IMG/VR virus record: IMGVR_UViG_3300032309_000911
Location: 22,519 to 86,518 of that record
From: a virus
Strand: one strand, 5' to 3'
Length of the DNA: 64,000 nt
The translations under genes were made by a program, and so were the position numbers. This document shows, one piece after another, positions 1 through 64,000 of the stretch; the stretch's first letter is position 1, and each line of letters begins with the position of its first letter. The notes under the pieces are model-generated. The model was given only the letters and a program-made list of their open reading frames with translations, was not told the DNA's origin and ran no database searches.

Positions 1-1
1 A

Positions 2-175
2 ACTGGCCAAGGCAAAGTAAATGTAAATGCAGGCGGCGATTACAATCTAAAGGTTGGCGGTAATATGACAGTTACAGTAGCAGGTGAGTTTAATCAAAGA
101 GTAGATGGTGGTTCTATATTAAACACATCAGGCACTGTGGTCATCACAGGTGAGACAATTGATCTTAACCCATAA
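2..175 (+). CDS. gp5: C-terminal end of baseplate hub/puncturing protein gp5 (partial, beta-helix)
   Basis: Frame 2 reads TGQGKVNVNAGGDYNLKVGGNMTVTVAGE...VITGETIDLNP*, with VxGxxxxx repeats and an IDLN terminus typical of gp5/VgrG; PAAR gene 3.5 kb downstream. Confidence 0.8.
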   Translation, partial: TGQGKVNVNAGGDYNLKVGGNMTVTVAGEFNQRVDGGSILNTSGTVVITGETIDLNP

Positions 176-394
176 TGACGGCCAGCAGTAGCTGGAGCAA
201 AAGTCTAATCTATAAAGACTCATAATGGTATACTACAACTAAGACAGGCCTTTATTCTAAAGCAGGCCTCTATGATATTCCTATAGGAAACCTCGGAGGT
301 TCCAGGATCTGTTAAAATGTTGATAGTATCTTTAGTGGCGGAAAATTTCCTGGTATATTTTACGTGTTCCAGGTTTATATCTAAATAGTAGTAT

Positions 395-727
395 ATGGCA
401 GATATCATTACATTAACGGACAAGGCAAAAGACTATCTTATTGGTATTATGGCCAAATCAGGTAAAAGATATGTATTTCTACAAGCCAAAGGTGGTGGTT
501 GTGCAGGTTTTAAATATGATTGGTCTTATCCAGATGAGGTAGATTTAGACAGTAAAGATACATATATTCATTTAGATGAAGGATATTCTTTGGTGATTGA
601 TCGTTACAGTGCATTTAAATTAATAGGCATGAACATTGATTATGTTGAAAGTATATCTGGTTCTAGTTTAGAAATTAATAATCCAAATGCTACATCTACT
701 TGTGGATGTGGTGAGTCTTTTTCTTAG
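395..727 (+). CDS. iscA: IscA/HesB-family A-type Fe-S cluster carrier protein
   Basis: ITLTDKA start, GGGCAG motif and C-terminal NPNATSTCGCGESF motif. Confidence 0.93.
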   Translation: MADIITLTDKAKDYLIGIMAKSGKRYVFLQAKGGGCAGFKYDWSYPDEVDLDSKDTYIHLDEGYSLVIDRYSAFKLIGMNIDYVESISGSSLEINNPNATSTCGCGESFS

Positions 728-1293
728 GGATTGTTTGGCGACATAGGCACGTCAAAGATAAAAGCAATACGTTCTGCTGGCCCTATATTTTCAGCCATGT
801 GGTTTTTCTTATTATCAAACCAAAAGAAAGTTCCTGGTTCTACTACAATTACCTCTTTTGTATTATCGTCATCGCCATCGTCCCAAACTGTGTAGCGATA
901 TATACCTTTAATTGCTAAATGATAACGATCTTTTGTATAATAGTATTTACCTTGATCAATATGTTTACCTGTAATTTCGCCTGGCGGTGTATTTAAAAAT
1001 GCACAACGACCTACTCTTAACGATTTTGAGGCTATCCATTGTTGAATGGCTGTGTGTCTAGTTGTTGCCTCTGTTGGTACACAAATTTCTGTATCACCTA
1101 TAAATTCATCAGGTTTAGAAACACCACCCATAACTAATTGAAGTACGCCTGATTTAACAATCTTAGTATGAGGATCTTGACGATCAACACCTTTCATACG
1201 GCCTACATTACCCCAATCTTCAGGATATTGTTCCAACTGTTCACGTATTTTAGATACGTCTATATTCTTTTCAATAATACGTATGTTCTTCAT
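724..1293 (-). CDS. Aspartyl/asparaginyl beta-hydroxylase-like 2OG-Fe(II) oxygenase
   Basis: PPGEITGKHID (HxD), RYHLAI, FWFDNKKNH distal His and RIAFIFD. Confidence 0.8.
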   Translation of the reverse strand: MKNIRIIEKNIDVSKIREQLEQYPEDWGNVGRMKGVDRQDPHTKIVKSGVLQLVMGGVSKPDEFIGDTEICVPTEATTRHTAIQQWIASKSLRVGRCAFLNTPPGEITGKHIDQGKYYYTKDRYHLAIKGIYRYTVWDDGDDDNTKEVIVVEPGTFFWFDNKKNHMAENIGPAERIAFIFDVPMSPNNP

Positions 1294-1385
1294 TTACGAA
1301 GTATATCTTTAAAGATTAATACCCAAAGACCAATTACAGAAATCACGGCCACTAAGAATAATGTACTTAATATTAATTCTAACAT
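1290..1385 (-). CDS. 31-aa single-pass membrane micropeptide (MLELILSTLFLVAVISVIGLWVLIFKDILRK)
   Basis: Hand-translated; stop overlaps the oxygenase start (ATGA); GAGGT just upstream; hydrophobic helix plus basic tail. Confidence 0.55.
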   Translation of the reverse strand: MLELILSTLFLVAVISVIGLWVLIFKDILRK

Positions 1386-1386
1386 A

Positions 1387-1458
1387 TTACCTCATTGAAT
1401 AATAAGATGATGCTATCACCACAACAAGCACTATCATTATAATATAAAAAGTTGACAT
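1387..1458 (-). CDS. 23-aa hydrophobic micropeptide (MSTFYIIMIVLVVVIASSYYSMR)
   Basis: Hand-translated; starts 1 nt after the nuclease stop and ends 1 nt before the next ATG. Confidence 0.45.
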   Translation of the reverse strand: MSTFYIIMIVLVVVIASSYYSMR

Positions 1459-1459
1459 A

Positions 1460-1891
1460 CTAATTACACCATGATTGTTTAGCTTCGCCATAGTATTCTC
1501 TAGCGTAACCATTTTTAATTAATAATGATCTTAGACTTTGACCATCTAAGATAACATCACCTAATACACGACCACCAAATTTATCCCAATTAGCAATTGC
1601 AACTTCTATCTTTTTAGCAGATGCAACGGACTTTTTTGTAAATTCTGTAGCGGCAAGACCTTTTGTATTTTCAGATTCACATTTAGCACGGAATCCTTTT
1701 TCTGGTGTATCAACACCATAGACACGAATCAGTAATTCTTTTTTAAGTGGATCTGGTAAAAACTTTGCTTCAAAACCTACAGTATCACCATCTAATACTC
1801 TTGTTACTTTGTAGTCATACTTTTTCATTTCTACGTCCTTCGCCAGCGCTAAAGTAGGTAGAAACATTAATAGAAATAATATTATTCTCAT
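1460..1891 (-). CDS. Thermonuclease (SNase-like) with N-terminal signal peptide
   Basis: VLDGDT, IRVYGVDTPE, DKFGGRVLG and LIKNGYA motifs; start re-called at MRIILFLL (signal peptide ...ALA) from promoter position. Confidence 0.9.
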   Translation of the reverse strand: MRIILFLLMFLPTLALAKDVEMKKYDYKVTRVLDGDTVGFEAKFLPDPLKKELLIRVYGVDTPEKGFRAKCESENTKGLAATEFTKKSVASAKKIEVAIANWDKFGGRVLGDVILDGQSLRSLLIKNGYAREYYGEAKQSWCN

Positions 1892-1898
1892 AGTATAT

Positions 1899-1927
1899 AA
1901 TATACAATATTTATTCAAAAATGTCAA
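1899..1927 (-). promoter_or_regulatory. Sigma70-type promoter TTGACA-17-TATATT, probably giving a leaderless nuclease mRNA
   Basis: -35 at 1927-1922, -10 at 1904-1899, ATG at 1891. Confidence 0.75.
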
Positions 1928-1936
1928 GCGTTTTTT

Positions 1937-1944
1937 TATAAATA
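1937..1944 (+). promoter_or_regulatory. T4-type late promoter TATAAATA
   Basis: Exact consensus, intergenic, upstream of the 1972 ORF. Confidence 0.7.
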
Positions 1945-1971
1945 CTAATGCCTAATAACAAAGGAGTTTAT

Positions 1972-2145
1972 ATGGCTAGAAAAAAAATCAAGACTCCTGA
2001 AGATATCATTAACGATATTAAAGAAAAACAATCTGAAATTGACGATTTATTGTACAACTTAGAAGATACTATAAGTGTTTCCTCTGATGAGGATATTTCC
2101 GACTTTGATGAGGAAGAGGAAATAGACGAAACAGACGAAGAATAA
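1972..2145 (+). CDS. Small protein with basic N-terminus, coiled coil and highly acidic C-terminus
   Basis: AAGGAG Shine-Dalgarno before ATG 1972; tail SSDEDISDFDEEEEIDETDEE. Confidence 0.7.
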   Translation: MARKKIKTPEDIINDIKEKQSEIDDLLYNLEDTISVSSDEDISDFDEEEEIDETDEE

Positions 2146-2162
2146 CAACAATCTATATTTCA

Positions 2163-2188
2163 GGTGCCTAGGTAACTAGGCACCCTTT
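2163..2188 (+). terminator. Stem-loop GGTGCCTAG-GTAA-CTAGGCACC (GNRA loop), probable terminator or processing hairpin
   Basis: Perfect 9-bp GC-rich stem after a stop codon; U-tract is short. Confidence 0.6.
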
Positions 2189-2207
2189 GACACAACAAAG
2201 GATTTAA

Positions 2208-2375
2208 ATGACCAACAAATACATAGGTTTAATAATAATTGGCATTATTTTTATTGGTTTAAGTTATCTATATTTTTCTATCCTTTGTCAAAGCAGACGT
2301 TATATTAAAAAAGTTAAAAAATTAAAAAAATTAAAGATACTTTCTCAAAGATTAAGGAGAAAACGTGGCTGGTAG
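2208..2375 (+). CDS. 55-aa membrane protein with very basic C-terminus
   Basis: Hand-translated MTNKYIGLIIIGIIFIGLSYLYFSILCQSRRYIKKVKKLKK...RRKRGW; AAGGA upstream; not in ORF track. Confidence 0.55.
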   Translation: MTNKYIGLIIIGIIFIGLSYLYFSILCQSRRYIKKVKKLKKLKILSQRLRRKRGW

Positions 2376-2601
2376 AAAACCTAAATTAAAAACACTTAAA
2401 AGAAAAGCACCAAAGATACCAGATTTTACATGTCCTGATATAGATCACATTATTAGTTACATTGAAGATAGTGATAAACTAGGTCGTGGTCAGTTAGCTT
2501 ATTTTAAAAGACGTATGGAAAAATTAAGAAACTCTAATGATAAGTTACGAGATAGTGGTATCTATTGGTATGAAGAAATAAAAAAGTTATTAGATAAATA
2601 A
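2365..2601 (+). CDS. Hypothetical protein (basic, coiled coil)
   Basis: GTG start with AAGGAG; overlaps previous ORF. Confidence 0.7.
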   Translation: MAGRKPKLKTLKRKAPKIPDFTCPDIDHIISYIEDSDKLGRGQLAYFKRRMEKLRNSNDKLRDSGIYWYEEIKKLLDK

Positions 2602-2605
2602 TAAT

Positions 2606-2785
2606 ATGTACACGCACAGACAAAACGAACCTGAATACAATGCAGGTAACTTACAAGAATATGATTACGAATTGGAATGGATTGAGTGTTTATGTAACAA
2701 CACTTATAACTGTAATCATTTGGTTACAGCATTTACATATCCTTGGTTAAATTTAAATCATCAACCTCTTTACACCAATCAGTAA
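2606..2785 (+). CDS. 59-aa hypothetical protein (MYTHRQNEPEYNAGN...)
   Basis: Hand-translated; GATAAATA late-promoter variant 5 nt upstream. Confidence 0.45.
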   Translation: MYTHRQNEPEYNAGNLQEYDYELEWIECLCNNTYNCNHLVTAFTYPWLNLNHQPLYTNQ

Positions 2786-2888
2786 TTTCTTCTTTTAACA
2801 TTACGTTAGAAAATCCTTTATACTTAACAAGATAACATTTTCCCCAAGAGCCTTCATAATTGATATCAATAATTTCTGGTCTATCCAT
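2733..2888 (-). CDS. 51-aa hypothetical protein (MDRPEIIDINYEGSWGKCYLVKYKGF...)
   Basis: Hand-translated; start overlaps the stop of the upstream membrane gene. Confidence 0.5.
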   Translation of the reverse strand: MDRPEIIDINYEGSWGKCYLVKYKGFSNVMLKEEITDWCKEVDDLNLTKDM

Positions 2889-3108
2889 TTAAATAATATA
2901 TAATAAGTCCTATAGCAGTAACAATAGCGAATATGAGATTGGTAACAACTAAAGACATTTCTTTCCACATAATACTTACAATCAACCAAACAATAGCACC
3001 AAGTCCTAATATCATTGGGCCGGCAGGATAATAACCAAGAGAGTTAACTAAACTACCAACTATTAATATTCCTGTAGCAACCCATTTTAAAATTTGATCT
3101 GATTTCAT
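2881..3108 (-). CDS. Small 3-TM membrane protein
   Basis: Hydrophobic; LKWVATGILIVG...YYP...W; TAATG coupling with the upstream ORF supports a start at 3108. Confidence 0.7.
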   Translation of the reverse strand: MKSDQILKWVATGILIVGSLVNSLGYYPAGPMILGLGAIVWLIVSIMWKEMSLVVTNLIFAIVTAIGLIIYYLNG

Positions 3109-3242
3109 TAAATACAACCAATTATACAGTTAGATGTGCCATAAGCAACCATATATTTTGCTCCGATATAAAATAAAGCATAACTTCCTAATACAATAGA
3201 AGCAACAAGTAACAATGATTTAACATCTTCTTTAGTAAACAT
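3108..3242 (-). CDS. 44-aa membrane protein (MFTKEDVKSLLLVASIVLGSYALFYIG...)
   Basis: Hand-translated; AAGGA upstream; lies downstream of a sigma70-like promoter. Confidence 0.6.
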   Translation of the reverse strand: MFTKEDVKSLLLVASIVLGSYALFYIGAKYMVAYGTSNCIIGCI

Positions 3243-3276
3243 TATATTTTAGTCCTTTTTTGTTGTTAATACATAT

Positions 3277-3305
3277 AATATACACTGTATTTTTACTTAA
3301 AACAA
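3277..3305 (-). promoter_or_regulatory. Sigma70-like promoter TTGTTT-17-TATATT
   Basis: Correct spacing, same -10 as the promoters at 1899 and 41998, A/T-rich upstream tract. Confidence 0.5.
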
Positions 3306-3390
3306 GCGAAAAATGCAATTTTTTAAAAATAAAAGGCAATTAAATCAGTAACTTAATCAAATGTTGCAAAAATACAACAAAAAAATTGAT

Positions 3391-3398
3391 TATAAATA
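3391..3398 (+). promoter_or_regulatory. Late promoter TATAAATA
   Basis: Exact consensus preceding the small basic ORFs and PAAR gene. Confidence 0.75.
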
Positions 3399-3406
3399 GT
3401 AAATAT

Positions 3407-3553
3407 ATGATTGATTTTGATAAAATTGATGATTTGTCATTTATGATTGATGATAATGATTCTAAAAAACTAAAAAAGGTGAAAAAAAATGGCAAAAAAA
3501 TTTGCAAACAACGCAAACTCATTAAAAAACGCAGGCAAACCAAAAAGAACTAG
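3407..3553 (+). CDS. 48-aa hypothetical protein, acidic N-terminus and basic C-terminus
   Basis: MIDFDKIDDLSFMIDDNDSKKLKKVKK...; ATG 8 nt after the late promoter. Confidence 0.4.
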   Translation: MIDFDKIDDLSFMIDDNDSKKLKKVKKNGKKICKQRKLIKKRRQTKKN

Positions 3554-3638
3554 TATTGGTCGTGGATTTCATAGTAAATCTATGATGAATAAACATAAAA
3601 GAAGAAGTTTTAAAGCTTACAGAGGCCAAGGAAGATAA
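3489..3638 (+). CDS. 49-aa highly basic protein ending KRRSFKAYRGQGR
   Basis: Hand-translated; AAGGTG Shine-Dalgarno; resembles small basic YRGQG-ending proteins seen near gp25 in T4-like phages (from memory). Confidence 0.75.
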   Translation: MAKKFANNANSLKNAGKPKRTSIGRGFHSKSMMNKHKRRSFKAYRGQGR

Positions 3639-3647
3639 AAAAAATAA

Positions 3648-3938
3648 ATGCCAGCAATTTGTAGAGTAAATTTAGATAGACATATAGGTCATGCTTGTTT
3701 AAAAATGCCCTATCATCAAACTCCTTACAAAACTGGTTCTGAAAATGTTTTTATAAATGGAGAAAAAGCAGTTAGAATTGGAGATACTTGTGCTTGTACA
3801 GATCCTGCTATTGAAGGAAGTATAACAGTGTTTATAAATGGCATAGGCGTACATAGAAAAGAAGATGCAACAGGTGGACACGGCTGTTGGGTTCCAAATA
3901 AAGCGGCCACAGGTTCAGAAAACGTATTTGCGGGATAA
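3648..3938 (+). CDS. gp5.4: PAAR-repeat baseplate spike tip protein (gp5.4-like)
   Basis: GSENVFINGEKAVRIGD and GSITVFINGIGVHR repeats with Cys/His metal ligands. Confidence 0.9.
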   Translation: MPAICRVNLDRHIGHACLKMPYHQTPYKTGSENVFINGEKAVRIGDTCACTDPAIEGSITVFINGIGVHRKEDATGGHGCWVPNKAATGSENVFAG

Positions 3939-3939
3939 T

Positions 3940-4116
3940 ATGGCAGAATTAGACGCATCAGGTTTAACCTTTACAAGTCAACCAACAAAAGCAGAAACAG
4001 AACGTTTTGAATATGCTGCTTTTGGATATTTTGATAAAAATCCGGGTATAGTTGGTAACAATTATAAAAGTTATATTGGCATTTATTATAATGATGAAGG
4101 AGATAAAACAGATTAA
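3940..4116 (+). CDS. Small hypothetical virion-associated protein
   Basis: Start re-called at MAELDASG, 1 nt after the PAAR stop; TAATG coupling to the next gene. Confidence 0.65.
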
Positions 4117-5558
4117 TGACTATAACTTATAGAAATGTAAAAGGAGAAGCTTTAACCTATGATGAAATGGATGAAAATATCCGTGATTTGTATGAAGATA
4201 CAACTATTGATAGGGTTTTAGGAAATGGAAATACAACAACAAAAAATTTAAATGTAGGTTCTTTAAATGCTACTACTATTACACTTAATGGATCTCCTTT
4301 AGCCGGACTAGGTTATACGGGATCAAAAGGAGATTCAGGATATACAGGATCACAAGGCCCAGCAGGAGGTTATACCGGCTCACAAGGTTACACAGGTTCG
4401 CTTGGTTATACAGGTTCTAAAGGCGACACAGGTTACACAGGATCTAAAGGCGATATAGGCTATACAGGTTCTAAAGGTGATTTAGGCTATACAGGCAGTT
4501 TAGGATATACAGGTTCTAAAGGCGATACAGGTTACTCAGGATCAAAAGGTGATTTAGGTTATTCGGGATCAATTGGATATACAGGATCTCAAGGTTCAAT
4601 AGGTTACACAGGTTCACAAGGAGTAACAGGTTATACAGGTTCACAAGGTTCAATAGGTTATACAGGAAGTTTAGGTTATACAGGTTCACAAGGAGTAACA
4701 GGTTATACAGGTTCACAAGGTTCAATAGGTTATACAGGTTCTACCGGTGCTGGATACACAGGTTCACAAGGAGTAACAGGTTATACAGGTTCACAAGGTT
4801 CAATAGGTTATACAGGTAGTCAGGCCACATTAACTGCCGGAACTTATATTGTTCGTGGAAAAATAAACGGTGTTGTAACTGCAAATAACGGAGTTGATAT
4901 CGTATTACCCTTTATTGATGATATTGATCCAAACAATTGGTGGGATCCAACAGCAAAAAAATTTACTCCAACCGTAGCGGGTTATTATGTTGTAACTTTT
5001 GTTGTATGGTGGGATGCTGCTTCTATTACCAACAATCAAAATAATATTCAAATTAGAAAAAATAATAATACTGTTACCATTTCTCAAACCAATCTTCACA
5101 GTGCAACAGGATATTCTCAAATTGCAACTGATTTAGTTTACATGAATGGTAGTAGTGATTATTTGGATTTTACTGTATATACAGCAAATACAACGAGTCA
5201 AACAATTAATTCTTCTGGTAATGGAACATATTTTGAAGCTGCTTTACATTCTTATGGATTACAAGGTTATACAGGTTCACAAGGTAATATTGGTTATACT
5301 GGTTCAGCATCCACTGTTATAGGTTATACAGGCAGTTCAGGTTATACAGGTTCAAAAGGCGATATTGGATATACAGGAAGTCAAGGTATAACAGGATATA
5401 CAGGGTCAAATTTTAACGGATATTTAACAACAAATTGGTCTGTTAGAGAATCTTCTGGCACATTAATATTTTCATATTCAGGAGCAGATAAGATGAAAAT
5501 TGATTCTAGTGGTAATTTAACTGTGATAGGAAACGTAACAGGTTATGGAACAATCTAA
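4116..5558 (+). CDS. Fibre protein with GYTGS collagen-like repeats and a C1q/TNF-like beta domain
   Basis: N-terminal [16 protein letters not shown] anchor; Gly-X-Y repeats; FTPTVAGYY...[13 protein letters not shown]1q-like segment. Confidence 0.8.
4601..4817 (+). repeat. Three near-identical ~60-bp copies ([22 protein letters not shown]) within the fibre gene
   Basis: ggttcacaaggagtaacaggttatacaggttcacaaggttcaataggttatacagg occurs three times. Confidence 0.8.
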
Positions 5559-6559
5559 TGACGTTACAATCATCAGGCAGTATTTCATTAAGTGATATAA
5601 ATGTTGAATTAAGAAATTCATCAACTCAAATAATTTCTTTAAATGATAGTAGTGTCAGAACACTATTAAATGTTCCGTCTGGTACTATTTCTTTAAGTGA
5701 TGCTTATGGCAAATCTAATAGAGTACAAATAAATTATATTATATCTTCAAACTCACAACAACTATCATTAAATCCTACAACTTTTACAAATTACATAGCT
5801 GGAAAAAGCGATATAACAATTACAGTAAATTCAGGAGTTTATGTTTGGTCTGATTCAACTTCTGTCGCTGGATTAATTATTACTGATGGTTTAGTTTCAG
5901 GAGATACTTTAAAATTAGTAAATAACGGATATATTATTGGAAAAGGTGGCAAAGGAGGAAATGGAATTAATGCTCCAAATACTACGTCAGCTGGAAATGG
6001 AGGCCCTGCTCTTTCAATATTTAATAATATAACTATTGATAATCTTTCTTATATTGCAGGAGGTGGTGGTGGAGGAGGTGGCAATAATAGTGCGCTTTCA
6101 GATTCTTCTGTTAGAGGAGGAGGCGGAGGTGGAGCCGGCGGTGGAGATGGAGGAAATGGAGCTAACTCTGGAGGTTTTTTAAATGGCATAGGAGGATCAG
6201 GCGGTTCAGTAGGAAATTCAGGAGCAAACGGAGGTAATTCAGGAATTGCAGGAGGCGGAGGAGGAAGAATTTTACCAGGCAATGGTGGAGGGGGTGGAGC
6301 TGGTGGAGGAGCAGGAGGAGGTGGAGGAAGAAATTTCAATGGATTTTCAGGCGGGTCTTCAAACAATTCTGGTCAAAATGCTACAGGTGGAGAAGCTGTC
6401 TATGGTAATGCCGCAGGTGGAGGTGGTTGGGGAGCATCAGGTGGATATACTAATGTAGGATGGTTACAATCTGGAGGAACAGGAGGTAAAGCAATAAATT
6501 TAAATGGATATTCAGTAACATATATAACTACAGGTAATGTATGGGGTGCAGTATCATAA
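5558..6559 (+). CDS. Glycine-rich receptor-binding tip protein (gp38-adhesin-like)
   Basis: [19 protein letters not shown]-terminus; NNGYIIGKGGKGG, AGGGGGGG and GGGGGWGA poly-Gly segments; GGKAI near the end. Confidence 0.7.
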   Translation: MTLQSSGSISLSDINVELRNSSTQIISLNDSSVRTLLNVPSGTISLSDAYGKSNRVQINYIISSNSQQLSLNPTTFTNYIAGKSDITITVNSGVYVWSDSTSVAGLIITDGLVSGDTLKLVNNGYIIGKGGKGGNGINAPNTTSAGNGGPALSIFNNITIDNLSYIAGGGGGGGGNNSALSDSSVRGGGGGGAGGGDGGNGANSGGFLNGIGGSGGSVGNSGANGGNSGIAGGGGGRILPGNGGGGGAGGGAGGGGGRNFNGFSGGSSNNSGQNATGGEAVYGNAAGGGGWGASGGYTNVGWLQSGGTGGKAINLNGYSVTYITTGNVWGAVS

Positions 6560-6571
6560 GGAAAGGAAAAT

Positions 6572-6784
6572 ATGAAAAAATATAATGTATTTAATCAATT
6601 AACAGGAAAACCAGAAGAGGCTTCAACTTATGAAGAAGCTTTAATTTTGCAAAAGAAAATAAAAGATGAGTATTATACTTCAATTGAAGGTTTATTTACT
6701 ATAACAGTTTTAGTTAAAAATGAAGATGAGACGTGGACACAAAGTGTTTCAGATAATCAAGGAAATCCTTTAATCAATCCATAA
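6572..6784 (+). CDS. Hypothetical protein, possible fibre-associated chaperone
   Basis: AAGGA Shine-Dalgarno; follows the adhesin-like gene. Confidence 0.6.
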   Translation: MKKYNVFNQLTGKPEEASTYEEALILQKKIKDEYYTSIEGLFTITVLVKNEDETWTQSVSDNQGNPLINP

Positions 6785-6789
6785 TATCT

Positions 6790-6797
6790 TATAAATA
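6790..6797 (+). promoter_or_regulatory. Late promoter TATAAATA
   Basis: Exact consensus 9 nt before the gp25 ATG. Confidence 0.8.
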
Positions 6798-6806
6798 TTA
6801 ATACTT

Positions 6807-7232
6807 ATGCCAAATTACGATGCCTCTAGCACAAACAACAGTAAACGTGCTAATGTAAAATACAAAGATTTAGACTTGGATTTTGGCCGTAATGTAGTAA
6901 CTAGTGATGTAAATAAATTAACAGATGTTGAAGCTGTTAAAAGAAGTGTTAGAAATTTGATTAATACTTCTCATTTTGAAAGGCCTTTTCATCCTGAAAT
7001 AGGTTCTAGTGTTAGAGCTATGTTATTTGAATTAATGACACCTCTTACAGCATTAAACCTACAAAGAAAAGTACAAGAGGTTTTGGTAAATTTTGAACCT
7101 AGAATTAAATTAGTTCAAATTGCAGCAAGACCAAACTATGATAATAATGCTTATGATTTGACAATTTATTTTTATGTAATTGGTTCGAATGAATTGGTAA
7201 CAGTACAAACATTTTTAGAAAGACTAAGATAA
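6807..7232 (+). CDS. gp25: Baseplate wedge subunit gp25
   Basis: YKDLDL, AVKRSVRNLI, ERPFHPEIGS and FEPRI motifs. Confidence 0.95.
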   Translation: MPNYDASSTNNSKRANVKYKDLDLDFGRNVVTSDVNKLTDVEAVKRSVRNLINTSHFERPFHPEIGSSVRAMLFELMTPLTALNLQRKVQEVLVNFEPRIKLVQIAARPNYDNNAYDLTIYFYVIGSNELVTVQTFLERLR

Positions 7233-7233
7233 G

Positions 7234-9090
7234 ATGGCAAGTAATAAATTAGAAGTATCAGATTTTGATTTTGATAATATAAAAAGCAATTTAAGAACAT
7301 TTTTACAAAGTCAATCAGAATTTTCAGATTATAATTTTGAAGGATCTGGTTTTGCCGTTCTTTTAGACACATTAGCCTATAACACACATTATCTAGGATT
7401 CAACGCTAATATGTTAGCAAACGAAATGTATTTAGATAGTGCTGATATAAGAAAAAATATTGTATCTTTAGCAAAAATGTTAAATTATACTCCATCTTCT
7501 GTCAGAGCTCCTGTAGCAAATTTAAATATCACTGTCAATGATGCAACAGGGTCAACTTTAACATTATCCAAAGGAACAATATTTACAACTTCTGTTTTAG
7601 GAACAACTTATCAATATATAACAAATCAAGATTATACCATTTCTCCTGTAAATGATGTTTACAATTTTTCAAGTGTAAATGTTTATGAAGGAACATTGGT
7701 AACCTATAGATATACAGTAGATAAAAATGATCCTGATCAAAAATTTGTAATCAATAGTTTAAATGCTGACACAACGACACTAAAAGTTTCTATACAAAAC
7801 AGTTCTACAGATACAACTACAAATGTCTATTCATTAGCCGGTGGTTTTAATGGAGTAACAAGTACATCTAATGTTTATTTTTTACAAGAAGGAGAAGAAG
7901 GAAAATTTGAAATTTATTTTGGTGATGGTGTTATAGGTTCTTCTTTATCTGATGGTAATATCATAATATTAGAATATATTGTTACAAACAGAGATCAATC
8001 AAATGGTGCATCTTCTTTTACATTGTCAACTACGATTGGTGGATTTTCGGACATATCTATAGTTACAAATTCAGCATCACAAGGTGGAACAACGGCAGAA
8101 TCTAAAGAGTCAATTCGTTTCAATGCACCTTTAAATTATGCAGCTCAAAACAGAGCTGTAACAACAACTGACTATGAAACGATTGTCAAATCAATTTATC
8201 CAAATGCTTTATCTGTAAGTGCTTGGGGCGGAGAAAATGATGAGACGCCTGTTTATGGTGTTGTAAAAATTGCTATAAAAGCAAAAAGCGGTTCTACACT
8301 TACAAATACAACAAAAGCAAGTATAGTTACAGCATTAAAACCTTACAATGTTGCTTCTGTAAGGCCTGTTATTGTAGATCCTGAAAAAACTTCTATTTTA
8401 ATTACAAGTAATGTAAAATATGATTCAAGATTAACAACAAAAACTTCTGACACTTTAAAATCGGACGTTATTAATACTTTAACAAATTATAACACAGATA
8501 CATTACAAAAATTTGATGGCATATTCAGATATTCCAAAGTTGTAGGTTTAATAGACAATACTGATACTAGTATAGTATCAAACATAACTACTATTAAAAT
8601 ACGAAAAAATTTTACTCCAACTTTAAATTCTTCTACAAGATATGATATCTATTTTAGAAACTCTTTATACAATCCTGTATCTGGTTATAATGCTTCTCAA
8701 GGAGGAATTTTAGAATCAAGTGGTTTTAAAATTAATGGTGATACAACAAACGTTTATTACTTAGATGATGATGGCGTTGGAAATATAAGAAGATATAGAT
8801 TATTGAATGGTGTTAGAACATATGCTAATAATACTCAAGGAACAATTAATTATTCTACAGGCCAAATTACATTAACATCTTTAAATATAACTAATGTAGA
8901 AAATATTAGAAATCAAACATCAACTGCAATTGAATTAACTGTTAAACCAAATTCTAATGATATAGTTCCTGTAAGAGATCAAATCGTAGAAATTGATATA
9001 CAAAATTCTTATATTACAGTTCAATCAGATGCTTTTGTTGGAGGTTCGGCAGAAGCAGGAGTAGGTTACACAACAACAACTAGCTATTAA
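7234..9090 (+). CDS. gp6: Baseplate wedge subunit gp6
   Basis: DFDNIKSNL, DYNFEGSG, LAYNTHY, FGDGVIG and QNRAVTTTDYE motifs. Confidence 0.95.
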   Translation: MASNKLEVSDFDFDNIKSNLRTFLQSQSEFSDYNFEGSGFAVLLDTLAYNTHYLGFNANMLANEMYLDSADIRKNIVSLAKMLNYTPSSVRAPVANLNITVNDATGSTLTLSKGTIFTTSVLGTTYQYITNQDYTISPVNDVYNFSSVNVYEGTLVTYRYTVDKNDPDQKFVINSLNADTTTLKVSIQNSSTDTTTNVYSLAGGFNGVTSTSNVYFLQEGEEGKFEIYFGDGVIGSSLSDGNIIILEYIVTNRDQSNGASSFTLSTTIGGFSDISIVTNSASQGGTTAESKESIRFNAPLNYAAQNRAVTTTDYETIVKSIYPNALSVSAWGGENDETPVYGVVKIAIKAKSGSTLTNTTKASIVTALKPYNVASVRPVIVDPEKTSILITSNVKYDSRLTTKTSDTLKSDVINTLTNYNTDTLQKFDGIFRYSKVVGLIDNTDTSIVSNITTIKIRKNFTPTLNSSTRYDIYFRNSLYNPVSGYNASQGGILESSGFKINGDTTNVYYLDDDGVGNIRRYRLLNGVRTYANNTQGTINYSTGQITLTSLNITNVENIRNQTSTAIELTVKPNSNDIVPVRDQIVEIDIQNSYITVQSDAFVGGSAEAGVGYTTTTSY

Positions 9091-9092
9091 TT

Positions 9093-11606
9093 ATGGCTAA
9101 TTTTAAAAATAAAATATCCAATTTACTTACTTCACAAGTACCTGATTTTGTACTTGAAGATCATCTTAAATTTGTAGAATTTTTAAAAACATATTATACA
9201 TTTATGGAAGCTGCCGAATTGGTGGTTACAAGTGTACAAACAACTGATGGTATAAGACTAGAAACTGAAACTGATCAAGAAAATAATTTATTATTAGATG
9301 GTTCTCGTGTTGAATCTGAAAAAACTATTTTAGATGCTGGCGATAAAATAATTTTAGAAAGTTCTTCTTATGGTAAATTTATTAAAGGAGAAATAGTTAC
9401 AGGACAAACATCAAAAGCAACATCAACCATACTTGCTGAAGATTTAGATAATAATAAATTGTTTGTTGTTGCACAAGACAAATTTATTAAAGGAGAAACA
9501 ATATTAGGTTCTTCTTCTAATGCAAGTGCTGTAATTAATAATTATAGACCAAATCCTGTAAACAATATACAAGAATTATTAAATTTTAGAGATCCTGATA
9601 AAGCAATATCAAACTTTTTAATTAATTTTAGAAATGAATTTTTAGCAACATTACCTGAAAATTTAAATAATAATATTAATAAAAGGAATTTAATTAAAAA
9701 TATAAAATCTTTATATCAATCTAAAGGTACTAAAATAGGTAATGAATTATTTTTTAGATTATTATTTAACGAAGCTTCAGAAACAATTTATCCTAGAGAA
9801 CAAATATTAAGAGTATCTGATGGTAAATTTACAGTTAATAAAATATTAAGATCGTTAGAGTTAGAAGGAGAAACATTAAATTTAATAGGAAGAACTATAA
9901 CTGGTAAAACTTCCGGTGCAACCGCAGTAGTAGAAAACGTAAGTAAATTTCTAATAGGATCTAATACTGTTTCTGAATTTATCTTAAACGAAGATAGTAT
10001 TCAAGGAACATTTTTGATTGGAGAACAAATCAATGGAACAGTAAACGACACAGACGATATTTTAATTAAAGCAACAATTACAGGAATTCCTATTTCACAT
10101 ACAATAACAAATTCAGGAGTTTTGCACGAAGAATCTGAAAATGTATCTATTGTAGGAGGAGGTGAAGGGGCTATAGTACAAACTAAGTCTATAGGTTCAG
10201 GTAGTATTTCTGAAATTATAATTGATAATCCTGGTTTGGGTTACTCAATAGGCGATGAATTAACTTTTGATAATACAAATACAAACGGATCGGGTGCGGC
10301 CGGATTTATTTCAATAGTTAATGGTGGTATTATTTTAGAAGATGGTTCAAACGACAGAATCACTTTAGAAGAAGCGACAACACAAGAAGATACTTATTCA
10401 GGAAATAAATTTGTACAAGAATTTGGTACAGGTATAGGAGATATAACAGATGTTTATCTGTATAATGGTGGTAGTGGATATACAAAATTACCCACAATAA
10501 CTATTTCATCAACAGGTAATAATGCAGTTTTAAAAGCTTACACTACGACTATTGGTAATGTATTAGATTTGAAAATATTAGAATATGGTAAAGGTTATGA
10601 AAATTCTCCAACACCTCCTACTTTAAATTTATATAAAAATTTAATATTAACAAACATTTCAGGAATTTTCATAGAAGGAGAAACAGTAACTACTAGTACT
10701 TCGGTTACAGCAGTTGTTGTTAATTATAATCAAGATACAGGATTATTAGTATTAAAAAATAGTTCAGGAACTATAACACAAAATTTAACAATATCTGGAG
10801 GTTCATCAGGAGCTACAGGTACAATTGCAAGATCAAATTCAGCCACAGCATCTTTGAATATTGGTTCAATTGCTAATACCGAAGGAGTTTATATAAATGA
10901 AGATGGATTTGTTTCTGAAAATACTATAAGAATACAAGACTCTTTATATTATCAAGATTTTTCTTATGTTATAAAAGTTGGCCGTTCTATAACAGAATGG
11001 AGAGATACTTTCAAAAAAACAATGCACACATCAGGTTTTTATCTTACAGGTCAAGTTAATATTAATTCAAGACTAAATGTTAAAGTTAGATTTCCTATAA
11101 TAGGTGCTGTATCTTTACAATCAGAAGAGCCGTTATTCAGTATTCTTAATACTTTATTTTCTACAATATTTGGTAGAAGATTAGGTACTATAGATGATGG
11201 TACAACTTTAAGAGCAAATTCTCAATTAGGTATTAAAGCAGATTTAAACACATCTACTATATCTCCTTTCTCAAATACTACTAGAGATATTACTTTAAAA
11301 AGAGCTCCTATAGGCATTTCTGTAGAATCTAGAGTAAGAGGTATTATTAATGGAACTAAAGTTAATAACGGTTTTGTTTATGCTGGCCCCAGATATGGAA
11401 CTATTAATAGAGAAATTTTTAAAACTTTTGCTTTATCCGGAACAAATTATTCTATTGCAGAATTAAGTAATAATGTTACATTTGGAACTAAAACATCATT
11501 GGACGGTAATGATAATACTCTTTTATTTTCTTCGAGTAATTTAGGCAGAGGTATTAAAACCAAGTTAACTATGCCTTCCGAAATCACTACGATAACCATA
11601 CCATAA
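9093..11606 (+). CDS. gp7: Baseplate wedge initiator gp7-like protein
   Basis: Position after gp6; QVPDFV, LYQSKGT, FFRLLF and IQDSLYYQDFSYVIK motifs. Confidence 0.8.
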   Translation: MANFKNKISNLLTSQVPDFVLEDHLKFVEFLKTYYTFMEAAELVVTSVQTTDGIRLETETDQENNLLLDGSRVESEKTILDAGDKIILESSSYGKFIKGEIVTGQTSKATSTILAEDLDNNKLFVVAQDKFIKGETILGSSSNASAVINNYRPNPVNNIQELLNFRDPDKAISNFLINFRNEFLATLPENLNNNINKRNLIKNIKSLYQSKGTKIGNELFFRLLFNEASETIYPREQILRVSDGKFTVNKILRSLELEGETLNLIGRTITGKTSGATAVVENVSKFLIGSNTVSEFILNEDSIQGTFLIGEQINGTVNDTDDILIKATITGIPISHTITNSGVLHEESENVSIVGGGEGAIVQTKSIGSGSISEIIIDNPGLGYSIGDELTFDNTNTNGSGAAGFISIVNGGIILEDGSNDRITLEEATTQEDTYSGNKFVQEFGTGIGDITDVYLYNGGSGYTKLPTITISSTGNNAVLKAYTTTIGNVLDLKILEYGKGYENSPTPPTLNLYKNLILTNISGIFIEGETVTTSTSVTAVVVNYNQDTGLLVLKNSSGTITQNLTISGGSSGATGTIARSNSATASLNIGSIANTEGVYINEDGFVSENTIRIQDSLYYQDFSYVIKVGRSITEWRDTFKKTMHTSGFYLTGQVNINSRLNVKVRFPIIGAVSLQSEEPLFSILNTLFSTIFGRRLGTIDDGTTLRANSQLGIKADLNTSTISPFSNTTRDITLKRAPIGISVESRVRGIINGTKVNNGFVYAGPRYGTINREIFKTFALSGTNYSIAELSNNVTFGTKTSLDGNDNTLLFSSSNLGRGIKTKLTMPSEITTITIP

Positions 11607-11611
11607 ATGAG

Positions 11612-11648
11612 TATAAATAATAATAAGTTTGAAAAACTTGTATAAATA
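11612..11648 (+). promoter_or_regulatory. Tandem late promoters TATAAATA (11612-11619 and 11641-11648)
   Basis: Two exact consensus copies before gp8. Confidence 0.75.
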
Positions 11649-11666
11649 TAACTAAAGAAATTAAAT

Positions 11667-13136
11667 ATGCCAGCAATTATAACAAATAAATTTAGAATAC
11701 ACAATAGTGAACAATTTGCAGAATCTTTTTCTGAACCAGCGTCTAATCTTTATTATCTAGGAATAGGTAGACCTCAACCATTTGCAACACAAACAAGAGG
11801 TGATCTAAGAACAGATAATCAAGGAACAGATAGTGCATCTATAACTCCAGCAGATAGTATATCGGAAGAATTTTATACATATGATGATTTGCTTGCTGTA
11901 AAAAAAATTACAGCATCAGACGTATCTTATGTAATACCTAGAAGAAACTGGACAACAGGAACAACTTACGACATCTATAGAAACGATTACGGCAATAGAA
12001 TTACAGGAACAACAACAACTCAAACTTCAAATAGTGGTGCAACAACTTTATTTGATGCTACTTTTTATGTTTTAACAGCAGATAGAAATGTTTATAAATG
12101 TTTAAACAATAATAACAATTCTGCTTCAACAACAGAACCAACAGGAACTTCTATTAATATTATAACAACAGCTGATGGTTATAAGTGGAAATATATGTAC
12201 ACTTTGACAGCTTCACAACAAGCAAATTTTTTATCAACAGATTTTATGGCTGTAGCAACAAATGCTACAGTATCATCCGCTGCTGTAGATGGCGCTATCA
12301 ACATTGTAAAAATTAAATCTGCTGGTTCAGGTGGAACAAACGGAACATATACAAGTATTCCAATTCGTGGAGATGGTTCTTCAGGAACAGTTACAGTTGT
12401 GGTTTCGGGTGGAGCAGTAACATCAGTTACTGTTACAAATATAGGAACAGGTTATACTATTGCTTATATTCGTAATGCAGATATAGTTTCTGCTGGTGCT
12501 ACAGGTTTATCAGGTGCTGAATTAGATTGTATTGTAGAACACAAAGGCGGACACGGTTTTGATGCTGTAAAAGAATTGGGTGGATTTTTTGTAATGTTAA
12601 ACGTAAATTTAGAAGGAACGGAATCTTCAAATACTGGAGATTTCACTTCTGAAAACGATTTTAGAAGAATAGTATTAATAAGAGATCCATATTCTAGTGG
12701 AACAGCTGCTAGCGCTACAACATTAAGAGCAACAAAAGCAGTTAGATTTGCTTCATCACCAACTCCAGGAACTTTTCAAGTAGATGAAAAAATATCTCAA
12801 GCGACAACAGGTGCTGTAGGAAAAGTTGTTGAGTGGGACGCTACTAATAGAATATTACATTACATACAAACTAGATTCAATGATGAGGGTCTTGATAGTA
12901 ATGGTAATTTAACAGCGTTTAGCGGAGCAAACGTTATTACAGGAGCAACTTCAAGTGCTACAGGAACTCCAAGTTCAGTTGCAAGTGAAACTGCCGACCA
13001 AATTACGTTTACTAATGGTTATAAAGGATCAGAGTTGGACAGACATAAAGGTGATGTGTTATATATTGAAAATAGAGCACCAATAACAAGAGCATCCGAC
13101 CAAACTGAGAATATTAAATTAGTAATTGAGTTTTAG
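11667..13136 (+). CDS. gp8: Baseplate wedge subunit gp8
   Basis: MPAIITNKFR, IPRRNW, VYKCLNN, DGYKWKYMY and QTENIKLVIEF motifs. Confidence 0.93.
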   Translation: MPAIITNKFRIHNSEQFAESFSEPASNLYYLGIGRPQPFATQTRGDLRTDNQGTDSASITPADSISEEFYTYDDLLAVKKITASDVSYVIPRRNWTTGTTYDIYRNDYGNRITGTTTTQTSNSGATTLFDATFYVLTADRNVYKCLNNNNNSASTTEPTGTSINIITTADGYKWKYMYTLTASQQANFLSTDFMAVATNATVSSAAVDGAINIVKIKSAGSGGTNGTYTSIPIRGDGSSGTVTVVVSGGAVTSVTVTNIGTGYTIAYIRNADIVSAGATGLSGAELDCIVEHKGGHGFDAVKELGGFFVMLNVNLEGTESSNTGDFTSENDFRRIVLIRDPYSSGTAASATTLRATKAVRFASSPTPGTFQVDEKISQATTGAVGKVVEWDATNRILHYIQTRFNDEGLDSNGNLTAFSGANVITGATSSATGTPSSVASETADQITFTNGYKGSELDRHKGDVLYIENRAPITRASDQTENIKLVIEF

Positions 13137-13144
13137 GGAGAAAT

Positions 13145-16100
13145 ATGCCAAGTCCAACAGACTTTAACCTTTCGCCTTATTTTGATGATTATAATGAGTC
13201 GAAAAAATTTCATAGAATATTGTATAGACCTTCTTTTGCTGTACAAGCTAGAGAATTAACACAATCTCAATCAATTCTTCAAAATCAAATTGAAAGAGTA
13301 TCCGATCACCTTTTTGAAAAAGGAACAATGGTTATTCCTGGTGAAATTGGATTTGATCTGAATTATTATGCTGTTAAATTAACATCTAAAACATATTCTT
13401 CAATATCAGATTATATTGGTAAACAATTAACAGGTGTTACATCAGGCGTTATAGGTATTTGTGTTAATGCTGTTGCTAATGATGGAACAGATCCTGATAC
13501 TTTATATGTAAAATACAATAAAACAGGAACAAATAATACTTCTGTTGCATTTTCTAACGGAGAAACAATTAATGCTACGGCAATCGGTAGCGTTACTGTT
13601 TTAGCATCAGCTGTTGTAAATTCTACAGCAACAGGTTCAGCAGCCAATATTGCAGAAGGTGTTTATTACATTAACGGTTTTCATGTATCTGTAACAGAAC
13701 AAACTTTAATTTTAGACAAATATACAAACACACCTAGTTACAGAGTAGGTTTAACTATTACTGAAAGTTTTATAACACCAAATGATGATGTCTCTTTAGT
13801 TGATAATGCTCAAGGTTCTTCAAATGCAAATGCACCAGGAGCTCATAGATTCAAAATAGATTTAACATTAGCTAAAAGAACATTAACATCAACTGATGAT
13901 TCTAATTTTGTAGAATTATTAAGATTATCAAATGGTATTAGATTAAATCAAGTTACTAGAACTAATTATGCTGTATTAGAAGATAATATGGCGAGAAGAA
14001 CGTATGATGAATCAGGAGACTACACTGTTAGAGATTTTGATTTAGATATTAGAGAACATATTGTTGATGGTAATAATAGAGGTATATACACTTTAGCACA
14101 AGGTGGAAATCCAGCAAAATTAGCGATAGGTGTTGGTCCAGGTAAAGCTTATGTTAAAGGATATGAAATAGAAACTATTGGAACAACTTTTATAGATTCT
14201 GATAAAGCAAGAGATTACGATTCCGAAAATAATTTTAATACAAGATTTGATGTAGAAAATTATGTTAATGTAACTAACGTATATGGAACTCCTGATATAG
14301 GATTTGTATCTAGCGATGTTGAGGCATTTAAAAATGTAAATTTATATGATACGGCAACATCTTCAAGAGGTACTGAACAATCTACAACAGGTGTAACTGT
14401 ACCACAAATAGGTAGAGCTAAATCAAAAGGATTTGAATTAAATAGTGGTACGGCAAGTTCTAATATATTTGCTAGCTCTTCTTTAACAAACGCTGTTTAT
14501 AAACATTATCTATTTGATATAGAAATGTTTACTCATTTAAATATTAAAACAGCAGTAGATTTTACCGATGGAGAAAAAGTAACAGGAGGAACTTCAGGTG
14601 CTTATGGATATGTTCAATCTTTAGATTCAACAAAATCTTCAGCAGTAACAAGTATTTCTGTTGCAAATCCTGGAGTTGTAACTTTAAGTTCACATTCTTT
14701 TAAAGAAGGACAACAAATTACTTTAACTGGTGGTTCTTTTAGTATTGACTCTGTTGCATATTCTAGCGGTACAGTATTTACTGTAAAAAATCCAACAACA
14801 AACACTTTTCAATTATATAATTCTGCCGGAACATCTACAGTAAACGTAACTGCTTATAGTTCAGCTCCAACAGCTGCACATGGAGTTGTTGTACTTAATA
14901 ATGTAACAGGAATTTTTGTTGCTGGTGAAACAATAACAGGAAACACTTCTTCATTAACAGCTGTTATTCAAGATAATAGATATGGATTTAATGGTGTACA
15001 AACTTTTGATTTTACTTCAGTAAAACAAATTGGTATGTCCGGTTCTCCAACATATACTTCTGATGTTTCTACAGATTCAACTTATGGTGATAATTATACA
15101 CTGTTTGGTTCATTGTCAGTAGCAAATAGTGGAACAACAGTTACAGGATTTGGTACACTATTTAGTGCTGAATTAAGAGTTGGAGATAGTATAACATTTA
15201 CTACTGATGCGGGAAGTTCTATAACTAGAATAATTGAATCTATTTCTTCCAATACAAGTTTACAATTATTAACTGCTGTTGGTGGTTCAGATGTATCTAC
15301 AAAAACAATTGCAGTTAGAAAACGAGGAAAATTACAAGGTTCAAATAAAAATATTTCAATATTTGAATTGCCTTATAGTGTTATAAAAACATTAAAAACT
15401 ACAGCTAATGGTGGAATTACAGATACAAATTTTAAAGTAAGACGACACTTTACAACAACATTATCTTCAGGAAGTGCAACAATAACTGCTGGAACAAATG
15501 AAATATTTTCAAGTTTAACTGAAAAAGATTTCTCTGTTTCTATAATGAGTATTGGTTCAGCAACAGCAGGTGCAGTAGGAGATGTTTTAAGTCTTTCAGG
15601 AAATAACCATAATGGTAGTGCTATATTTACATTAGGTGGTTCTCCTACAGGAAAAACTTTAACTTTAAATTTTGGAACAAATTATTCTAATGCTAAAATT
15701 AAAATATTAGCAACAGTTAATCGTTCAGTTGCAGGTTCCAAAACAAAAACACTTAATGCAAATTCTACAAAACAAGTATCTAGTCAATCAGAAATAGAAT
15801 CTGGTATTATTAGTTTAGGAAAAGCAGATATTTACGTTATTAATAATATTTACATGTCAGCAAATTTTTCAACTAATGCTACAACTTCAGATACAAATGT
15901 TACTGCTAGATTTATTTTAGATAACGGACAAAGAGATAATTTTTACGACATAGGTAGAATTAAATTAAAAACAGGAGCTATAACTCCAACTGGCCGTTTA
16001 TTAATAGATTTCGATTACTATTCTCATGGTTCAGGAGATTATTTTGACGTAGATTCTTATTCAGGTTCTTCTGATTATGAAAATATAACTGAATATACTT

Positions 16101-19100
16101 CTGATACTACAGGCAAAACATATAAATTGAGAGATTGTTTAGATTTTAGACCGAGAGTTGATGACGCATCAACAATAACAAGTTCAGGACAAGATAGACA
16201 ATATAGCGGAACAGGAGCTTCAACTATAGATATAGTTCAATTTGGTTCTGATGTTAGTACCGATTTAGAATATTATTTGCCAAGAATAGATAAAGTATTT
16301 TTAGATAAAGATGGAAATTTAAAAATAGTAAAAGGTTCTAGTTCTTTAAATCCTCAAGTACCTAAAGGTCTTGAAAATGCTATGCACCTTTACACTATAT
16401 TTTTAAATGCTTATACTTTAAGTACTTCAGATTTAAAAATCAAAAAAATAGATAATAAACGATATACTATGAGAGATATTGGTGCTTTAGAAAAAAGAAT
16501 TTCTAATGTTGAATATTACACACAATTATCTTTATTGGAAGCAAATGCTCAATCATTACAAATACAAGATGCTGAAGGATTTGACAGATTCAAAAATGGA
16601 TTTATTGTAGATAATTTTACAGGTCATGGTATAGGAGATGTAGGAAATTTAGATTACAAATGTTCTATGGATATGGCAGGTGGATATGTAAGGCCTATGT
16701 TTAATTCTGAATCGGTACAATTAACAGAAGCTACTAACGAAGGAAATACTACAGTTACAAACACTAACAGATCATCAGCTAATTATCAAAAAACAGGAGA
16801 TTTAATTACTCTACCTTATACAGAAACAACTTTAATAAATCAACCTTATGCTAGCAAATATATTAATGTAAATCCTTTTAACGTATTTACATGGGCAGGT
16901 TCTGTTACACTTGATCCTCCAGGAGATGAATGGAAAGAAACTAACAGAGCGCCTGATTTAATAATAAATGAACAAGGCGGTTTCGATACTATGGTTTCTA
17001 ATCTAGGAAATCCTAATTTAGAAAGTGTTGAAATTGATACTGTATGGAATGAATGGCAAGATTTCTGGCAAGGAACTCCTTCAGAATCTACAGAACAAAC
17101 TAATTCATATATAGGAAGAGTTGGAGGAACAACTGTTAGATTTGGTGATTTTACAACTACTACAGCACAACAAATTTCTCAAACAAGAACAGGTATCAGA
17201 TCAGCTATAGTTCCTCAAGTTGTAAGAACATCTTTAGGAGATAAAATAGTTAATATTGCATTTATACCTTTTATTAGAAGTAGAACTATCAATTTTACAG
17301 CTACTAGATTAAAACCAAATACAAGATTGTATCCTTTCTTTGATAATATTTCTATTACGCCTTATGTTACGCCTACAGGTGGTTCATTAGGTGGAAATTT
17401 AGTAACGGATTCTAATGGTGCAGTATCAGGAACTTTTATCATACCTGATGCAACTGTAAATTCTAATCCTAGATGGAGAACAGGTCAAAGATTATTCAGA
17501 TTAACAAGTTCATCTACAAATTCTTCTTCAGATGTTGAAACTTCAGCTGAAGCAGATTATATAGCTAAAGGTTCTTTAGAAACAGTACAAAACACAATTG
17601 TGTCAACGAGAGAACCTCAATTAGTTAGACAAACTGTTAGCGATACTAGAAATATTACTAGAACATCTACAAGAACAACAACAGAAGTTATACAATGGAT
17701 TGATCCAATAGCTCAAACTTTCTTAGTTGATGATACAGGTGGTGTATTTGTAACATCTATTGAAACATATTTTCAATCAAAAGATTCTAATATTCCAGTT
17801 ACATTACAAATTAGAGAAGTTATAAATGGAACTCCATCAAGAACAATTGTTCCTTTTGGTGAGGTTGTATTAAATCCTAGTCAAGTAAGTATTAGTGATG
17901 ATGCTACGGTTTCTACTAAATTTAGTTTTCCTTCTCCTGTTTACTTACAAGAAAAAACTGAATATGCTTTTTGTCTATTAAGTAATTGTAATAACTATAA
18001 TGCTTTTGTTGCAAGATTAGGAGATACACAAATAGGATCAGATAGAACAATATCTCAAAACCCTTATGCAGGTGTTTTATTTAAATCTCAAAACGGTTCT
18101 ACTTGGACACCAGAACAGATGGAAGATATTAAATTTAAAATTAATAGAGCTGAATTTGAAAATGCAACTGGTACTGTTACTTTAGTAAATGATATTTTAC
18201 CTACAAGAACACTGCCTACTAATTCTTTAAGAACAACAAATAGTTCAGGTGTAATTAGAGTATTCCATAAAAATCACGGTATGCACGGCACATCAAACAA
18301 TGTTACTATTGCAGGAGTTGCTGCTGGCACTTATAATGGTATCACTCACACACAAATTAATGGAACATACACAAGTATTTCTAATGTAACTTTAGACAGT
18401 TATGATATTACAACGGTTGGAACTGCAACTGCTACAGGAGATATTGGCGGTTCAACAGTTACAGTTACTCAAAATAGATTATTTGATGTTGCTTGTTTAA
18501 ATTTATCAACATTAACAGTTCCAGGAACAACTATAAATTATACTATGAGAACAACTACTGGTAAATCAATACATGGTACAGAAACAGAATTCAATTTAGC
18601 TGCTGCTTCTGACTTTATAAATGTAAATACAGGAGACAACATTTACTTTACATCTCCTCAATTAGTTGCAAGTTCTATAAATGAAACAAATGAAATGGCA
18701 GGAAATAAATCTTTGTTTGTTAATCTAACTTTAACTACATCTAACACTAAACTTTCTCCTGTGTTAGATACTAAACGTATTAGTATGGTTGCTGTGCAAA
18801 ATAGATTAAATAATCCAACATCAGGAAATACACCAAATTATATTTCAGACACAGCTTCAACAGGAACATCATCAGCTGCCGTTTATTTAACACGATCTGT
18901 AGTTTTAGAAAATGCTTCTACATCATTAGACGTTAGACTAACTCAAAATGTTAGATCAAGTTCTTCTGTTAAAGTTTATTACAGAACAACAAGTGCTTCT
19001 GAAGTTAGAAATATAAATGATTTATCTTGGGTTCCATTTAATATAGATGGTGGTGAAGATATTTCTGTAACGCCTTCGGAAGATGATTTTACGTTTAAAG

Positions 19101-19228
19101 AATACAAATATTCAGTAACAGGAATTAAAGAATTTACAGCATTTCAAATTAAAATAGTTATGAAAGGGTCGATTTCTTCTTATCCTCCAATTATAAGAGA
19201 TTTAAGAGGAATCGCTTTAGCGGCTTAA
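13145..19228 (+). CDS. Large virion structural protein (DUF4815/VrlC-like, tail or baseplate)
   Basis: PYFDDY, QARELTQSQSILQNQIE, APGAHR, RFKNGFIVDNF, DPIAQTF and IRDLRGIALA; typical of the gene after gp8 in marine T4-like phages. Confidence 0.85.
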   Translation: MPSPTDFNLSPYFDDYNESKKFHRILYRPSFAVQARELTQSQSILQNQIERVSDHLFEKGTMVIPGEIGFDLNYYAVKLTSKTYSSISDYIGKQLTGVTSGVIGICVNAVANDGTDPDTLYVKYNKTGTNNTSVAFSNGETINATAIGSVTVLASAVVNSTATGSAANIAEGVYYINGFHVSVTEQTLILDKYTNTPSYRVGLTITESFITPNDDVSLVDNAQGSSNANAPGAHRFKIDLTLAKRTLTSTDDSNFVELLRLSNGIRLNQVTRTNYAVLEDNMARRTYDESGDYTVRDFDLDIREHIVDGNNRGIYTLAQGGNPAKLAIGVGPGKAYVKGYEIETIGTTFIDSDKARDYDSENNFNTRFDVENYVNVTNVYGTPDIGFVSSDVEAFKNVNLYDTATSSRGTEQSTTGVTVPQIGRAKSKGFELNSGTASSNIFASSSLTNAVYKHYLFDIEMFTHLNIKTAVDFTDGEKVTGGTSGAYGYVQSLDSTKSSAVTSISVANPGVVTLSSHSFKEGQQITLTGGSFSIDSVAYSSGTVFTVKNPTTNTFQLYNSAGTSTVNVTAYSSAPTAAHGVVVLNNVTGIFVAGETITGNTSSLTAVIQDNRYGFNGVQTFDFTSVKQIGMSGSPTYTSDVSTDSTYGDNYTLFGSLSVANSGTTVTGFGTLFSAELRVGDSITFTTDAGSSITRIIESISSNTSLQLLTAVGGSDVSTKTIAVRKRGKLQGSNKNISIFELPYSVIKTLKTTANGGITDTNFKVRRHFTTTLSSGSATITAGTNEIFSSLTEKDFSVSIMSIGSATAGAVGDVLSLSGNNHNGSAIFTLGGSPTGKTLTLNFGTNYSNAKIKILATVNRSVAGSKTKTLNANSTKQVSSQSEIESGIISLGKADIYVINNIYMSANFSTNATTSDTNVTARFILDNGQRDNFYDIGRIKLKTGAITPTGRLLIDFDYYSHGSGDYFDVDSYSGSSDYENITEYTSDTTGKTYKLRDCLDFRPRVDDASTITSSGQDRQYSGTGASTIDIVQFGSDVSTDLEYYLPRIDKVFLDKDGNLKIVKGSSSLNPQVPKGLENAMHLYTIFLNAYTLSTSDLKIKKIDNKRYTMRDIGALEKRISNVEYYTQLSLLEANAQSLQIQDAEGFDRFKNGFIVDNFTGHGIGDVGNLDYKCSMDMAGGYVRPMFNSESVQLTEATNEGNTTVTNTNRSSANYQKTGDLITLPYTETTLINQPYASKYINVNPFNVFTWAGSVTLDPPGDEWKETNRAPDLIINEQGGFDTMVSNLGNPNLESVEIDTVWNEWQDFWQGTPSESTEQTNSYIGRVGGTTVRFGDFTTTTAQQISQTRTGIRSAIVPQVVRTSLGDKIVNIAFIPFIRSRTINFTATRLKPNTRLYPFFDNISITPYVTPTGGSLGGNLVTDSNGAVSGTFIIPDATVNSNPRWRTGQRLFRLTSSSTNSSSDVETSAEADYIAKGSLETVQNTIVSTREPQLVRQTVSDTRNITRTSTRTTTEVIQWIDPIAQTFLVDDTGGVFVTSIETYFQSKDSNIPVTLQIREVINGTPSRTIVPFGEVVLNPSQVSISDDATVSTKFSFPSPVYLQEKTEYAFCLLSNCNNYNAFVARLGDTQIGSDRTISQNPYAGVLFKSQNGSTWTPEQMEDIKFKINRAEFENATGTVTLVNDILPTRTLPTNSLRTTNSSGVIRVFHKNHGMHGTSNNVTIAGVAAGTYNGITHTQINGTYTSISNVTLDSYDITTVGTATATGDIGGSTVTVTQNRLFDVACLNLSTLTVPGTTINYTMRTTTGKSIHGTETEFNLAAASDFINVNTGDNIYFTSPQLVASSINETNEMAGNKSLFVNLTLTTSNTKLSPVLDTKRISMVAVQNRLNNPTSGNTPNYISDTASTGTSSAAVYLTRSVVLENASTSLDVRLTQNVRSSSSVKVYYRTTSASEVRNINDLSWVPFNIDGGEDISVTPSEDDFTFKEYKYSVTGIKEFTAFQIKIVMKGSISSYPPIIRDLRGIALAA

Positions 19229-19229
19229 T

Positions 19230-19448
19230 ATGAAATTAAAAGTTCAAGGTTATGATTCTTTGGTTAGAGACACAAATTCTAACGCTATTATTAATACAAA
19301 TAGAAAAGAATACGAATTGTATATGAATAGAATAAAAGCTCGTGAAAAACAAAGTGATGAAATAAGAACTGCGGTTAAAGAAATAAATACTTTAAAAACA
19401 GAATTACAAGATATTAAAAATTTATTAAAAGAGGTTTTAAAAAAATAA
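19230..19448 (+). CDS. Small coiled-coil protein
   Basis: VQGYDSLVRDTNSNAIIN plus heptad tail; 1 nt after the previous stop. Confidence 0.8.
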   Translation: MKLKVQGYDSLVRDTNSNAIINTNRKEYELYMNRIKAREKQSDEIRTAVKEINTLKTELQDIKNLLKEVLKK

Positions 19449-19451
19449 CAA

Positions 19452-20813
19452 ATGGCTTATACTATAATAAACACCACTGATACACTAGAACAGATGCGAG
19501 TTAAGTTAAATAACTTGACTACTAATGATTTTGGTGATCCTTCAATTTTAGCTGGTGCAGGTATTACATCAACATCTATTACAGGTGCTGTCGTAGAATT
19601 AGCTAATGTTGCATATTCTCAAGCTGGTTTTCGTATTGAAGATTCTACTTCTTCTTTTCAACAAATTGGTGCTGGTCAAACTTTAAGAGTTTTAGGAACA
19701 TCAAATCAAATTAATGCTGTTGTAAGTGCTACAGATACTTTAACAATAAGTTTACCTAGTAACGTAACTATACCTAATAATTTAACAGCTAATGGTACAT
19801 TGCACACATTGGGTACAATAGAAATTAGTGGAAATAATATTAGATCAACAGATTCTACAACTGTTAGAATTAATGATTCTTTAAATGTAAACGGTAGTAT
19901 TTCAGCAACTTCTGTATCATCAACAGGCGCTGTTTCTGGTACAACTATAACAGGAACAGGTGCGGTTTCTGGTACAACTATTACAGGTTCTTCAACAATA
20001 CAAGGTACAGATTTAGTATTAACTTCAGGTGGAATAACTTTTGAAGGAGCAACCGATAACACATTTGAAACTACACTAGCGATTACAGATCCAACGCAAG
20101 ACAGAACAATTACAGTACCAAATATAACAGGTACTATTGTTACAACAGGAGATACAGGTACAGTTACTAGTACAATGATTGCTGATGGTACAATTGTAAA
20201 TGCGGATATTGCTGATGGAACAATTAGAGGTGCCAAATTAAATGTATCTTCAGATAGTGTAACTTTTGCTAACGTAACTGCTACTAATTTTACAGGAACA
20301 GCTTCAATAGCAACAACAGTTACTTTAAATGCGAATAATACGAATAATGAAACGGTTTATTTAACATTTTCAGATACCGCTACAGGTAATCAAACTTTAG
20401 AAACGGATACAAGTTTATCTTATAATCCTTCAACAAATATATTATCTACAACAGCTACTCAAGCACAATATGCCGATTTAGCTGAGATTTATGATACAGA
20501 TAAAAATTATGATATAGGTACAGTAGTTATGGTTGGCGGAAATAAAGAAGTTACAGAATGTTTTGTAGGTAAAAGAGCACTAGGTGTCATATCAGATAGA
20601 CCTGCTTTTTTAATGAACTCTAAAGCAAAAGGTCAACCAGTTGCATTAAAAGGACGTGTTAAAGTAAAAGTTACAGGCGATGTTAAAAAAGGCGATGAAT
20701 TAGTTGCAGGTAATGGTGGTTTTGCCACAACAATAAGTGAAGAATTTACAAAAGTATTTGCAATTGCTTTGGAAGATAATGATAAAGGACTTATCGAGGC
20801 AATTATACTATAA
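19452..20813 (+). CDS. Fibre/fibritin-like structural protein
   Basis: TDTLEQMRVKLN N-terminus, Thr/Gly-rich body, C-terminal YADLAE...GVIS...VALKGRV..KV.G.VKKGDELV module. Confidence 0.75.
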   Translation: MAYTIINTTDTLEQMRVKLNNLTTNDFGDPSILAGAGITSTSITGAVVELANVAYSQAGFRIEDSTSSFQQIGAGQTLRVLGTSNQINAVVSATDTLTISLPSNVTIPNNLTANGTLHTLGTIEISGNNIRSTDSTTVRINDSLNVNGSISATSVSSTGAVSGTTITGTGAVSGTTITGSSTIQGTDLVLTSGGITFEGATDNTFETTLAITDPTQDRTITVPNITGTIVTTGDTGTVTSTMIADGTIVNADIADGTIRGAKLNVSSDSVTFANVTATNFTGTASIATTVTLNANNTNNETVYLTFSDTATGNQTLETDTSLSYNPSTNILSTTATQAQYADLAEIYDTDKNYDIGTVVMVGGNKEVTECFVGKRALGVISDRPAFLMNSKAKGQPVALKGRVKVKVTGDVKKGDELVAGNGGFATTISEEFTKVFAIALEDNDKGLIEAIIL

Positions 20814-20822
20814 TCCTGCTGT

Positions 20823-20830
20823 AATAAATA
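20823..20830 (+). promoter_or_regulatory. Late promoter variant AATAAATA heading the radical SAM operon
   Basis: 7/8 match in the short intergenic gap, 7 nt before the ATG. Confidence 0.55.
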
Positions 20831-20837
20831 TTACAGT

Positions 20838-21284
20838 ATGATTGATGCTTTAAATGATGAATTAATATCTTTCACAAGATACGAAAATAATCAAATAATC
20901 TATATAGACAAAAACGGCAAAGATTACAAAGTTAAAGATGAAATAACTTATGGTAATTGGATTAAAAATTATAAAAATATTCCACATATAAAAGTTGAAG
21001 GATTAGAAGATAATAATTATCATCTTCAATTATTAAAACAATACAATTTGAATTTTAAAATGAAAAATGTGCACCTTTTTTATAATCAGTTTGGCGGGTT
21101 TTCTTTTCCTGAACATTCAGATGATATAGATGTATTATTGTGTGTTATTAAAGGTGGTAAAAAAGTATATACGGATAATTATCCTGTTTTGGTGAAAGAA
21201 GGACAAGCAATATCTATACCTAAAGGTGTCAAACATAGAGTTGAAAGTTTACCGTTTACTTGGGCATTAAGTATAGGATATTAA
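20838..21284 (+). CDS. Cupin/JmjC-like protein (probable Fe oxygenase)
   Basis: SFPEHSDDIDV (HxD), GGKKV, IPKGVKHRV and ALSIG, matching the cupin_4/ROX-like pattern. Confidence 0.75.
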   Translation: MIDALNDELISFTRYENNQIIYIDKNGKDYKVKDEITYGNWIKNYKNIPHIKVEGLEDNNYHLQLLKQYNLNFKMKNVHLFYNQFGGFSFPEHSDDIDVLLCVIKGGKKVYTDNYPVLVKEGQAISIPKGVKHRVESLPFTWALSIGY

Positions 21285-21293
21285 GTATAGGAT
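21266..21293 (+). repeat. Perfect tandem 14-bp duplication ATTAAGTATAGGAT
   Basis: Copies at 21266-21279 and 21280-21293. Confidence 0.9.
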
Positions 21294-21300
21294 ATAAAGA

Positions 21301-22338
21301 ATGAATTGGATGTTTTATATAAAGACAACTGAAACTTGTCAATTAAATTGCAAACATTGTTTCACTAGTGGTATTAATGGTAAAAAAATTTATTTTGATT
21401 ATTTTAAAACAATAGATTTTATAAAAAGATTCAGACAATATTTTGATAGTAACGAAGATTCTATTCATTTTGAATTTCATGGGGGTGAACCTTTTTTAGC
21501 ACCAGTATCTCACATGCAAAAAGTATATGATGAATGTAAAGATTTATGGAAAAATAGTACTTTTGGTATTACAACAAATTTAGTATTTAAATTAAAAGAA
21601 GAACACTATGAATTTATTAAGGGGCCTTTAAATAATCGTTTAGGTACAAGTTGGGATCCTAAAATAAGATTTGAAAATGATGCACAATATAATCTGTGGG
21701 AAAAAAACGTAAAAGATTTATTAAATAAAGGCGTTACAATAAAATTGTTTATCAGCGTAACTAAAGATACTATTAATATAGAACCTATTAAACTATTAAA
21801 ATGGATAAAACAATTAGGAGTACAAGAAATTTCTTTTGAAAGACTAACAGGTAATGGAAATGCAAAATTGCATCCTGAAATATTCCCTGATAACATAGAA
21901 CAGGATAAATGGTTTTTAAAAATGCACCATCAATCAAAAGAAAATAATTGTAGAAGTTGGTTTGATAATGAAACATTAGAAGTTATATACAGTAAGTTTG
22001 AAACAGGTTTTTTAAAAGGTGGTACTTTCTGTAGAGATTGTGAACAAAAGATTTTTACATTAAATGCTGATGGTACAATATCAGGTTGTCCAAATGCGGC
22101 GCCAGAGTTTCAATTTGGACACATAAATGACGATATTAAAAGTCTTATAAATAGTCCCAAAAGAATAGAAAACATCGCTTGTGAACGTGCAAGAAATCCT
22201 TTATGTTTTTCTTGTGAGGTTTTTGAGTTTTGTGGAGGTGATTGCCACCAACTTGCTTGGCAAGGTGATATATGTGGTGCACCAAAAAGTTTAATGAAAG
22301 AGTTAAAATTAGGTATAAAATATGGTAACATTAACTAA
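21301..22338 (+). CDS. Radical SAM/SPASM enzyme 1
   Basis: CQLNCKHC (CxxxCxxC), FHGGEP; C-terminal CRDC...GCP...CFSCEVFEFCGGDC...C. Confidence 0.93.
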   Translation: MNWMFYIKTTETCQLNCKHCFTSGINGKKIYFDYFKTIDFIKRFRQYFDSNEDSIHFEFHGGEPFLAPVSHMQKVYDECKDLWKNSTFGITTNLVFKLKEEHYEFIKGPLNNRLGTSWDPKIRFENDAQYNLWEKNVKDLLNKGVTIKLFISVTKDTINIEPIKLLKWIKQLGVQEISFERLTGNGNAKLHPEIFPDNIEQDKWFLKMHHQSKENNCRSWFDNETLEVIYSKFETGFLKGGTFCRDCEQKIFTLNADGTISGCPNAAPEFQFGHINDDIKSLINSPKRIENIACERARNPLCFSCEVFEFCGGDCHQLAWQGDICGAPKSLMKELKLGIKYGNIN

Positions 22339-22894
22339 TCCAGTTACGCCGCAAAATATAGTAGATAGATTTAAAGATTTGGTTACAGATGTAGCTAATA
22401 CAAGTATAATTTGGGGAACAGATAATAAACCATTTTCAGAAATGCCAGATGCTAATTACGCTGGTACAATATCAGGAACTACTATTAATGTTACTGGTTC
22501 TAATATTGCTATTACAGGAGATTTAATAACAGCTTCTACAATTAAATCTGTATTAGAAACAGAAACAGCTCTATATACAAATATTAGACAACAAAGAGCT
22601 ATACTAAATGTAACAGGTGGTGGAGGAAATACAGGATCGAGACCGACTCCAGGAATAATTTATGATCAAACAAATGTAGCTAATTTATCTGTAGATAATA
22701 GAGCATCGTTAGGATCCATTTCTAGTTCAAATGTAGATGCGGGACAAATAATAGACGATTTAAATTTAGAGACATATTTTGGAAATTTAGCAACGGCTTA
22801 TGATGCTGTTAGAACTACGGCCGTAACACAACAAATAGATGTATGTCATGCTAGTTGTCATAGTTCATGTCATGGATCAAGAGGAAGAAGATAA
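22322..22894 (+). CDS. Putative modification substrate: virion-like protein with C-terminal (CHxS)3 core
   Basis: T/N/G-rich body; all Cys and His residues lie in the C-terminal DVCHASCHSSCHGSRGRR; embedded among rSAM genes. Gene is secure, role is inferred. Confidence 0.7.
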   Translation: MVTLTNPVTPQNIVDRFKDLVTDVANTSIIWGTDNKPFSEMPDANYAGTISGTTINVTGSNIAITGDLITASTIKSVLETETALYTNIRQQRAILNVTGGGGNTGSRPTPGIIYDQTNVANLSVDNRASLGSISSSNVDAGQIIDDLNLETYFGNLATAYDAVRTTAVTQQIDVCHASCHSSCHGSRGRR

Positions 22895-23586
22895 TGAATA
22901 TAATTGAAACAATAGTTCCAATATCGATAGATAATTTAAAAAAACATTTTACGGACAAAGAAACATTTTATTTAATTGATTATAAAAATAGTGAATTGAA
23001 AGGTAAAAAATTATTAACATATTTAAGTAATTTAGACTTACCTTCCGATATCAAAGAGCCTGATTTGGAATTAATAAAAGAATATTTGCATAGCATTACT
23101 TTAGTTAATATTAATTCATTAGAAAACATTGTTATAGATATTCTTTTAGAATATAAAGGCATTTCTAAAACCAATAAGTATGAAACATTTATTAAAGAAA
23201 ATAAAGATATAATTTCTTTATGGTCTGATAAGTTAGACAGTTTAAGTGTATTCAACATGTATATTGTAAATTCTGATGAATTTAAACAATATGCCAATTC
23301 TTTTATAAAAGATGATACTGCAAGTTTAGAAGGTGTTAATTTTGTAAGTTTATTAAAACAAGAAAGATTTTATCTATTCTACAATAAACTAAATAGTAAT
23401 ATCAAATTCTATACTCATTATTTTAATGATTATATGTTTAGAGGTAAAAATCTTTATGAATTTTGGGCTACGTCCAAAAATCCTATGTTTTTATTAACTT
23501 GGGGAATAACACAAGGAAAAGGTAAAGATTATATAGAAGCTAAAATTAAAGATAAGGAAATTATAAAAAATGTTGCATTTATTTAA
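22894..23586 (+). CDS. Hypothetical protein of the rSAM operon
   Basis: TAATG coupling to the substrate-like gene supports a start at 22894 (MNIIETIVP). Confidence 0.8.
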   Translation: MNIIETIVPISIDNLKKHFTDKETFYLIDYKNSELKGKKLLTYLSNLDLPSDIKEPDLELIKEYLHSITLVNINSLENIVIDILLEYKGISKTNKYETFIKENKDIISLWSDKLDSLSVFNMYIVNSDEFKQYANSFIKDDTASLEGVNFVSLLKQERFYLFYNKLNSNIKFYTHYFNDYMFRGKNLYEFWATSKNPMFLLTWGITQGKGKDYIEAKIKDKEIIKNVAFI

Positions 23587-24655
23587 TAAAACATATTTAG
23601 AATTTGATGATAAAATAGAATTAAATTTTGATCGAGTAATTATTTCAGATGTAAATGGTGTAAATATATTGGATTCTTTAGATAAAGTTGTTCAAGGAAA
23701 ATTATTAAAATATGGTAAAAATTTAGACAATTTTAATTTTGTTAATTTAATAACTGAAATAAATTCTTATGGACAATCATCTAACAAAAAATTAGTAATA
23801 TATTGCGATAAGTTAAATTATATTAAATTCGCAACTAAATGGTTAAAAACAATATTGCCAAATTTAGATTTAAATAATTTTTCAAAATTAATAGAATTAA
23901 CAATTTATAAAGAAAGAATAATTAGTAATTCTCAAATGCAATCAGTAATACCTGTAAAACAAGATATTTTATGGGAAGGATTAGGAGATATATCATCTTC
24001 ATTTAATTCAATAACAGTTTCTAATGAAGATAGACAATCTATAAAAAATTTAAATTTAAAATATTCTTATGAATTTCTTTTAGCTGATCATTTTAGCGGG
24101 TCATCTAATTATACATCTTCACTTACAACAATAGTGCATTTATTTTTGCAAAGATGGTTTAAAGAGTTATTTAAAGATAATAGAGAAATGGTATTGTTAA
24201 ATCTTTTAAATAAAAATTTTCAAACAGCATTAAGTTTTACAGAAAGTAATATTGATTTAACTAAATCAAATCCTATAACTGGAGTTTCTTCTTTACAATT
24301 TTATTCTGATGAAAATATTTGGTCTAAAGAAAACTCATGTAAAGTTGAAGGATTAACACAAATACAAATAGATGGTTTACGAAATTTAGTTAAAAAAATT
24401 TACGGTGATGTGGAAGGCATGGAAATAGACAACGCTGTGTTTGGTATGCTTGATTATTTAGAATATGCAGCCAAAACTTCTATCACTACAGAAGAATTAA
24501 ATACTATATTAAATTATGTTGTAACAAATCCATTTGATACTTGTTTAATACCAAAATTTGATTTTCAAAATGTAAACTTTGTTTTTGTACAACACCTTTT
24601 AAATTTAAAGAGAGATAATAACACAGAGGTACTTACAAAGTTTAGATTATTATAG
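23570..24655 (+). CDS. Hypothetical protein of the rSAM operon
   Basis: 361-aa ORF, overlapping start, AAGGA Shine-Dalgarno; no family recognised. Confidence 0.8.
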   Translation: MLHLFNKTYLEFDDKIELNFDRVIISDVNGVNILDSLDKVVQGKLLKYGKNLDNFNFVNLITEINSYGQSSNKKLVIYCDKLNYIKFATKWLKTILPNLDLNNFSKLIELTIYKERIISNSQMQSVIPVKQDILWEGLGDISSSFNSITVSNEDRQSIKNLNLKYSYEFLLADHFSGSSNYTSSLTTIVHLFLQRWFKELFKDNREMVLLNLLNKNFQTALSFTESNIDLTKSNPITGVSSLQFYSDENIWSKENSCKVEGLTQIQIDGLRNLVKKIYGDVEGMEIDNAVFGMLDYLEYAAKTSITTEELNTILNYVVTNPFDTCLIPKFDFQNVNFVFVQHLLNLKRDNNTEVLTKFRLL

Positions 24656-24662
24656 GATTGCA

Positions 24663-25709
24663 ATGCGTGAATTTTTGATTGATCCTAAAAGAGATCCTGA
24701 ACAGGAATATACAATTCATTTATTTGAATTTTGTAATTTAAGTTGTGCTTTCTGTTGGCAAAATCATCAAGATAAAATAGGCATAGACACGGTTCTTGAT
24801 AAATTAGAACCTATTGAAAGATTTGTTAGTAAAGAATATAAAAATAAGATTACTCTTAATTTGATGGGTGGCGAAGTATTTGCGCCTAGTATTTATACTA
24901 AACAATTAAATGAAGCCTATAAACAATTATCTTTAGGCATTCAAAAAATTGCAGACAAATATAACAAACAATGTTCTTTAAATTGGGTGTCAAATTTAGT
25001 TACTGATAAGTTAGATTTGATTGAAGATTTATTACAATACTCCAAAGACAATCATATTAAAGCACGTTTAACAACATCATACGATCCTCGTGGCCGTTTT
25101 AATCCAAAACAATTCGAAGTGTTTAAAAAAAATGTAGATTATTTTAAAGATAGAGTAACGTGTTTTTCTTGTTTATTAACTAAACCAAATATAGAATATT
25201 ATTTAACTGAGGGTGATGAATATTTTGATTATCTTTATAACAATGGTAAATATATTTACTTTGATTATTATATGCCTGATGAACACGCTAAATTTAATAT
25301 GCCAAGTGATGAATTACTTTTAAAATTCTTTAAACATTGTGTTGACAAATATCCTAATGTGCATCCTGTAAAAGATTGGATTTTTAATAAAAAAAATTAC
25401 GCTTCATGTAGAGTTAGTAAATTGGTATTAGCTGATGGAACTTTATGTATGTGTGGCAACTTGGTACAAGACAAAAAATCATTAAGTATGTACAAATCGC
25501 CTATTAAACGTATGAACAATAATGAAATTGAAAACAAATTTTTAGAAAAATATAATTGTGCTTCTTGTGAGTTTTTGGATAGGTGTACATTAGGATGTTT
25601 TATGAATCACGATTACAAATATAAGGAGGAGCTGAATGAGTGTGTCTATAAACTTACGCACAGATATATCGAAGATGTACGAGTACAACGAGGATACATC
25701 GCTTATTAA
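24663..25709 (+). CDS. Radical SAM/SPASM enzyme 2
   Basis: CNLSCAFC, MGGE; C-terminal SC...LCMC...CASCEFLDRCTLGC...C. Confidence 0.92.
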   Translation: MREFLIDPKRDPEQEYTIHLFEFCNLSCAFCWQNHQDKIGIDTVLDKLEPIERFVSKEYKNKITLNLMGGEVFAPSIYTKQLNEAYKQLSLGIQKIADKYNKQCSLNWVSNLVTDKLDLIEDLLQYSKDNHIKARLTTSYDPRGRFNPKQFEVFKKNVDYFKDRVTCFSCLLTKPNIEYYLTEGDEYFDYLYNNGKYIYFDYYMPDEHAKFNMPSDELLLKFFKHCVDKYPNVHPVKDWIFNKKNYASCRVSKLVLADGTLCMCGNLVQDKKSLSMYKSPIKRMNNNEIENKFLEKYNCASCEFLDRCTLGCFMNHDYKYKEELNECVYKLTHRYIEDVRVQRGYIAY

Positions 25710-26208
25710 TATCAAATTACCTAAAAATATTGATGTTAAATTGGATAATCTTCCTGTAAAACAACCATATATTCCTAGAATATGTGGTAGACAAGCTCAC
25801 ATGTTTATTTGGTGGGGAACTAAAGAAACCGACCCGGACATTTATGAACAAACTTTAAAAAATAAAAATGAAGAACAATGGATAACTTGTGATGAAATTT
25901 GGAAATTAGAAAAAGGTATTTCCTCAATTCATATATATGACACTGAAATTATTGTAGGATGTGTTAAATATTCTGGTGTTTTGAAAAAAAAAACTATACA
26001 TGAAAGAAAAAAATTTATTAGACAAATGTGGAATGATATAGTAAGTATGTTTAAAGATAAAAAAATTATTGTTCCTGTAGGTTCATATTTAGAATATATA
26101 AGTTTGTCAATAAATTTAACAAAAATACAACACGAACCTTATCAAAAAAGATTTTTAAATCCATTAGGTTTTAAAAAACAAGGAAATTATTGGATAAGAT
26201 GGACCTAA
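25675..26208 (+). CDS. Hypothetical protein of the rSAM operon
   Basis: Overlaps both neighbours; start uncertain (25636 or 25675). Confidence 0.7.
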   Translation: MYEYNEDTSLINIKLPKNIDVKLDNLPVKQPYIPRICGRQAHMFIWWGTKETDPDIYEQTLKNKNEEQWITCDEIWKLEKGISSIHIYDTEIIVGCVKYSGVLKKKTIHERKKFIRQMWNDIVSMFKDKKIIVPVGSYLEYISLSINLTKIQHEPYQKRFLNPLGFKKQGNYWIRWT

Positions 26209-27290
26209 TAATTAAACCAACAGAATTGTGTAATTTTAAATGTACTTTTTGTTCTAGCACTAAAATAGCGGAACACAAAAAAGATGTATTATCGCTTGAA
26301 CAAATATTTACATTTTTAAAAAGATTTCCTCAAACAAGAACAATTATAGTTAATGGAGGCGATCCTTTAATGATGGAACCAGAATACTATTGGAAAATTA
26401 TTGAATGGTTGGATAAAAACGATTACGATACATCTATTGCATTAACTACAAATTTATGGCCATTCTATAAAAAACCAGACAAATGGGTTAATTTATTTAA
26501 CAATGAAAGAGTTGGTGTAACTACATCTTTTCAATATGGAGGTGGCCGTCTTAAAGGAGATTTAACAGAATTTACAGAAGAAGATTTTTGGAAATGTTCA
26601 AATGCTATGTTAGAATATTGTGGTTATAGGCCAGATTTTATATCTGTTATTGTTCCTGAAAACGAAAAAGATGCAATTAAAAATGTAGAACTTGCAAAAC
26701 GTATGAGTGAAGATATTGTACCTGATGGAACAATGCACAATTTTACACGTCATAGTAAGACTGGTGTGGAATGTAAATTAAATTATGCAATGTCTAGTGG
26801 CGATCAAGGTAAACCTTATTTGTTAAGTAAGATATATCAGATATACGTAGAAATATGGAAACGTGGTCTTGCACCTTGGGAATTTAATACAAAACAAATG
26901 ATACAAAGATTAAACAATGATAGAACATCTTGTCCTCAAAATCGCAAATGCGATACTGGAATACGTGCATTAAATCCTAGCGGAGATTATTATTCTTGTG
27001 GTGCTTTTGGTGATGATAAAGACAAAACCATAGATTTTGATAGAGAAATGAAAGGAGAGTTTTTTACTCCTTTACAAGATGATTTAAATTTGCTTAGTAT
27101 GAAGAAATCTTGTTTTACTTGTCCTATGTTTAATATATGTAATGGTTGCAGAAAAACAATTAAGGATTTTAAACATCACGGAGTTGTAGAAGAACATTGC
27201 AAACTTATGAAAACCATAGCACCGGACATAATTAAATCTAATGGACTAAATATTGAAGTAACACCTTATATAGATGAAAGTGTATTATGA
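26199..27290 (+). CDS. Radical SAM/SPASM enzyme 3
   Basis: LIIKPTELCNFKCTFC, NGGDP; C-terminal SCPQNRKC...YSC...CFTCPMFNICNGC...HC. Confidence 0.93.
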   Translation: MDLIIKPTELCNFKCTFCSSTKIAEHKKDVLSLEQIFTFLKRFPQTRTIIVNGGDPLMMEPEYYWKIIEWLDKNDYDTSIALTTNLWPFYKKPDKWVNLFNNERVGVTTSFQYGGGRLKGDLTEFTEEDFWKCSNAMLEYCGYRPDFISVIVPENEKDAIKNVELAKRMSEDIVPDGTMHNFTRHSKTGVECKLNYAMSSGDQGKPYLLSKIYQIYVEIWKRGLAPWEFNTKQMIQRLNNDRTSCPQNRKCDTGIRALNPSGDYYSCGAFGDDKDKTIDFDREMKGEFFTPLQDDLNLLSMKKSCFTCPMFNICNGCRKTIKDFKHHGVVEEHCKLMKTIAPDIIKSNGLNIEVTPYIDESVL

Positions 27291-27808
27291 TTAATGATTT
27301 TTTAACAAAAGGTTTTATTATATTAAATGATAAAGATCCTTTTAAATTTATAGATATCAATGATATACAATGGACTGATGCCGGTCATGTAGGTTTGCAA
27401 GTAGTTATTAAAGAAGAAAAAATACAAAATGAACTATTAACAACTCAAAAATATCTAGGTGAGAAATACGTAAAACAAATAGATTCGAATTACAAACTTG
27501 CTAATAAAATAGATTTAGTAAATGGCATGGATGAGGCTACTTTGGTTTGGCATAACGATTTAATAGAAGGACCAAATCTTTGCATTTTAACTTATTTTGA
27601 TGATATGGATGTTGATATTGGAGGTGCTATTTGTTTTAGAAAAACAGAAACAAAAGAAGATTTAATAAAACATTACCCTAAAAAAAATGATATTCTTATT
27701 ATGAATCAAAGTTTAAAATATGAACATATAGTTACACCTCTGAAATTAAAACTTCCTAGACGAGTGGCCAGTTTTAATTATTATATAGATGAAAGGTTGA
27801 CAAAATGA
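27287..27808 (+). CDS. 2OG-Fe(II) oxygenase
   Basis: WHND (HxD), GGAICF, YEHIV and RRVASF. Confidence 0.8.
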   Translation: MINDFLTKGFIILNDKDPFKFIDINDIQWTDAGHVGLQVVIKEEKIQNELLTTQKYLGEKYVKQIDSNYKLANKIDLVNGMDEATLVWHNDLIEGPNLCILTYFDDMDVDIGGAICFRKTETKEDLIKHYPKKNDILIMNQSLKYEHIVTPLKLKLPRRVASFNYYIDERLTK

Positions 27809-28383
27809 AAGAAGGATTTAATAATTTGTGGCCTACTATCATATTAAAAGATATTATAAAAGATAAACCATTATTAGATGATGTAACAAATTATACATTA
27901 ACAAAATATGGGTTAGATAATAAGATATCAGCAGATATTAAATATCAAAATCTATTTGATGATAATTATTATAACAAGTTTAGATACAACATAGTAATAC
28001 CTTTTTTTGAAAAATATTTGCAAGAAAATGTAGGTATTAGTTTGAAAGATAAAAAATATACTATGAGAGCATGGTTAACGGGTTATGGTGTTTCTTATTC
28101 TATGCCAAAACACAATCATTCAGGTTCTCATTTGAGTGCGGTATTTTATTTACTATCCGAAGATAATCATCTAGGAGGATCTTTAGTAATAAATGACCCT
28201 CGTTTTAATGCAAATAGAGGTTATACGCCTGATTTTAAAAAATGGTTTGAAAAAGAAATGTTTAATCCAAAAACAGGAGATATTTTAATATTTCCAAGTT
28301 TTACTTATCATAGTGTTGACACTTATTATGGAAAATTAAGATTAGCTATGCCTGTTGATCTAATATTATATAATGATGAATAA
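27805..28383 (+). CDS. 2OG-Fe(II) oxygenase, phage HxH type
   Basis: AW..., HNHSGSHLSAVFYL, DPR, PKTGDILIFPSFTYHSV and R. Confidence 0.85.
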   Translation: MKEGFNNLWPTIILKDIIKDKPLLDDVTNYTLTKYGLDNKISADIKYQNLFDDNYYNKFRYNIVIPFFEKYLQENVGISLKDKKYTMRAWLTGYGVSYSMPKHNHSGSHLSAVFYLLSEDNHLGGSLVINDPRFNANRGYTPDFKKWFEKEMFNPKTGDILIFPSFTYHSVDTYYGKLRLAMPVDLILYNDE

Positions 28384-29302
28384 TATAACAGTATCTATAA
28401 ATCCAAGTTATTTTTGTAATTTTAGATGTAATTTTTGTTATCTCGCAACTGAACAATTAGGTGATCAAAAAAAAATATCATTATCAATACTAGATAAAAG
28501 ATTAAAAGAAATTAGTAAAGTTAGAAATATAGAATGGGTTGATCTATATGGTGGAGAAATAGGCGCATTAAAAAAGGATTATTTTTATGGATTAAAAGAT
28601 GTAGTAAGAAAATATTACAAAGATAAAATTAATATAATAACCAATTATTCTATGTTACACGAAGGATTTTTTAAAGACGATTTTTATTTAAGTGTAAGTT
28701 ATGATTTCGAAGCAAGAGAAAAATCCGATTTAGTTTATAATAATATGTTTCAGAGTACGGTGCCTATTGCAGTATTAATACTTGCAAGTCAAAAGGTAAT
28801 AGAAATGAACGTAGATGATATGATAAACAAATTAAATCTTTGTTCTAGTATAGAAAGCGTGGAAATTAAACCATATTCAATAAATCAAGCAAATGAACAA
28901 TATGTTACACATAAAGATTTTGAATTGTTTGTGCAAAAATGGATTGAAAGTCCTGTAATAAAAAAATTTGATTTTATAAATGAAGGAAAAATAATTCAAA
29001 GTTTAAATAAAGAATACAACGCATTTTCAAACAATCATGTTTATATAACTCCTAATGGAAATTTTGCTGTATTAGAATTTGATAAAAATGATAAAGAGTA
29101 TTTTTTAGAATTAAGTTCTATTAAAGAATATATAAAATGGGCAGAACAAGAACCAATAAAAAATATTTCAGATATATGTAGAAAATGTAAATATTACGGT
29201 CATTGTTTAACTGAACATTATCGTTATGTAAAAGATTTAAATAACAGTTGTAATGGATATAAAGGATTATTAGAATATTATGGAAAAAGAATGGAAAATT
29301 AG
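28373..29302 (+). CDS. Radical SAM enzyme 4 with reduced SPASM-like tail
   Basis: CNFRCNFC, YGGE; C-terminal CRKCKYYGHCLTEH...C. Confidence 0.9.
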   Translation: MMNNITVSINPSYFCNFRCNFCYLATEQLGDQKKISLSILDKRLKEISKVRNIEWVDLYGGEIGALKKDYFYGLKDVVRKYYKDKINIITNYSMLHEGFFKDDFYLSVSYDFEAREKSDLVYNNMFQSTVPIAVLILASQKVIEMNVDDMINKLNLCSSIESVEIKPYSINQANEQYVTHKDFELFVQKWIESPVIKKFDFINEGKIIQSLNKEYNAFSNNHVYITPNGNFAVLEFDKNDKEYFLELSSIKEYIKWAEQEPIKNISDICRKCKYYGHCLTEHYRYVKDLNNSCNGYKGLLEYYGKRMEN

Positions 29303-29675
29303 ACAAGCATTATATCACAAATTAAATAGTGATTATACTGACGATCTAAAAAAGATAAAAATAGAAATAAGTAGCGATATTGTTGAAAATTGTATAAGAT
29401 ATTTTTATAATACCGATATGCCTTTTATATACCCGTCAAAAAGTTATGTGGTGGCCATTTGTTATGCCTATTGGTTATCAAAAGACTTTGGTGAAGATTT
29501 TTATGAATTGTTAAACGATAAAGATTTGTTATATGGAAACGACCCATATTTTAAAACATATGAAGAAGATACTAAAACGTATGATGAAATATTAAAAAAG
29601 GTTATGCCTCTTGATGAAAATAAAGGTATAGTGCCAGACATAAAGAATTATTATATGGCTGAATTTTTTATATAA
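29280..29675 (+). CDS. Hypothetical protein, last gene of the rSAM operon
   Basis: Overlaps rSAM4; YPSKSYVVAICYAYWL. Confidence 0.75.
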   Translation: MEKEWKIRQALYHKLNSDYTDDLKKIKIEISSDIVENCIRYFYNTDMPFIYPSKSYVVAICYAYWLSKDFGEDFYELLNDKDLLYGNDPYFKTYEEDTKTYDEILKKVMPLDENKGIVPDIKNYYMAEFFI

Positions 29676-29678
29676 ATA
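29671..29678 (+). promoter_or_regulatory. Late promoter TATAAATA
   Basis: Exact consensus marking the end of the rSAM operon and the start of the next unit. Confidence 0.75.
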
Positions 29679-29697
29679 ATAATGTAACAATATAAAG

Positions 29698-29919
29698 GTG
29701 AATGATATGACAATTAATATAAACGGTAAAGAATATGACGAAACTAAGTTTGATGATATATTAAAAAATTACATTATAGCTAGACAAGAAATACAAAACA
29801 GTAGAGTTCGCATGATTATGGAACTTGAAAAAGTTGATGTTCTTACGAACTATTATAATGCTAAAATTAATGAAGAATTAAAAAAATTAGAAGAACCAAA
29901 AGAAGAAATAAAAGAATAA
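29698..29919 (+). CDS. Small coiled-coil protein
   Basis: ININGKEYD plus heptad repeat; start may be 29707. Confidence 0.75.
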   Translation: MNDMTININGKEYDETKFDDILKNYIIARQEIQNSRVRMIMELEKVDVLTNYYNAKINEELKKLEEPKEEIKE

Positions 29920-29923
29920 AAAA

Positions 29924-30271
29924 ATGGCAGGTATAGCAAACTTATCAATAGACGCCGGCGCTACATTTACAAGTGATGTATTAGTACAGAATGATGATGG
30001 TACTGCTTTTAATTTAACAGGTTATACAGCTCAAGGTAAAATGTCTCAAGGATATTCTGCCACATATCAAAGAGTATATTTTGATATTACTATCTATCAA
30101 GCTGATGGAATAGTAACAATAGGTTTAGATCCTGCAACAACTGCTCAGTTAGAGGATGGCCGTTGGGTTTATGATGTAGAAATAACTAATGTAGCCGATA
30201 GTACAGTAACACGTGTTGTTGAAGGTATTATTACAGTTTATCCAGGTGTAGTTTCTACTTACAATCCTTAA
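29924..30271 (+). CDS. Small virion adaptor-like beta protein
   Basis: ANLSIDAGATF, FNLTGYT, GRWVYDVE and TRVVEGIITVYPGV, a common phage family beside fibre genes. Confidence 0.75.
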   Translation: MAGIANLSIDAGATFTSDVLVQNDDGTAFNLTGYTAQGKMSQGYSATYQRVYFDITIYQADGIVTIGLDPATTAQLEDGRWVYDVEITNVADSTVTRVVEGIITVYPGVVSTYNP

Positions 30272-31599
30272 TCGAAAAATTTATTTGTAGGTATTTTTAT
30301 TTCTACATTGTTTTTAGAAAAATGATAATCTCCATCTGGGCCATTATCACAAAAAGGTCCTGAAATTAATCTAAAACCTAAATCTTCAACATACTTAATT
30401 ACTTCATCTCTTAAAGGTGCGCCTTTGTTATATTCTACTATTTGTAATTCTAATATTAAATCTTTACAATGTTTTAAAGCTTCTTTAGATCCTTTTAAAA
30501 CATCCAATTCAGCACCTTGTACATCTATTTTTATTAAGTCCGGCATAGGCAGATTTCTTGAACTTATAATACTATCTAAAGTTTTAGTTTTATATAATTT
30601 TTTATTACTTTCATTATACAATCTATTAGATTCAGAACTGATTTGTTCGTTTTCTTTATAATAACTATTTCCACCAGGATGATAAGTGTTTTTATAAAAA
30701 TTAACTTCTTTATCTGTTCTATCACTTAGTACACCTATATGGTATTGTAAATTGTTTTCTTTGTATAAAAATTCACATTCTGACATTGCTTCAAAAACAA
30801 CATACTCAGCATTTGGCCATATTGTTTTAGCTTCACTTGTCCAATGTAGTACACAAGCACCTATATCGTAAATTACTTTTGGTGATATGTTTAAACTTTT
30901 CAAATAATCTACGTGTATTTGAGGTAACAATCTTTTAGTTGATAAATCTTTTAATCTATCAGTTATATTAATTTCTTTTTTATTTACAGTTGGAGTATTA
31001 GGTGTACTTTCCACTTTAAAAATCGTATTACCTATATGTTCACAATGTACTGTTGTATCAGCAAATATTTCAAAACCTTTTGCTTTAACTTTTCTACAAA
31101 AATCAACATCTTCTGATATTGTATTTTTATGATCTATTGCTGAATGATAAACAAAATGAGGATAAGGTATCGATCTAAAAACTTCTCCTTTAATTAATAC
31201 ACAACCCATTCCACAAGCTGCTAATTCAACTAATGGAGTATCCTTTATTTTTTCAAATGGTATATTTGAACAACCACCTCTATCATTGTGTTCATAAACT
31301 TCTAATATATGTTCGTTTTCTTTTCTTTGTATGTAAAGACCTGATATCATGTCTTTATTATGACTTAAAAGTTTTTTAAGTGTATCTGTTGAAAAAGAAA
31401 TATCACTATCTACTGAAAACAAATAATCATAATGAGTTGCCCAATGTGCTATTAAATTTCTTATTTGATCTATTTGATAACCAAAGAAAAATTGTAATTC
31501 TGTAGTATAACCATCGGGAATTTCAAGGTCATAAATGGCCTTCATTGTTTTTGTTTCAACGTATTTGTTTGTTGGTATAGCTATTAATATTTTTTTCAT
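30268..31599 (-). CDS. Glycosyltransferase (GT-A) fused to FkbM-family methyltransferase
   Basis: LFSVDSD (DxD), GMGCVLI and SEDVDFC; then YDIGA and IKIDVQGAELDVLKG. Confidence 0.88.
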   Translation of the reverse strand: MKKILIAIPTNKYVETKTMKAIYDLEIPDGYTTELQFFFGYQIDQIRNLIAHWATHYDYLFSVDSDISFSTDTLKKLLSHNKDMISGLYIQRKENEHILEVYEHNDRGGCSNIPFEKIKDTPLVELAACGMGCVLIKGEVFRSIPYPHFVYHSAIDHKNTISEDVDFCRKVKAKGFEIFADTTVHCEHIGNTIFKVESTPNTPTVNKKEINITDRLKDLSTKRLLPQIHVDYLKSLNISPKVIYDIGACVLHWTSEAKTIWPNAEYVVFEAMSECEFLYKENNLQYHIGVLSDRTDKEVNFYKNTYHPGGNSYYKENEQISSESNRLYNESNKKLYKTKTLDSIISSRNLPMPDLIKIDVQGAELDVLKGSKEALKHCKDLILELQIVEYNKGAPLRDEVIKYVEDLGFRLISGPFCDNGPDGDYHFSKNNVEIKIPTNKFFD

Positions 31600-33623
31600 T
31601 GATTTAATATCCTGTTTGCGTTTTTAGTTTGTTCTTCAGAGTTTACTTTATAATCATTTAAAGCGTGTGTGTCATTATAGTTATAAACAATGTCTTGTAC
31701 TACTTTAATACTTTCAGGTTGACATTTTTCTATTAGAGAATAGAAAATAGAACCATCGCCTCCTGCTTTATACCATTTTCCATTTTCATCTTTAAACATA
31801 CTTTCATCAATATTTTCTAAAAGATATGCTTTAAATGTTCTTAAATGAGTATAAGGCATGTTCCAATTAAATTTGTATTGTCTATATTTCTTTTCTTTTT
31901 TAATTTGTTCTGGATAAGGTTGAGACACTAAAGGTATATTATCTACCATTGACCAACATGAACCATAACTAAACTCAGTTGTACCATCATAAATATTATT
32001 ATAAAAATGAAATATTTGATTATCGTTTACTAAAGAATCATCACCATCTAAAAACATTACAATATCATCACGTTCACAAAATTTGTTTATTGATTCTATT
32101 TGATTTCTTACAGCGCCTTTATTTTCTTTATTTCTTATTACTTTAATCTTATCACTTTCATATTTTTTAGCCAACTCATAAGTATTATCTGTAGAACAAT
32201 CATCAATAACAACCATTAAATAATTATCATAATCTTGTGTAATAACCGATTCAATACATCTTTCAATATATTTAGAAGCATTATAAGTAGGTGAAATTAT
32301 AACAATCTTTTGTTCTTTATTTCTAGGTAAATAATTTTCTTCATAATTATTAAATCTTCTACCAAATACTTTTTTAACCCTAGAATTAATATGACTTACT
32401 TCTTTATATTCTTCTTTTGAAAGATATGCGCCTAATTTTTTATAGATGTGTTGTTTCCATTGTAATGCAATTGAATCCCAACCAACAATACCTTTTATGA
32501 TATTACAAGAATACATTTTTTGTTGATGTAAGTATCTATTAGCATTGGCCTGTAAAACCATATTTACAAATTTATTTTCTTGTTCTTTTTTATCAATAAA
32601 CTTAAAAAGACTATTTGGTTCTATTGCATAATCCATTAAATAGCATGCCTGTTCAACTGCTGTTTCTTCTAAAGCTCCAAAACGAGTTGTAATTAAAGGA
32701 GTGTTATATGCTAAAGATTCTAAAGTTGAAATACCAAATGTTTCAGGAAAGGCACCAGGAAATAACATAAAGCTGGCTTTTGCCATTAATTCTGCTATTT
32801 CTGATTGTTTAATTATTCCTGTAAATTCGATATCTAACTTTTTATATTTTTCATCAGCAACTAATTGTCTCCATTTTTTTTCTTGTTCATCTGGTTCAGC
32901 ATTTTCTCTAAATCTATAATATCCACCAATTACTTTTAATTTGGCTTCAGGTATTTGTTGTTTGATTCTTTCCCACATATTTTCAACTAGAGGCAACATA
33001 CCTTTTGTAACAGAGGCATTATAAACATATAAATGAGGATCTTTTTGTCTTATGTCTATTTCATCTTTGTAAAGTACGATACCATTACGTGTCATAAACA
33101 TATGAGATTTAAGTACTTCAAAATTTCTTCTTTTACCATGATCACACGTAGTTACATAAGAAGTATGAAAATCTGAAAGGGTAAATATTTCATCCATATC
33201 TTTATGAACAATCATATCTTCTAATAAATGATCGCCTTTAGCAAAAGTATCGTGCATCCACATTGCTTTAAATTTAGCATTTTGTTTTATTTTAGAATAT
33301 CTTTGAGGTTTAAAATTTTCAAATTGATTATATAAGTGTGGTGGTAAAAACGGTATTACTGTTCTCGAAGATATAACTACATCAAAACTAAAATCATTTT
33401 TATAATCTAATATAGTGTGATCTATATATTGAACATTATCAAATATTCCTTCTTTTGATTCTTTATCTATACAATTATTAAATACGGTTACTTTAAAATT
33501 TTTTTTAGCTAATTCTTTTGCAAGTAAAATTACGGCTGATTCTGATCCTCCTAAACCTCTTTTGTTTAAGGTATCGCCGTCATAAGTCAATCCAATAATG
33601 TCAATAATAGCTATAGAAATCAT
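31596..33623 (-). CDS. Bifunctional glycosyltransferase (GT4-like plus GT2)
   Basis: GLGGSESA and FPETFGISTLESLA; then ISPTYNA, IDDCSTD and FLDGDD. Confidence 0.9.
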   Translation of the reverse strand: MISIAIIDIIGLTYDGDTLNKRGLGGSESAVILLAKELAKKNFKVTVFNNCIDKESKEGIFDNVQYIDHTILDYKNDFSFDVVISSRTVIPFLPPHLYNQFENFKPQRYSKIKQNAKFKAMWMHDTFAKGDHLLEDMIVHKDMDEIFTLSDFHTSYVTTCDHGKRRNFEVLKSHMFMTRNGIVLYKDEIDIRQKDPHLYVYNASVTKGMLPLVENMWERIKQQIPEAKLKVIGGYYRFRENAEPDEQEKKWRQLVADEKYKKLDIEFTGIIKQSEIAELMAKASFMLFPGAFPETFGISTLESLAYNTPLITTRFGALEETAVEQACYLMDYAIEPNSLFKFIDKKEQENKFVNMVLQANANRYLHQQKMYSCNIIKGIVGWDSIALQWKQHIYKKLGAYLSKEEYKEVSHINSRVKKVFGRRFNNYEENYLPRNKEQKIVIISPTYNASKYIERCIESVITQDYDNYLMVVIDDCSTDNTYELAKKYESDKIKVIRNKENKGAVRNQIESINKFCERDDIVMFLDGDDSLVNDNQIFHFYNNIYDGTTEFSYGSCWSMVDNIPLVSQPYPEQIKKEKKYRQYKFNWNMPYTHLRTFKAYLLENIDESMFKDENGKWYKAGGDGSIFYSLIEKCQPESIKVVQDIVYNYNDTHALNDYKVNSEEQTKNANRILNQ

Positions 33624-33640
33624 TTAAATAAAGTTAAAAT

Positions 33641-33652
33641 TATTTATAAATA
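33641..33652. promoter_or_regulatory. Palindromic bidirectional late promoter TATTTATAAATA
   Basis: TATAAATA on + (33645-33652) and on - (33648-33641), between divergent GT and fibre genes. Confidence 0.75.
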
Positions 33653-33694
33653 TACAGTAACATAATTTAATTAAAATGTCAATAAAATAAAAGT

Positions 33695-36600
33695 ATGCCA
33701 GTAATAAAAGGTCCTACACAACAAGTAAGAGTAACATTACCATCTAAAGGTGGGCCAGGTTATACAGGTTCACAAGGCCCAATAGGTTATACAGGTTCTG
33801 CCGGAACAGGTGGTGGTGGAGGAGGATACACAGGCAGTCAAGGTTACACAGGTTCTCAAGGCTACACAGGATCTTTAGGTTATACAGGATCTATAGGTTA
33901 TACAGGTTCTGCTGGTTCAACAGGATTTACCGGTTCAAAAGGAGATACAGGATCATTAGGTTATACAGGATCAGCAGGTGTTGGTTATACAGGTTCTGCT
34001 GGCGTAGGATTCACAGGTTCAAAAGGAGATTCAGGCTCTACAGGATACACAGGATCGGTGGGTGTTGGTTATACAGGTTCTGCTGGTGTAGGATTTACAG
34101 GTTCAGCTGGTGTAGGATTTACAGGTTCAGCTGGCTCAGCTGGTGCTACAGGTTACACAGGTTCAGCTGGTTCAACAGGAGCTACAGGTTATACTGGTTC
34201 AGCCGGCGTTACAGGATTTACCGGTTCTGTTGGTTCAGCAGGCGCTACAGGATTTACAGGATCTGCTGGAGCTGGATTTACCGGATCAGCTGGCTCTACA
34301 GGATTTACCGGTTCAAAAGGTGATATAGGATATACAGGTTCAACAGGAGCTGGTTATACAGGTTCGGCTGGCTCTACAGGATTTACCGGTTCAAAAGGTG
34401 ATACAGGATTTACAGGTTCAACAGGAGCTGGTTATACAGGTTCGGCTGGCGCTACAGGATTTACCGGTTCAAAAGGTGATACAGGATTTACCGGTTCAAC
34501 AGGAGCTGGTTATACAGGTTCAGCAGGTACTAATGGATATACAGGATCAAAAGGAGATTTAGGATTTACAGGATCTGCCGGTGCTGGATTTACCGGTTCA
34601 GCTGGCGCTACAGGATTTACAGGTTCTGCTGGTTCAGATGGTGCTACAGGATTTACAGGTTCAGCAGGAGCTGGTTATACAGGTTCGGCTGGCGCTACAG
34701 GATTTACAGGTTCTGCTGGCTCAGCTGGTGCTACAGGTTACACAGGTTCAAAAGGTGCTGACGGTATAATTGGTGTTGATGGTTATACTGGTAGTCAAGG
34801 TTATACAGGTTCAGCTGGCTCAGCAGGAGCAACAGGTTTTACAGGATCAAAAGGTGATCAAGGCACACAAGGTTTTACAGGATCAGCAGGTGTTGGTTAT
34901 ACAGGTTCAGCAGGTATTAATGGATATACAGGATCAAAAGGAGATTTAGGATTTACAGGATCTGCCGGTGCTGATGGAGATATTTACCATACAACATCAA
35001 CTACAAATTTAAATCTTTCTACTTACGCTCTTACTGATACTATTACATTAACAACAGTAGATTTAGGATTAGACTATTCACCACAACAAACAATTATAAT
35101 TGCTTCAACAGCAACTCCTACAAATCATATACATGCTAAAGTTTTAACTTACAATGTAGGTACAGGTGTTTTAACTGCTGAAGTTACTAATATAGATAAC
35201 GCCGCTAACAGTTCTTTAAGTTCTTGGGAAATTAATTTAGATGGTGCTGTAGGTATTAGAGGTTATACGGGATCAAAAGGCGATGTAGGATATGTTGGTT
35301 CAAAAGGTGATATAGGATATACAGGCTCTAAAGGTGATATAGGATATACCGGTTCAAAAGGAGATTTAGGTTATACAGGATCTTTAGGTTATACCGGATC
35401 AGAAGGAAATTTAGACGTAACTACAGCTGCTACTCCTCCTTCAAGTGCTCAATATGGAGATGTTTGGATTGATGAATCAACAGGCGTACAATATTTTTAT
35501 TATACAGATGGAGATACTGATCAATGGGTAGAATTTTCAAACGTAGGATTAAAAGGTTATACTGGTTCACAAGGTAATATAGGATATACAGGTTCTGCTG
35601 GAACTATAGGTTACACAGGTTCAGCTGGAATAGGATATACAGGATCGCAAGGTAATATAGGATATACAGGTTCTGCTGGAACTATAGGTTATACAGGTTC
35701 AGCCGGAATAGGATATACAGGTTCTGCTGGAACTATAGGTTATACAGGTTCTGTTGGTTCACAAGGTTCTTTAGGATATACAGGTTCAATAGGTGCTCAG
35801 GGTAATATTGGTTATACAGGCTCTGTAGGTTCTACAGGTTTTACAGGATCGGCAGGAGCTACAGGTTTTACAGGCTCACTAGGAAATATTGGATTTACAG
35901 GTTCTGCTGGTTCAGCAGGCTCAACAGGTGCTACAGGTTTTACAGGTTCTTTAGGAAATATTGGATATACAGGCTCTGCAGGAGCTGGTTACACAGGCTC
36001 ACAAGGTGTTATAGGATATACAGGTTCAGCTGGTGCAGGTGGCAGTGGACCATTTGCCGTTTGTAATACATCAAACATTGTATCTACCGGCGCTGGCTTA
36101 TGTACAGGAACTGGCGGTACTGGTACACATAACTTTTTTGCTGGCGAGTGTGCTGGTGCATGTAATACAACAGGTGAACGTAATATTTTTATAGGTAAAT
36201 ATGCTGGCCGTTGTAATAGAGGTGGATACTTAAATACATTTTTAGGAAATGATGCAGGACGTTCTAATACTACAGGATCTCAAAATACATTTATAGGTTA
36301 TGGTGCTGGTTGTTGCAATACTACCGGTAGTAATAATTTTTATGTTGGTACATTAGTCGGTCAATATGCTACTACATCAAGTCATAATATTTTTATAGGA
36401 GATCAAGCTGGTAAAGAATTAAGAACTGGCTCTTATAATTTTGTTTTCGGAAGATTTGCTGGGAAAAATTTAAACACTGCATGTGATAATATTTTTGTAG
36501 GTCGCCGTGCAGGTGAATGTTCTACAGGTTCCGGTAATATATTTTTAGGTTCTCAGGCTGGATGTAGATCTGGAACGACCAGTGGAAACTTTTTTGCAGG

Positions 36601-37477
36601 AACTAGTGCAGGTTGGTATAATACTACAGGTTCTAATAATTTAATTCTTGGACAAGCTGCAGGTTGTGTTAACACCGTAGGTAGTTATAATACTTTTTTA
36701 GGTATGTTTTCTGGATATTGTCCAAGCTTGTCCACTGGTAACACTTCAGGTTCTAATAATATTTTTATAGGTTGTGAATCCATTGGAGATGGAGCTAGTT
36801 GTTCAAATCAAATTGTTTTAAGAGCAGGATCTAATACACTTAAAGTTAGTTCTACTGGAGTATTTACATTAAATGGCACGACAGTTGGTTCAGGTTCAGC
36901 CGGTTATGCAGGTTCAAGAGGTTATACTGGTTCACAAGGTGATATCGGTGCATCAGGTTATACAGGGTCTAAAGGTGATCCAGGTGGTTATACAGGTTCT
37001 CAAGGTACTACAGGTTATACAGGTTCTAAAGGAGATGCAGGTGGTTATACAGGTTCTCAAGGTACTACAGGTTATACTGGAAGTGCGGGAACTGGAGCTT
37101 CTGCTAGGTCAACATCTTCTGTTACATCTTCATCATTAACAGATGGAAATTCTGAAAATTTAACAATTACAGGTTTTAAAGGTTATGCTTTATTAAAAAT
37201 ACAAACATCTGCTGCCGCATGGGTAAGAATTTATACAGATACAACATCACGTAGTAACGATAGTTCAAGATCAGAATTAACAGATCCATCTCCTGGTTCA
37301 GGAGTTATTGCTGAAGTAATAACAACAGGCAATCAAACTATTTTAATATCGCCTGCAGTTTTAGGATTTAATAATGAAAATCCTATAGTTACAAATATTC
37401 CTATAACTGTAAAAAATAAAAGTGGAGGCACTACTGCAATTACAATTACATTGACAATAATACAATTAGAAATTTAA
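33695..37477 (+). CDS. Long fibre protein: G(Y/F)TGS collagen-like repeats plus Cys-rich beta-helix
   Basis: Long Gly-X-Y tracts, GDVWID module and NxFIGxxAGxCNTTG repeats. Confidence 0.85.
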   Translation: MPVIKGPTQQVRVTLPSKGGPGYTGSQGPIGYTGSAGTGGGGGGYTGSQGYTGSQGYTGSLGYTGSIGYTGSAGSTGFTGSKGDTGSLGYTGSAGVGYTGSAGVGFTGSKGDSGSTGYTGSVGVGYTGSAGVGFTGSAGVGFTGSAGSAGATGYTGSAGSTGATGYTGSAGVTGFTGSVGSAGATGFTGSAGAGFTGSAGSTGFTGSKGDIGYTGSTGAGYTGSAGSTGFTGSKGDTGFTGSTGAGYTGSAGATGFTGSKGDTGFTGSTGAGYTGSAGTNGYTGSKGDLGFTGSAGAGFTGSAGATGFTGSAGSDGATGFTGSAGAGYTGSAGATGFTGSAGSAGATGYTGSKGADGIIGVDGYTGSQGYTGSAGSAGATGFTGSKGDQGTQGFTGSAGVGYTGSAGINGYTGSKGDLGFTGSAGADGDIYHTTSTTNLNLSTYALTDTITLTTVDLGLDYSPQQTIIIASTATPTNHIHAKVLTYNVGTGVLTAEVTNIDNAANSSLSSWEINLDGAVGIRGYTGSKGDVGYVGSKGDIGYTGSKGDIGYTGSKGDLGYTGSLGYTGSEGNLDVTTAATPPSSAQYGDVWIDESTGVQYFYYTDGDTDQWVEFSNVGLKGYTGSQGNIGYTGSAGTIGYTGSAGIGYTGSQGNIGYTGSAGTIGYTGSAGIGYTGSAGTIGYTGSVGSQGSLGYTGSIGAQGNIGYTGSVGSTGFTGSAGATGFTGSLGNIGFTGSAGSAGSTGATGFTGSLGNIGYTGSAGAGYTGSQGVIGYTGSAGAGGSGPFAVCNTSNIVSTGAGLCTGTGGTGTHNFFAGECAGACNTTGERNIFIGKYAGRCNRGGYLNTFLGNDAGRSNTTGSQNTFIGYGAGCCNTTGSNNFYVGTLVGQYATTSSHNIFIGDQAGKELRTGSYNFVFGRFAGKNLNTACDNIFVGRRAGECSTGSGNIFLGSQAGCRSGTTSGNFFAGTSAGWYNTTGSNNLILGQAAGCVNTVGSYNTFLGMFSGYCPSLSTGNTSGSNNIFIGCESIGDGASCSNQIVLRAGSNTLKVSSTGVFTLNGTTVGSGSAGYAGSRGYTGSQGDIGASGYTGSKGDPGGYTGSQGTTGYTGSKGDAGGYTGSQGTTGYTGSAGTGASARSTSSVTSSSLTDGNSENLTITGFKGYALLKIQTSAAAWVRIYTDTTSRSNDSSRSELTDPSPGSGVIAEVITTGNQTILISPAVLGFNNENPIVTNIPITVKNKSGGTTAITITLTIIQLEI

Positions 37478-37478
37478 A

Positions 37479-39137
37479 ATGTCTGATAAAAAAGAATACA
37501 TTGTTACTGTACGTAATAGGTCAGATATAGATTCTTTTTATGATGATATGGATAGTAATTTTGGCACAGAATTTATTCCTGATAGAAAAGTAGAAATTGC
37601 ACACGTAAGAGAAATTAGCAGAAATACACATTATTATTTAACTGATGAAGAAGCTAGTTTATTGCGAAGTGAACCTAGAGTTTTATCTGTACAATTATTA
37701 CCTAAAGAATTGGGTATTGAACCTATACCTCTTTGGTCTCAAACAGGAAATTTTGAAAAAAGTAATTCAATAGACACAAATGATAAAAATTGGGGACTGT
37801 ATAGTGTAACGGCAGGAGAAAAATTAAATAATTGGGGAACAAACGGTTCTTTCACACAAACAAATCAAACAATTTATACAACATCTTCAGGAAAAAATGT
37901 TGATGTTATAATAGTCGATTCGCATATAAATGGAAATCATCCTGAGTTTGCTGTAAATGCGGATGGAACAGGAGGAAGTAGATTTAATGCTTATAATTGG
38001 TTTCAACACAGTGCAGCTTTAGGATTTACAACAACTCAACCATATTCTTATAGTAACGTTGCAGGTAATCATGGCACTCACGTTGCCGGTACAGCTGTAG
38101 GAAATACTCAAGGATGGGCAAGAGATGCAAACATTTATAATATTGAATTTAATTATACAAGTGCTGGACGTCCTAATGGACAATGGGATTTATTTTTGTA
38201 TGATTATTTAAGAGAATTTCATAGAACTAAATCTATTAATAATGTTACAGGAAGAAAAAATCCAACAATTGTAACAAATAGTTGGGGATATGCTTATGTA
38301 GATATTGGTTTACCTATTACAGATGAAGTAACTTATAGAGGTACAACGACATCATTAGCAGGATTGACATCAAATGAAAGAAAAGTAATTTTAGAAAATA
38401 ATGGTGTTCCTTCTCCGTTCGGTTCTTTAAAACAAACTCCAGCTAGAGTTGCAGCTCTTGATGCTGATGTTATAGATGCTATAGAAGATGGATTAATATT
38501 TGTAGGAGCTTCAGGAAATTCTTATTGGAATTGTGCAACTCCTGGTCATGTAGATTATGATAATAACGTATATGTGAGTGCAACAGGTTATAACACCATT
38601 TTTCATTCAAGAGGCATGTCTCCAGGATGTGCTGGTAATGCAATTTGTGTAGGAAGTGTAGGAACTTTTGTAGCAGAAAATAAGTCAGATTTTAGTAATT
38701 ATGGAAGTCGTGTAGATGTCTATGCTCCTGGTAGATTTATAACTTCCTCGGTATATAACTCAACAGCATCTTCCGAATTTGGAATTACATTAGTTGATGA
38801 CCCTAGAGATTCAAATTATAAAATAGGTTCAATTTCTGGTACAAGTATGGCCACTCCACAAGTTACAGGTATTTTAGCTTGTCTTTTGGAAACTTTTCCT
38901 TCTTTAACACAAGACGAATGTGTAACATATTTGCAAAATAATTCTACTTTAAATAGAATAACATCTACAGGCGGAAATGCAGGTGATTATTTGTCATTAG
39001 GTGATTCTTCAAATAATAGATATTTGTTTTATAAAAAAGAAAGAGGATTAACAGGATATGTAGCAATAAACACTGTTAAAAATAGATCAAGTACAGGAAA
39101 TGTGTATCCTAGAACAAAAATTAGAAGATACGGTTAA
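37479..39137 (+). CDS. Subtilisin-like S8 serine protease with I9-like propeptide
   Basis: IIVDS (Asp), NHGTHVAG (His), ASGN, FSNYG, APG and SGTSMATP (Ser); N-terminal EYIVT. Confidence 0.93.
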   Translation: MSDKKEYIVTVRNRSDIDSFYDDMDSNFGTEFIPDRKVEIAHVREISRNTHYYLTDEEASLLRSEPRVLSVQLLPKELGIEPIPLWSQTGNFEKSNSIDTNDKNWGLYSVTAGEKLNNWGTNGSFTQTNQTIYTTSSGKNVDVIIVDSHINGNHPEFAVNADGTGGSRFNAYNWFQHSAALGFTTTQPYSYSNVAGNHGTHVAGTAVGNTQGWARDANIYNIEFNYTSAGRPNGQWDLFLYDYLREFHRTKSINNVTGRKNPTIVTNSWGYAYVDIGLPITDEVTYRGTTTSLAGLTSNERKVILENNGVPSPFGSLKQTPARVAALDADVIDAIEDGLIFVGASGNSYWNCATPGHVDYDNNVYVSATGYNTIFHSRGMSPGCAGNAICVGSVGTFVAENKSDFSNYGSRVDVYAPGRFITSSVYNSTASSEFGITLVDDPRDSNYKIGSISGTSMATPQVTGILACLLETFPSLTQDECVTYLQNNSTLNRITSTGGNAGDYLSLGDSSNNRYLFYKKERGLTGYVAINTVKNRSSTGNVYPRTKIRRYG

Positions 39138-39150
39138 AAAAAATGAAAAT

Positions 39151-39231
39151 TATAAATAAATGTATTAAATTAAATTTTTTTAAAAAATATTTTTTAAAAA
39201 ATCGTTTTTGACAATTTTTTTTGTATAAATA
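39151..39231 (+). promoter_or_regulatory. Two late promoters TATAAATA (39151-39158 and 39224-39231)
   Basis: Exact consensus in an AT-rich intergenic region. Confidence 0.65.
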
Positions 39232-39271
39232 ATTATAAATTAACTTAACTAAAAAGGTTAAATAGACAAAT

Positions 39272-41971
39272 ATGCCAACTATAAATTTTCCTTCAAGCCC
39301 CTCGATTAATCAAACCTATACATTAGGTACTCGTACATGGAAGTGGAATGGAAGTGCTTGGGAGTTAGTACCTCTTACAGCCGGTTTTACAGGTTCTAAA
39401 GGAGATATCGGTTACACAGGTTCAAGAGGAGATACAGGTTATGTTGGTTCTCAAGGAGATTTAGGTTATACTGGTTCACAAGGTGATATCGGATATACAG
39501 GTTCAAAAGGCGACACAGGTTTTGTTGGTTCTAAAGGAGATATCGGTTACACTGGTTCAAAAGGTGATATCGGATATACAGGTTCAAAAGGCGATCAAGG
39601 AATTCAAGGAGATACAGGTTACACTGGTTCTAAAGGAGATATCGGTTACACTGGTTCTAAAGGAGATATCGGTTATACAGGTTCACAAGGTGATCAAGGT
39701 ATTCAAGGAGATCAGGGTTACACAGGTTCTAAAGGCGATCAAGGTTATACAGGATCAAAAGGTGATCAAGGTTATACAGGTTCACAAGGTGATCAAGGTA
39801 TTCAAGGTTATACAGGATCAAAAGGTGATATCGGTTACACAGGTTCTAAAGGCGATCAAGGTTATACAGGATCAAAAGGTGATATCGGTTATACAGGATC
39901 AAAAGGCGATCAAGGTTACACAGGTTCAAAAGGTGATATCGGTTACACAGGTTCTGCTGGTACAGACGGTGCCGACGGAGATGTTTATCACACTACATCT
40001 ACAACAACTTTAAATTTATCAACATATGGTCTTGGTGATACTATAACATTAACTACTGTTGATTTAAATTTAGATTATTCAGCTCAACAAACAATTTTAA
40101 TTGCATCAACTGCTACACCAACGAATCATTTACATGCTCAAGTATTAACTTACAATCCAGGTACGGGTGTTTTAACTGCTACAGTTACAGATATTGCTAA
40201 TGCTACAAATAGTTCTGAAAGTTCATGGCAAATTAATCTAAACGGTGCTGTAGGTATTCAAGGTTATACAGGATCAAAAGGCGACACAGGTTTTGTTGGT
40301 TCAAAAGGTGATATCGGTTACACAGGATCAAAAGGCGACACAGGTTACACTGGTTCTAAAGGAGATATCGGATACACTGGTTCTAAAGGAGATATCGGTT
40401 ATACAGGCTCTAAAGGCGATCAAGGTTATGCTGGTTCACAAGGTATTCAAGGTGATACAGGTTACACAGGTTCACAAGGCGATATAGGTTACACAGGTTC
40501 ACAAGGCGATATCGGATATACAGGTTCACATGGTTACACTGGTTCTAAAGGTGATATAGGTTACACAGGATCAAAAGGTGATACAGGTTACGTAGGTTCA
40601 AAAGGTGATATCGGATATACAGGTTCACATGGTTATACTGGTTCTCAAGGTGATATCGGTTACACAGGTTCTAAAGGCGATCAAGGTTATACAGGATCAA
40701 AAGGTGATCAAGGTTATACTGGTTCTCAAGGAGATATTGGTTACACAGGTTCAAAAGGAGATACAGGTTATGTAGGATCAGAAGGTAATTTAACAATTAC
40801 AACTTCTGCTACTCCTCCTTCAGGCGCTCAATATGGAGATATTTGGTTAGATCAAAATTCTGGTATTCAATATTTCTGGTACAATGATGGAAATTCAGAT
40901 CAGTGGGTAGAATTTGCTAACCAAGGTATTGTAGGATTTACAGGTTCACAAGGTGCTATAGGTTACACAGGTTCATCAGGTGGCGGCGGTGGCGGTGGCC
41001 CATTTGCTGTATGTAGTACAACAAATATAGTATCTACAGGTACATCTATTACAGCGGGTACAGGTGGAACAGGAGACAAAAATAACTTTTTAGTTGGAAA
41101 TTGCGCTGGTGAATGTATTACAACGGGCGGATATAACGTTGTTCTTGGAAAAGATGCTGGACGATTAAATAATTTTTCTAATAACGTATTTATAGGAGGT
41201 CGTGGTGGATATAACGCTACAGGCAACTATAGCGTTGCTTTAGGTTATTCGGCTTTATCTGGTGGTAATGGTGCTTGTAGAATTGCTATAGGTTATCAAG
41301 CAGGTCAAAATTCTGGTCAAAATACTATATCTTTAGGTCGTTGTGCAGGATATTCTGCGGGACAACAAAATATTATGGTGGGCTCATATACTGGAAGATG
41401 TACAACTGGCGAAGGTAACATAATGTTAGGAAGTGTTACTGGTGAATGTAATACTACAGGAAATTTTAATACTTTTATAGGTTATCAAAATGCTATGTCT
41501 AACACCACAGGTAGTAATAATATACTTCTTGGTAAAAATGCTGGTAACGATGCTGATGGATTAGCATGTATTACAACACAATCTAATCGTATAATAATGG
41601 GTAACTGTGCTCACACTTGTGCTCAAATACAAGTAGCATGGACAGCAGTATCAGATGCTAGAGATAAATGTATCTACGGTGCTGTAAATAAAGGATTAGG
41701 ATTCTTAAAAGATGTAAATCCAATTGAGTTTGCGTTTAAAGACAGAACAACGAATGAATTAATAGGTGATGGTAAGAAACGATATGGATTTAGCGCTCAA
41801 GAAATACTATCTTTAGAAGGCGATAAACCAGTAATTGTTTCTAACGATAATCCTGATAAGTTATTCTTAACGAATGATTATCTAGTGCCAGTTTTAGTAA
41901 ACGCTATTAAAGAGTTGAACGCTAAAGTTGAAACACTTGAAAGCAAAGTAAGAGACTTAGAAAACAATTAA
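39272..41971 (+). CDS. Fibre protein: GYTGS collagen repeats, beta-helix and S74-type intramolecular chaperone
   Basis: INFPSSPS...WKWNGSAW N-terminus; SDARDK, YGFSAQE and LVPVLVNAIKEL coiled-coil end. Confidence 0.88.
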   Translation: MPTINFPSSPSINQTYTLGTRTWKWNGSAWELVPLTAGFTGSKGDIGYTGSRGDTGYVGSQGDLGYTGSQGDIGYTGSKGDTGFVGSKGDIGYTGSKGDIGYTGSKGDQGIQGDTGYTGSKGDIGYTGSKGDIGYTGSQGDQGIQGDQGYTGSKGDQGYTGSKGDQGYTGSQGDQGIQGYTGSKGDIGYTGSKGDQGYTGSKGDIGYTGSKGDQGYTGSKGDIGYTGSAGTDGADGDVYHTTSTTTLNLSTYGLGDTITLTTVDLNLDYSAQQTILIASTATPTNHLHAQVLTYNPGTGVLTATVTDIANATNSSESSWQINLNGAVGIQGYTGSKGDTGFVGSKGDIGYTGSKGDTGYTGSKGDIGYTGSKGDIGYTGSKGDQGYAGSQGIQGDTGYTGSQGDIGYTGSQGDIGYTGSHGYTGSKGDIGYTGSKGDTGYVGSKGDIGYTGSHGYTGSQGDIGYTGSKGDQGYTGSKGDQGYTGSQGDIGYTGSKGDTGYVGSEGNLTITTSATPPSGAQYGDIWLDQNSGIQYFWYNDGNSDQWVEFANQGIVGFTGSQGAIGYTGSSGGGGGGGPFAVCSTTNIVSTGTSITAGTGGTGDKNNFLVGNCAGECITTGGYNVVLGKDAGRLNNFSNNVFIGGRGGYNATGNYSVALGYSALSGGNGACRIAIGYQAGQNSGQNTISLGRCAGYSAGQQNIMVGSYTGRCTTGEGNIMLGSVTGECNTTGNFNTFIGYQNAMSNTTGSNNILLGKNAGNDADGLACITTQSNRIIMGNCAHTCAQIQVAWTAVSDARDKCIYGAVNKGLGFLKDVNPIEFAFKDRTTNELIGDGKKRYGFSAQEILSLEGDKPVIVSNDNPDKLFLTNDYLVPVLVNAIKELNAKVETLESKVRDLENN

Positions 41972-41974
41972 TAC

Positions 41975-42003
41975 TTGACAATCAAATAAATATTTGATAT
42001 ATT
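41975..42003 (+). promoter_or_regulatory. Sigma70 promoter TTGACA-17-TATATT (extended -10) with an inverted repeat in the spacer
   Basis: -35 at 41975-41980, -10 at 41998-42003; ATCAAATA-AA-TATTTGAT at 41981-41998. Confidence 0.75.
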
Positions 42004-42033
42004 AGATATATTATTATTTCGTTTGAATAAATT

Positions 42034-43059
42034 ATGGCCAAAAAAGTATTAATAACTGGTGGTGCCGGTTTCATAGCACATCATTTAATTGAAGTATTAT
42101 TAGAAAAAACAGATTGGGAAATCATCTCAATTGATAGACTAGACTTTTCAGGTAATTTAAATCGTTTACATGAAGTAGTTTCAGTATTGCCTAAATCAAC
42201 GCAAAAACGTGTAACGATAGTTTATCACGATCTTAAAGCAGAATTAAATTCACAAATAGTAAATCGTATAGGTGATGTAAATATTATTTTACATTTAGCA
42301 GCAGGTTCTCATGTTGATCGTTCTATTGAATATCCTATGGAATTTGTATTGGACAATGTAGTAGGCACAACAAATTTATTAAACTATGCTCGTAATCTTT
42401 CCAACTTAGAAAGATTTGTTTACTTTTCAACTGATGAAGTATTTGGGCCAGCACCAGAAGGAGTAGATTATAAAGAACGTGATAGATATAATGCTACAAA
42501 TCCTTATTCAGCTTCTAAAGCAGCTGCTGAAGAAATGTGTGTGGCTTTTGAAAACACTTATAATTTGCCTTTATACATTACTCACACAATGAATGTATTT
42601 GGTGAAAGACAACATCCTGAAAAATATATTCCAATGTGTATTCGTAAAATGCGTGATAATTTGCCTATTACGGTTCATTCAGATCCTTCAAAAACAAAGG
42701 CCGGTTCACGTCATTATATACATGCTAAAGATGTTGCTGAAGGTATATTACATATTTTAAATTTAAAAGGCCCTTTTGAAAATGATTTTGGTAATGCTAA
42801 ATGTCCAAAGTTTAATCTTGTAGGTGCTGAAGAAATAGATAATCTAACATTAGCAAGAAAGATTGCTGATGTGATGAAAGCAACTCATGCCAAATATGAA
42901 ATGGTAGATTTTCATTCGGCAAGACCTGGCCATGATTTACGCTATTCTTTAAGTGGTGAATATATGAAATCTTTAGGTTGGCAACCACGCATAACATTAA
43001 GCAAAAGAATAGAACAGGTTGTAAACTGGACTTTAGAAAACGATAGGTGGTTAAAGTAG
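42034..43059 (+). CDS. rmlB: NDP-sugar 4,6-dehydratase (RmlB/RfbB-like SDR)
   Basis: ITGGAGFI, HLAAGSHVDRS, STDEVFG, YSASK and RPGHDLRY. Confidence 0.9.
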   Translation: MAKKVLITGGAGFIAHHLIEVLLEKTDWEIISIDRLDFSGNLNRLHEVVSVLPKSTQKRVTIVYHDLKAELNSQIVNRIGDVNIILHLAAGSHVDRSIEYPMEFVLDNVVGTTNLLNYARNLSNLERFVYFSTDEVFGPAPEGVDYKERDRYNATNPYSASKAAAEEMCVAFENTYNLPLYITHTMNVFGERQHPEKYIPMCIRKMRDNLPITVHSDPSKTKAGSRHYIHAKDVAEGILHILNLKGPFENDFGNAKCPKFNLVGAEEIDNLTLARKIADVMKATHAKYEMVDFHSARPGHDLRYSLSGEYMKSLGWQPRITLSKRIEQVVNWTLENDRWLK

Positions 43060-44348
43060 TGTATATAGATGTAATTATACCCACAATGTGGTATGTAAAA
43101 AACTTTGATTTAGTATTGACATCATACGTATTAAATCCAAAGATAAACAAAATTATATTAATAGATAATAACGTTTCAAAAAGGCCAAAATATGAGATTT
43201 TAAAAGATTCAAAAATAGAATTGGTTTGTTTTAATAAAAATATATACGTAAATCCTGCGTGGAATGAAGGATATAGAAGATCAACTTCAAAAATAATTGC
43301 TATCATAAATGACGACATAAACGTAGATTCTTCCGTATTTGATATGGTTCATAATTTCAATTTAAAAAAAGGTGATCTAATAGGTGTAAGTTTAACTGGC
43401 CGTAAAAATAACTTTATTATAGATGACTTTATACCTACAGAAGAAAAGATAGTTAAACTAAACTTTGATAATACACAACCTATTGGTGGACAAGCTTGGG
43501 CATTTGGTACTTGTATGTTTATGTTAAGAGAATCTTATAATATAATACCAGACCTATATCAGTTATGGTATGGTGATGATTATTACGCACAAAATTCAGA
43601 AAATGTTTACGTTATAAAATCTAATAAAATTAAAGGTTTAATTTCAGAAACTATAGGTTACCTAGATTTTGATGATCCTGAAAGTGATATTGCTCAAAGA
43701 GTGAAGTTAGATTCTGAAAATCTATTGAAAAATAATCACTTTAAGAATGGTGTGAATTGGGATTTACCTATTCAAACAATACAAAAATATGAAAATATTA
43801 AAGTAGATTTTTTTGAAAATGAATATCTAAAAGCAAAAAATACACCTAGTGATATAAATGAAAACGTACATATATTATATGACCTATGTAAAGACTGTAA
43901 AACGGTGGTTGAAATGGGCGTAAGAACAGGTGTAAGTACTAGAGCTTTTTTAAACTCTAATGTAGATTTAATTTCTTTTGATATAGTATTAGATAAAACC
44001 GTACAAAAACTATTTGATAAAGCTAGATCAAGAGGTAAGAATGTTCAGTACATAAAAGATGATGTATTAAATATTGAGATAGAAGAAACAGATTTATTGT
44101 TTATTGATACAATACATAATTATGAACAACTAAAAAAAGAATTAAAACTACATGGAAATAAAGCACAGAAATATATTGTTTTCCATGATACTTATACATA
44201 CGGTTTAAGAGGTGAAAATGTTTTGGGTTTTGATAATAAAGGCCTTTTAACGGCCATTATAGAGTTTTTAATTCAAAATCCTCATTGGAAATTTAAGATA
44301 TTTAAGACTAATAACAACGGATTAACAGTTTTAGAAAGGCATAAATAA
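43047..44348 (+). CDS. GT2-like glycosyltransferase fused to class I SAM methyltransferase
   Basis: VIIPTM, VNPAWN, INDD and WYGDD; then VEMGVRTGVST, LFIDTIH and FHDT. Confidence 0.82.
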   Translation: MVKVVYIDVIIPTMWYVKNFDLVLTSYVLNPKINKIILIDNNVSKRPKYEILKDSKIELVCFNKNIYVNPAWNEGYRRSTSKIIAIINDDINVDSSVFDMVHNFNLKKGDLIGVSLTGRKNNFIIDDFIPTEEKIVKLNFDNTQPIGGQAWAFGTCMFMLRESYNIIPDLYQLWYGDDYYAQNSENVYVIKSNKIKGLISETIGYLDFDDPESDIAQRVKLDSENLLKNNHFKNGVNWDLPIQTIQKYENIKVDFFENEYLKAKNTPSDINENVHILYDLCKDCKTVVEMGVRTGVSTRAFLNSNVDLISFDIVLDKTVQKLFDKARSRGKNVQYIKDDVLNIEIEETDLLFIDTIHNYEQLKKELKLHGNKAQKYIVFHDTYTYGLRGENVLGFDNKGLLTAIIEFLIQNPHWKFKIFKTNNNGLTVLERHK

Positions 44349-44378
44349 ACATATATAAAATGTTTATATAAGGTAATT

Positions 44379-45287
44379 ATGAGTAATGATTTAAAATATT
44401 CTATATTTCATGTACAAGGTGGTATGGGAAAACACGTGGCTGCAACGGCCGTAGCAAAAGCAATTAAAAATAATAATCCAGATAGAAAATTAATAGTAGC
44501 GTGTGCATTTCCTGATATCTTTTTAAATTTAAGTTACGTAGATAGAGTTTATCAACTAGGTGCTACAAAATATTTTTATCAAGAATATGTACACGATAAA
44601 GATTCTATAATTTTTCATCACGAACCTTATTTTACAACTAATCATATACATAAAAAAAAGAAGTTAATACAAAACTGGATTGATATGTATAATTTAAAAT
44701 ACAGTGGTGAAACACCAGAAGTTAAGTTTAATAGACTTCAAATTGAAGCGGCTACAAATTATTGGAAGAGAGAAAAACCAGTTATGTTGATTCATACCAA
44801 TGGTGGTATGATGACGACAGATGCCAAACCTTATTCTTGGACAAGAGATATGCCTATGGATTTAGCACAAGATTTAGTAAATCATTATAAAAATGATTAT
44901 CATATATTTCAAATTACAAAAATGAACTCTATGAAATTAAAAGACGCTGAACATATATTTGCTACTCCTCAAAAAGCATTATCAATTATGGAGTTTTTTA
45001 GTATATTATTGGTGAGTCAAAAAAGAATTTTTATTGATTCATGTTTACAACATGCAGCGGCCGCATTAAATTTAAAGTCAACAGTTTTATGGAATGGTAC
45101 TTCACCTAAAGTATTTGGTTACAATCTACATGATAATATATCTACTGAAATTCCTTATGACTTTAAATTACCTGGAAGTTATCTATTTGATTTTGACTTT
45201 AACGGAAATGAAATAGAGTTTCCTTTTACGGAAAACACAAAACTCTTTAATTTAAAAACAATAATCAAATCAGTGGATAAACAATAA
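44379..45287 (+). CDS. GT9-like (heptosyltransferase-fold) glycosyltransferase
   Basis: GGMGKHV N-terminus and FIDSCLQHAAAAL..STVLW motif. Confidence 0.75.
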   Translation: MSNDLKYSIFHVQGGMGKHVAATAVAKAIKNNNPDRKLIVACAFPDIFLNLSYVDRVYQLGATKYFYQEYVHDKDSIIFHHEPYFTTNHIHKKKKLIQNWIDMYNLKYSGETPEVKFNRLQIEAATNYWKREKPVMLIHTNGGMMTTDAKPYSWTRDMPMDLAQDLVNHYKNDYHIFQITKMNSMKLKDAEHIFATPQKALSIMEFFSILLVSQKRIFIDSCLQHAAAALNLKSTVLWNGTSPKVFGYNLHDNISTEIPYDFKLPGSYLFDFDFNGNEIEFPFTENTKLFNLKTIIKSVDKQ

Positions 45288-45288
45288 T

Positions 45289-46137
45289 ATGGAAAACAAA
45301 AAAACACTTTACTTTATGGCAGGCCTACCAAGAGCTGGTAGTACAATGTTATCGGCAATACTAAATCAAAATCCTCGCTTCTATTCAGGACCAAGTTCTC
45401 CTGTAGTGGGAGGAATGTTGGCATTAGAACAAAATTTTAATCAAGATGAATTATATTTTGCTTATCCTAAAAAACAACAAGTAGAAGAATATGTTAGAGA
45501 TTTAATTTATTACTATTACAGTGATGTAAAACAGCCTGTAGTTTTTGATAAGAACAGATCATGGACAAACAGGCCTGCTTTTATAGAAGGATATTTTAAT
45601 ATTGAACCTAAGATATTATGTCCTGTAAGAAGTATATTAGATATATTAACATCATTCATAGATATGCACCGTAGAAATCCATATCAAGTGGGTGGTAAAT
45701 TAAACTTTTTAGATGACATGTTAGTTAAAACTGGTCAGCCTTTAACTGATGAAAATCGTTGTGATACATTATGTGGCCCTATGGGTATAGTAGGACAAAG
45801 TGCTCAAGGTATTAAAGAAATGTTAATGAATAACAGAGAAAAACAATTACATCTAATTGAGTATGATGATTTGGTTAATGATCCTGAAACTACTATGAAA
45901 AAAGTATATGATTACTTAGGTGAAGAATACTATAAAAAACACGACTTTAAAAATCTGGTAAATCTACATCAAGAGAATGATGCTGGCGTCTATGGCTTTG
46001 CTGATATGCACCAAGTAAGAAAAGAATTAAAAAAAGTATCTAAAAAACCTACAGATATATTGCCAGAAAGTATAATAAACAGATATAAAAATCAAGAGTT
46101 TTGGAGAAATTTAGATACTAAAGATATAGTTAAATAA
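45289..46137 (+). CDS. PAPS-dependent sulfotransferase
   Basis: GLPRAGSTML 5'-PSB, DKNR, VRSILDILTS and YDDLVNDP. Confidence 0.85.
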   Translation: MENKKTLYFMAGLPRAGSTMLSAILNQNPRFYSGPSSPVVGGMLALEQNFNQDELYFAYPKKQQVEEYVRDLIYYYYSDVKQPVVFDKNRSWTNRPAFIEGYFNIEPKILCPVRSILDILTSFIDMHRRNPYQVGGKLNFLDDMLVKTGQPLTDENRCDTLCGPMGIVGQSAQGIKEMLMNNREKQLHLIEYDDLVNDPETTMKKVYDYLGEEYYKKHDFKNLVNLHQENDAGVYGFADMHQVRKELKKVSKKPTDILPESIINRYKNQEFWRNLDTKDIVK

Positions 46138-46161
46138 AATCTTTTTAATACTAAAAATTTT

Positions 46162-46169
46162 TATAAATA
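46162..46169 (+). promoter_or_regulatory. Late promoter TATAAATA
   Basis: Exact consensus, intergenic. Confidence 0.75.
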
Positions 46170-46193
46170 TAGTAAAACTACTTACTGTAATTT

Positions 46194-46490
46194 ATGCCTA
46201 TTAATTTTCCTTCCAGTCCAAGTAACAATGATACCTATACATTAGGTAATAAAACTTGGAAATTTAATGGAGATGCTTGGGAGTTAGTACCTCTTACAGC
46301 AGGTTACACAGGTTCACAAGGAGATATTGGTTACACAGGTTCAAGAGGAGATACAGGTTATGTTGGTTCTCAAGGAGATTTAGGTTATACAGGTTCGGTG
46401 GGGCCAACTACGGCTTATGTTTTTAACGGTGGTGATCCTACTTCAAATTACTCAGGCGGACCTGCTTTTGATTGTGGAGGTGTTGATTAA
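46194..46490 (+). CDS. Mini-fibre/adaptor protein, paralog of the N-terminus of 39272
   Basis: INFPSSPS...[10 protein letters not shown] plus short GYTGS tract; near-identical DNA stretches shared with 39272. Confidence 0.8.
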
Positions 46491-46539
46491 ATGAAAACTA
46501 TAAATTTTATTATAGATAAATATAGATAGAATTAAAAAA

Positions 46540-48837
46540 ATGGCGAATATTCAATTACAATTTAGACGAGGTACTGCTTCTCAATGGACTAGTGCAAATA
46601 CAGTATTAGCTAGTGGAGAAATGGGTCTTGAAACAGATACACAAAAATTTAAAATAGGTAATGGTACTACTGCATGGAATAGTTTAACATATGCAAATTT
46701 AGGTTACACAGGTTCTCAAGGAGTTGGATATACAGGTTCACAAGGCAATCAAGGTACACAAGGTAATATTGGTTATACAGGTTCACAAGGAGTTGGATAT
46801 ACAGGTTCTGCTGGAACTAATGGTACAAATGGTGCTACAGGCTTTACAGGTTCTGCTGGTACAAATGGAGCTACAGGCTTTACAGGTTCACAAGGTGCTA
46901 TAGGTTATACAGGTTCAGCAGGTGGCGGCGGTGGCGGTGGCCCATTTGCTACCTGTAATACATCAAACATAGTTTCAACAGGTGCTAGTATAGGAACAGG
47001 TACAGGTGGAACAGGTACACATAACTTTTTTGCTGGCGCATGTGCTGGTGCTTGTAATACAACAGGCATTAATAATGTTTATATAGGCGAAAATGCTGGT
47101 CGTCTTAGTACAACTGGCAGTTGGTTTAATACCTTTTTAGGACAAAATGCAGGATGTTGTAACACTACTGGTAAATATAATACTTTTATAGGTCGTAATG
47201 CTGGACGTTGTAATACCACTGGTAGAGATAATACAATTTTCGGATTTTATGCCGGTGGTAAACAAAGCACGGCAAGTTGTAATTTTTTTGTAGGAAAATA
47301 TGCAGGATGTGATACTACCACAGGAAGTTGTAATACCTTTATAGGTTGTGGTGCTGGGCAGTTTAATCAAACTGGTTGCGGTATAATCAACATAGGATTG
47401 CGTGCTGGATTTTGTGCTACTGCTGGAAGTCATTCAGTTAATATAGGAACTTATGCTGGTTGTATAAATACAAATTCAAGTAATGTTATAATAGGTGAAT
47501 GTGCCGGTAAAAATTCAACAGGTTTTAATGATGTTTTCATAGGAAAATATGCTGGACTAAGCAATACAGGAAATAATAATTTTATGTTAGGTTGGGGAGC
47601 TGGTTGTGCTTCCACAAGTGGTTGTTATAATACTTTTATTGGATTAACAGCAGGTGCTAATAATACGTCAGGAAGATCAAATCTTTATATAGGTAGATAT
47701 GCTGGCCGTTGTAATACAACAGGCTCTCAAAACGTTTTAATAGGCGAATGTGCAGGAGTAGAATCTGGAGGAACAGATAATATTTTCATAGGTTGTAGAG
47801 CTGGATGTTGCAGTAATGGAACTTATAATATAGGTTTAGGACGTTCAACTGGGGTAAGAGTAACTAGTGGTAGTAATAATACTTTTTTAGGTAAAAGTGC
47901 TGGTGCATGTTTATTAGATGGTTCTCATAACTTTTTTGTAGGTTCAGGTGCAGGATTAAAAACAACTTCAGGAAGCAGAAATATATTTATTGGTGAAAGC
48001 ACAGGTCAATGTAACACTTCAGGAGGCTCAAATATTATTGTAGGAGGACAAGCTACAGGTATTACTAATACCACAGGTTCTTATAATATATTTTTAGGCA
48101 ATAATTCTGCCCGTTGTAATTTATCTGGTTGTTATAACGTTTTTATAGGTAATTCAGCTGGCCGATATAATAGTACAGGTTGTGGTAATATTCTTTTAGG
48201 TCAAAATAGTGGTTTTACTACAACATCTGATAATAATACTTTTGTAGGAAGATATTCAGGACAGAATAATAGTTCAGGTAATTCAAATACATTTGTAGGA
48301 TTAAGTGCTGGCCAATGTAATACTACAGGTTGTAATAATATATTCATTGGTTGTAAAACTGCTTGTGGAGCAACTATTGGATTGGCAAACATTACAACAG
48401 AATCAAATCGTATTATTTTAGGTAACAATGCTCATACTTGTGCTCAAATACAAGTTGCTTGGACAGCAGTATCAGATACTAGAGATAAATGTATTTACGG
48501 TTCAGTAAATAAAGGTCTTGGTTTTTTAAAATCTATTAATCCTATTGAGTTCGCATTTAAAGATCGTACTACAAACAAATTAATAGATCCAGTTGAAAAG
48601 AAAAGATATGGATTCAGCGCTCAAGAAATATTAGAATTAGAAGGTGAAAATCCTGTAATTGTTTCTAATGAAAATCCTGATAAGTTATTCTTAACGAATG
48701 ATTATCTAGTACCAGTTTTAGTAAATGCTATTAAAGAGTTAAATGTTGAAATAGAAACACTTAAAAACAACACAATTAAAGACTTAAACACTAAAATAGA
48801 AATTTTAGAAAATAAAGTAAAAGACCTAGAAAGCTAA
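46540..48837 (+). CDS. Tail fibre: Mtd-like N-terminal domain, Cys-rich beta-helix and S74 chaperone
   Basis: QFRRGTASQWTSANTVLASGEMGLETDT..KIGNG..W; about 30 Cys in NxFIG repeats; SDTRDK...YGFSAQE. Confidence 0.88.
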   Translation: MANIQLQFRRGTASQWTSANTVLASGEMGLETDTQKFKIGNGTTAWNSLTYANLGYTGSQGVGYTGSQGNQGTQGNIGYTGSQGVGYTGSAGTNGTNGATGFTGSAGTNGATGFTGSQGAIGYTGSAGGGGGGGPFATCNTSNIVSTGASIGTGTGGTGTHNFFAGACAGACNTTGINNVYIGENAGRLSTTGSWFNTFLGQNAGCCNTTGKYNTFIGRNAGRCNTTGRDNTIFGFYAGGKQSTASCNFFVGKYAGCDTTTGSCNTFIGCGAGQFNQTGCGIINIGLRAGFCATAGSHSVNIGTYAGCINTNSSNVIIGECAGKNSTGFNDVFIGKYAGLSNTGNNNFMLGWGAGCASTSGCYNTFIGLTAGANNTSGRSNLYIGRYAGRCNTTGSQNVLIGECAGVESGGTDNIFIGCRAGCCSNGTYNIGLGRSTGVRVTSGSNNTFLGKSAGACLLDGSHNFFVGSGAGLKTTSGSRNIFIGESTGQCNTSGGSNIIVGGQATGITNTTGSYNIFLGNNSARCNLSGCYNVFIGNSAGRYNSTGCGNILLGQNSGFTTTSDNNTFVGRYSGQNNSSGNSNTFVGLSAGQCNTTGCNNIFIGCKTACGATIGLANITTESNRIILGNNAHTCAQIQVAWTAVSDTRDKCIYGSVNKGLGFLKSINPIEFAFKDRTTNKLIDPVEKKRYGFSAQEILELEGENPVIVSNENPDKLFLTNDYLVPVLVNAIKELNVEIETLKNNTIKDLNTKIEILENKVKDLES

Positions 48838-48855
48838 TAATCACTAATTATTTTA

Positions 48856-48863
48856 TATAAATA
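48856..48863 (+). promoter_or_regulatory. Late promoter TATAAATA
   Basis: Exact consensus 9 nt before gp13. Confidence 0.8.
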
Positions 48864-48872
48864 GTAGAGATT

Positions 48873-49685
48873 ATGGCCACTCCAGCAACAAGAGAAACAT
48901 TAAAACAATACGCTTTACGATCATTAGGTAAACCTGTTATAGAAATTAACGTGGATAATGATCAGTTAGAAGATCGTTTAGATGAGGCGTTACAGTTCTA
49001 TGCACAATATCATTATGATGGTATTCGTAGAACATATCTTAAATATAAATTAACAGACGCTGATAAAACAAGATTGAAGGCCTCTACTCCTACTACAGAA
49101 ACCGTTACTAAAGGTTCAGTTTCAACTACATGGTACGAAGCAAACAATTATATCGTAGTTCCTGAAACTGTTATTTCTGTTGTTAACGTTTTACCTTTTT
49201 CAGATAAAGCAAATTTAAATATGTTTGACGTAAGATATCAATTACGTTTAAATGACCTTTACGATTTTGCTTCAACATCTATTATCAACTATGATATGGT
49301 GTTAAGACATTTAGATTTCTTAGATCAAATATTAGTAGGTATGAAACCTATAAGATTTCAACAACACGATAACAGATTGTATATTGATATGGATTGGGAA
49401 ATGGATATGCAAGTGAATGAATACTTAGTAATAGAATGTTATCGTAAATTAGATCCTAATACTTACGTAGATGTTTATAACGACATTTGGTTAAAAAGAT
49501 ATGTAACTGCTCAATTTAAAAGACAGTGGGGAAGTAACCTTTCAAAATTTAATGGTGTAACTATGTTAGGTAATGTTACGTTAAACGGTGAAAAATTATT
49601 TTTAGAAGCTCAAACAGAAATAGAAAAACTAGAAAAAGAAATAAGAGACTCTTACGAAATTGCTCCAACATTTATGATAGGATAA
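48873..49685 (+). CDS. gp13: Neck protein gp13
   Basis: LKQYALRSLGKPVIEINV, YHYDG and KRQWGSNLSKF. Confidence 0.93.
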   Translation: MATPATRETLKQYALRSLGKPVIEINVDNDQLEDRLDEALQFYAQYHYDGIRRTYLKYKLTDADKTRLKASTPTTETVTKGSVSTTWYEANNYIVVPETVISVVNVLPFSDKANLNMFDVRYQLRLNDLYDFASTSIINYDMVLRHLDFLDQILVGMKPIRFQQHDNRLYIDMDWEMDMQVNEYLVIECYRKLDPNTYVDVYNDIWLKRYVTAQFKRQWGSNLSKFNGVTMLGNVTLNGEKLFLEAQTEIEKLEKEIRDSYEIAPTFMIG

Positions 49686-49688
49686 TGT

Positions 49689-50489
49689 ATGGTTGTAATG
49701 AATCCATATTTTCAATCAGGAAATGGCATTGGTAACCGTGCCGAACAAAGACTTCACGAAGATTTAATTATAGAAGGCTTAAAGATATATGGTAATTTGG
49801 TTTACTATATGCCTAGAACTTTAGTTAATAAAGATATTATTTTAGGTGAAGATGTTGCTAGCAAATTTAAAAATGCTTTACCTGTTGAAATGTATTTTGA
49901 AACAACCGAAGGATTTTTAGGCCAACAAGAAATAATTAATAAATTTGGTTTAGAAATACGTGAAGATACTACATTTATGGTATCTAAAAGAAGATTTGAA
50001 GAATTGGTTAGTTCACGATCAAATATGATTGCTGAAGGCCGACCAAATGAAGGCGATATACTCTACATGCCTTTAATGAACAGTTTTTTTGAAATACTGT
50101 TTGTAGAAGATCAACAACCGTTTTTTCAACTAGGTAATTTACCAGTTTATAAAATAAGAGTAACACGTTGGGAATACTCAAGCGAAGATTTAGATACAGG
50201 CGTTCAAGCTATTGATGAAAAAGAAGAAATATTTACATTAAATCAATTAGATCAACATTTTTCTTTAGAAGATGAAAGTGGTGCTTTATTATTAGAAAAC
50301 GACACAGTAAATGCTGATAATAATTACTTCTTATTAGAAACATTTAATGAAACTATAAATTCAACTTACTCTGATAATAATGATTTAGATAATGAAGCTG
50401 GATTCGACACAGCTTCAACAGCTGATGATATATTAGACTTTTCAGAAACAAATCCTTTTGGCGAACCAGGATCAGGGAGTATATTTTAA
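49689..50489 (+). CDS. gp14: Neck/head-closure protein gp14
   Basis: YYMPR, KFGLEIR, RPNEGDILY, FFQLG and LDFSETNPFG. Confidence 0.93.
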   Translation: MVVMNPYFQSGNGIGNRAEQRLHEDLIIEGLKIYGNLVYYMPRTLVNKDIILGEDVASKFKNALPVEMYFETTEGFLGQQEIINKFGLEIREDTTFMVSKRRFEELVSSRSNMIAEGRPNEGDILYMPLMNSFFEILFVEDQQPFFQLGNLPVYKIRVTRWEYSSEDLDTGVQAIDEKEEIFTLNQLDQHFSLEDESGALLLENDTVNADNNYFLLETFNETINSTYSDNNDLDNEAGFDTASTADDILDFSETNPFGEPGSGSIF

Positions 50490-51259
50490 TGTTTGGTAAT
50501 TTTTTCTACAACCAAGGTCTAAGAAGATTAACTGTGGCTTTTGGAACTATTTTTAATAAAATACAAGTTAAAAAAGCAGATGCTGATGGCAAACAAGTTC
50601 AAAGTGTTACTGTACCATTAGCTTATGGTCCAAAAGAAAAATTTATGGTTCGTTTAGATCAACAAAAAGATTTACAAGATAGAGAGTTTGCAATTGTTTT
50701 ACCACGTATGAGTTTTGAAATATCTGGTATTGCTTATGACCCTACAAGAAAATTAACAAGAATACAAAAATTTAGAACACCAAAAACAAGTACAAACACA
50801 GGCGTTAATTATAATTACACACCCGTACCTTATAATATAAATTACACTTTAAATGTATTTACAGCTACAGCTGAAAATGGTTTACAAATAGTAGAACAAA
50901 TACTTCCATATTTTCAACCAGATTATACAGTTACTTTAAATTTAATACCTGAATTAGATATAAAAAGAGACGTACCTATAGTTTTAAATACCGTAAATTA
51001 TGAAGATAGTTACACAGGAGATTTTTTAACAAGAAGAGCTGTTATCTATACTTTAAATTTTACCGCTAAAACATATCTATTTGGACCTGCTACTACTAGT
51101 AAAGTTATTCTTAGTTCTCAAGCAGATGTTTATGGAACTACTGATATTAATAATGCTAAAATTGAAGAAAGAATAACTGTTGTTCCAGATCCTATAACTG
51201 CTGATGCTAATGATGATTTTGGATTTACTGTAACAATTGAAAATCAACCTGAAGAATAA
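50489..51259 (+). CDS. gp15: Tail sheath stabilizer/terminator gp15
   Basis: VPLAYGPKEKF, LPRMSFE and QIVEQILPYFQP. Confidence 0.95.
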   Translation: MFGNFFYNQGLRRLTVAFGTIFNKIQVKKADADGKQVQSVTVPLAYGPKEKFMVRLDQQKDLQDREFAIVLPRMSFEISGIAYDPTRKLTRIQKFRTPKTSTNTGVNYNYTPVPYNINYTLNVFTATAENGLQIVEQILPYFQPDYTVTLNLIPELDIKRDVPIVLNTVNYEDSYTGDFLTRRAVIYTLNFTAKTYLFGPATTSKVILSSQADVYGTTDINNAKIEERITVVPDPITADANDDFGFTVTIENQPEE

Positions 51260-51279
51260 TATACATAATAAATAGTATT

Positions 51280-51756
51280 ATGACTAAAATTGAAGATAAA
51301 GTAAATGAAATATTAGGTATTGAATCTACAGAAAAACCTACGTTAGAATCTATTGTTAAAGTAGATAATCCTCCTGTATCTAGAATAGAAGATAGAAATA
51401 AACCTGATATAGATAATGATTATAATTATAGTAGAGAGAGTTACTATAATTTAATAGAAAAAGGTCAAGAAGCTATCGAAGGTATTTTAGAGATAGCAAA
51501 AGAAGGACAACATCCTAGAGCTTACGAAGTGGCCGGTCAATTAATAACAAACGTGGCCAACACAGTAGATAAGTTACAAGACTTACAAAAGAAATTAAAA
51601 GATTTAAAAGATTTGCCTAAATCTGCTTCGCCTCAGATTAAAAATGCTTTATTTGTAGGTTCTACTGCTGAATTACAAAAGATGTTAAAGAGTAAAAATG
51701 AAAATACTAAAAGCGAAGAAAAATTACCTGAACAAACAATCGTTTCAGATAAGTGA
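51280..51756 (+). CDS. gp16: Terminase small subunit gp16
   Basis: DYNYSRE, HPRAYEVAGQL and LFVGSTAELQKML; AATAAATA at 51267-51274. Confidence 0.93.
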   Translation: MTKIEDKVNEILGIESTEKPTLESIVKVDNPPVSRIEDRNKPDIDNDYNYSRESYYNLIEKGQEAIEGILEIAKEGQHPRAYEVAGQLITNVANTVDKLQDLQKKLKDLKDLPKSASPQIKNALFVGSTAELQKMLKSKNENTKSEEKLPEQTIVSDK

Positions 51757-51985
51757 TTTGACTTATATTAAATCAATGACTCCTTTAAAAGAGTTATTAA
51801 ATGGTGAAAATATGATTGAACCAATAGAAGTTATAAAACATAGTATATCAGATACACCAAGAGTAGGTGCAGCTGGCCAACCTTATATTGAAAAGAAATA
51901 TAGTGTTTGGAAAGGCAGTCAACGAATACAGGCCGCTTTACAATTAGGTTATACACATATAGAAGGAATTATAGTCAATGAGTGA
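51698..51985 (+). CDS. Small hypothetical protein, weakly ParB/Srx-like
   Basis: KGSQRIQAALQLGYTHIEGIIV resembles the ParB G.hR..A...LG motif; overlaps gp16 and gp17. Confidence 0.6.
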   Translation: MKILKAKKNYLNKQSFQISDLTYIKSMTPLKELLNGENMIEPIEVIKHSISDTPRVGAAGQPYIEKKYSVWKGSQRIQAALQLGYTHIEGIIVNE

Positions 51986-53615
51986 AGTTTATCTAGGCAA
52001 TCCAAATCTTAAAAAGGCCAATGTGCCTGTTGAATTTACACAGGAACAAATACAAGAGTTTGATAAGTGTTCTAAAGATCCTTTATATTTTATTCAAAAC
52101 TATGTAAAGATTGTTTCTTTAGATGAAGGTTTAGTACCATTTAAAATGTACGACTTTCAAAAAGAGATGATTGGTACAATGCACAGTAATAGATTTACAA
52201 TATGCAAATTACCTAGACAATCAGGTAAATCAACTACGATAGTTTCTTATCTATTACATTATGCAATATTTAATCCAAATTGTAATATTGCTATACTTGC
52301 AAACAAGTCATCAACAGCAAGAGACATATTAGGAAGATTACAATTAGCTTATGAGAATATACCAAAGTTTTTACAACAAGGTGTATTAAATTGGAACAAA
52401 GGTAGTATTGAATTAGAAAACGGTAGTAAAATTGTTGCAGCTGCCACATCTTCTAGTGCAATTCGAGGAGGTTCTTATAACATCATATTCTTAGACGAGT
52501 TTGCTTTCGTGCCTGCAACGATTGCTGAACAATTCTTTAGTTCAGTTTTTCCTACAATATCTTCTGGTAAAAATACTAAAATGATTATCGTATCTACTCC
52601 ACACGGTATGAATATGTACTATAAGTTATGGACTGATGCGGTAAATAAACAAAATGATTATGTACCTATTGATGTACATTGGTCGGAAGTTCCAGGAAGA
52701 GATCAAAAATGGAAAGAAGATACTATAAGAAATACAAGTCAAGAACAATTTAATCAGGAGTTTGAGTGCGAATTTTTAGGATCTACAGATACTCTTATAT
52801 CTGCTACTAAAATAAAATCAACACCATATATTAAACCTTTAGAGTCAAGAGGCGGTTTAGATATATTTGAAAGGCCTGATAAAAATAAAATTTATGTTTG
52901 CACCGTTGACGTAGCAAGAGGTATTACAAAAGATTATTCAGCATTTATTATATTTGATGTGTCTCAAATGCCTTATAAAGTGGTTGCTAAGTATCGTAAT
53001 AACGAAGTTAAACCTTTGGTGTTTCCAAACATTATAGAACAAACATGTAAAGGTTATAATAGAGCTCATATATTGATTGAAGTAAATGATCTAGGAGGAC
53101 AGATATCGGACGCATTACAATATGATTTAGAATATGATAATCTATTAATGACTACACAACGTGGACGAGCTGGACAAGTTTTAGGAACAGGATTTAGTGG
53201 AAGAGGCAGTCAATTAGGTATTCGTATGACTAAACAAATTAAAAAAATTGGATGTTCTAATTTAAAAACAATAGTCGAATCTGATAAGATTATTATAAAT
53301 GACTTCAACATTATAGAAGAAATGTCCACTTTTTCAAGACGACATAATTCTTGGATGGCTGAAGAAGGTTGTAATGATGACTTGATGACTTGTCTTATTA
53401 TATTTGGTTGGTTATCTAATCAAACATACTTTAAAGAACTAAGTAATTCTGATGTTCGTTCTAAGTTATACGAAGAACAGTCTAATATAATAGAACAAGA
53501 CATGGCACCTTTTGGTTTTATTGATGATGGCCTTACATCTCCTGAAGATCAACCTTTTAAAGATGAATATGGAGAAGTGTGGAATCCAGTTCATATAAGG
53601 AGAGGTGAGAGTTAA
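51978..53615 (+). CDS. gp17: Terminase large subunit gp17
   Basis: YLGNPNLK, PRQSGKST Walker A, IFLDEFAF Walker B, VSTPHG and DDL. Confidence 0.97.
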   Translation: MSEVYLGNPNLKKANVPVEFTQEQIQEFDKCSKDPLYFIQNYVKIVSLDEGLVPFKMYDFQKEMIGTMHSNRFTICKLPRQSGKSTTIVSYLLHYAIFNPNCNIAILANKSSTARDILGRLQLAYENIPKFLQQGVLNWNKGSIELENGSKIVAAATSSSAIRGGSYNIIFLDEFAFVPATIAEQFFSSVFPTISSGKNTKMIIVSTPHGMNMYYKLWTDAVNKQNDYVPIDVHWSEVPGRDQKWKEDTIRNTSQEQFNQEFECEFLGSTDTLISATKIKSTPYIKPLESRGGLDIFERPDKNKIYVCTVDVARGITKDYSAFIIFDVSQMPYKVVAKYRNNEVKPLVFPNIIEQTCKGYNRAHILIEVNDLGGQISDALQYDLEYDNLLMTTQRGRAGQVLGTGFSGRGSQLGIRMTKQIKKIGCSNLKTIVESDKIIINDFNIIEEMSTFSRRHNSWMAEEGCNDDLMTCLIIFGWLSNQTYFKELSNSDVRSKLYEEQSNIIEQDMAPFGFIDDGLTSPEDQPFKDEYGEVWNPVHIRRGES

Positions 53616-53648
53616 AAATCGTTATAAAAACGTCAAAAATACGTATTT

Positions 53649-53656
53649 TATAAATA
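53649..53656 (+). promoter_or_regulatory. Late promoter TATAAATA
   Basis: Exact consensus upstream of gp18. Confidence 0.8.
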
Positions 53657-53751
53657 GATGTGTAATGATAATTTTTGACTATGGGCGTATGAATAATACG
53701 ATTATTGGATTATATATGTTAAAATTAGCTAATTAAAAAGGAGAAAACCTA

Positions 53752-55677
53752 ATGGCATTTCAAGTATCACCAGGAGTTCTCGTACAAGAAAAAGACCTGA
53801 CAACGATTATTCCAGCAGTATCTACTTCAGTAGGTGCATTTGCAGGAGAGTTCAGAAAAGGTCCTTTGGACGAAATCGTAACGATTTCTAGTGAAAATGA
53901 ATTAGTAGATACGTTTGGCAAACCAGACTCAAATAACTTTGAGGATTTTTTTAGTGCTGCCAACTTTTTACAATATTCAAACGCATTAAGAATAGTACGA
54001 GCACAAAACTCTGGAGTATCAAACGCAACAGCTTCAGGAAGCACGTTTGTTATAAAAAATAGTACAGATTATATTAATAATTATTCTACTGGACAAGGAT
54101 CAGTAGGCGAGTGGGCTGCTAGAACAGCAGGCGCTTGGGGAAACAGTTTACTAGTTTCTATTTGTCCTTCATCAACTGCTTACGAAACAACTGTTGTAAC
54201 AACTTTAAATGACGCTTCAACAGCTGTTGGAGATACAACAGTATCAGTATCGAGTGGAACTAATATTGCTGTTGGCGATATTATTTCTTTTTCAACTACT
54301 GCTGCTACAAGCGATTATGACGATGGACATGAATATAGAGTAACATCTAAATCTACAAACGATATAACTTTTGTAAGACATTCTTCAGGACAAGGTGGTT
54401 TACAAAGAGCATTAACAATTGGTTGTAATATTAGACGTAGATGGAGATATTACGATCAAGTAAATGGCGCTCCAGGAACATCATCTTATGCTTCTTCAAA
54501 AGGTGGATCAAATGACGAGATTCACGTTGTTGTAGTTGACGAAGATGGCGTTGTATCAGGAACACCAGGTACAGTTTTAGAAGTTTATTCAAAATTATCA
54601 AAAGCTTCTGATGCTAAAAATCCACAAGGAGACACTAACTATTATCCTTCAGTAATACTTAATAAATCTAAGTATGTTTATTGGATGGATCATAACGCAA
54701 GTGGTTCAAATTGGGGAAATACAGCTACTGGAACAACTTTCACTTCAGTAACTACTCCAACATTAACATCATTATCTAATGGTTCTGATGGTTCTACAGT
54801 AACAACTGGTCAAAAGAAAACAGCATACGAAAAGTTTTTAGATGCTGAAACAGTTGATGTGGGATTAATCATTGCTGGTCCAGGTAATGCTGCTCACGTT
54901 GATAACGTAATAACAATTGCAGAAACTAGAAAAGATGCAGTTGCTTTCATATCACCGGAGAGAACTGATGTTGTTAACATTACAAACGCAAATACACAGA
55001 CTAATAACGTAATTGATTTTTACTCTACAATTCGTTCTTCTTCTTATGTTGTGTTTGATAGTGGTTACAAATATCAATATGATAGATACAATGACGTGTA
55101 CAGATATGTACCGTTAAACGGAGATATAGCAGGTCTTTCTGCTAGAACTGATTTAATTGCAGACTCTTGGTACTCACCAGCTGGTTACAACCGAGGTGGT
55201 GTTAGAGGTGCCGTTAAGTTAGCTTATAATCCAAATAAAACTCAAAGAGATGACCTATACAGAAATAGAGTTAACGCTGTGGTAACATTCCCTGGCCAAG
55301 GCACTGTTCTGTTTGGTGATAAAACTGGATTAAGCGCTCCATCAGCATTTGATAGAATAAATGTTAGAAGATTGTTTATCACATTAGAAAAAGCAATATC
55401 TACAGCTGCTAAATTCCAATTGTTTGAATTTAATGACGAGTTTACTAGAGCAAACTTTAGAAATATCGTTGAGCCGTTCTTACGAGAGGTACAAGGTAGA
55501 AAAGGTATTACTGATTTCTTAGTAGTATGTGATGACACAAATAATACAGGCGACGTAATTGATAGAAATGAATTTGTAGCAGAAATATATGTTAAACCTG
55601 CTAGAAGTATCAACTTTATCACATTATCGTTTATAGCAACCAGAACTGGTGTTTCTTTTTCAGAAATAGCAGGATAA
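53752..55677 (+). CDS. gp18: Tail sheath protein gp18
   Basis: FQVSPGV, WYSPAGYNRG, FDRINVRRLF and KPARSINFI. Confidence 0.97.
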   Translation: MAFQVSPGVLVQEKDLTTIIPAVSTSVGAFAGEFRKGPLDEIVTISSENELVDTFGKPDSNNFEDFFSAANFLQYSNALRIVRAQNSGVSNATASGSTFVIKNSTDYINNYSTGQGSVGEWAARTAGAWGNSLLVSICPSSTAYETTVVTTLNDASTAVGDTTVSVSSGTNIAVGDIISFSTTAATSDYDDGHEYRVTSKSTNDITFVRHSSGQGGLQRALTIGCNIRRRWRYYDQVNGAPGTSSYASSKGGSNDEIHVVVVDEDGVVSGTPGTVLEVYSKLSKASDAKNPQGDTNYYPSVILNKSKYVYWMDHNASGSNWGNTATGTTFTSVTTPTLTSLSNGSDGSTVTTGQKKTAYEKFLDAETVDVGLIIAGPGNAAHVDNVITIAETRKDAVAFISPERTDVVNITNANTQTNNVIDFYSTIRSSSYVVFDSGYKYQYDRYNDVYRYVPLNGDIAGLSARTDLIADSWYSPAGYNRGGVRGAVKLAYNPNKTQRDDLYRNRVNAVVTFPGQGTVLFGDKTGLSAPSAFDRINVRRLFITLEKAISTAAKFQLFEFNDEFTRANFRNIVEPFLREVQGRKGITDFLVVCDDTNNTGDVIDRNEFVAEIYVKPARSINFITLSFIATRTGVSFSEIAG

Positions 55678-55699
55678 TTTAGAATAGGAGAACAAAAAA

Positions 55700-56227
55700 A
55701 TGGCAAACATTAATGACTTCAAAGCTAAACTTTCTGGCGGCGGCGCTCGTGCTAACCAGTTTAAGGTAGTAATGCCTTTTCCAGGTTATGCTCAAGTTGG
55801 TGGCGAAATAGAGGATCTTGCTTTCTTATGTAGAGCAACAACTATACCTGCTATGACACTAGGTGAGGTTGACGTTAAGTTTAGAGGTCGATCAATCAAA
55901 ATCGCAGGAGATAGAACATTTGCAGATTGGACTGTTACAGTTTATAACGATTCAAACTTCAAATTAAGAAATGCTTTTGAAAGATGGCAAAATGGTATCA
56001 ACAATATGACTGATAACGAAGGATTAACAAATCCAGCTGATTATCAAGTAGATTCGTTTGTAGATCATTTAGATCGTAACGGAAATACTATTAAATCATA
56101 CACACTTAGAGGTCTTTTTCCAAAAGATATCGGTGCTATAGATTTAACGTATGACGAACAAACATCAATCGAACAGTTTGTTGTTACTTTTGCATACCAA
56201 TACTTTGAAACAAATACTACTACATAG
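55700..56227 (+). CDS. gp19: Tail tube protein gp19
   Basis: GGGARANQF, FRGRSIKIAGDRTFADW and FVVTFAYQY. Confidence 0.96.
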   Translation: MANINDFKAKLSGGGARANQFKVVMPFPGYAQVGGEIEDLAFLCRATTIPAMTLGEVDVKFRGRSIKIAGDRTFADWTVTVYNDSNFKLRNAFERWQNGINNMTDNEGLTNPADYQVDSFVDHLDRNGNTIKSYTLRGLFPKDIGAIDLTYDEQTSIEQFVVTFAYQYFETNTTT

Positions 56228-56241
56228 TAGTTAATATTAAG

Positions 56242-56269
56242 AAGAGCCGCCTAAAAAGCGGCTCTTTTT
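56242..56269 (+). terminator. Rho-independent terminator after gp19
   Basis: AAGAGCCGC-ctaaaaa-GCGGCTCTT followed by T-tract. Confidence 0.85.
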
Positions 56270-56274
56270 AGACT

Positions 56275-56282
56275 TATAAATA
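56275..56282 (+). promoter_or_regulatory. Late promoter TATAAATA for portal
   Basis: Exact consensus immediately after the terminator. Confidence 0.8.
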
Positions 56283-56346
56283 ATATTATGAAACAACAAC
56301 ATCACATACTTCTTAAACATATGAGTGGTGAAAAAAGGATTTAATT

Positions 56347-57870
56347 ATGGCCGATCTATTTGGATTTTCGATTACACGAAAAAAAAGAGAACAAGACCCA
56401 AAACAAAGTTTTAGTATACCTGCTGCTGATGATGGTGCAACAACCGTCTCCGCTGTTGGTGGTGCTTTTGGACAATTTTTAGATTTAGAAGGTACTTCTA
56501 AAAACGAAGCCGATTTAGTAAGACGTTATAGAGAAATTTCATTACATCCAGAGTGCGATACGGCAATTGATGATATCGTTAATGAAGCTATTGTTGTAAA
56601 TGAAAATAAAGATGCTGTAGAAGTCAATTTAAAAACTATACCTTTTGGCGCTGAAGTAAGAAGAAAAATCGAAGATGAATTTAGAAATGTATTATTACTA
56701 TTAGACTTTAATACAAAAGGTCATGATATTTTTAGAAGATGGTATGTAGATGGTCGTATGTATTATCAGAAAATTATTGACAGAGAAAATCCTAGAAATG
56801 GTATTGTAGAATTAAAATACATTGACCCTAGAAAAATTAAAAAAGTAAGAGAAGTTAAAAAATCAAGACAATCAAATAGTTTAGATTTCTTAACAGAATT
56901 TGAAGAATATTTTTTATTTAATGAAAAAGGTGTTTCAGGCGCAACATCAGGTTCAGGTGTTAGAATAGCTCCAGATTCAATCGCTTATACTAATTCTGGT
57001 TTAGTAGATCAAAATAGAAATCAAATATTATCTTATTTACACAAAGCAATTAAATCAGTTAATCAATTAAGAATGATTGAAGATGCTATGGTAATATATC
57101 GTATTGCTCGAGCACCAGAAAGAAGAATATTTTATATAGATGTAGGCAATCTTCCTAAAATTAAAGCAGAACAATATTTAAGAGATGTTATGGCAAGATA
57201 TAGAAATAAACTTGTCTATGATGCTAATACTGGCGAAATTAGAGATGACAGAAACTATATGAACATGTTGGAAGATTATTGGTTACCACGTAGAGAAGGT
57301 GGTAGAGGAACAGAAATCACTACATTACCAGGTGGCCAAAACTTAGGAGAAATTGCTGATATAGAATATTTCCAAAAGAAATTATATCGTTCTCTTAATG
57401 TTCCAATTAGTAGATTAGAAACATCTTCAGGTTTTAATTTAGGTAGAGCTGCCGAAATTAGCAGAGATGAATTAAAATTTACAAAATTTGTTGGAAGATT
57501 AAGAAAAAAATTCACTGAATTGTTTAGTGATATTTTAAGAACACAATTAGTTTTAAAAGGCATTATTGCTGATGAAGATTGGGCAATAATACAATCTAAT
57601 TTAAATTACGATTTTACTTCAGATGGTCATTTTGCTGAATTAAAAGAAAGTGAAATGTTAAAAGATCGTATTGCTTTAGCCGACAGTATGGCCAATTATG
57701 TTGGTAAATATTTCTCTCACAAATACATTCGTAAGAATATACTGAAACAAAGTGATAGAGATATGGAAGAAATTGATAAACAAATTAAAAAAGAAGGTTC
57801 TGATAAAGAAACTTTAGATATACAAACTGATATTAACCCTAATACTAAAAAACCTAATCCTTTAGTATAG
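56347..57870 (+). CDS. gp20: Portal protein gp20
   Basis: RWYVDGR, YRIARAPERRIFYIDVGNLP and EDYWLPRREGGRGTEITTLPGG. Confidence 0.97.
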   Translation: MADLFGFSITRKKREQDPKQSFSIPAADDGATTVSAVGGAFGQFLDLEGTSKNEADLVRRYREISLHPECDTAIDDIVNEAIVVNENKDAVEVNLKTIPFGAEVRRKIEDEFRNVLLLLDFNTKGHDIFRRWYVDGRMYYQKIIDRENPRNGIVELKYIDPRKIKKVREVKKSRQSNSLDFLTEFEEYFLFNEKGVSGATSGSGVRIAPDSIAYTNSGLVDQNRNQILSYLHKAIKSVNQLRMIEDAMVIYRIARAPERRIFYIDVGNLPKIKAEQYLRDVMARYRNKLVYDANTGEIRDDRNYMNMLEDYWLPRREGGRGTEITTLPGGQNLGEIADIEYFQKKLYRSLNVPISRLETSSGFNLGRAAEISRDELKFTKFVGRLRKKFTELFSDILRTQLVLKGIIADEDWAIIQSNLNYDFTSDGHFAELKESEMLKDRIALADSMANYVGKYFSHKYIRKNILKQSDRDMEEIDKQIKKEGSDKETLDIQTDINPNTKKPNPLV

Positions 57871-57888
57871 TAAAACTGGTATTCAAAT

Positions 57889-60800
57889 ATGAAAAAAGAT
57901 ACCACGTCAGACAATCTACAAGAAGAAATATCATCAATTAAAAAACAATTCGATAATATAAGAAAAAACTTTATTCGTGGAGAAAAAGGCGATAAAGGAG
58001 ATATTGGTCCAAAAGGTCCTAGAGGAGATTTAGGTCCTACTGGCCCACGTGGTGATCAAGGTGATAAAGGTGATTCGGGCGAACCAGGCCCAAGAGGTCC
58101 TCAAGGTATTCAAGGAGAACAAGGTAAAGTTGGCCCACAAGGTTTAAAAGGTGATCGAGGCGAACAAGGTATTCAAGGTATTCAAGGCGTAGAAGGCCCT
58201 AAAGGAGATAAGGGCGATAGAGGAGAAAAAGGAGATTTTGGCCCAAGAGGTCCTCAAGGAGAACAAGGTGATAAAGGAGACCAAGGATTAACAGGCCCTA
58301 AAGGCGATAAAGGAGATCAAGGTGAAATTGGTCCTCAAGGTATTCAAGGAGAACGTGGTGAAAAAGGTCCAATAGGCCCATTAGGATTGCCAGGTAATAA
58401 AGGTGATAAAGGAGATGAGGGCGATAAAGGTGATAAAGGAGAAAAAGGAGATAAGGGAAATAATGGTGATAAGGGAGAAAAAGGAGATCAAGGAGAAAAA
58501 GGCGAACAAGGTATTCAAGGTATTCAAGGAGAACGTGGAGAAAAAGGAGAAAAAGGAGATTCTATATCTGTTCAACCTATTGTAGAACAATTTGAACAAA
58601 ACTTATCAACACATAAAAGAGAAATATTAAACAATCTTAACAAATTAAAATTAAGTGGATCTGGTTCAGGTTCATATTGGTTAAATGATTTAGGTGATAC
58701 AGATCATAATAGAGTTATTGCCGCAACAGATGGCCAAGCATTAGTATATGATGCTACAATTAAAAAATGGGTGCCAGGTTCCATTGGTTATGATGGTTCA
58801 AGAGGTTACGCAGGTTCTATTGGTTATACAGGATCTAAAGGTGATACTGGTTACACTGGATCACAAGGACCAAATGTTTATATTGACACATTAGATTCTG
58901 TTACTGATAGAGGCAACACAACAACAAATGATATTTCAGTTAATTCTGTAAATATTCCTGTAGGTTCTGTAATTTCTGGTGCAGAACAAATTATAGCAAA
59001 TATATCAAATGAAAATTTAGATTCGGTTTTAGAACACGGCAATAATAGATCATCATTAACACCGCCTGATTATGGTCTTAGTAATGGATTAGGTACTGGG
59101 CCTTATGCAGTATTGCAATTAAAATCTACTCCTGCAATAGCACTTCAAGTAGATGATGTTGTGGCTGGTGCAGGTATTCCTGCAGGTAGTAAAATTCTAT
59201 ATGTAGGTACTGGCAGTTACAATAAAATTATTATAACAGACTTAAATTTTGATCCAGATTTGCCACTACCAGTATCTGACACGTTATTAAGTTTTGCTCG
59301 TGCAGTAACAAATGCTGGTTTATCTATTGCTACACAAGCAAATAAGGATATTACTTTGAATGCTGGAGCTGGTGGTCATATAATAAACCACTCTGATATT
59401 ATTCCCTATAGTACTGATACATGGAGTTTAGGTACGCCTTCTCACCGATTTAAACAATTATGGTTAGGTGCTGGTACAATTTATATTAAAGACGAAACAT
59501 TAGGTACAGATACTGCCATAGGTGCTCGTGATGGATTAGTTTATTTACAAGGTGGTGTAGGATTAAAAGTAGGAGAATTTACTCTTATAGACAATCAGAT
59601 TAAGATTGGTGATTCTACTCGTAATATGATAGTTGGTTCACTTGGTGCTACAGGTAATATTACATTTAATAGAGCGATTAATGTACAAACATCTTCTAAT
59701 TTTAGTACATTTCAAGTTAGTCGTGAAGGTCGAGTTGAAATAACTGTACCAAATATTCCTTCTTCAGATCGTGGCGCTGTATTAATTAATGGTTCTACAA
59801 ATGGTACTGTTCAACCGGTTGTTAATGCAGGTGGTATGCTTCACCTTTCAGGTAATGATAATCGTCCAAGCATTATAACAAATGATTCTTTTGGTACTGG
59901 TGTATTTCCTTTATATGTAGGAAGACAAGCACGAGGAACATCAGATAGTCCAACAGCAACTAAAAATTTAGATGTATTAACTTCATTTAATGCTTCTGGT
60001 TATACAGGTAGTGTTTACGGTCCTAATTCAACTTCATTATCCGCTGTACAATTTCAAGCTGCTGAAGATTTCAGTAATTCAGCTGTTGGAACACGTATAA
60101 ACTTTTTAGTTGTTCCAACTGGTAGTGTTACTAGAGTAACTGGTGTTAGTGTAGATTCAACAGGAATAGTTTTTACAAATAATTCATCAAGCGGAATTAC
60201 TTTTTATAATGGAACAAGATTAACATATTTTCCAACACAAGTTTCACAAGAAGGAAAATATTTAAAAGTTAATGAAACAGGTACAATGATATGGTCAGAT
60301 TTACCTTTCATTAATGGTTATACAGGATCAAAAGGTGATCAAGGAAATATTGGTTACACAGGTTCAAAAGGAGATCAAGGATTAATAGGATATACTGGTT
60401 CTTTAGGTTACACAGGTTCGCAAGGAGATTTAGGTTATACAGGATCTGTTGGTATTGGTTATACTGGATCTGCCGGTGGATTTGGTTACACAGGTTCAAG
60501 AGGACAGGCAGACAAATATGAAACAACAAGTTCAGATACACTTTCAATTTCTACAGGCACAAAAACATTTACAGTAGAAACCGGATTATCATATACTATT
60601 GCTCAAGATGTAATCATTGCTTATAATTTAACAAATCACATGATTGGTTCTGTATCATCTTATAATCTACTTACTGGCGCAATGGTTGTAGAAGTTACAG
60701 AAATAACAGGAAGCGGTTCATACTCAACTTGGCAAGTTAACTTAAATGGTGCTCAAGGTATTAAAGGAGATAAAGGTGATGTTGGTTATACAGGATCAAA

Positions 60801-61791
60801 AGGAGATTTAGGTTATACAGGTTCACAAGGTAATATAGGTTACACAGGTTCTAAAGGTAATCAAGGTGATCAAGGTATAATTGGTTACACAGGCTCTAAA
60901 GGTAATCAAGGCGATCAAGGTATAGTTGGTTATACAGGATCAAAAGGAGATCAAGGTGTTATAGGTTATACAGGATCAATTGGTTACACAGGTTCAGCTT
61001 CAACAGTAATTGGTTACACCGGTTCACAAGGTACCCTTGGTTATGATGGTTCAAGAGGTTACACAGGTTCAGCTTCAACAGTAATTGGTTACACCGGTTC
61101 ACAAGGTACCCTTGGTTATGCTGGTTCAAGAGGTTACTCGGGTTCTGTTGGTTATACAGGATCAAAAGGTGATCAAGGAAATATTGGTTACACAGGTTCA
61201 GCTTCAACTGTAATTGGTTACACCGGTTCACAAGGACAAATAGGTTACACAGGTTCATCAGCATCTGTAGGTATTGGTGGCAATCTATCAGTTTATGAAT
61301 TAAACAGTTCATTAAACTTGACCAATGCTAAGAATACATTGGTCAGTATGTTTGGACTAACCAGCGGTGTTGCATTACAATCAAACACACGTTATCAATA
61401 TGAAATTGTGTTTACTTTGTCATCAAACAAAGCAGGTTCATTAAGTTATGCTTTGGCGCTAAGCGGTAGTGCTGCTGTAGCACAACATAACTTCCAATGG
61501 ATGGCTAACAAAACTAATACTATTGATGGATATGGAGCAGGTATTGCAATGGCCAGCTTTAATGCAACAGGTACTGGTATAACAACAGCAAAAGACATAG
61601 CAGCTTTTGACAACTTTACTCACGTGGTCATATATGGTATTATTGATGTAACCACAGCAGGTAATGTTAACTTTATGCTGAGCCAGGATCAAAATACTCC
61701 TATTACATGGACTATGCTTCCTGGAACATATATTAAACTATTGCCTATAAGTGCTATAGGTTCAAATACAGTAGTAGGTACTTGGAGTTAA
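57889..61791 (+). CDS. 1300-aa collagen-like fibre protein (charged G-D/E-K collagen plus GYTGS repeats)
   Basis: Continuous Gly-X-Y tract near the N-terminus; [18 protein letters not shown]; later GYTGS tracts. Confidence 0.85.
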
Positions 61792-61802
61792 CATTTAAAA
61801 CA

Positions 61803-61810
61803 TATAAATA
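61803..61810 (+). promoter_or_regulatory. Late promoter TATAAATA
   Basis: Exact consensus, intergenic. Confidence 0.8.
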
Positions 61811-61829
61811 GTAGAAAGTGAGGAAAATT

Positions 61830-62063
61830 ATGAGCGAACAAGTTAAAAATTTTATTGACAAATTGTCATTAGGACAAGCGGCCGAAGCTGGTGAGGCTTT
61901 TAAAGACGCTTTAAGAGATAAAGTAGGTGATGCTTTGGAAGCTAAAAGAAAAGAATTAGCTGGTGTGTTATTTCAAGCACAACCACATAGTGATGCTAAA
62001 CCTGAGATTATATCTCCGGCACCTAGAACGGAACCTGTTACTAATGAAAAACAAGATCAGTAA
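61830..62063 (+). CDS. Small prohead core protein (gp67/68-position)
   Basis: Position between portal and protease; FKDALRDKVGDALEAKRKELA; GAGG Shine-Dalgarno supports a start at 61830. Confidence 0.65.
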   Translation: MSEQVKNFIDKLSLGQAAEAGEAFKDALRDKVGDALEAKRKELAGVLFQAQPHSDAKPEIISPAPRTEPVTNEKQDQ

Positions 62064-62292
62064 TTTAGTAAAAGAAAATAAAATTTCTGATTCAAAGTCT
62101 TATGAAGAATTATCACCGTTATTAAAAGAAACGGTAAAACATCTTATTAAAAATATAGACAATGAACAAAAAAATTTTATAAAAAAATTTGAAAAATCTG
62201 TAGAAAAAGTTTGTAAATCACATAATGTAAATCAACATGATTTATATTGTTATTTTGAAAAAGAAATAAAAGAACAACTAGGAGTAAAATAA
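62044..62292 (+). CDS. Hypothetical protein, prohead region
   Basis: Start re-called at MKNKIS; abuts the next gene. Confidence 0.65.
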   Translation: MKNKISNLVKENKISDSKSYEELSPLLKETVKHLIKNIDNEQKNFIKKFEKSVEKVCKSHNVNQHDLYCYFEKEIKEQLGVK

Positions 62293-62544
62293 ATGACAAC
62301 GTTAATAATAAAAGGTTCTAACGTAACAGATCCTACTAATAATAATTTTGGTAGAGCACATTTTGTAAGAGTAAACGCAACACAAGATGGTGCTTTATTA
62401 ACTCTAAAAGATTCTGATGGTAATACTTTAGGTACAATGTATTTTGTAAATAAAGGAGATTCAGCAATAATTGAAAAAGCACCATCAGATACTATTACAG
62501 TAGATCATGCTTATTGTAGTGCTGTAGGTTCACCAAGAAGTTAA
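62293..62544 (+). CDS. Hypothetical virion protein
   Basis: GGAG Shine-Dalgarno; beta-rich; IIEKAPSDTI. Confidence 0.75.
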   Translation: MTTLIIKGSNVTDPTNNNFGRAHFVRVNATQDGALLTLKDSDGNTLGTMYFVNKGDSAIIEKAPSDTITVDHAYCSAVGSPRS

Positions 62545-62545
62545 T

Positions 62546-62938
62546 ATGGCAGATATAGTATCATCACAAGTTATAACAGATACTTCTGGAATAAAATATG
62601 TTATTAAGTTAACAAATTATTCAGATGGTACAGGAGAAACAGATGTAACAAAAATTACAGCTGCTAACACCACTTTTATGACTGAAAATGGTGCTAGAAA
62701 AATTGCTAAAGTTTGGTTTTCTATTAACACTGCAAATCCAAAATCAGCTATAGAAGTTAAGTGGGCAGGTGCAACAAACGCAACTGCTTTGTTATTATCT
62801 GGTCAAGGATTTTTTGATTTTAGAGATTCAGGAAATGAAATATCAAATAATGCAACAGCGCCAACAGGTAATGTATTGTTAAGTACAAGAAATTTTGCAG
62901 CTGGTGATAACTACACATTAGTGATAGAATTTAGATAA
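62546..62938 (+). CDS. Hypothetical virion protein
   Basis: ADIVSSQ...KLTNYSDGTGE...YTLVIEFR; 1 nt after the previous stop. Confidence 0.8.
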   Translation: MADIVSSQVITDTSGIKYVIKLTNYSDGTGETDVTKITAANTTFMTENGARKIAKVWFSINTANPKSAIEVKWAGATNATALLLSGQGFFDFRDSGNEISNNATAPTGNVLLSTRNFAAGDNYTLVIEFR

Positions 62939-62940
62939 TT

Positions 62941-62948
62941 TATAAATA
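62941..62948 (+). promoter_or_regulatory. Late promoter TATAAATA
   Basis: Exact consensus before gp21. Confidence 0.8.
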
Positions 62949-62963
62949 GTAAAAAGAGGGAAA

Positions 62964-63608
62964 ATGAAACTAATTAGAGAAGAAATAAACGACGCTACAT
63001 ATCTTATAGAAGAAGTAGAAGGTAAGAAAAATTATTCAATCAAAGGTATTTTCTTACAAGGCGATATCAAAAATCGTAACGGTAGAATTTATCCAACTAA
63101 TGTACTTCAAAAAGAAGTTACTAGATATAATAAAGAATTTATCAATAAAAATAGAGCTTTCGGAGAACTAGGTCATCCAGAAGGACCAACTGTTAATCTA
63201 GAAAGAGTATCACACATGATTAAAAAGTTGTATCCAGAAGGAAAAAACTATATCGGTGAAGCAAAAATTATGGATACTCCATACGGTAAGATCGTAAAAA
63301 GTCTTATTGATGAGGGCGCTAAACTTGGTGTATCATCAAGAGGTATGGGTTCCTTAGTACAAAAAAACGGTCAAAACTTTGTAGGAGAAGATTTTTACTT
63401 AGCAACGGCCGCTGACATTGTAGCAGATCCATCTGCTCCAGACGCTTTCGTAGAAGGTATTATGGAGAATAAAGAATGGGTTTGGAACAATGGAGTCCTT
63501 GTGGAACAAGACGTTGCCGCATGGAAACAAGAACTAATTAAGACTAAAAGAATTGAATTGGCTGAGAAAAAAGCAAGTGTATTCAAGGATTTTTTAAGTA
63601 AATTATAA
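62964..63608 (+). CDS. gp21: Prohead protease gp21
   Basis: NRNGRIY, GELGHP, VSH, GVSSRGMGS and DIVADPSAPDAFV. Confidence 0.96.
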   Translation: MKLIREEINDATYLIEEVEGKKNYSIKGIFLQGDIKNRNGRIYPTNVLQKEVTRYNKEFINKNRAFGELGHPEGPTVNLERVSHMIKKLYPEGKNYIGEAKIMDTPYGKIVKSLIDEGAKLGVSSRGMGSLVQKNGQNFVGEDFYLATAADIVADPSAPDAFVEGIMENKEWVWNNGVLVEQDVAAWKQELIKTKRIELAEKKASVFKDFLSKL

Positions 63609-63624
63609 TAGAAAATAAAATTAT

Positions 63625-63632
63625 TATAAATA
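63625..63632 (+). promoter_or_regulatory. Late promoter TATAAATA
   Basis: Exact consensus before gp22. Confidence 0.8.
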
Positions 63633-63688
63633 TCATTGTAAAAAGAGATATTTTTAATTCGAATTAAAAAATAAAGGAGATTTCTCAA

Positions 63689-64000
63689 ATGGCTACAGAA
63701 AATAATGTAGAAGTTAAAGAGCAAGTAATAGTTGAAGCTGAAACAGCTACTGTTACAGATGCTCCTAAGAAGAATGCTGTAGCAGCTGAACCTTCTAAGC
63801 TTTCTAACGAAGCTCAAGATTTAGGTGCGGCAGTTGTTAAACCAACAGACAGCAATCCAGACTCTACAAAAAATAATAAAAAAGTTTCAGATGCAATAAA
63901 CGCAAAAGCCGCGGATGTTGATGCTAGTAAAAAACCAGATACAGAAGCTGGTGTTACTAAAGTTGCAACTCCAGGCGAAACGTTAAAAGTAGAAGAAACT
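63689..64000 (+). CDS. gp22: Prohead core scaffold gp22, N-terminal part (runs off the window)
   Basis: AAGGAG Shine-Dalgarno; MATENNVEVKEQ...DLGAAVVKP; position directly after gp21. Confidence 0.75.
   Translation, partial: MATENNVEVKEQVIVEAETATVTDAPKKNAVAAEPSKLSNEAQDLGAAVVKPTDSNPDSTKNNKKVSDAINAKAADVDASKKPDTEAGVTKVATPGETLKVEET

Follow-up and report, generated by a model that had tools for sequence, protein, structure and literature searches.

A radical-SAM-rich cassette among the tail-fibre genes of a lake phage, probably dedicated to maturing the Cys-His tail of a retained protein

Two SPASM enzymes, the anaerobic sulfatase-maturating enzyme and QhpD, use a local motif to modify a folded protein, with one enzyme per substrate; enzymes that act on proteins in this way lack an N-terminal recognition domain. 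In the PQQ and mycofactocin systems, an rSAM/SPASM (radical SAM) enzyme and oxidases act on an invariant peptide core, the precursors being short peptides served by a PqqD-type chaperone and a peptidase; an invariant core within a variable body is the pattern of a peptide-derived cofactor. The HXS antiphage system consists of the effector HxsA, the rSAM enzymes HxsB and HxsC, and HxsD, and HxsA is described as carrying repeated His-x-Ser units in a basic context, with a site-specific mass change on one repeat (Li et al., Nat Commun 2026, PMC13128918).

Here we describe a cassette found in a 64,000-nucleotide stretch of DNA (the window) from a lake phage, where it lies among the tail-fibre genes. 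No description of such a kit was found in the literature searched. The genes of the cassette and its conserved upstream neighbour are as follows.

19452..20813, + strand: 453-aa fibre-like protein, conserved neighbour upstream of the cassette, with a C-terminal Peptidase_G2 intramolecular-chaperone (IMC) domain
20838-21284, + strand: cupin, cupin-fold Fe(II) oxygenase candidate
21301-22338, + strand: rSAM1, radical SAM/SPASM enzyme
22322-22894, + strand: tail protein, 190 aa, presumed substrate
22867-23586, + strand: p4 (phrog_20767), conserved core member without known function
23570-24655, + strand: p5, fast-evolving conserved core member without known function
24663-25709, + strand: rSAM2, radical SAM enzyme whose C-terminal Cys form a SPASM-like cluster
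25636-26208, + strand: p7, accessory, confined to some T4-like members
26190-27290, + strand: rSAM3, TTG start, the best-conserved radical SAM/SPASM enzyme of the set
27287-27808, + strand: 2OG-A, 2OG-Fe(II) oxygenase A, accessory, differing among loci in copy number and position
27805-28383, + strand: 2OG-B, 2OG-Fe(II) oxygenase B, accessory
28373-29302, + strand: rSAM4, radical SAM enzyme in which only four C-terminal Cys are conserved
29280-29675, + strand: p12 (phrog_20737), conserved core member without known function

An earlier note, made from the letters of this DNA, had described an operon of 11 co-oriented genes. The co-oriented block is borne out, with overlaps at 9 of the 11 gene junctions across 20838-29675, but it holds 12 open reading frames, as did the note's own list: a cupin, four rSAMs, two 2OG oxygenases, four unknowns, and the 190-aa tail protein. 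The proposed virion-morphogenesis setting also holds, as the baseplate genes gp6/gp8 and fibre genes precede the cassette.

The tail protein has the C-terminus CHASCHSSCHGSRGRR, and its translation terminates ...DVCHASCHSSCHGSRGRR, giving the pattern (Cys-His-x-x)x3-Arg-x-Arg-Arg at the very end of the chain. A Cys/His repeat tail had been reported as CHxS; the repeat is present, but its unit is CHxx rather than strict CHxS. Across an alignment of 28 sequences, the sole invariant columns are C175, H176, C179, H180, C183, H184, R187, R189 and R190, with the bodies falling to 21% identity. An AF2 model (pLDDT 87.2, pTM 0.79) predicts a folded alpha/beta body and, from about residue 176 on, a low-confidence stretch corresponding to a disordered C-terminal tail. 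The shortest complete carriers of the tail are 124-127 aa long, and six shorter database matches look like fragments; longer forms contain a Gly_rich_2 domain. No short precursor was found in phages. The earlier term 'RiPP-like' fits such a carrier poorly, given an invariant core on a folded protein no shorter than 124 aa.

The combination of invariant tail and variable body does, in turn, recall the peptide-derived cofactors, and numerous oxidative enzymes surround this one short stretch. Some or all of the final ~16 residues might accordingly be a precursor core that is cut off once modified to give a small metal-binding or redox-active molecule, leaving the body as scaffold only. Two Bdellovibrionota clusters could be read in this way: in one (L117), two ABC exporter half-transporters follow directly after p12, and in another (L114) two M10-type peptidases flank the cluster, which points to export or processing there. 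However, each of these neighbours was seen in a single scanned locus. The 12 window ORFs have no Pfam match to a transporter or peptidase family, in agreement with the earlier note, and neither occurs among the recurrent genes of 80 phage loci; moreover, the carriers are always folded, some with extra domains. We therefore regard release of a tail-derived molecule as quite unlikely, and a retained protein is favoured because the phages have no short precursor, transporter or peptidase. The PQQ and mycofactocin systems thus resemble the cassette in having a core that does not vary and lies at or close to the C-terminus, and rSAM/SPASM together with oxygen-dependent enzymes, but the short precursor, PqqD-type chaperone and peptidase were not found in the cassette.

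The association between tail and enzymes was evaluated in 83 sequences (82 loci and the window), 73 of which contain an ORF ending CHxxCHxxCHxxRxRR-stop. Among the 10 misses, five are cut right after rSAM1 and five are rearranged; a search of three records of the rearranged loci found, in every case, two tail genes immediately beyond the locus. The rSAM clusters without a Cys/His-tailed gene, which the earlier note had named as evidence against its reading, are thus truncated or rearranged loci. Every one of the 53 loci with sufficient flanking sequence has all four rSAMs, and in 44 of them BLAST detected the complete core of eight genes (rSAM1-4, the tail protein, p4, p5 and p12). The core set occurs in T4-like aquatic phages and in jumbo phages of Ralstonia, Burkholderia, Agrobacterium and Pseudomonas. 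It is not specific to phages, as had been supposed, since it is also found in Bdellovibrionota chromosomes.

All four rSAM translations have the expected CxxxCxxC near the N-terminus and a Cys-rich C-terminal part, although the proposed SPASM-type tail is only partly recovered by TIGR04085: rSAM1 scores 34.5 against a cut-off of 27, rSAM3 (24.7) and rSAM2 (20.1) fall below it, and rSAM4 has no match. Only rSAM3 (36.4 bits) passes the Pfam Radical_SAM cut-off of 29.5 bits, with rSAM4 at 29.4, rSAM2 at 27.0 and rSAM1 at 22.7, and all four match phrog_1802 in a PHROGs search (E 1.3e-68 to 7.5e-28). Eight C-terminal Cys are invariant in rSAM1 (17 sequences), C249, C299, C302, C308, C312 and C327 are conserved in rSAM2, and rSAM3 shares 63% identity with its Atu_ph07 orthologue. 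In a phylogenetic tree, the enzymes form four clades (rSAM1, 17 rows, support 98; rSAM2, 18 rows, 99; rSAM3, 15 rows, 99; rSAM4, 13 rows, 99), every one of which contains T4-like phage, jumbo-phage, Bdellovibrionota and Bacilli-MAG members, indicating that the four paralogues have each been retained in their own right.

Among enzyme families, the rSAMs are most similar to PapB, anaerobic sulfatase maturase, DynA, DarE, cyclophane formers and HxsB/HxsC. These best matches are, as anticipated, peptide- and protein-modifying SPASM families and not nucleotide or cofactor enzymes, at scores so far below the curated cut-offs that the chemistry is not readable from homology. Specifically, PapB, a ranthipeptide thioether maturase, is the best NCBIfam match of rSAM1 (E 5.6e-15), at 55 bits against a cut-off of 340. 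The closest solved sequences to the rSAMs include 5wgg, which we take to be the SCIFF thioether synthase CteB and which ranks second (E 2.4e-5). The Cys spacing CxxxCxxxC is shared with PapB and CteB, whereas the present core is invariant, with neither a short precursor nor an acidic acceptor residue after Cys. Residues 9-317 of rSAM1 also align full-length to the sulfatase-maturase family TIGR03942 (E 2.7e-12), at 46.5 bits against a cut-off of 349. In all four rSAMs, CxxxCxxC begins no later than about residue 25, and there is no N-terminal recognition domain. In this respect the cassette resembles the sulfatase-maturating enzyme and QhpD, as it would in acting on a protein target rather than a leader peptide; it differs in that a single tail has four to nine paralogues around it, together with three unknown helpers.

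A peptide-recognition fold, which the earlier note had suggested seeking, was not recognisable in the helpers p4, p5 and p12. p4 has orthologues in loci of jumbo phages and of Bdellovibrionota (E 1e-39 to 1e-66), with 487 representatives in a 50%-identity library, and its AF2 model (pLDDT 82.6) matches no solved fold. p5 has a BLAST match in 48 of the 53 full-length loci and HMM matches in 9 Bdellovibrionota loci and RSF1, with no relative in Pfam, NCBIfam or PDB. p12 is present in 49 of 53, with HMM matches in 10 Bdellovibrionota loci and a Bacilli MAG locus. The accessory p7 occurs in 23 of 53, and its HMM has no match in any jumbo-phage or Bdellovibrionota locus. Of the oxygenase-type genes, the cupin is present in 49, 2OG-A in 42 and 2OG-B in 34 of the 53 loci, and their metal-binding His/Asp residues are kept in at least 95% of 40-58 homologues. 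The cupin scores 26.2 bits for Cupin_2, just under the cut-off of 27.2, with a weak JmjC_2 match as well, and keeps H93, D95 and H133 in at least 95% of 58 homologues. 2OG-A falls just below the cut-off for PF13640 (24 bits versus 27), with H89, D91, H147 and R158 conserved, and 2OG-B exceeds that for PF13759 (43.1 versus 27).

The most constant outside neighbours of the cassette, in phages and several Bdellovibrionota, are IMC-domain fibre genes. The 453-aa fibre-like protein of the window matches PF11962 at 24.5 bits (E 2.1e-5), against a cut-off of 25, and a homologue of its gene occurs in 69 of the 78 phage loci with at least 2.5 kb of upstream sequence. Across five Bdellovibrionota genomes picked for having Peptidase_S74 neighbours, no more than about 11 kb separates the tail gene from 8 of 15 Peptidase_S74 matches, and one such nearby protein has a pilin N-terminal methylation motif. 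This constancy, the metal-site-like appearance of a basic end preceded by three Cys and three His, and the absence of a peptide-recognition fold from p4, p5 and p12 would also suit a tail that is not a substrate but serves an accessory protein for metal binding or docking. The tail might hold a metal on the fibre three-fold axis or serve the Fe-S enzymes, with the rSAMs modifying the adjacent fibre, a small molecule or another target. However, the fibre neighbour is absent from RSF1, and the other four of the nine cassette-bearing Bdellovibrionota genomes have no Peptidase_S74 neighbour within 10 kb. In addition, a plain metal site would not need such strict co-occurrence with four to nine rSAM genes, and complete clusters always have the tail protein. 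We consider such a role unlikely.

The tail-protein gene is further distinguished by its promoter context. The T4-type late-promoter consensus TATAAATA occurs at 22146..22153 (+), within rSAM1 and 176 nt upstream of the tail-protein start, and lies no more than 400 nt upstream of this gene in 65 of 73 loci. Within the same distance it is rare before the other genes (cupin, 1/73; rSAM1, 1/79; p4, 0/68; p5, 1/60; rSAM2, 7/61; rSAM3, 0/61; rSAM4, 0/57; p12, 1/51), which fits a stoichiometric product and catalytic enzymes. The earlier claim that late promoters delimit the block is weakened, as the site at 20823 reads TAATAAATA and the window holds 21 copies of TATAAATA against 20.45 expected.

The late-promoter consensus also bears on whether the modified protein belongs to the virion or instead works within the infected or attacked cell or on it. 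Host defence could be one target there; another, as proposed for the HXS effector, could be DNA on its way in or out, contacted by the basic His-rich tail. HxsA is a retained protein that rSAM enzymes mature, has basic HxS repeats and binds DNA (PMC13128918), and lytic phages and Bdellovibrionota both attack Gram-negative cells. The tail protein is structural in no annotated record seen: it is always a 'hypothetical protein' in 14 annotated phage records, whose neighbouring genes are labelled virion structural, and it is absent from the structural proteins given in the available portions of the FLC6 and S13 papers. Nevertheless, the late-promoter consensus, the position amid baseplate and fibre genes, and the fusions with a Gly_rich_2 domain make a role outside the virion quite unlikely. 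The likeness to HXS lies in several rSAM enzymes maturing one retained protein, as described for that system and as may occur here, with rSAM1 matching HxsB (E 1.1e-11) and rSAM3 matching HxsC (E 4.1e-8). These matches are no better than those to other SPASM families and far below the cut-offs (44 versus 370 bits and 32.5 versus 268 bits, respectively), and an NCBIfam search found no HxsA or HxsD relatives in the cassette. The present cassette differs further in that (i) its invariant residues are Cys and His with a period of 4 at the extreme C-terminus, (ii) four or more rSAMs are joined by oxygenases, and (iii) it is carried by phages and predators rather than in a defence island.

Overall, the cassette is probably a system dedicated to maturing a retained protein at its tail, and it is probably linked to the fibre. 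Gene content, co-occurrence, tail invariance, the promoter pattern and the neighbouring fibre genes are observed directly. From sequence comparison we infer the tail as substrate, its chemistry, the retention of the protein and the fibre link, and we consider the full reading, with a fibre-linked retained product, somewhat favoured. Specifically, the 190-aa protein would be synthesized late, under a T4-type promoter of its own, and would expose a flexible, invariant C-terminal tail on a folded body. The four non-redundant rSAM paralogues, with p4, p5 and p12, could then abstract hydrogen atoms from tail residues, and the resulting covalent changes might be Cys thioether links, Cys oxidation or His-carbon cyclophane links, as made by SPASM enzymes. 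The cupin and the variable 2OG oxygenases may contribute oxygen-dependent tailoring steps, and the product would stay a protein, with no peptide released. It would probably partner the neighbouring trimeric IMC-domain fibre in the phage adsorption apparatus, with a bacterial counterpart in predatory Bdellovibrionota, where an equivalent kit appears to adjoin pilin-like fibres.

Twelve plus-strand ORFs, all in one direction, occupy 20838–29675 of the window (the source virus record is 86.5 kb), and nine of the 11 junctions between them overlap. In order, they encode a cupin, the radical SAM enzyme rSAM1, a 190-residue protein with a Cys-His C-terminal end, DVCHASCHSSCHGSRGRR (the tail protein, 22322–22894), p4, p5, rSAM2, p7, rSAM3, two 2OG oxygenases (2OG-A and 2OG-B), rSAM4 and p12, the p-numbers being cassette positions. 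On the 5′ side the cassette is preceded by gp6 and gp8 of the baseplate, a DUF4815 protein of 2027 aa and a fibre-like protein of 453 aa that bears a Peptidase_G2 intramolecular chaperone (IMC) domain; glycosyltransferases and collagen-like fibres follow on the 3′ side. Two small genes just after the cassette (29698–30271; 73 and 115 aa) recur as neighbours in 19 and 25 loci, carry the motif TATAAATA upstream in every one of these, and gave no family match above threshold. DNA near-identical to the cassette comes mostly from freshwater metagenomes (shares of 0.39–0.54 in several studies), and the sequencing runs listed as containing it include none from RNA.

The translations of all four rSAMs show CxxxCxxC close to the N-terminus (within ~25 residues) and a C-terminal part rich in Cys. 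This cluster motif and matches to PF04055 place them in the Radical SAM superfamily; against the PF04055 cut-off of 29.5 bits, only rSAM3 (36.4) scores above, followed by rSAM4 (29.4), rSAM2 (27.0) and rSAM1 (22.7), and phrog_1802 is matched by each of the four enzymes (E 1.3e-68 to 7.5e-28). The earlier note had given each enzyme a Cys-rich, SPASM-type tail. With the SPASM domain taken as a C-terminal domain of seven or eight Cys for two auxiliary clusters (TIGR04085, cut-off 27 bits), rSAM1 is the sole enzyme above the cut-off (34.5 bits, eight invariant Cys); rSAM3 (24.7 bits) and rSAM2 (20.1 bits) fall under the cut-off, with their Cys conserved, and rSAM4 has no TIGR04085 match and only four conserved C-terminal Cys. 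The HxD...H triad, the 2OG-binding Arg and a Pfam match identify the other pair as 2OG-Fe(II) oxygenases: 2OG-B matches PF13759 (43.1 bits, cut-off 27), and 2OG-A, at 24 bits against a Pfam cut-off of 27, keeps H89, D91, H147 and R158 in at least 95% of 40 sequences. Cupin residues H93, D95 and H133 are likewise kept in at least 95% of homologues. A quick maximum-likelihood tree of 78 rSAM-like ORFs from 14 loci and the window (270–450 aa with CxxxCxxC) contained four supported clades, for rSAM1 (17 rows, support 98), rSAM2 (18, 99), rSAM3 (15, 99) and rSAM4 (13, 99). Because each clade mixes T4-like phage, jumbo-phage, Bdellovibrionota and Bacilli-MAG members, the four enzymes are not recent duplicates, and each has been retained. 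A fifth group in the same tree, absent from the window, draws on RSF1, rearranged phages and Bdellovibrionota (for example L002:12832–13935, L079:14442–20017, and L093:8542–9531 and 13136–14218). Rearranged marine phages hold up to five extra copies from this group, and B12-binding rSAM genes join the cassette in Bdellovibrionota loci L095 and L118.

The association between these enzymes and the tail extends across many phages. rSAM1 has 185 relatives in IMG/VR, and 80 loci were fetched; it also occurs at 40–52% identity in 15 cultured jumbo-phage records, with carriers including Ralstonia RSF1, RSL2 and FLC4, Burkholderia FLC6, FLC8 and S13, Agrobacterium Atu_ph07, Sinorhizobium Phosso and Pseudomonas pPa_SNUABM_DT01. 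Cupin, rSAM and tail protein follow the window's order in RSF1 and Atu_ph07, whose tail proteins (RSF1 ORF071 and Atu_ph07 gp170) end in CHSSCHSSCHGSRGRR and CHSSCHASCHNSRSRR, respectively. An ORF ending in CHxxCHxxCHxxRxRR-stop was present in 73 of 83 sequences (once in 69, twice in four), bearing out the proposed co-occurrence of rSAMs and a Cys/His tail in viral metagenomes. Five of the ten remaining sequences end just after rSAM1, and five are rearranged; in three of three rearranged records searched, two tail genes in tandem (124 and 127 aa) were found a little beyond the fetched stretch, directly behind a fibre gene. Fifty-three loci extend 10.5 kb or more beyond the rSAM1 start; every one of them encodes all four rSAMs, and 44 have the eight core genes (rSAM1–4, tail protein, p4, p5 and p12) by BLAST, with the missing ones mostly past the locus end. 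p4 alone has 487 representatives at 50% identity. Searches of the phage collection with the whole block (Megablast) and with the window tail protein (tblastn) returned no match; in the latter, the tail may have been masked as low complexity, a possibility hinted at by other tail-protein alignments, which end at residue 170/186.

Conservation within the tail protein is concentrated at its end. In an alignment of 28 sequences (124 to 295 aa, bodies down to 21% identity), the invariant columns are C175, H176, C179, H180, C183, H184, R187, R189 and R190, with none elsewhere. The repeat had been described as CHxS, and Ser is indeed usual at the fourth position; since Asn, Gln and Ala also occur there, the unit is better written CHxx. 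In the AlphaFold2 model the body is an alpha/beta fold predicted with confidence (pLDDT 87.2, pTM 0.79), and the tail has low confidence. Foldseek against the PDB gave no match to the body at E ≤ 0.001, a wide VIA search gave no convincing solved relative (best Z 4.3, rmsd 5.1, 143 aligned), and the BFVD matches were confined to uncharacterised family members plus three uncharacterised proteins of 504–660 aa. None of the 324 tail-protein clusters (90% identity, similar length) is named. Three longer forms have Gly_rich_2 (PF21722) fused or inserted; in the metagenome proteins P0121 and P0123 (374–461 aa), it is fused N-terminally or inserted after the first helix, so the body tolerates large surface insertions.

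T4-type late genes carry TATAAATA shortly upstream, where it is used by the late sigma factor. Although the motif is not enriched over the whole window (21 found versus 20.45 expected), an exact copy at 22146–22153 lies inside rSAM1, 176 nt before the tail-protein start, where it is spelled by rSAM1 codons for Leu-Ile-Asn-Ser. Its occurrence within 400 nt upstream of each cassette gene was counted with L001, L002, minus-strand matches and genes with less than 400 nt upstream excluded.

Loci with TATAAATA at most 400 nt upstream of the gene
Cupin: 1 of 73 loci
rSAM1: 1 of 79 loci
Tail protein: 65 of 73 loci
p4: 0 of 68 loci
p5: 1 of 60 loci
rSAM2: 7 of 61 loci
p7: 0 of 29 loci
rSAM3: 0 of 61 loci
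2OG-A: 1 of 48 loci
2OG-B: 3 of 38 loci
rSAM4: 0 of 57 loci
p12: 1 of 51 loci

The placement of the motif is thus specific to the tail-protein gene, although the loci that carry it there are related and do not represent 65 independent events. Most related loci have it between –176 and –201, mostly inside a coding region, and other lineages have it at –13, –34 or –97. This shift in position speaks for selection acting on the DNA motif itself, as a candidate late promoter of the tail-protein gene. Together, the strict co-occurrence, the invariance confined to the tail, the separate promoter consensus and the kind of enzymes present make the tail the probable substrate of the cassette. When rSAM1 was modelled in complex with tail residues 156–190, three 4Fe-4S clusters and SAM, the score was 0.03 against a mark of 0.32, which is evidence neither way.

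The kit is not specific to phages. Scanning a single genome for each species yielded 15 confirmed tail-protein loci, from ten Bdellovibrionota MAGs, one Bacilli MAG, one Vicingus contig and three phage-like contigs in other bins. The Bdellovibrionota loci contain rSAM1–4, p4, p5 and p12 among ordinary chromosomal genes (2-oxo-acid dehydrogenase E1, NrdR, YceI, ABC transporters, helicase), and the contigs that carry two of them measure 2.45 and 2.84 Mb. Of 401 genomes sampled from the phylum, 15 contain a DNA pattern for CHxxCHxxRxRR-stop (reversed control, 0), and five of the six pattern-found loci that were fetched had the cassette; the match in genome G139 (L115) was a false positive, with the cassette absent around it. 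Some bacterial tails vary in form: L096:120–761 (Bdellovibrionota) has four CHxS units, and in L101:3579–4361 and L102:4060–4566 an insertion of 10–20 residues splits the first Cys-His unit from the last two. One Bdellovibrionota chromosome places a 2360-aa RCC1-repeat and Big_2 protein between rSAM1 and p4 (L116:1869–8948).

A RiPP cluster would be expected to encode a short leader–core precursor and a recognition element, and to provide for leader removal and export. No short precursor of this type was seen, because complete carriers of the tail are at least 124 aa and predicted to be folded, the longer forms are domain-fused, and six shorter matches look like fragments. In agreement with the earlier reading of the operon, Pfam detected no peptidase or transporter among the window cassette ORFs. 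The view that the product remains a protein gains support from a folded carrier that accepts extra domains and from the lack of a peptidase or transporter in the phage loci; it is weakened by two single Bdellovibrionota loci, one with an exporter and the other with peptidases.

Known SPASM enzymes span thioether, formylglycine-type and His cyclophane chemistry, and protein maturation by radical SAM enzymes is known from a few bacterial systems. As a PapB ranthipeptide maturase (NF047865), rSAM1 scored 55.4 bits against a curated cut-off of 340; as anaerobic sulfatase maturases (TIGR03942, cut-off 349), rSAM1 and rSAM3 scored 46.5 and 39.3 bits, and the Bdellovibrionota rSAM1 49.6 bits. The closest analogue in idea is the HXS system, in which a retained protein bearing HxS repeats is matured by rSAM enzymes and one repeat shows a change of +8 Da (PMC13128918). 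Membership of HXS would call for above-cut-off matches to HxsB and HxsC together with HxsA and HxsD; the cassette falls outside it, at 44.2 versus 370 bits for HxsB and 32.5 versus 268 bits for HxsC. With rSAM scores far under every curated cut-off, the chemistry is not assignable from family. NCBIfam gave no match for the tail protein, p4, p5, p7 or p12 of the window, nor for the bacterial tail protein, p4, p5 or p12. A profile search against PDB sequences returned nothing for p4 and p5, and a pentatricopeptide-repeat match to p12 was dropped for having no valid stretch. p4 had no Foldseek match, a best Z of 4.5 over 55 residues in the wide VIA search and a best ESM Atlas value of 0.82, under the useful range; ESM Atlas held nothing for p5, and hhalign found no relation of p5 or p4 to rSAM1. 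Long p4 forms (391–604 aa) gain only low-complexity N-terminal extensions. The blank fold searches for the tail protein and p4 do not show new folds.

The putative link between cassette and fibres comes from gene neighbourhood. An IMC-domain fibre gene stands beside the cassette in 69 of 78 phage loci, and proteins with the IMC domain Peptidase_S74 adjoin it in five Bdellovibrionota loci (L092, L095, L117, L118 and L119). In these five genomes, which were chosen for having such neighbours, eight of the 15 S74 matches are no more than about 11 kb from the tail gene; four further cassette-bearing Bdellovibrionota genomes have no S74 neighbour within 10 kb. By gene position, such a neighbour in five of nine genomes is far above chance for a domain with a handful of copies per 2–4 Mb genome. 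The protein of L095:17696–18751 (Pseudobdellovibrio), with a type IV pilin-like N-terminal methylation motif and a C-terminal Peptidase_S74 domain, looks like a pilin-anchored phage-type fibre. A separate family of ~200 aa ending in GRHWVKVK (e.g. L114:5113–5700) occurs in six loci, those five and L114, and directly adjoins the cassette-side S74 fibre-like gene in five of the six; it had no Pfam or NCBIfam match, and neither the phage loci nor the window contain a relative. The tail protein itself is labelled 'hypothetical protein' in 14 of 14 annotated phage records, never structural, and a virion location for it is putative. One speculative and rather unlikely scheme is a rivet, in which the three Cys-His units would form covalent or metal-bridged links fixing an adaptor on the trimeric fibre after the IMC departs, so that predators and large phages would share a pathway for finishing appendages that seize Gram-negative cells.

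The literature searched held no description of the cassette and no phage case of rSAM protein maturation, nor one with at least four paralogous rSAMs on one invariant 16-residue tail. According to the pelagimyophage paper (PMC7029224), its freshwater genomes are without radical SAM proteins, whereas the freshwater window does encode them. The FLC6 and S13 papers, in their available parts, list the cassette annotations only, and the term 'radical SAM' is absent from the text of the PaBG paper. The kit is widespread: predatory bacteria share it with aquatic phages that are abundant and with jumbo phages that infect plant pathogens. Several carriers are culturable (RSF1/RSL2, FLC6, S13, Atu_ph07 and pPa_SNUABM_DT01). 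If the tail is modified, this would represent a new post-translational chemistry and a new step in the making of attachment organelles in phages and possibly in predators.

What the first reader, a model, noticed from the sequence alone, without database searches (positions are those of the whole stretch)
22844..22894. (CHxS)3 core motif CHAS-CHSS-CHGS-RGRR on a virion-like carrier
Seen: every Cys and His of the 190-aa protein lies in the last 16 residues, in exact period-4 register, followed by RGRR. The body is T/N/G-rich, with two similar segments (TGDLITASTIKSVL and AGQIIDDLNLETYF). Established: His-Xaa-Ser repeats are targets of bacterial HxsB/HxsC-type rSAM systems, and Cys-x3 repeats mark CXXX-repeat and ranthipeptide precursors. 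Inference: this motif merges both patterns, so different rSAMs could install His-to-Ser cyclophanes and Cys thioethers. The ~174-aa body would act as a giant leader or a virion display scaffold. Alternatively the tail is simply a metal or Fe-S binding site.
Basis: partly seen in the sequence, partly recalled or inferred. Interest (0 to 1): 0.9.

Follow-up and report, generated by a model that had tools for sequence, protein, structure and literature searches.

The report
Radical-SAM-linked Cys-His tail on phage protein
A small protein of this marine T4-like phage ends in a nearly invariant 16-residue Cys-His-x-Ser x3 + RGRR tail that always travels with the same set of radical SAM enzymes, in phages and in predatory bacteria, so the tail is most likely modified chemically, in a way that I found described in no paper.

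Summary
The motif is real. ORF 22322-22894 (+) is 190 aa, and its only Cys and His (residues 175, 176, 179, 180, 183, 184) form CHAS-CHSS-CHGS followed by RGRR and the stop.

It is far from chance. 136 of the 150 most diverged family representatives end CHxx-CHxx-CHxx-RxRR. Four cultured jumbo phages, whose protein bodies barely resemble this one, carry the same tail.

A SPASM radical SAM gene lies directly upstream in 77 of 77 eligible IMG/VR loci. An orphan gene lies directly downstream in 73 of 73. In the reverse test, seeded from the radical SAM gene, 72 of 72 eligible loci have a tail gene downstream.

The same gene set, reshuffled, sits in chromosomes of Bdellovibrio-like predators beside S74-type fibre genes. 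In this window it lies in the host-recognition cluster.

Best reading (0.6): the tail is a protein-borne core modified by the cassette's radical SAM and Fe(II) enzymes. The chemistry (thioether or His-Ser cyclophane) is untested. Virion location is only hinted at.

The closest known systems are the bacterial HXS system (HxsA/B/C/D) and CrpA/CrpC. It meets the membership criteria of neither.

Earlier notes of this scan report the same cassette on at least eight other genomes.

The parts
22844..22894 (+). The tail: codons for C-H-A-S C-H-S-S C-H-G-S R-G-R-R plus stop TAA. Proposed modified core.
   Evidence: Conserved in 136 of 150 representatives and in 4 of 4 cultured jumbo-phage lineages checked.
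22322..22894 (+). 190-aa tail-bearing protein: a compact alpha/beta body of a fold with no solved relative, then a 16-residue tail.
   Evidence: AF2 pLDDT 87.8, pTM 0.80; mean pLDDT of the last 10 residues is 52. No PDB match by Foldseek or VIA-align (best Z 4.0). BFVD matches include Atu_ph07 gp170. No Pfam or NCBIfam family. The tail alone matches the end of phrog_35144.
21301..22338 (+). rSAM1, a radical SAM/SPASM enzyme. Its stop overlaps the start of the tail gene.
   Evidence: CxxxCxxC at residues 13-20 and a full Cys set for two auxiliary clusters. SPASM model TIGR04085 scores 34.5 bits against a cut-off of 27. phrog_1802. Directly upstream of the tail gene in 77 of 77 loci.
20838..21284 (+). 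Cupin / JmjC-like protein, first gene of the cassette.
   Evidence: Cupin_2 and JmjC_2 hits below their cut-offs. Present upstream in 39 of 57 loci by tblastn. Present in RSF1, pPa_SNUABM_DT01 and the predator island.
22894..23586 (+). Orphan protein 'unk239' (230 aa from the ATG that overlaps the tail gene's stop; an upstream ATG at 22867 is also open).
   Evidence: phrog_20767. Directly downstream in 73 of 73 loci. AF2 pLDDT 87.3. No solved relative; best Z 4.6 over 53 aligned residues.
23570..24655 (+). Orphan protein 'unk361'.
   Evidence: No family. Present in 50 of 54 loci.
24663..25709 (+). rSAM2, a radical SAM enzyme with a SPASM-like end.
   Evidence: Present in 54 of 54 loci.
25636..26208 (+). 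Orphan protein 'unk190', a variable member.
   Evidence: No family. Present in 19 of 54 loci.
26190..27290 (+). rSAM3, a radical SAM enzyme with a SPASM-like end.
   Evidence: Present in 52 of 54 loci.
27287..27808 (+). 2OG-Fe(II) oxygenase-like protein.
   Evidence: 2OG-FeII_Oxy_3 at 24 bits, below the cut-off of 27. Present in 34 of 54 loci.
27805..28383 (+). 2OG-Fe(II) oxygenase.
   Evidence: 2OG-FeII_Oxy_5 at 43.1 bits against a cut-off of 27. Present in 48 of 54 loci.
28373..29302 (+). rSAM4, a radical SAM enzyme.
   Evidence: Present in 54 of 54 loci.
29280..29675 (+). Orphan protein 'unk131', last gene of the cassette.
   Evidence: No family. Present in 52 of 54 loci. Also present in the predator islands.
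19452..20813 (+). Fibre-like protein with a C-terminal intramolecular-chaperone (Peptidase_G2/S74-type) region, directly before the cassette.
   Evidence: Present upstream in 52 of 57 loci. S74 fibre-like genes also lie beside the predator cassettes. A giant fibre gene directly precedes tandem tail genes in L101.
22146..22153 (+). TATAAATA (T4-type late-promoter consensus, recalled), 176 nt before the tail gene and inside rSAM1.
   Evidence: A TATAAATA lies within 300 nt upstream of the tail gene in 74 of 78 loci, against 0 in the preceding 300 nt. In many loci it coincides with codons for L-I-N-S-P or with the rSAM1 stop, so promoter function is inferred only.

Best explanation
The 190-aa protein is the substrate of a conserved phage and predator cassette that modifies proteins after translation. 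Its folded body carries a 16-residue C-terminal core, (Cys-His-x-Ser)x3-Arg-x-Arg-Arg. The cassette's SPASM radical SAM enzymes (four here) would abstract hydrogen atoms in this core and install intramolecular cross-links. The candidates are Cys thioethers and/or His-to-Ser(C-beta) cyclophanes. The cupin and 2OG-Fe(II) oxygenases may add hydroxylations. The matured protein then serves the host-recognition or cell-attack apparatus encoded around it (VrlC-like protein, fibres with self-cleaving chaperone domains).

Shown: the motif, its conservation, the two-way gene linkage, its presence in phages and in Bdellovibrio-like bacteria, and the SPASM cluster motifs.

Inferred: that the tail is the substrate, which bonds form, and where the product acts.
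For: 1. The tail is nearly invariant while the bodies diverge. 136 of 150 representatives end CHxxCHxxCHxxRxRR. RSF1 ORF071, Atu_ph07 gp170, pPa_SNUABM_DT01 PA10_00065 and Phosso CDS 289 end the same way. tblastn with this protein finds none of them at E <= 0.001. The fourth position of each unit is Ser or Asn in 135, 131 and 130 of 136 tails, which a plain metal site does not require.

2. Linkage. rSAM1 is directly upstream in 77 of 77 loci and unk239 directly downstream in 73 of 73. rSAM2 is present in 54 of 54, rSAM4 in 54 of 54 and rSAM3 in 52 of 54. Seeded from rSAM1 instead, 71 of 72 eligible loci have a tail ORF within 1.4 kb, and the last has it behind one extra rSAM gene. 29 of those 80 loci are on contigs not in the first set.

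3. A tail-only DNA pattern scan of 185,579 species genomes gave 47 loci. 39 are real, and 27 of those are labelled Bdellovibrionota. In most of them, cassette genes (rSAM1-4, unk239, unk131, oxygenase, cupin) lie within the 8-kb loci. In the four Bdellovibrionota genomes extended to 36 kb, almost the full set is present in different order and strand. One island is flanked by housekeeping genes on both sides. A gene set that persists through rearrangement is a strong sign of a shared function.

4. rSAM1 has CxxxCxxC plus a complete SPASM Cys set, the class that modifies peptides and proteins. Its best full-length solved relative is the anaerobic sulfatase maturase.

5. Precedents. HxsA, a protein with HxS repeats, is matured by the rSAM enzymes HxsB and HxsC, with a +8 Da change on an SHRSS motif (PMC13128918, abstract and section 9 read). 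CrpC installs thioethers on the protein CrpA (PMC13692751, abstract read).

6. One variant has Phe in place of the second His, and two keep three H-x-S/N units but only two Cys. This fits an aromatic-x-Ser cross-link motif better than a metal ligand set.
Against: No modification has been observed; everything rests on gene context.

None of the four rSAMs reaches the cut-off of any named maturase family. No RRE-type recognition domain was seen.

Three Cys plus three His are classic metal or Fe-S ligands, so an unmodified binding site explains the invariance of Cys and His equally well.

Four rSAMs for three identical units is more enzymes than repeat-processing maturases usually need, so some of them may act on other proteins, such as the fibres.

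It does not say which part.
Confidence: 0.6

Rival explanations
1. The tail is an unmodified metal or iron-sulfur binding site. It could be a structural metal site of a particle protein, or an Fe-S or iron carrier that feeds the roughly twelve clusters of the four neighbouring rSAM enzymes.
For: Cys and His are invariant and spaced i/i+4, which places them on one face of the short helix modelled at residues 177-184. Linkage to Fe-S enzymes would also be expected for a cluster donor. An ApbC/NUBPL-type Fe-S carrier gene lies about 3 kb from the cassette in one predator genome. Marine T4-like genomes with many rSAM genes also carry Fe-S assembly genes (PMC5332604, passage read). Metal sites in phage fibres are well known (recalled).
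Against: The Ser/Asn position of each unit is almost as conserved as Cys and His, and so is RxRR. A ligand set does not need either. One variant has Phe for His, and others lose a Cys but keep H-x-S/N. The protein matches no Fe-S scaffold family. The gene sits next to one particular rSAM in 77 of 77 loci, the usual substrate position.
Confidence: 0.2
2. The body is only a very long leader. After modification the roughly 16-residue core is cut off and released as a small peptide, a classical RiPP such as a toxin, signal or metallophore.
For: The core lies at the extreme C-terminus and is preceded by a conserved hydrophobic residue. The cassette has four orphan proteins of unknown function that could include a protease.
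Against: The body is a conserved, confidently folded domain of about 170 aa, shared as a fold with Atu_ph07 gp170. No protease or exporter family was found in the cassette. The first Cys ends a strand of the fold. The cassette lies in the host-recognition cluster.
Confidence: 0.1
3. The rSAM enzymes act on other proteins, such as the fibres. The tail-bearing protein is an adaptor or assembly factor whose tail only docks onto them.
For: There are more rSAM enzymes than one short core seems to need. Fibre genes with chaperone domains lie beside the cassette in phages and predators.
Against: In L101 the tail genes are followed directly by yet another, different rSAM gene. The tail is the only invariant Cys-bearing element seen in the cassette.
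Confidence: 0.1

Closest known systems
HXS antiphage system (HxsA effector, rSAM enzymes HxsB and HxsC, HxsD; Li et al., Nat Commun 2026, PMC13128918; abstract and section 9 read)
   Same: A whole protein, not a short peptide, carries tandem His-x-Ser units rich in basic residues. It is encoded beside more than one radical SAM enzyme and a small accessory protein. The modification maps to an S-H-R-S-S unit, and its His and both Ser are needed.
   Different: Here each His is preceded by an invariant Cys. There are almost always three units, at the extreme C-terminus, followed by RxRR. There is no signal peptide or peptidoglycan-binding domain. The rSAMs score 44 bits against 370 for HxsB and 32.5 against 267.9 for HxsC. 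No HxsD-like hit was found. The system is carried by phages and predatory bacteria in host-recognition or fibre loci, not by prey as a defence.
CrpA/CrpC of Methanococcus voltae (PMC13692751; abstract read)
   Same: A SPASM radical SAM enzyme with three [4Fe-4S] clusters modifies a Cys-rich protein substrate encoded next to it.
   Different: According to the paper's section headings, CrpC has a predicted RRE; none was seen here. CrpA is Cys-rich throughout, whereas here there are only three Cys, in one tail. No sequence comparison was made.
Ranthipeptide and sactipeptide maturases (PapB, CteB/SCIFF) and the CXXX-repeat system
   Same: Cys at a period of four in a core next to a SPASM rSAM. PapB is the best NCBIfam hit of rSAM1, and CteB (5WGG) is among the solved relatives.
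   Different: Scores are far below the cut-offs (55.4 against 340 for PapB; 33.8 against 350 for the CXXX-repeat maturase). The acceptor residues known to me for these systems (Asp, Thr; recalled) are absent from the tail. The carrier is a folded protein.
Three-residue cyclophane (triceptide) maturases: XyeB, GrrM/OscB, FxsB, YhhB
   Same: An aromatic-x-(Ser/Asn) unit repeated near a C-terminus. The weak NCBIfam hits of rSAM1 and rSAM3 include YhhB, FxsB, XyeB and GrrM.
   Different: All hits are far below their cut-offs. Those precursors are short peptides (recalled). The invariant Cys has no counterpart there.
Anaerobic sulfatase-maturating enzyme (anSME, PDB 4K37)
   Same: A minimal rSAM/SPASM enzyme without an RRE that acts on a Cys or Ser of a folded protein. 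It is the best full-length solved relative of rSAM1 (residues 11-317 against 12-332, E 9e-8).
   Different: The anSME target motif C/S-x-P/A-x-R (recalled) is not met. In the last unit, C-H-x-S-R, the third position is Gly, Ser or Asn.

Membership tests
HXS system (HxsA/B/C/D) | Effector protein with tandem His-x-Ser repeats | tested here: met
   The tail contains H-A-S, H-S-S and H-G-S. H-x-S/N is kept in 130 to 135 of 136 tails at each unit.
HXS system (HxsA/B/C/D) | rSAM enzymes that are HxsB and HxsC equivalogs | tested here: not met
   rSAM1 against HxsB (TIGR03978): 44.2 bits, cut-off 370, N-terminal part only. rSAM3 against HxsC (TIGR03977): 32.5 bits, cut-off 267.9.
HXS system (HxsA/B/C/D) | HxsD accessory protein, and an HxsA-type export signal and peptidoglycan-binding domain | tested here: not met
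   No NCBIfam or Pfam hit for the tail protein or for unk239, unk361, unk190 or unk131. No hydrophobic N-terminus is visible in phage or predator homologues. I assume, but did not verify, that the library holds HxsA and HxsD models.
Radical SAM / SPASM superfamily (the enzymes) | CxxxCxxC SAM-cluster motif plus the Cys set for two auxiliary clusters | tested here: met
   In the 41-row alignment, rSAM1 has C13 and C17 in at least 90% of rows and C20 invariant. C247, C263, C302, C305, C311, C315 and C325 are invariant. TIGR04085 scores 34.5 bits against a cut-off of 27. rSAM2 (20.1) and rSAM3 (24.7) fall below that cut-off.
Ranthipeptide / sactipeptide systems (PapB, CteB) | Maturase reaches the family cut-off | tested here: not met
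   PapB model: 55.4 bits against 340. CcpM: 24.7 against 500.
Ranthipeptide / sactipeptide systems (PapB, CteB) | Thioether bonds from Cys sulfur to a carbon of an acceptor residue | not testable with these tools
   Needs mass spectrometry and NMR of the matured protein.
CXXX-repeat peptide system | Maturase equivalog TIGR04115 and a variable-number Cys-x3 repeat precursor | tested here: not met
   33.8 bits against a cut-off of 350. The copy number is 3 in 142 of 150 representatives, 2 in 3 and 4 in 1. No family hit for the precursor.
Triceptide (three-residue cyclophane) systems XyeB/GrrM/FxsB/YhhB | Aromatic-x-x core motif | tested here: met
   His-x-Ser/Asn occurs three times. One variant has Phe in place of the second His.
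Triceptide (three-residue cyclophane) systems XyeB/GrrM/FxsB/YhhB | Maturase reaches the family cut-off | tested here: not met
   YhhB 32.4 against 445. FxsB 21.7 against 370. XyeB 29.5 against 450. GrrM 22.1 against 310.
Anaerobic sulfatase maturase and its formylglycine target | Target motif C/S-x-P/A-x-R (recalled) and enzyme equivalog | tested here: not met
   In the last unit, C-H-x-S-R, the third position is Gly 64, Ser 41 and Asn 14 of 136. The enzyme scores 46.5 bits against a cut-off of 349.
Virion structural protein | Detected in purified particles | tested here: inconclusive
   The Atu_ph07 paper (PMC6102473, section 29 read) says most virion proteins map to clusters including 'CDS 170-215'. 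That lower bound equals the RefSeq tag of the tail protein, gp170. The list itself is in Supplementary Table S5, which was closed, and I did not check whether the two numbering schemes agree.

The most novel reading that the evidence does not exclude
Tailed phages and Bdellovibrio-like predators share one ancient chemical kit for attacking Gram-negative cells. Four or more radical SAM enzymes and iron oxygenases would turn the (Cys-His-x-Ser)x3-RxRR end of a small folded protein into a triply cross-linked, basic, possibly metal-holding knot. Its three units would match the three-fold symmetry of the S74-type fibres encoded beside it, so the protein would cap or arm the fibre tip. It would be the offensive mirror image of the prey's HXS defence, whose rSAM-matured HxS repeats block DNA entry in the periplasm. 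This would be a new class of radical-SAM-made modification in a structural or cell-entry protein.
Probability: 0.2. Interest if true: 0.9.

Novelty: new variant of a known kind. Interest (0 to 1): 0.78.

Why it matters
Radical SAM maturation is known mostly for small secreted peptides. Only two of the papers I read cover whole proteins (HxsA and CrpA, both 2026).

Here the same logic appears in hundreds of phage lineages. There are 579 clusters at 50% identity, including abundant marine T4-like phages (pelagimyophage-like by weak DNA matches) and cultured jumbo phages of Ralstonia, Burkholderia, Agrobacterium, Sinorhizobium and Pseudomonas. It also appears in the chromosomes of predatory bacteria, always next to host-recognition or fibre genes.

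If the tail is modified, this is a new post-translational chemistry on a C-H-x-S unit that no characterised maturase family covers. It would be made by four distinct SPASM enzymes and at least four proteins with no assigned family; the two I modelled (the tail protein and unk239) have no solved structural relative.

It is directly testable, because cultured phages (RSF1, RSL2, Atu_ph07, pPa_SNUABM_DT01) carry the cassette.

It may also explain why oxygen-sensitive Fe-S enzymes are kept in phages of aerobic ocean bacteria.

Tried and rejected
Co-fold: rSAM1 (alignment A3), the tail protein (alignment A1), three 4Fe-4S clusters and SAM. The result was 'no answer' (scores 0.00 and 0.03, mark 0.32). 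This is no evidence either way.

Fold searches of the body: Foldseek against the PDB gave nothing at E <= 0.001. VIA-align wide gave a best Z of 4.0.

Fold searches of unk239: nothing by Foldseek. The best Z was 4.6, rmsd 2.7 A, over 53 aligned residues. A profile search against PDB sequences gave nothing meaningful.

ESM Atlas: no usable hit for the tail protein. For unk239 there was only a weak lead to the LIC12162 family, at a score of 0.82, which is in the chance range.

tblastn of the tail protein against the phage collection at E <= 0.001 found nothing. The relatives in cultured phages were reached through rSAM1 and unk239 instead.

All 110 in-frame runs of five or more CHxx units were simple-repeat artefacts, and none ended RxRR-stop.

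Late-promoter idea: TATAAATA is no more frequent in the window than in shuffles (21 against a mean of 20.45). The conserved copy before the tail gene coincides with conserved rSAM1 codons in many loci, so I do not count it as shown.

Internal duplication of the body: rejected.

Prophage origin of the predator copy: rejected for one genome, where housekeeping genes flank the island and none of the ORFs scanned matched a phage capsid or terminase family.

Literature searches that found no description of this tail or cassette. Papers on FLC6, S13, RP12/RP31 and pelagimyophages only list the rSAM, cupin and oxygenase genes (passages read in PMC8066314, PMC11898562, PMC5468394, PMC7029224). The Bdellovibrio fibre paper PMC10769870 has no occurrence of the word 'radical' in its main text.

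Supplementary tables that may list the tail protein among virion proteins were closed (Atu_ph07 Table S5; RP31 Table S3).
Full report
WHAT IS THERE. The window is bases 22519-86518 of an 86.5-kb IMG/VR virus record. It is AT-rich and T4-like. ORF 11667-13136 matches T4 gp8, and the 2027-aa ORF 13145-19228 carries DUF4815. I take the latter to be the 'VrlC' of pelagimyophage papers, a name I recall. The only nucleotide matches in the phage collection are weak ones to Pelagibacter phages and to Agrobacterium phage Atu_ph07.

ORF 22322-22894 (+) encodes 190 aa ending VCHASCHSSCHGSRGRR. Bases 22844-22894 are its last 16 codons plus the stop. Its three Cys and three His are residues 175, 176, 179, 180, 183 and 184, and there are no others. 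So the core observation holds.

They share 2 of 14 residues, and the best alignment between the two halves of the body scores below the shuffle mean (26 against 28.9; 359 of 500 shuffles reach it).

CONSERVATION. The word-indexed search found 799 relatives at E <= 0.01. Of the 120 listed, all but a few truncated or read-through sequences end in the motif.

A profile of 59 of them (A1) was run against 1.84 billion cluster representatives. It gave 579 hits at E <= 0.001 and 90 at E <= 1e-30. Among the best 150, 136 end strictly CHxx-CHxx-CHxx-RxRR. In these 136:
- the fourth position of the three units is Ser/Asn in 126/9, 107/24 and 122/8;
- the residue before the first Cys is Val or Ile in 122;
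- the penultimate block is R-(G 96 / S 22)-R-R.

The copy number is three in 142 of 150, two in 3 and four in 1. Two predator homologues have four.

Informative variants: two representatives keep three H-x-S/N units but only two Cys; one has Phe for the second His; one has Pro for the first His.

At the DNA level, 109 distinct tails use both Ser codon families and all synonymous codons of Cys, His and Arg.

THE BODY. AlphaFold2 on A1 gives a compact alpha/beta domain (pLDDT 87.8, pTM 0.80). The first Cys ends the last strand, and the tail is a low-confidence short helix. No solved structure resembles it.

Among predicted viral structures it matches uncharacterised phage proteins, including Atu_ph07 gp170 (probability 1.0, TM 0.53) and three paralogues of 504-660 aa in one myovirus. 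One relative (P0153, 453 aa) has a Gly-rich N-terminal extension.

So the body is a real, conserved domain. It is not a fibre and not a mere linker.

NEIGHBOURHOOD IN PHAGES. The gene order here is:
- fibre-like protein with a chaperone-type C-terminus (19452-20813);
- cupin;
- rSAM1;
- tail protein;
- unk239;
- unk361;
- rSAM2;
- unk190;
- rSAM3;
- two 2OG-Fe(II) oxygenase-like proteins;
- rSAM4;
- unk131.

In 80 IMG/VR loci found through the tail protein, I counted only loci with enough flanking DNA:
- rSAM1 directly upstream: 77 of 77;
- unk239 directly downstream: 73 of 73;
- rSAM2: 54 of 54;
- rSAM4: 54 of 54;
- rSAM3: 52 of 54;
- unk131: 52 of 54;
- unk361: 50 of 54;
- the second oxygenase: 48 of 54;
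- the fibre-like gene upstream: 52 of 57.

These loci are related to each other, so the counts are not independent events.

The reverse test was seeded from rSAM1 (385 relatives; best 80 kept; 29 on contigs not in the first set). It gave a tail-bearing ORF within 1.4 kb downstream in 71 of 72 eligible loci. In the 72nd the ORF lies behind one additional inserted rSAM gene.

Fifteen records of cultured jumbo phages hold rSAM1 and unk239 homologues. In all four lineages that I opened, the gene after the rSAM ends in the tail:
- RSF1 ORF071, 186 aa;
- Atu_ph07 gp170, 296 aa;
- pPa_SNUABM_DT01 PA10_00065, 178 aa;
- Phosso CDS 289, 306 aa.

NEIGHBOURHOOD IN CELLS. A DNA pattern for the tail alone was scanned over one genome for each of 185,579 species. 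It gave 47 loci:
- 8 are CHCH-type simple repeats;
- 39 encode proper tail-bearing ORFs;
- 27 of the 39 are labelled Bdellovibrionota, several on contigs of 1.3 to 2.8 Mb.

The rest are mostly short or phage-like contigs in metagenome bins. Some share the phage gene order (L092, L093, L130).

Cassette genes lie beside most of them. In the four Bdellovibrionota genomes that I extended to 36 kb, rSAM1, rSAM3, rSAM4, unk239, unk131 and in most an oxygenase are all present, but in different order and on both strands.

In one of them the island is bounded by an ETF subunit and serine dehydratase on one side and by an ApbC/NUBPL-type ATPase, a lytic transglycosylase and YchF on the other. None of the ORFs scanned matched a phage capsid or terminase family. 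The island includes a 413-aa protein with a Peptidase_S74 chaperone domain. S74-type homologues lie within about 1 to 12 kb in the other three.

In a tree of rSAM1, 12 of the 14 cellular rows form one well-supported group (99/95), apart from all 27 phage rows. The phage/cell label needs only one change (unrooted, so no direction of transfer can be read). The cassette is therefore a long-standing resident of these predators, not recent phage contamination.

In one metagenome bin, a fibre gene of more than 2000 aa with a chaperone end is followed at once by two tandem tail proteins of 137 and 134 aa. These are followed by a different rSAM gene.

WHAT IT MOST LIKELY DOES. The tail is invariant while the carrier body diverges. 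The gene is bound in both directions to one SPASM rSAM and to a fixed set of others. The gene set survives rearrangement across phages and bacteria. This is the signature of an enzyme-substrate system.

rSAM1 has the SAM-cluster motif and a full SPASM Cys complement. Its closest solved full-length relative is the anaerobic sulfatase maturase, an enzyme that works on a folded protein without a recognition domain.

I therefore read the tail as a protein-borne core that the rSAM enzymes cross-link and the Fe(II) enzymes may hydroxylate. Which bonds form is open:
- Cys at a period of four suggests thioethers;
- His-x-Ser/Asn suggests three-residue cyclophanes, or the still undefined +8 Da chemistry of HxsA;
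- the variants that keep H-x-S/N but lose a Cys, and the Phe-for-His variant, lean slightly towards the aromatic-x-Ser unit being essential.

The position of the cassette points to a role in the attack apparatus. It lies in the host-recognition cluster, and the pelagimyophage literature also places rSAM cassettes there (PMC7029224, passage read). It also lies beside fibres with self-cleaving chaperone domains in phages and in predators. That role is inference.

Presence of the protein in particles is only hinted at. The Atu_ph07 paper gives 'CDS 170-215' as a virion-protein cluster (PMC6102473, section 29 read), and gp170 is the tail protein. The table itself was closed, and I did not verify the numbering.

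RIVALS. A plain metal or Fe-S site remains possible (0.2). Release of a small peptide (0.1) or action of the enzymes on other proteins (0.1) cannot be excluded. The co-fold gave no verdict and is not used.

COMPARISON WITH WHAT IS KNOWN. The closest described system is the bacterial HXS defence (PMC13128918). It is a protein effector with HxS repeats, matured by two rSAM enzymes and a small partner. The present system shares that logic but fails the membership tests:
- the enzymes are far below the HxsB and HxsC cut-offs;
- there is no HxsD-like hit;
- there is no export signal or peptidoglycan-binding domain;
- it has an added invariant Cys and a C-terminal RxRR.

CrpA/CrpC (PMC13692751) is a second precedent for protein-sized substrates. 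No named maturase family (PapB, CcpM, CXXX-repeat, XyeB, GrrM, FxsB, YhhB, DarE, DynA, anSME) is reached.

My seven literature searches found no paper describing this tail or cassette. Phage genome papers only list the genes.

Earlier notes of this scan describe the same cassette on at least eight other genomes, with similar conclusions. One note says that part of the claim fell in a later check, without saying which part. I took the HXS paper and the idea of a virion location from those notes as leads, and I checked the first myself.

VERDICT. The radical SAM link is strongly supported by context. The chemistry and the site of action are untested. I class it as a new variant of a known kind: a radical-SAM-matured protein with His-x-Ser units. 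Interest is high, because the cassette is widespread, unstudied and testable in cultured phages.

Noticed in passing
L136:7765-9006 (-), genome G001 (Halobacteriovoraceae MAG, 1.29-Mb contig): The 413-aa S74-chaperone protein beside the predator cassette starts with a type IV pilin-like N-terminus (a Gly followed by a long hydrophobic helix; read by eye). So it may be a pilin-anchored fibre rather than a MAT-type adhesin.
   Followed up: no
L101:1-7999 (also L111, L128; metagenome bin 'Rhodobacteraceae Water_Bin34'): A fibre gene of more than 2000 aa with a chaperone end is followed directly by two tandem short tail proteins (137 and 134 aa) and then a different CxxxCxxC enzyme. The three rSAM1 homologues of that bin lie on other contigs and have no tail gene after them.
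   Followed up: partly
L205 (IMG/VR 3300032323_000879): An extra 337-aa radical SAM gene is inserted between rSAM1 and the tail gene. The number of rSAM genes in the cassette varies between lineages.
   Followed up: no
P0153 (453 aa, metagenome protein): A tail-protein domain fused behind a 270-residue Gly-rich region. BFVD also lists three paralogues of 504-660 aa in one myovirus with the same fold.
   Followed up: no
window 22146-22153 and the matching sites in L002-L081: TATAAATA is kept inside rSAM1, over the codons for a conserved Leu/Val-Ile-Asn-Ser-Pro, or overlaps the rSAM1 stop. It occurs in 74 of 78 loci, against 0 in the neighbouring 300 nt. This may be an internal late promoter for the tail gene, or a coding coincidence.
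   Followed up: partly
L137:3647-4801 (-), genome G001: An ApbC/NUBPL-type Fe-S cluster carrier ATPase lies about 3 kb beyond the predator cassette. It may be ordinary housekeeping, or a supplier of clusters.
   Followed up: no
L136:9370-10908 (-) and L143:4078-5547 (+): A 512-aa protein without a family hit is conserved at the edge of the predator cassette in two genomes (39% identity). Its N-terminal half looks glycosyltransferase-like by eye (a DxD-type motif).
   Followed up: no
window 30268-48837: Many further long ORFs follow the cassette. I did not examine it.
   Followed up: no
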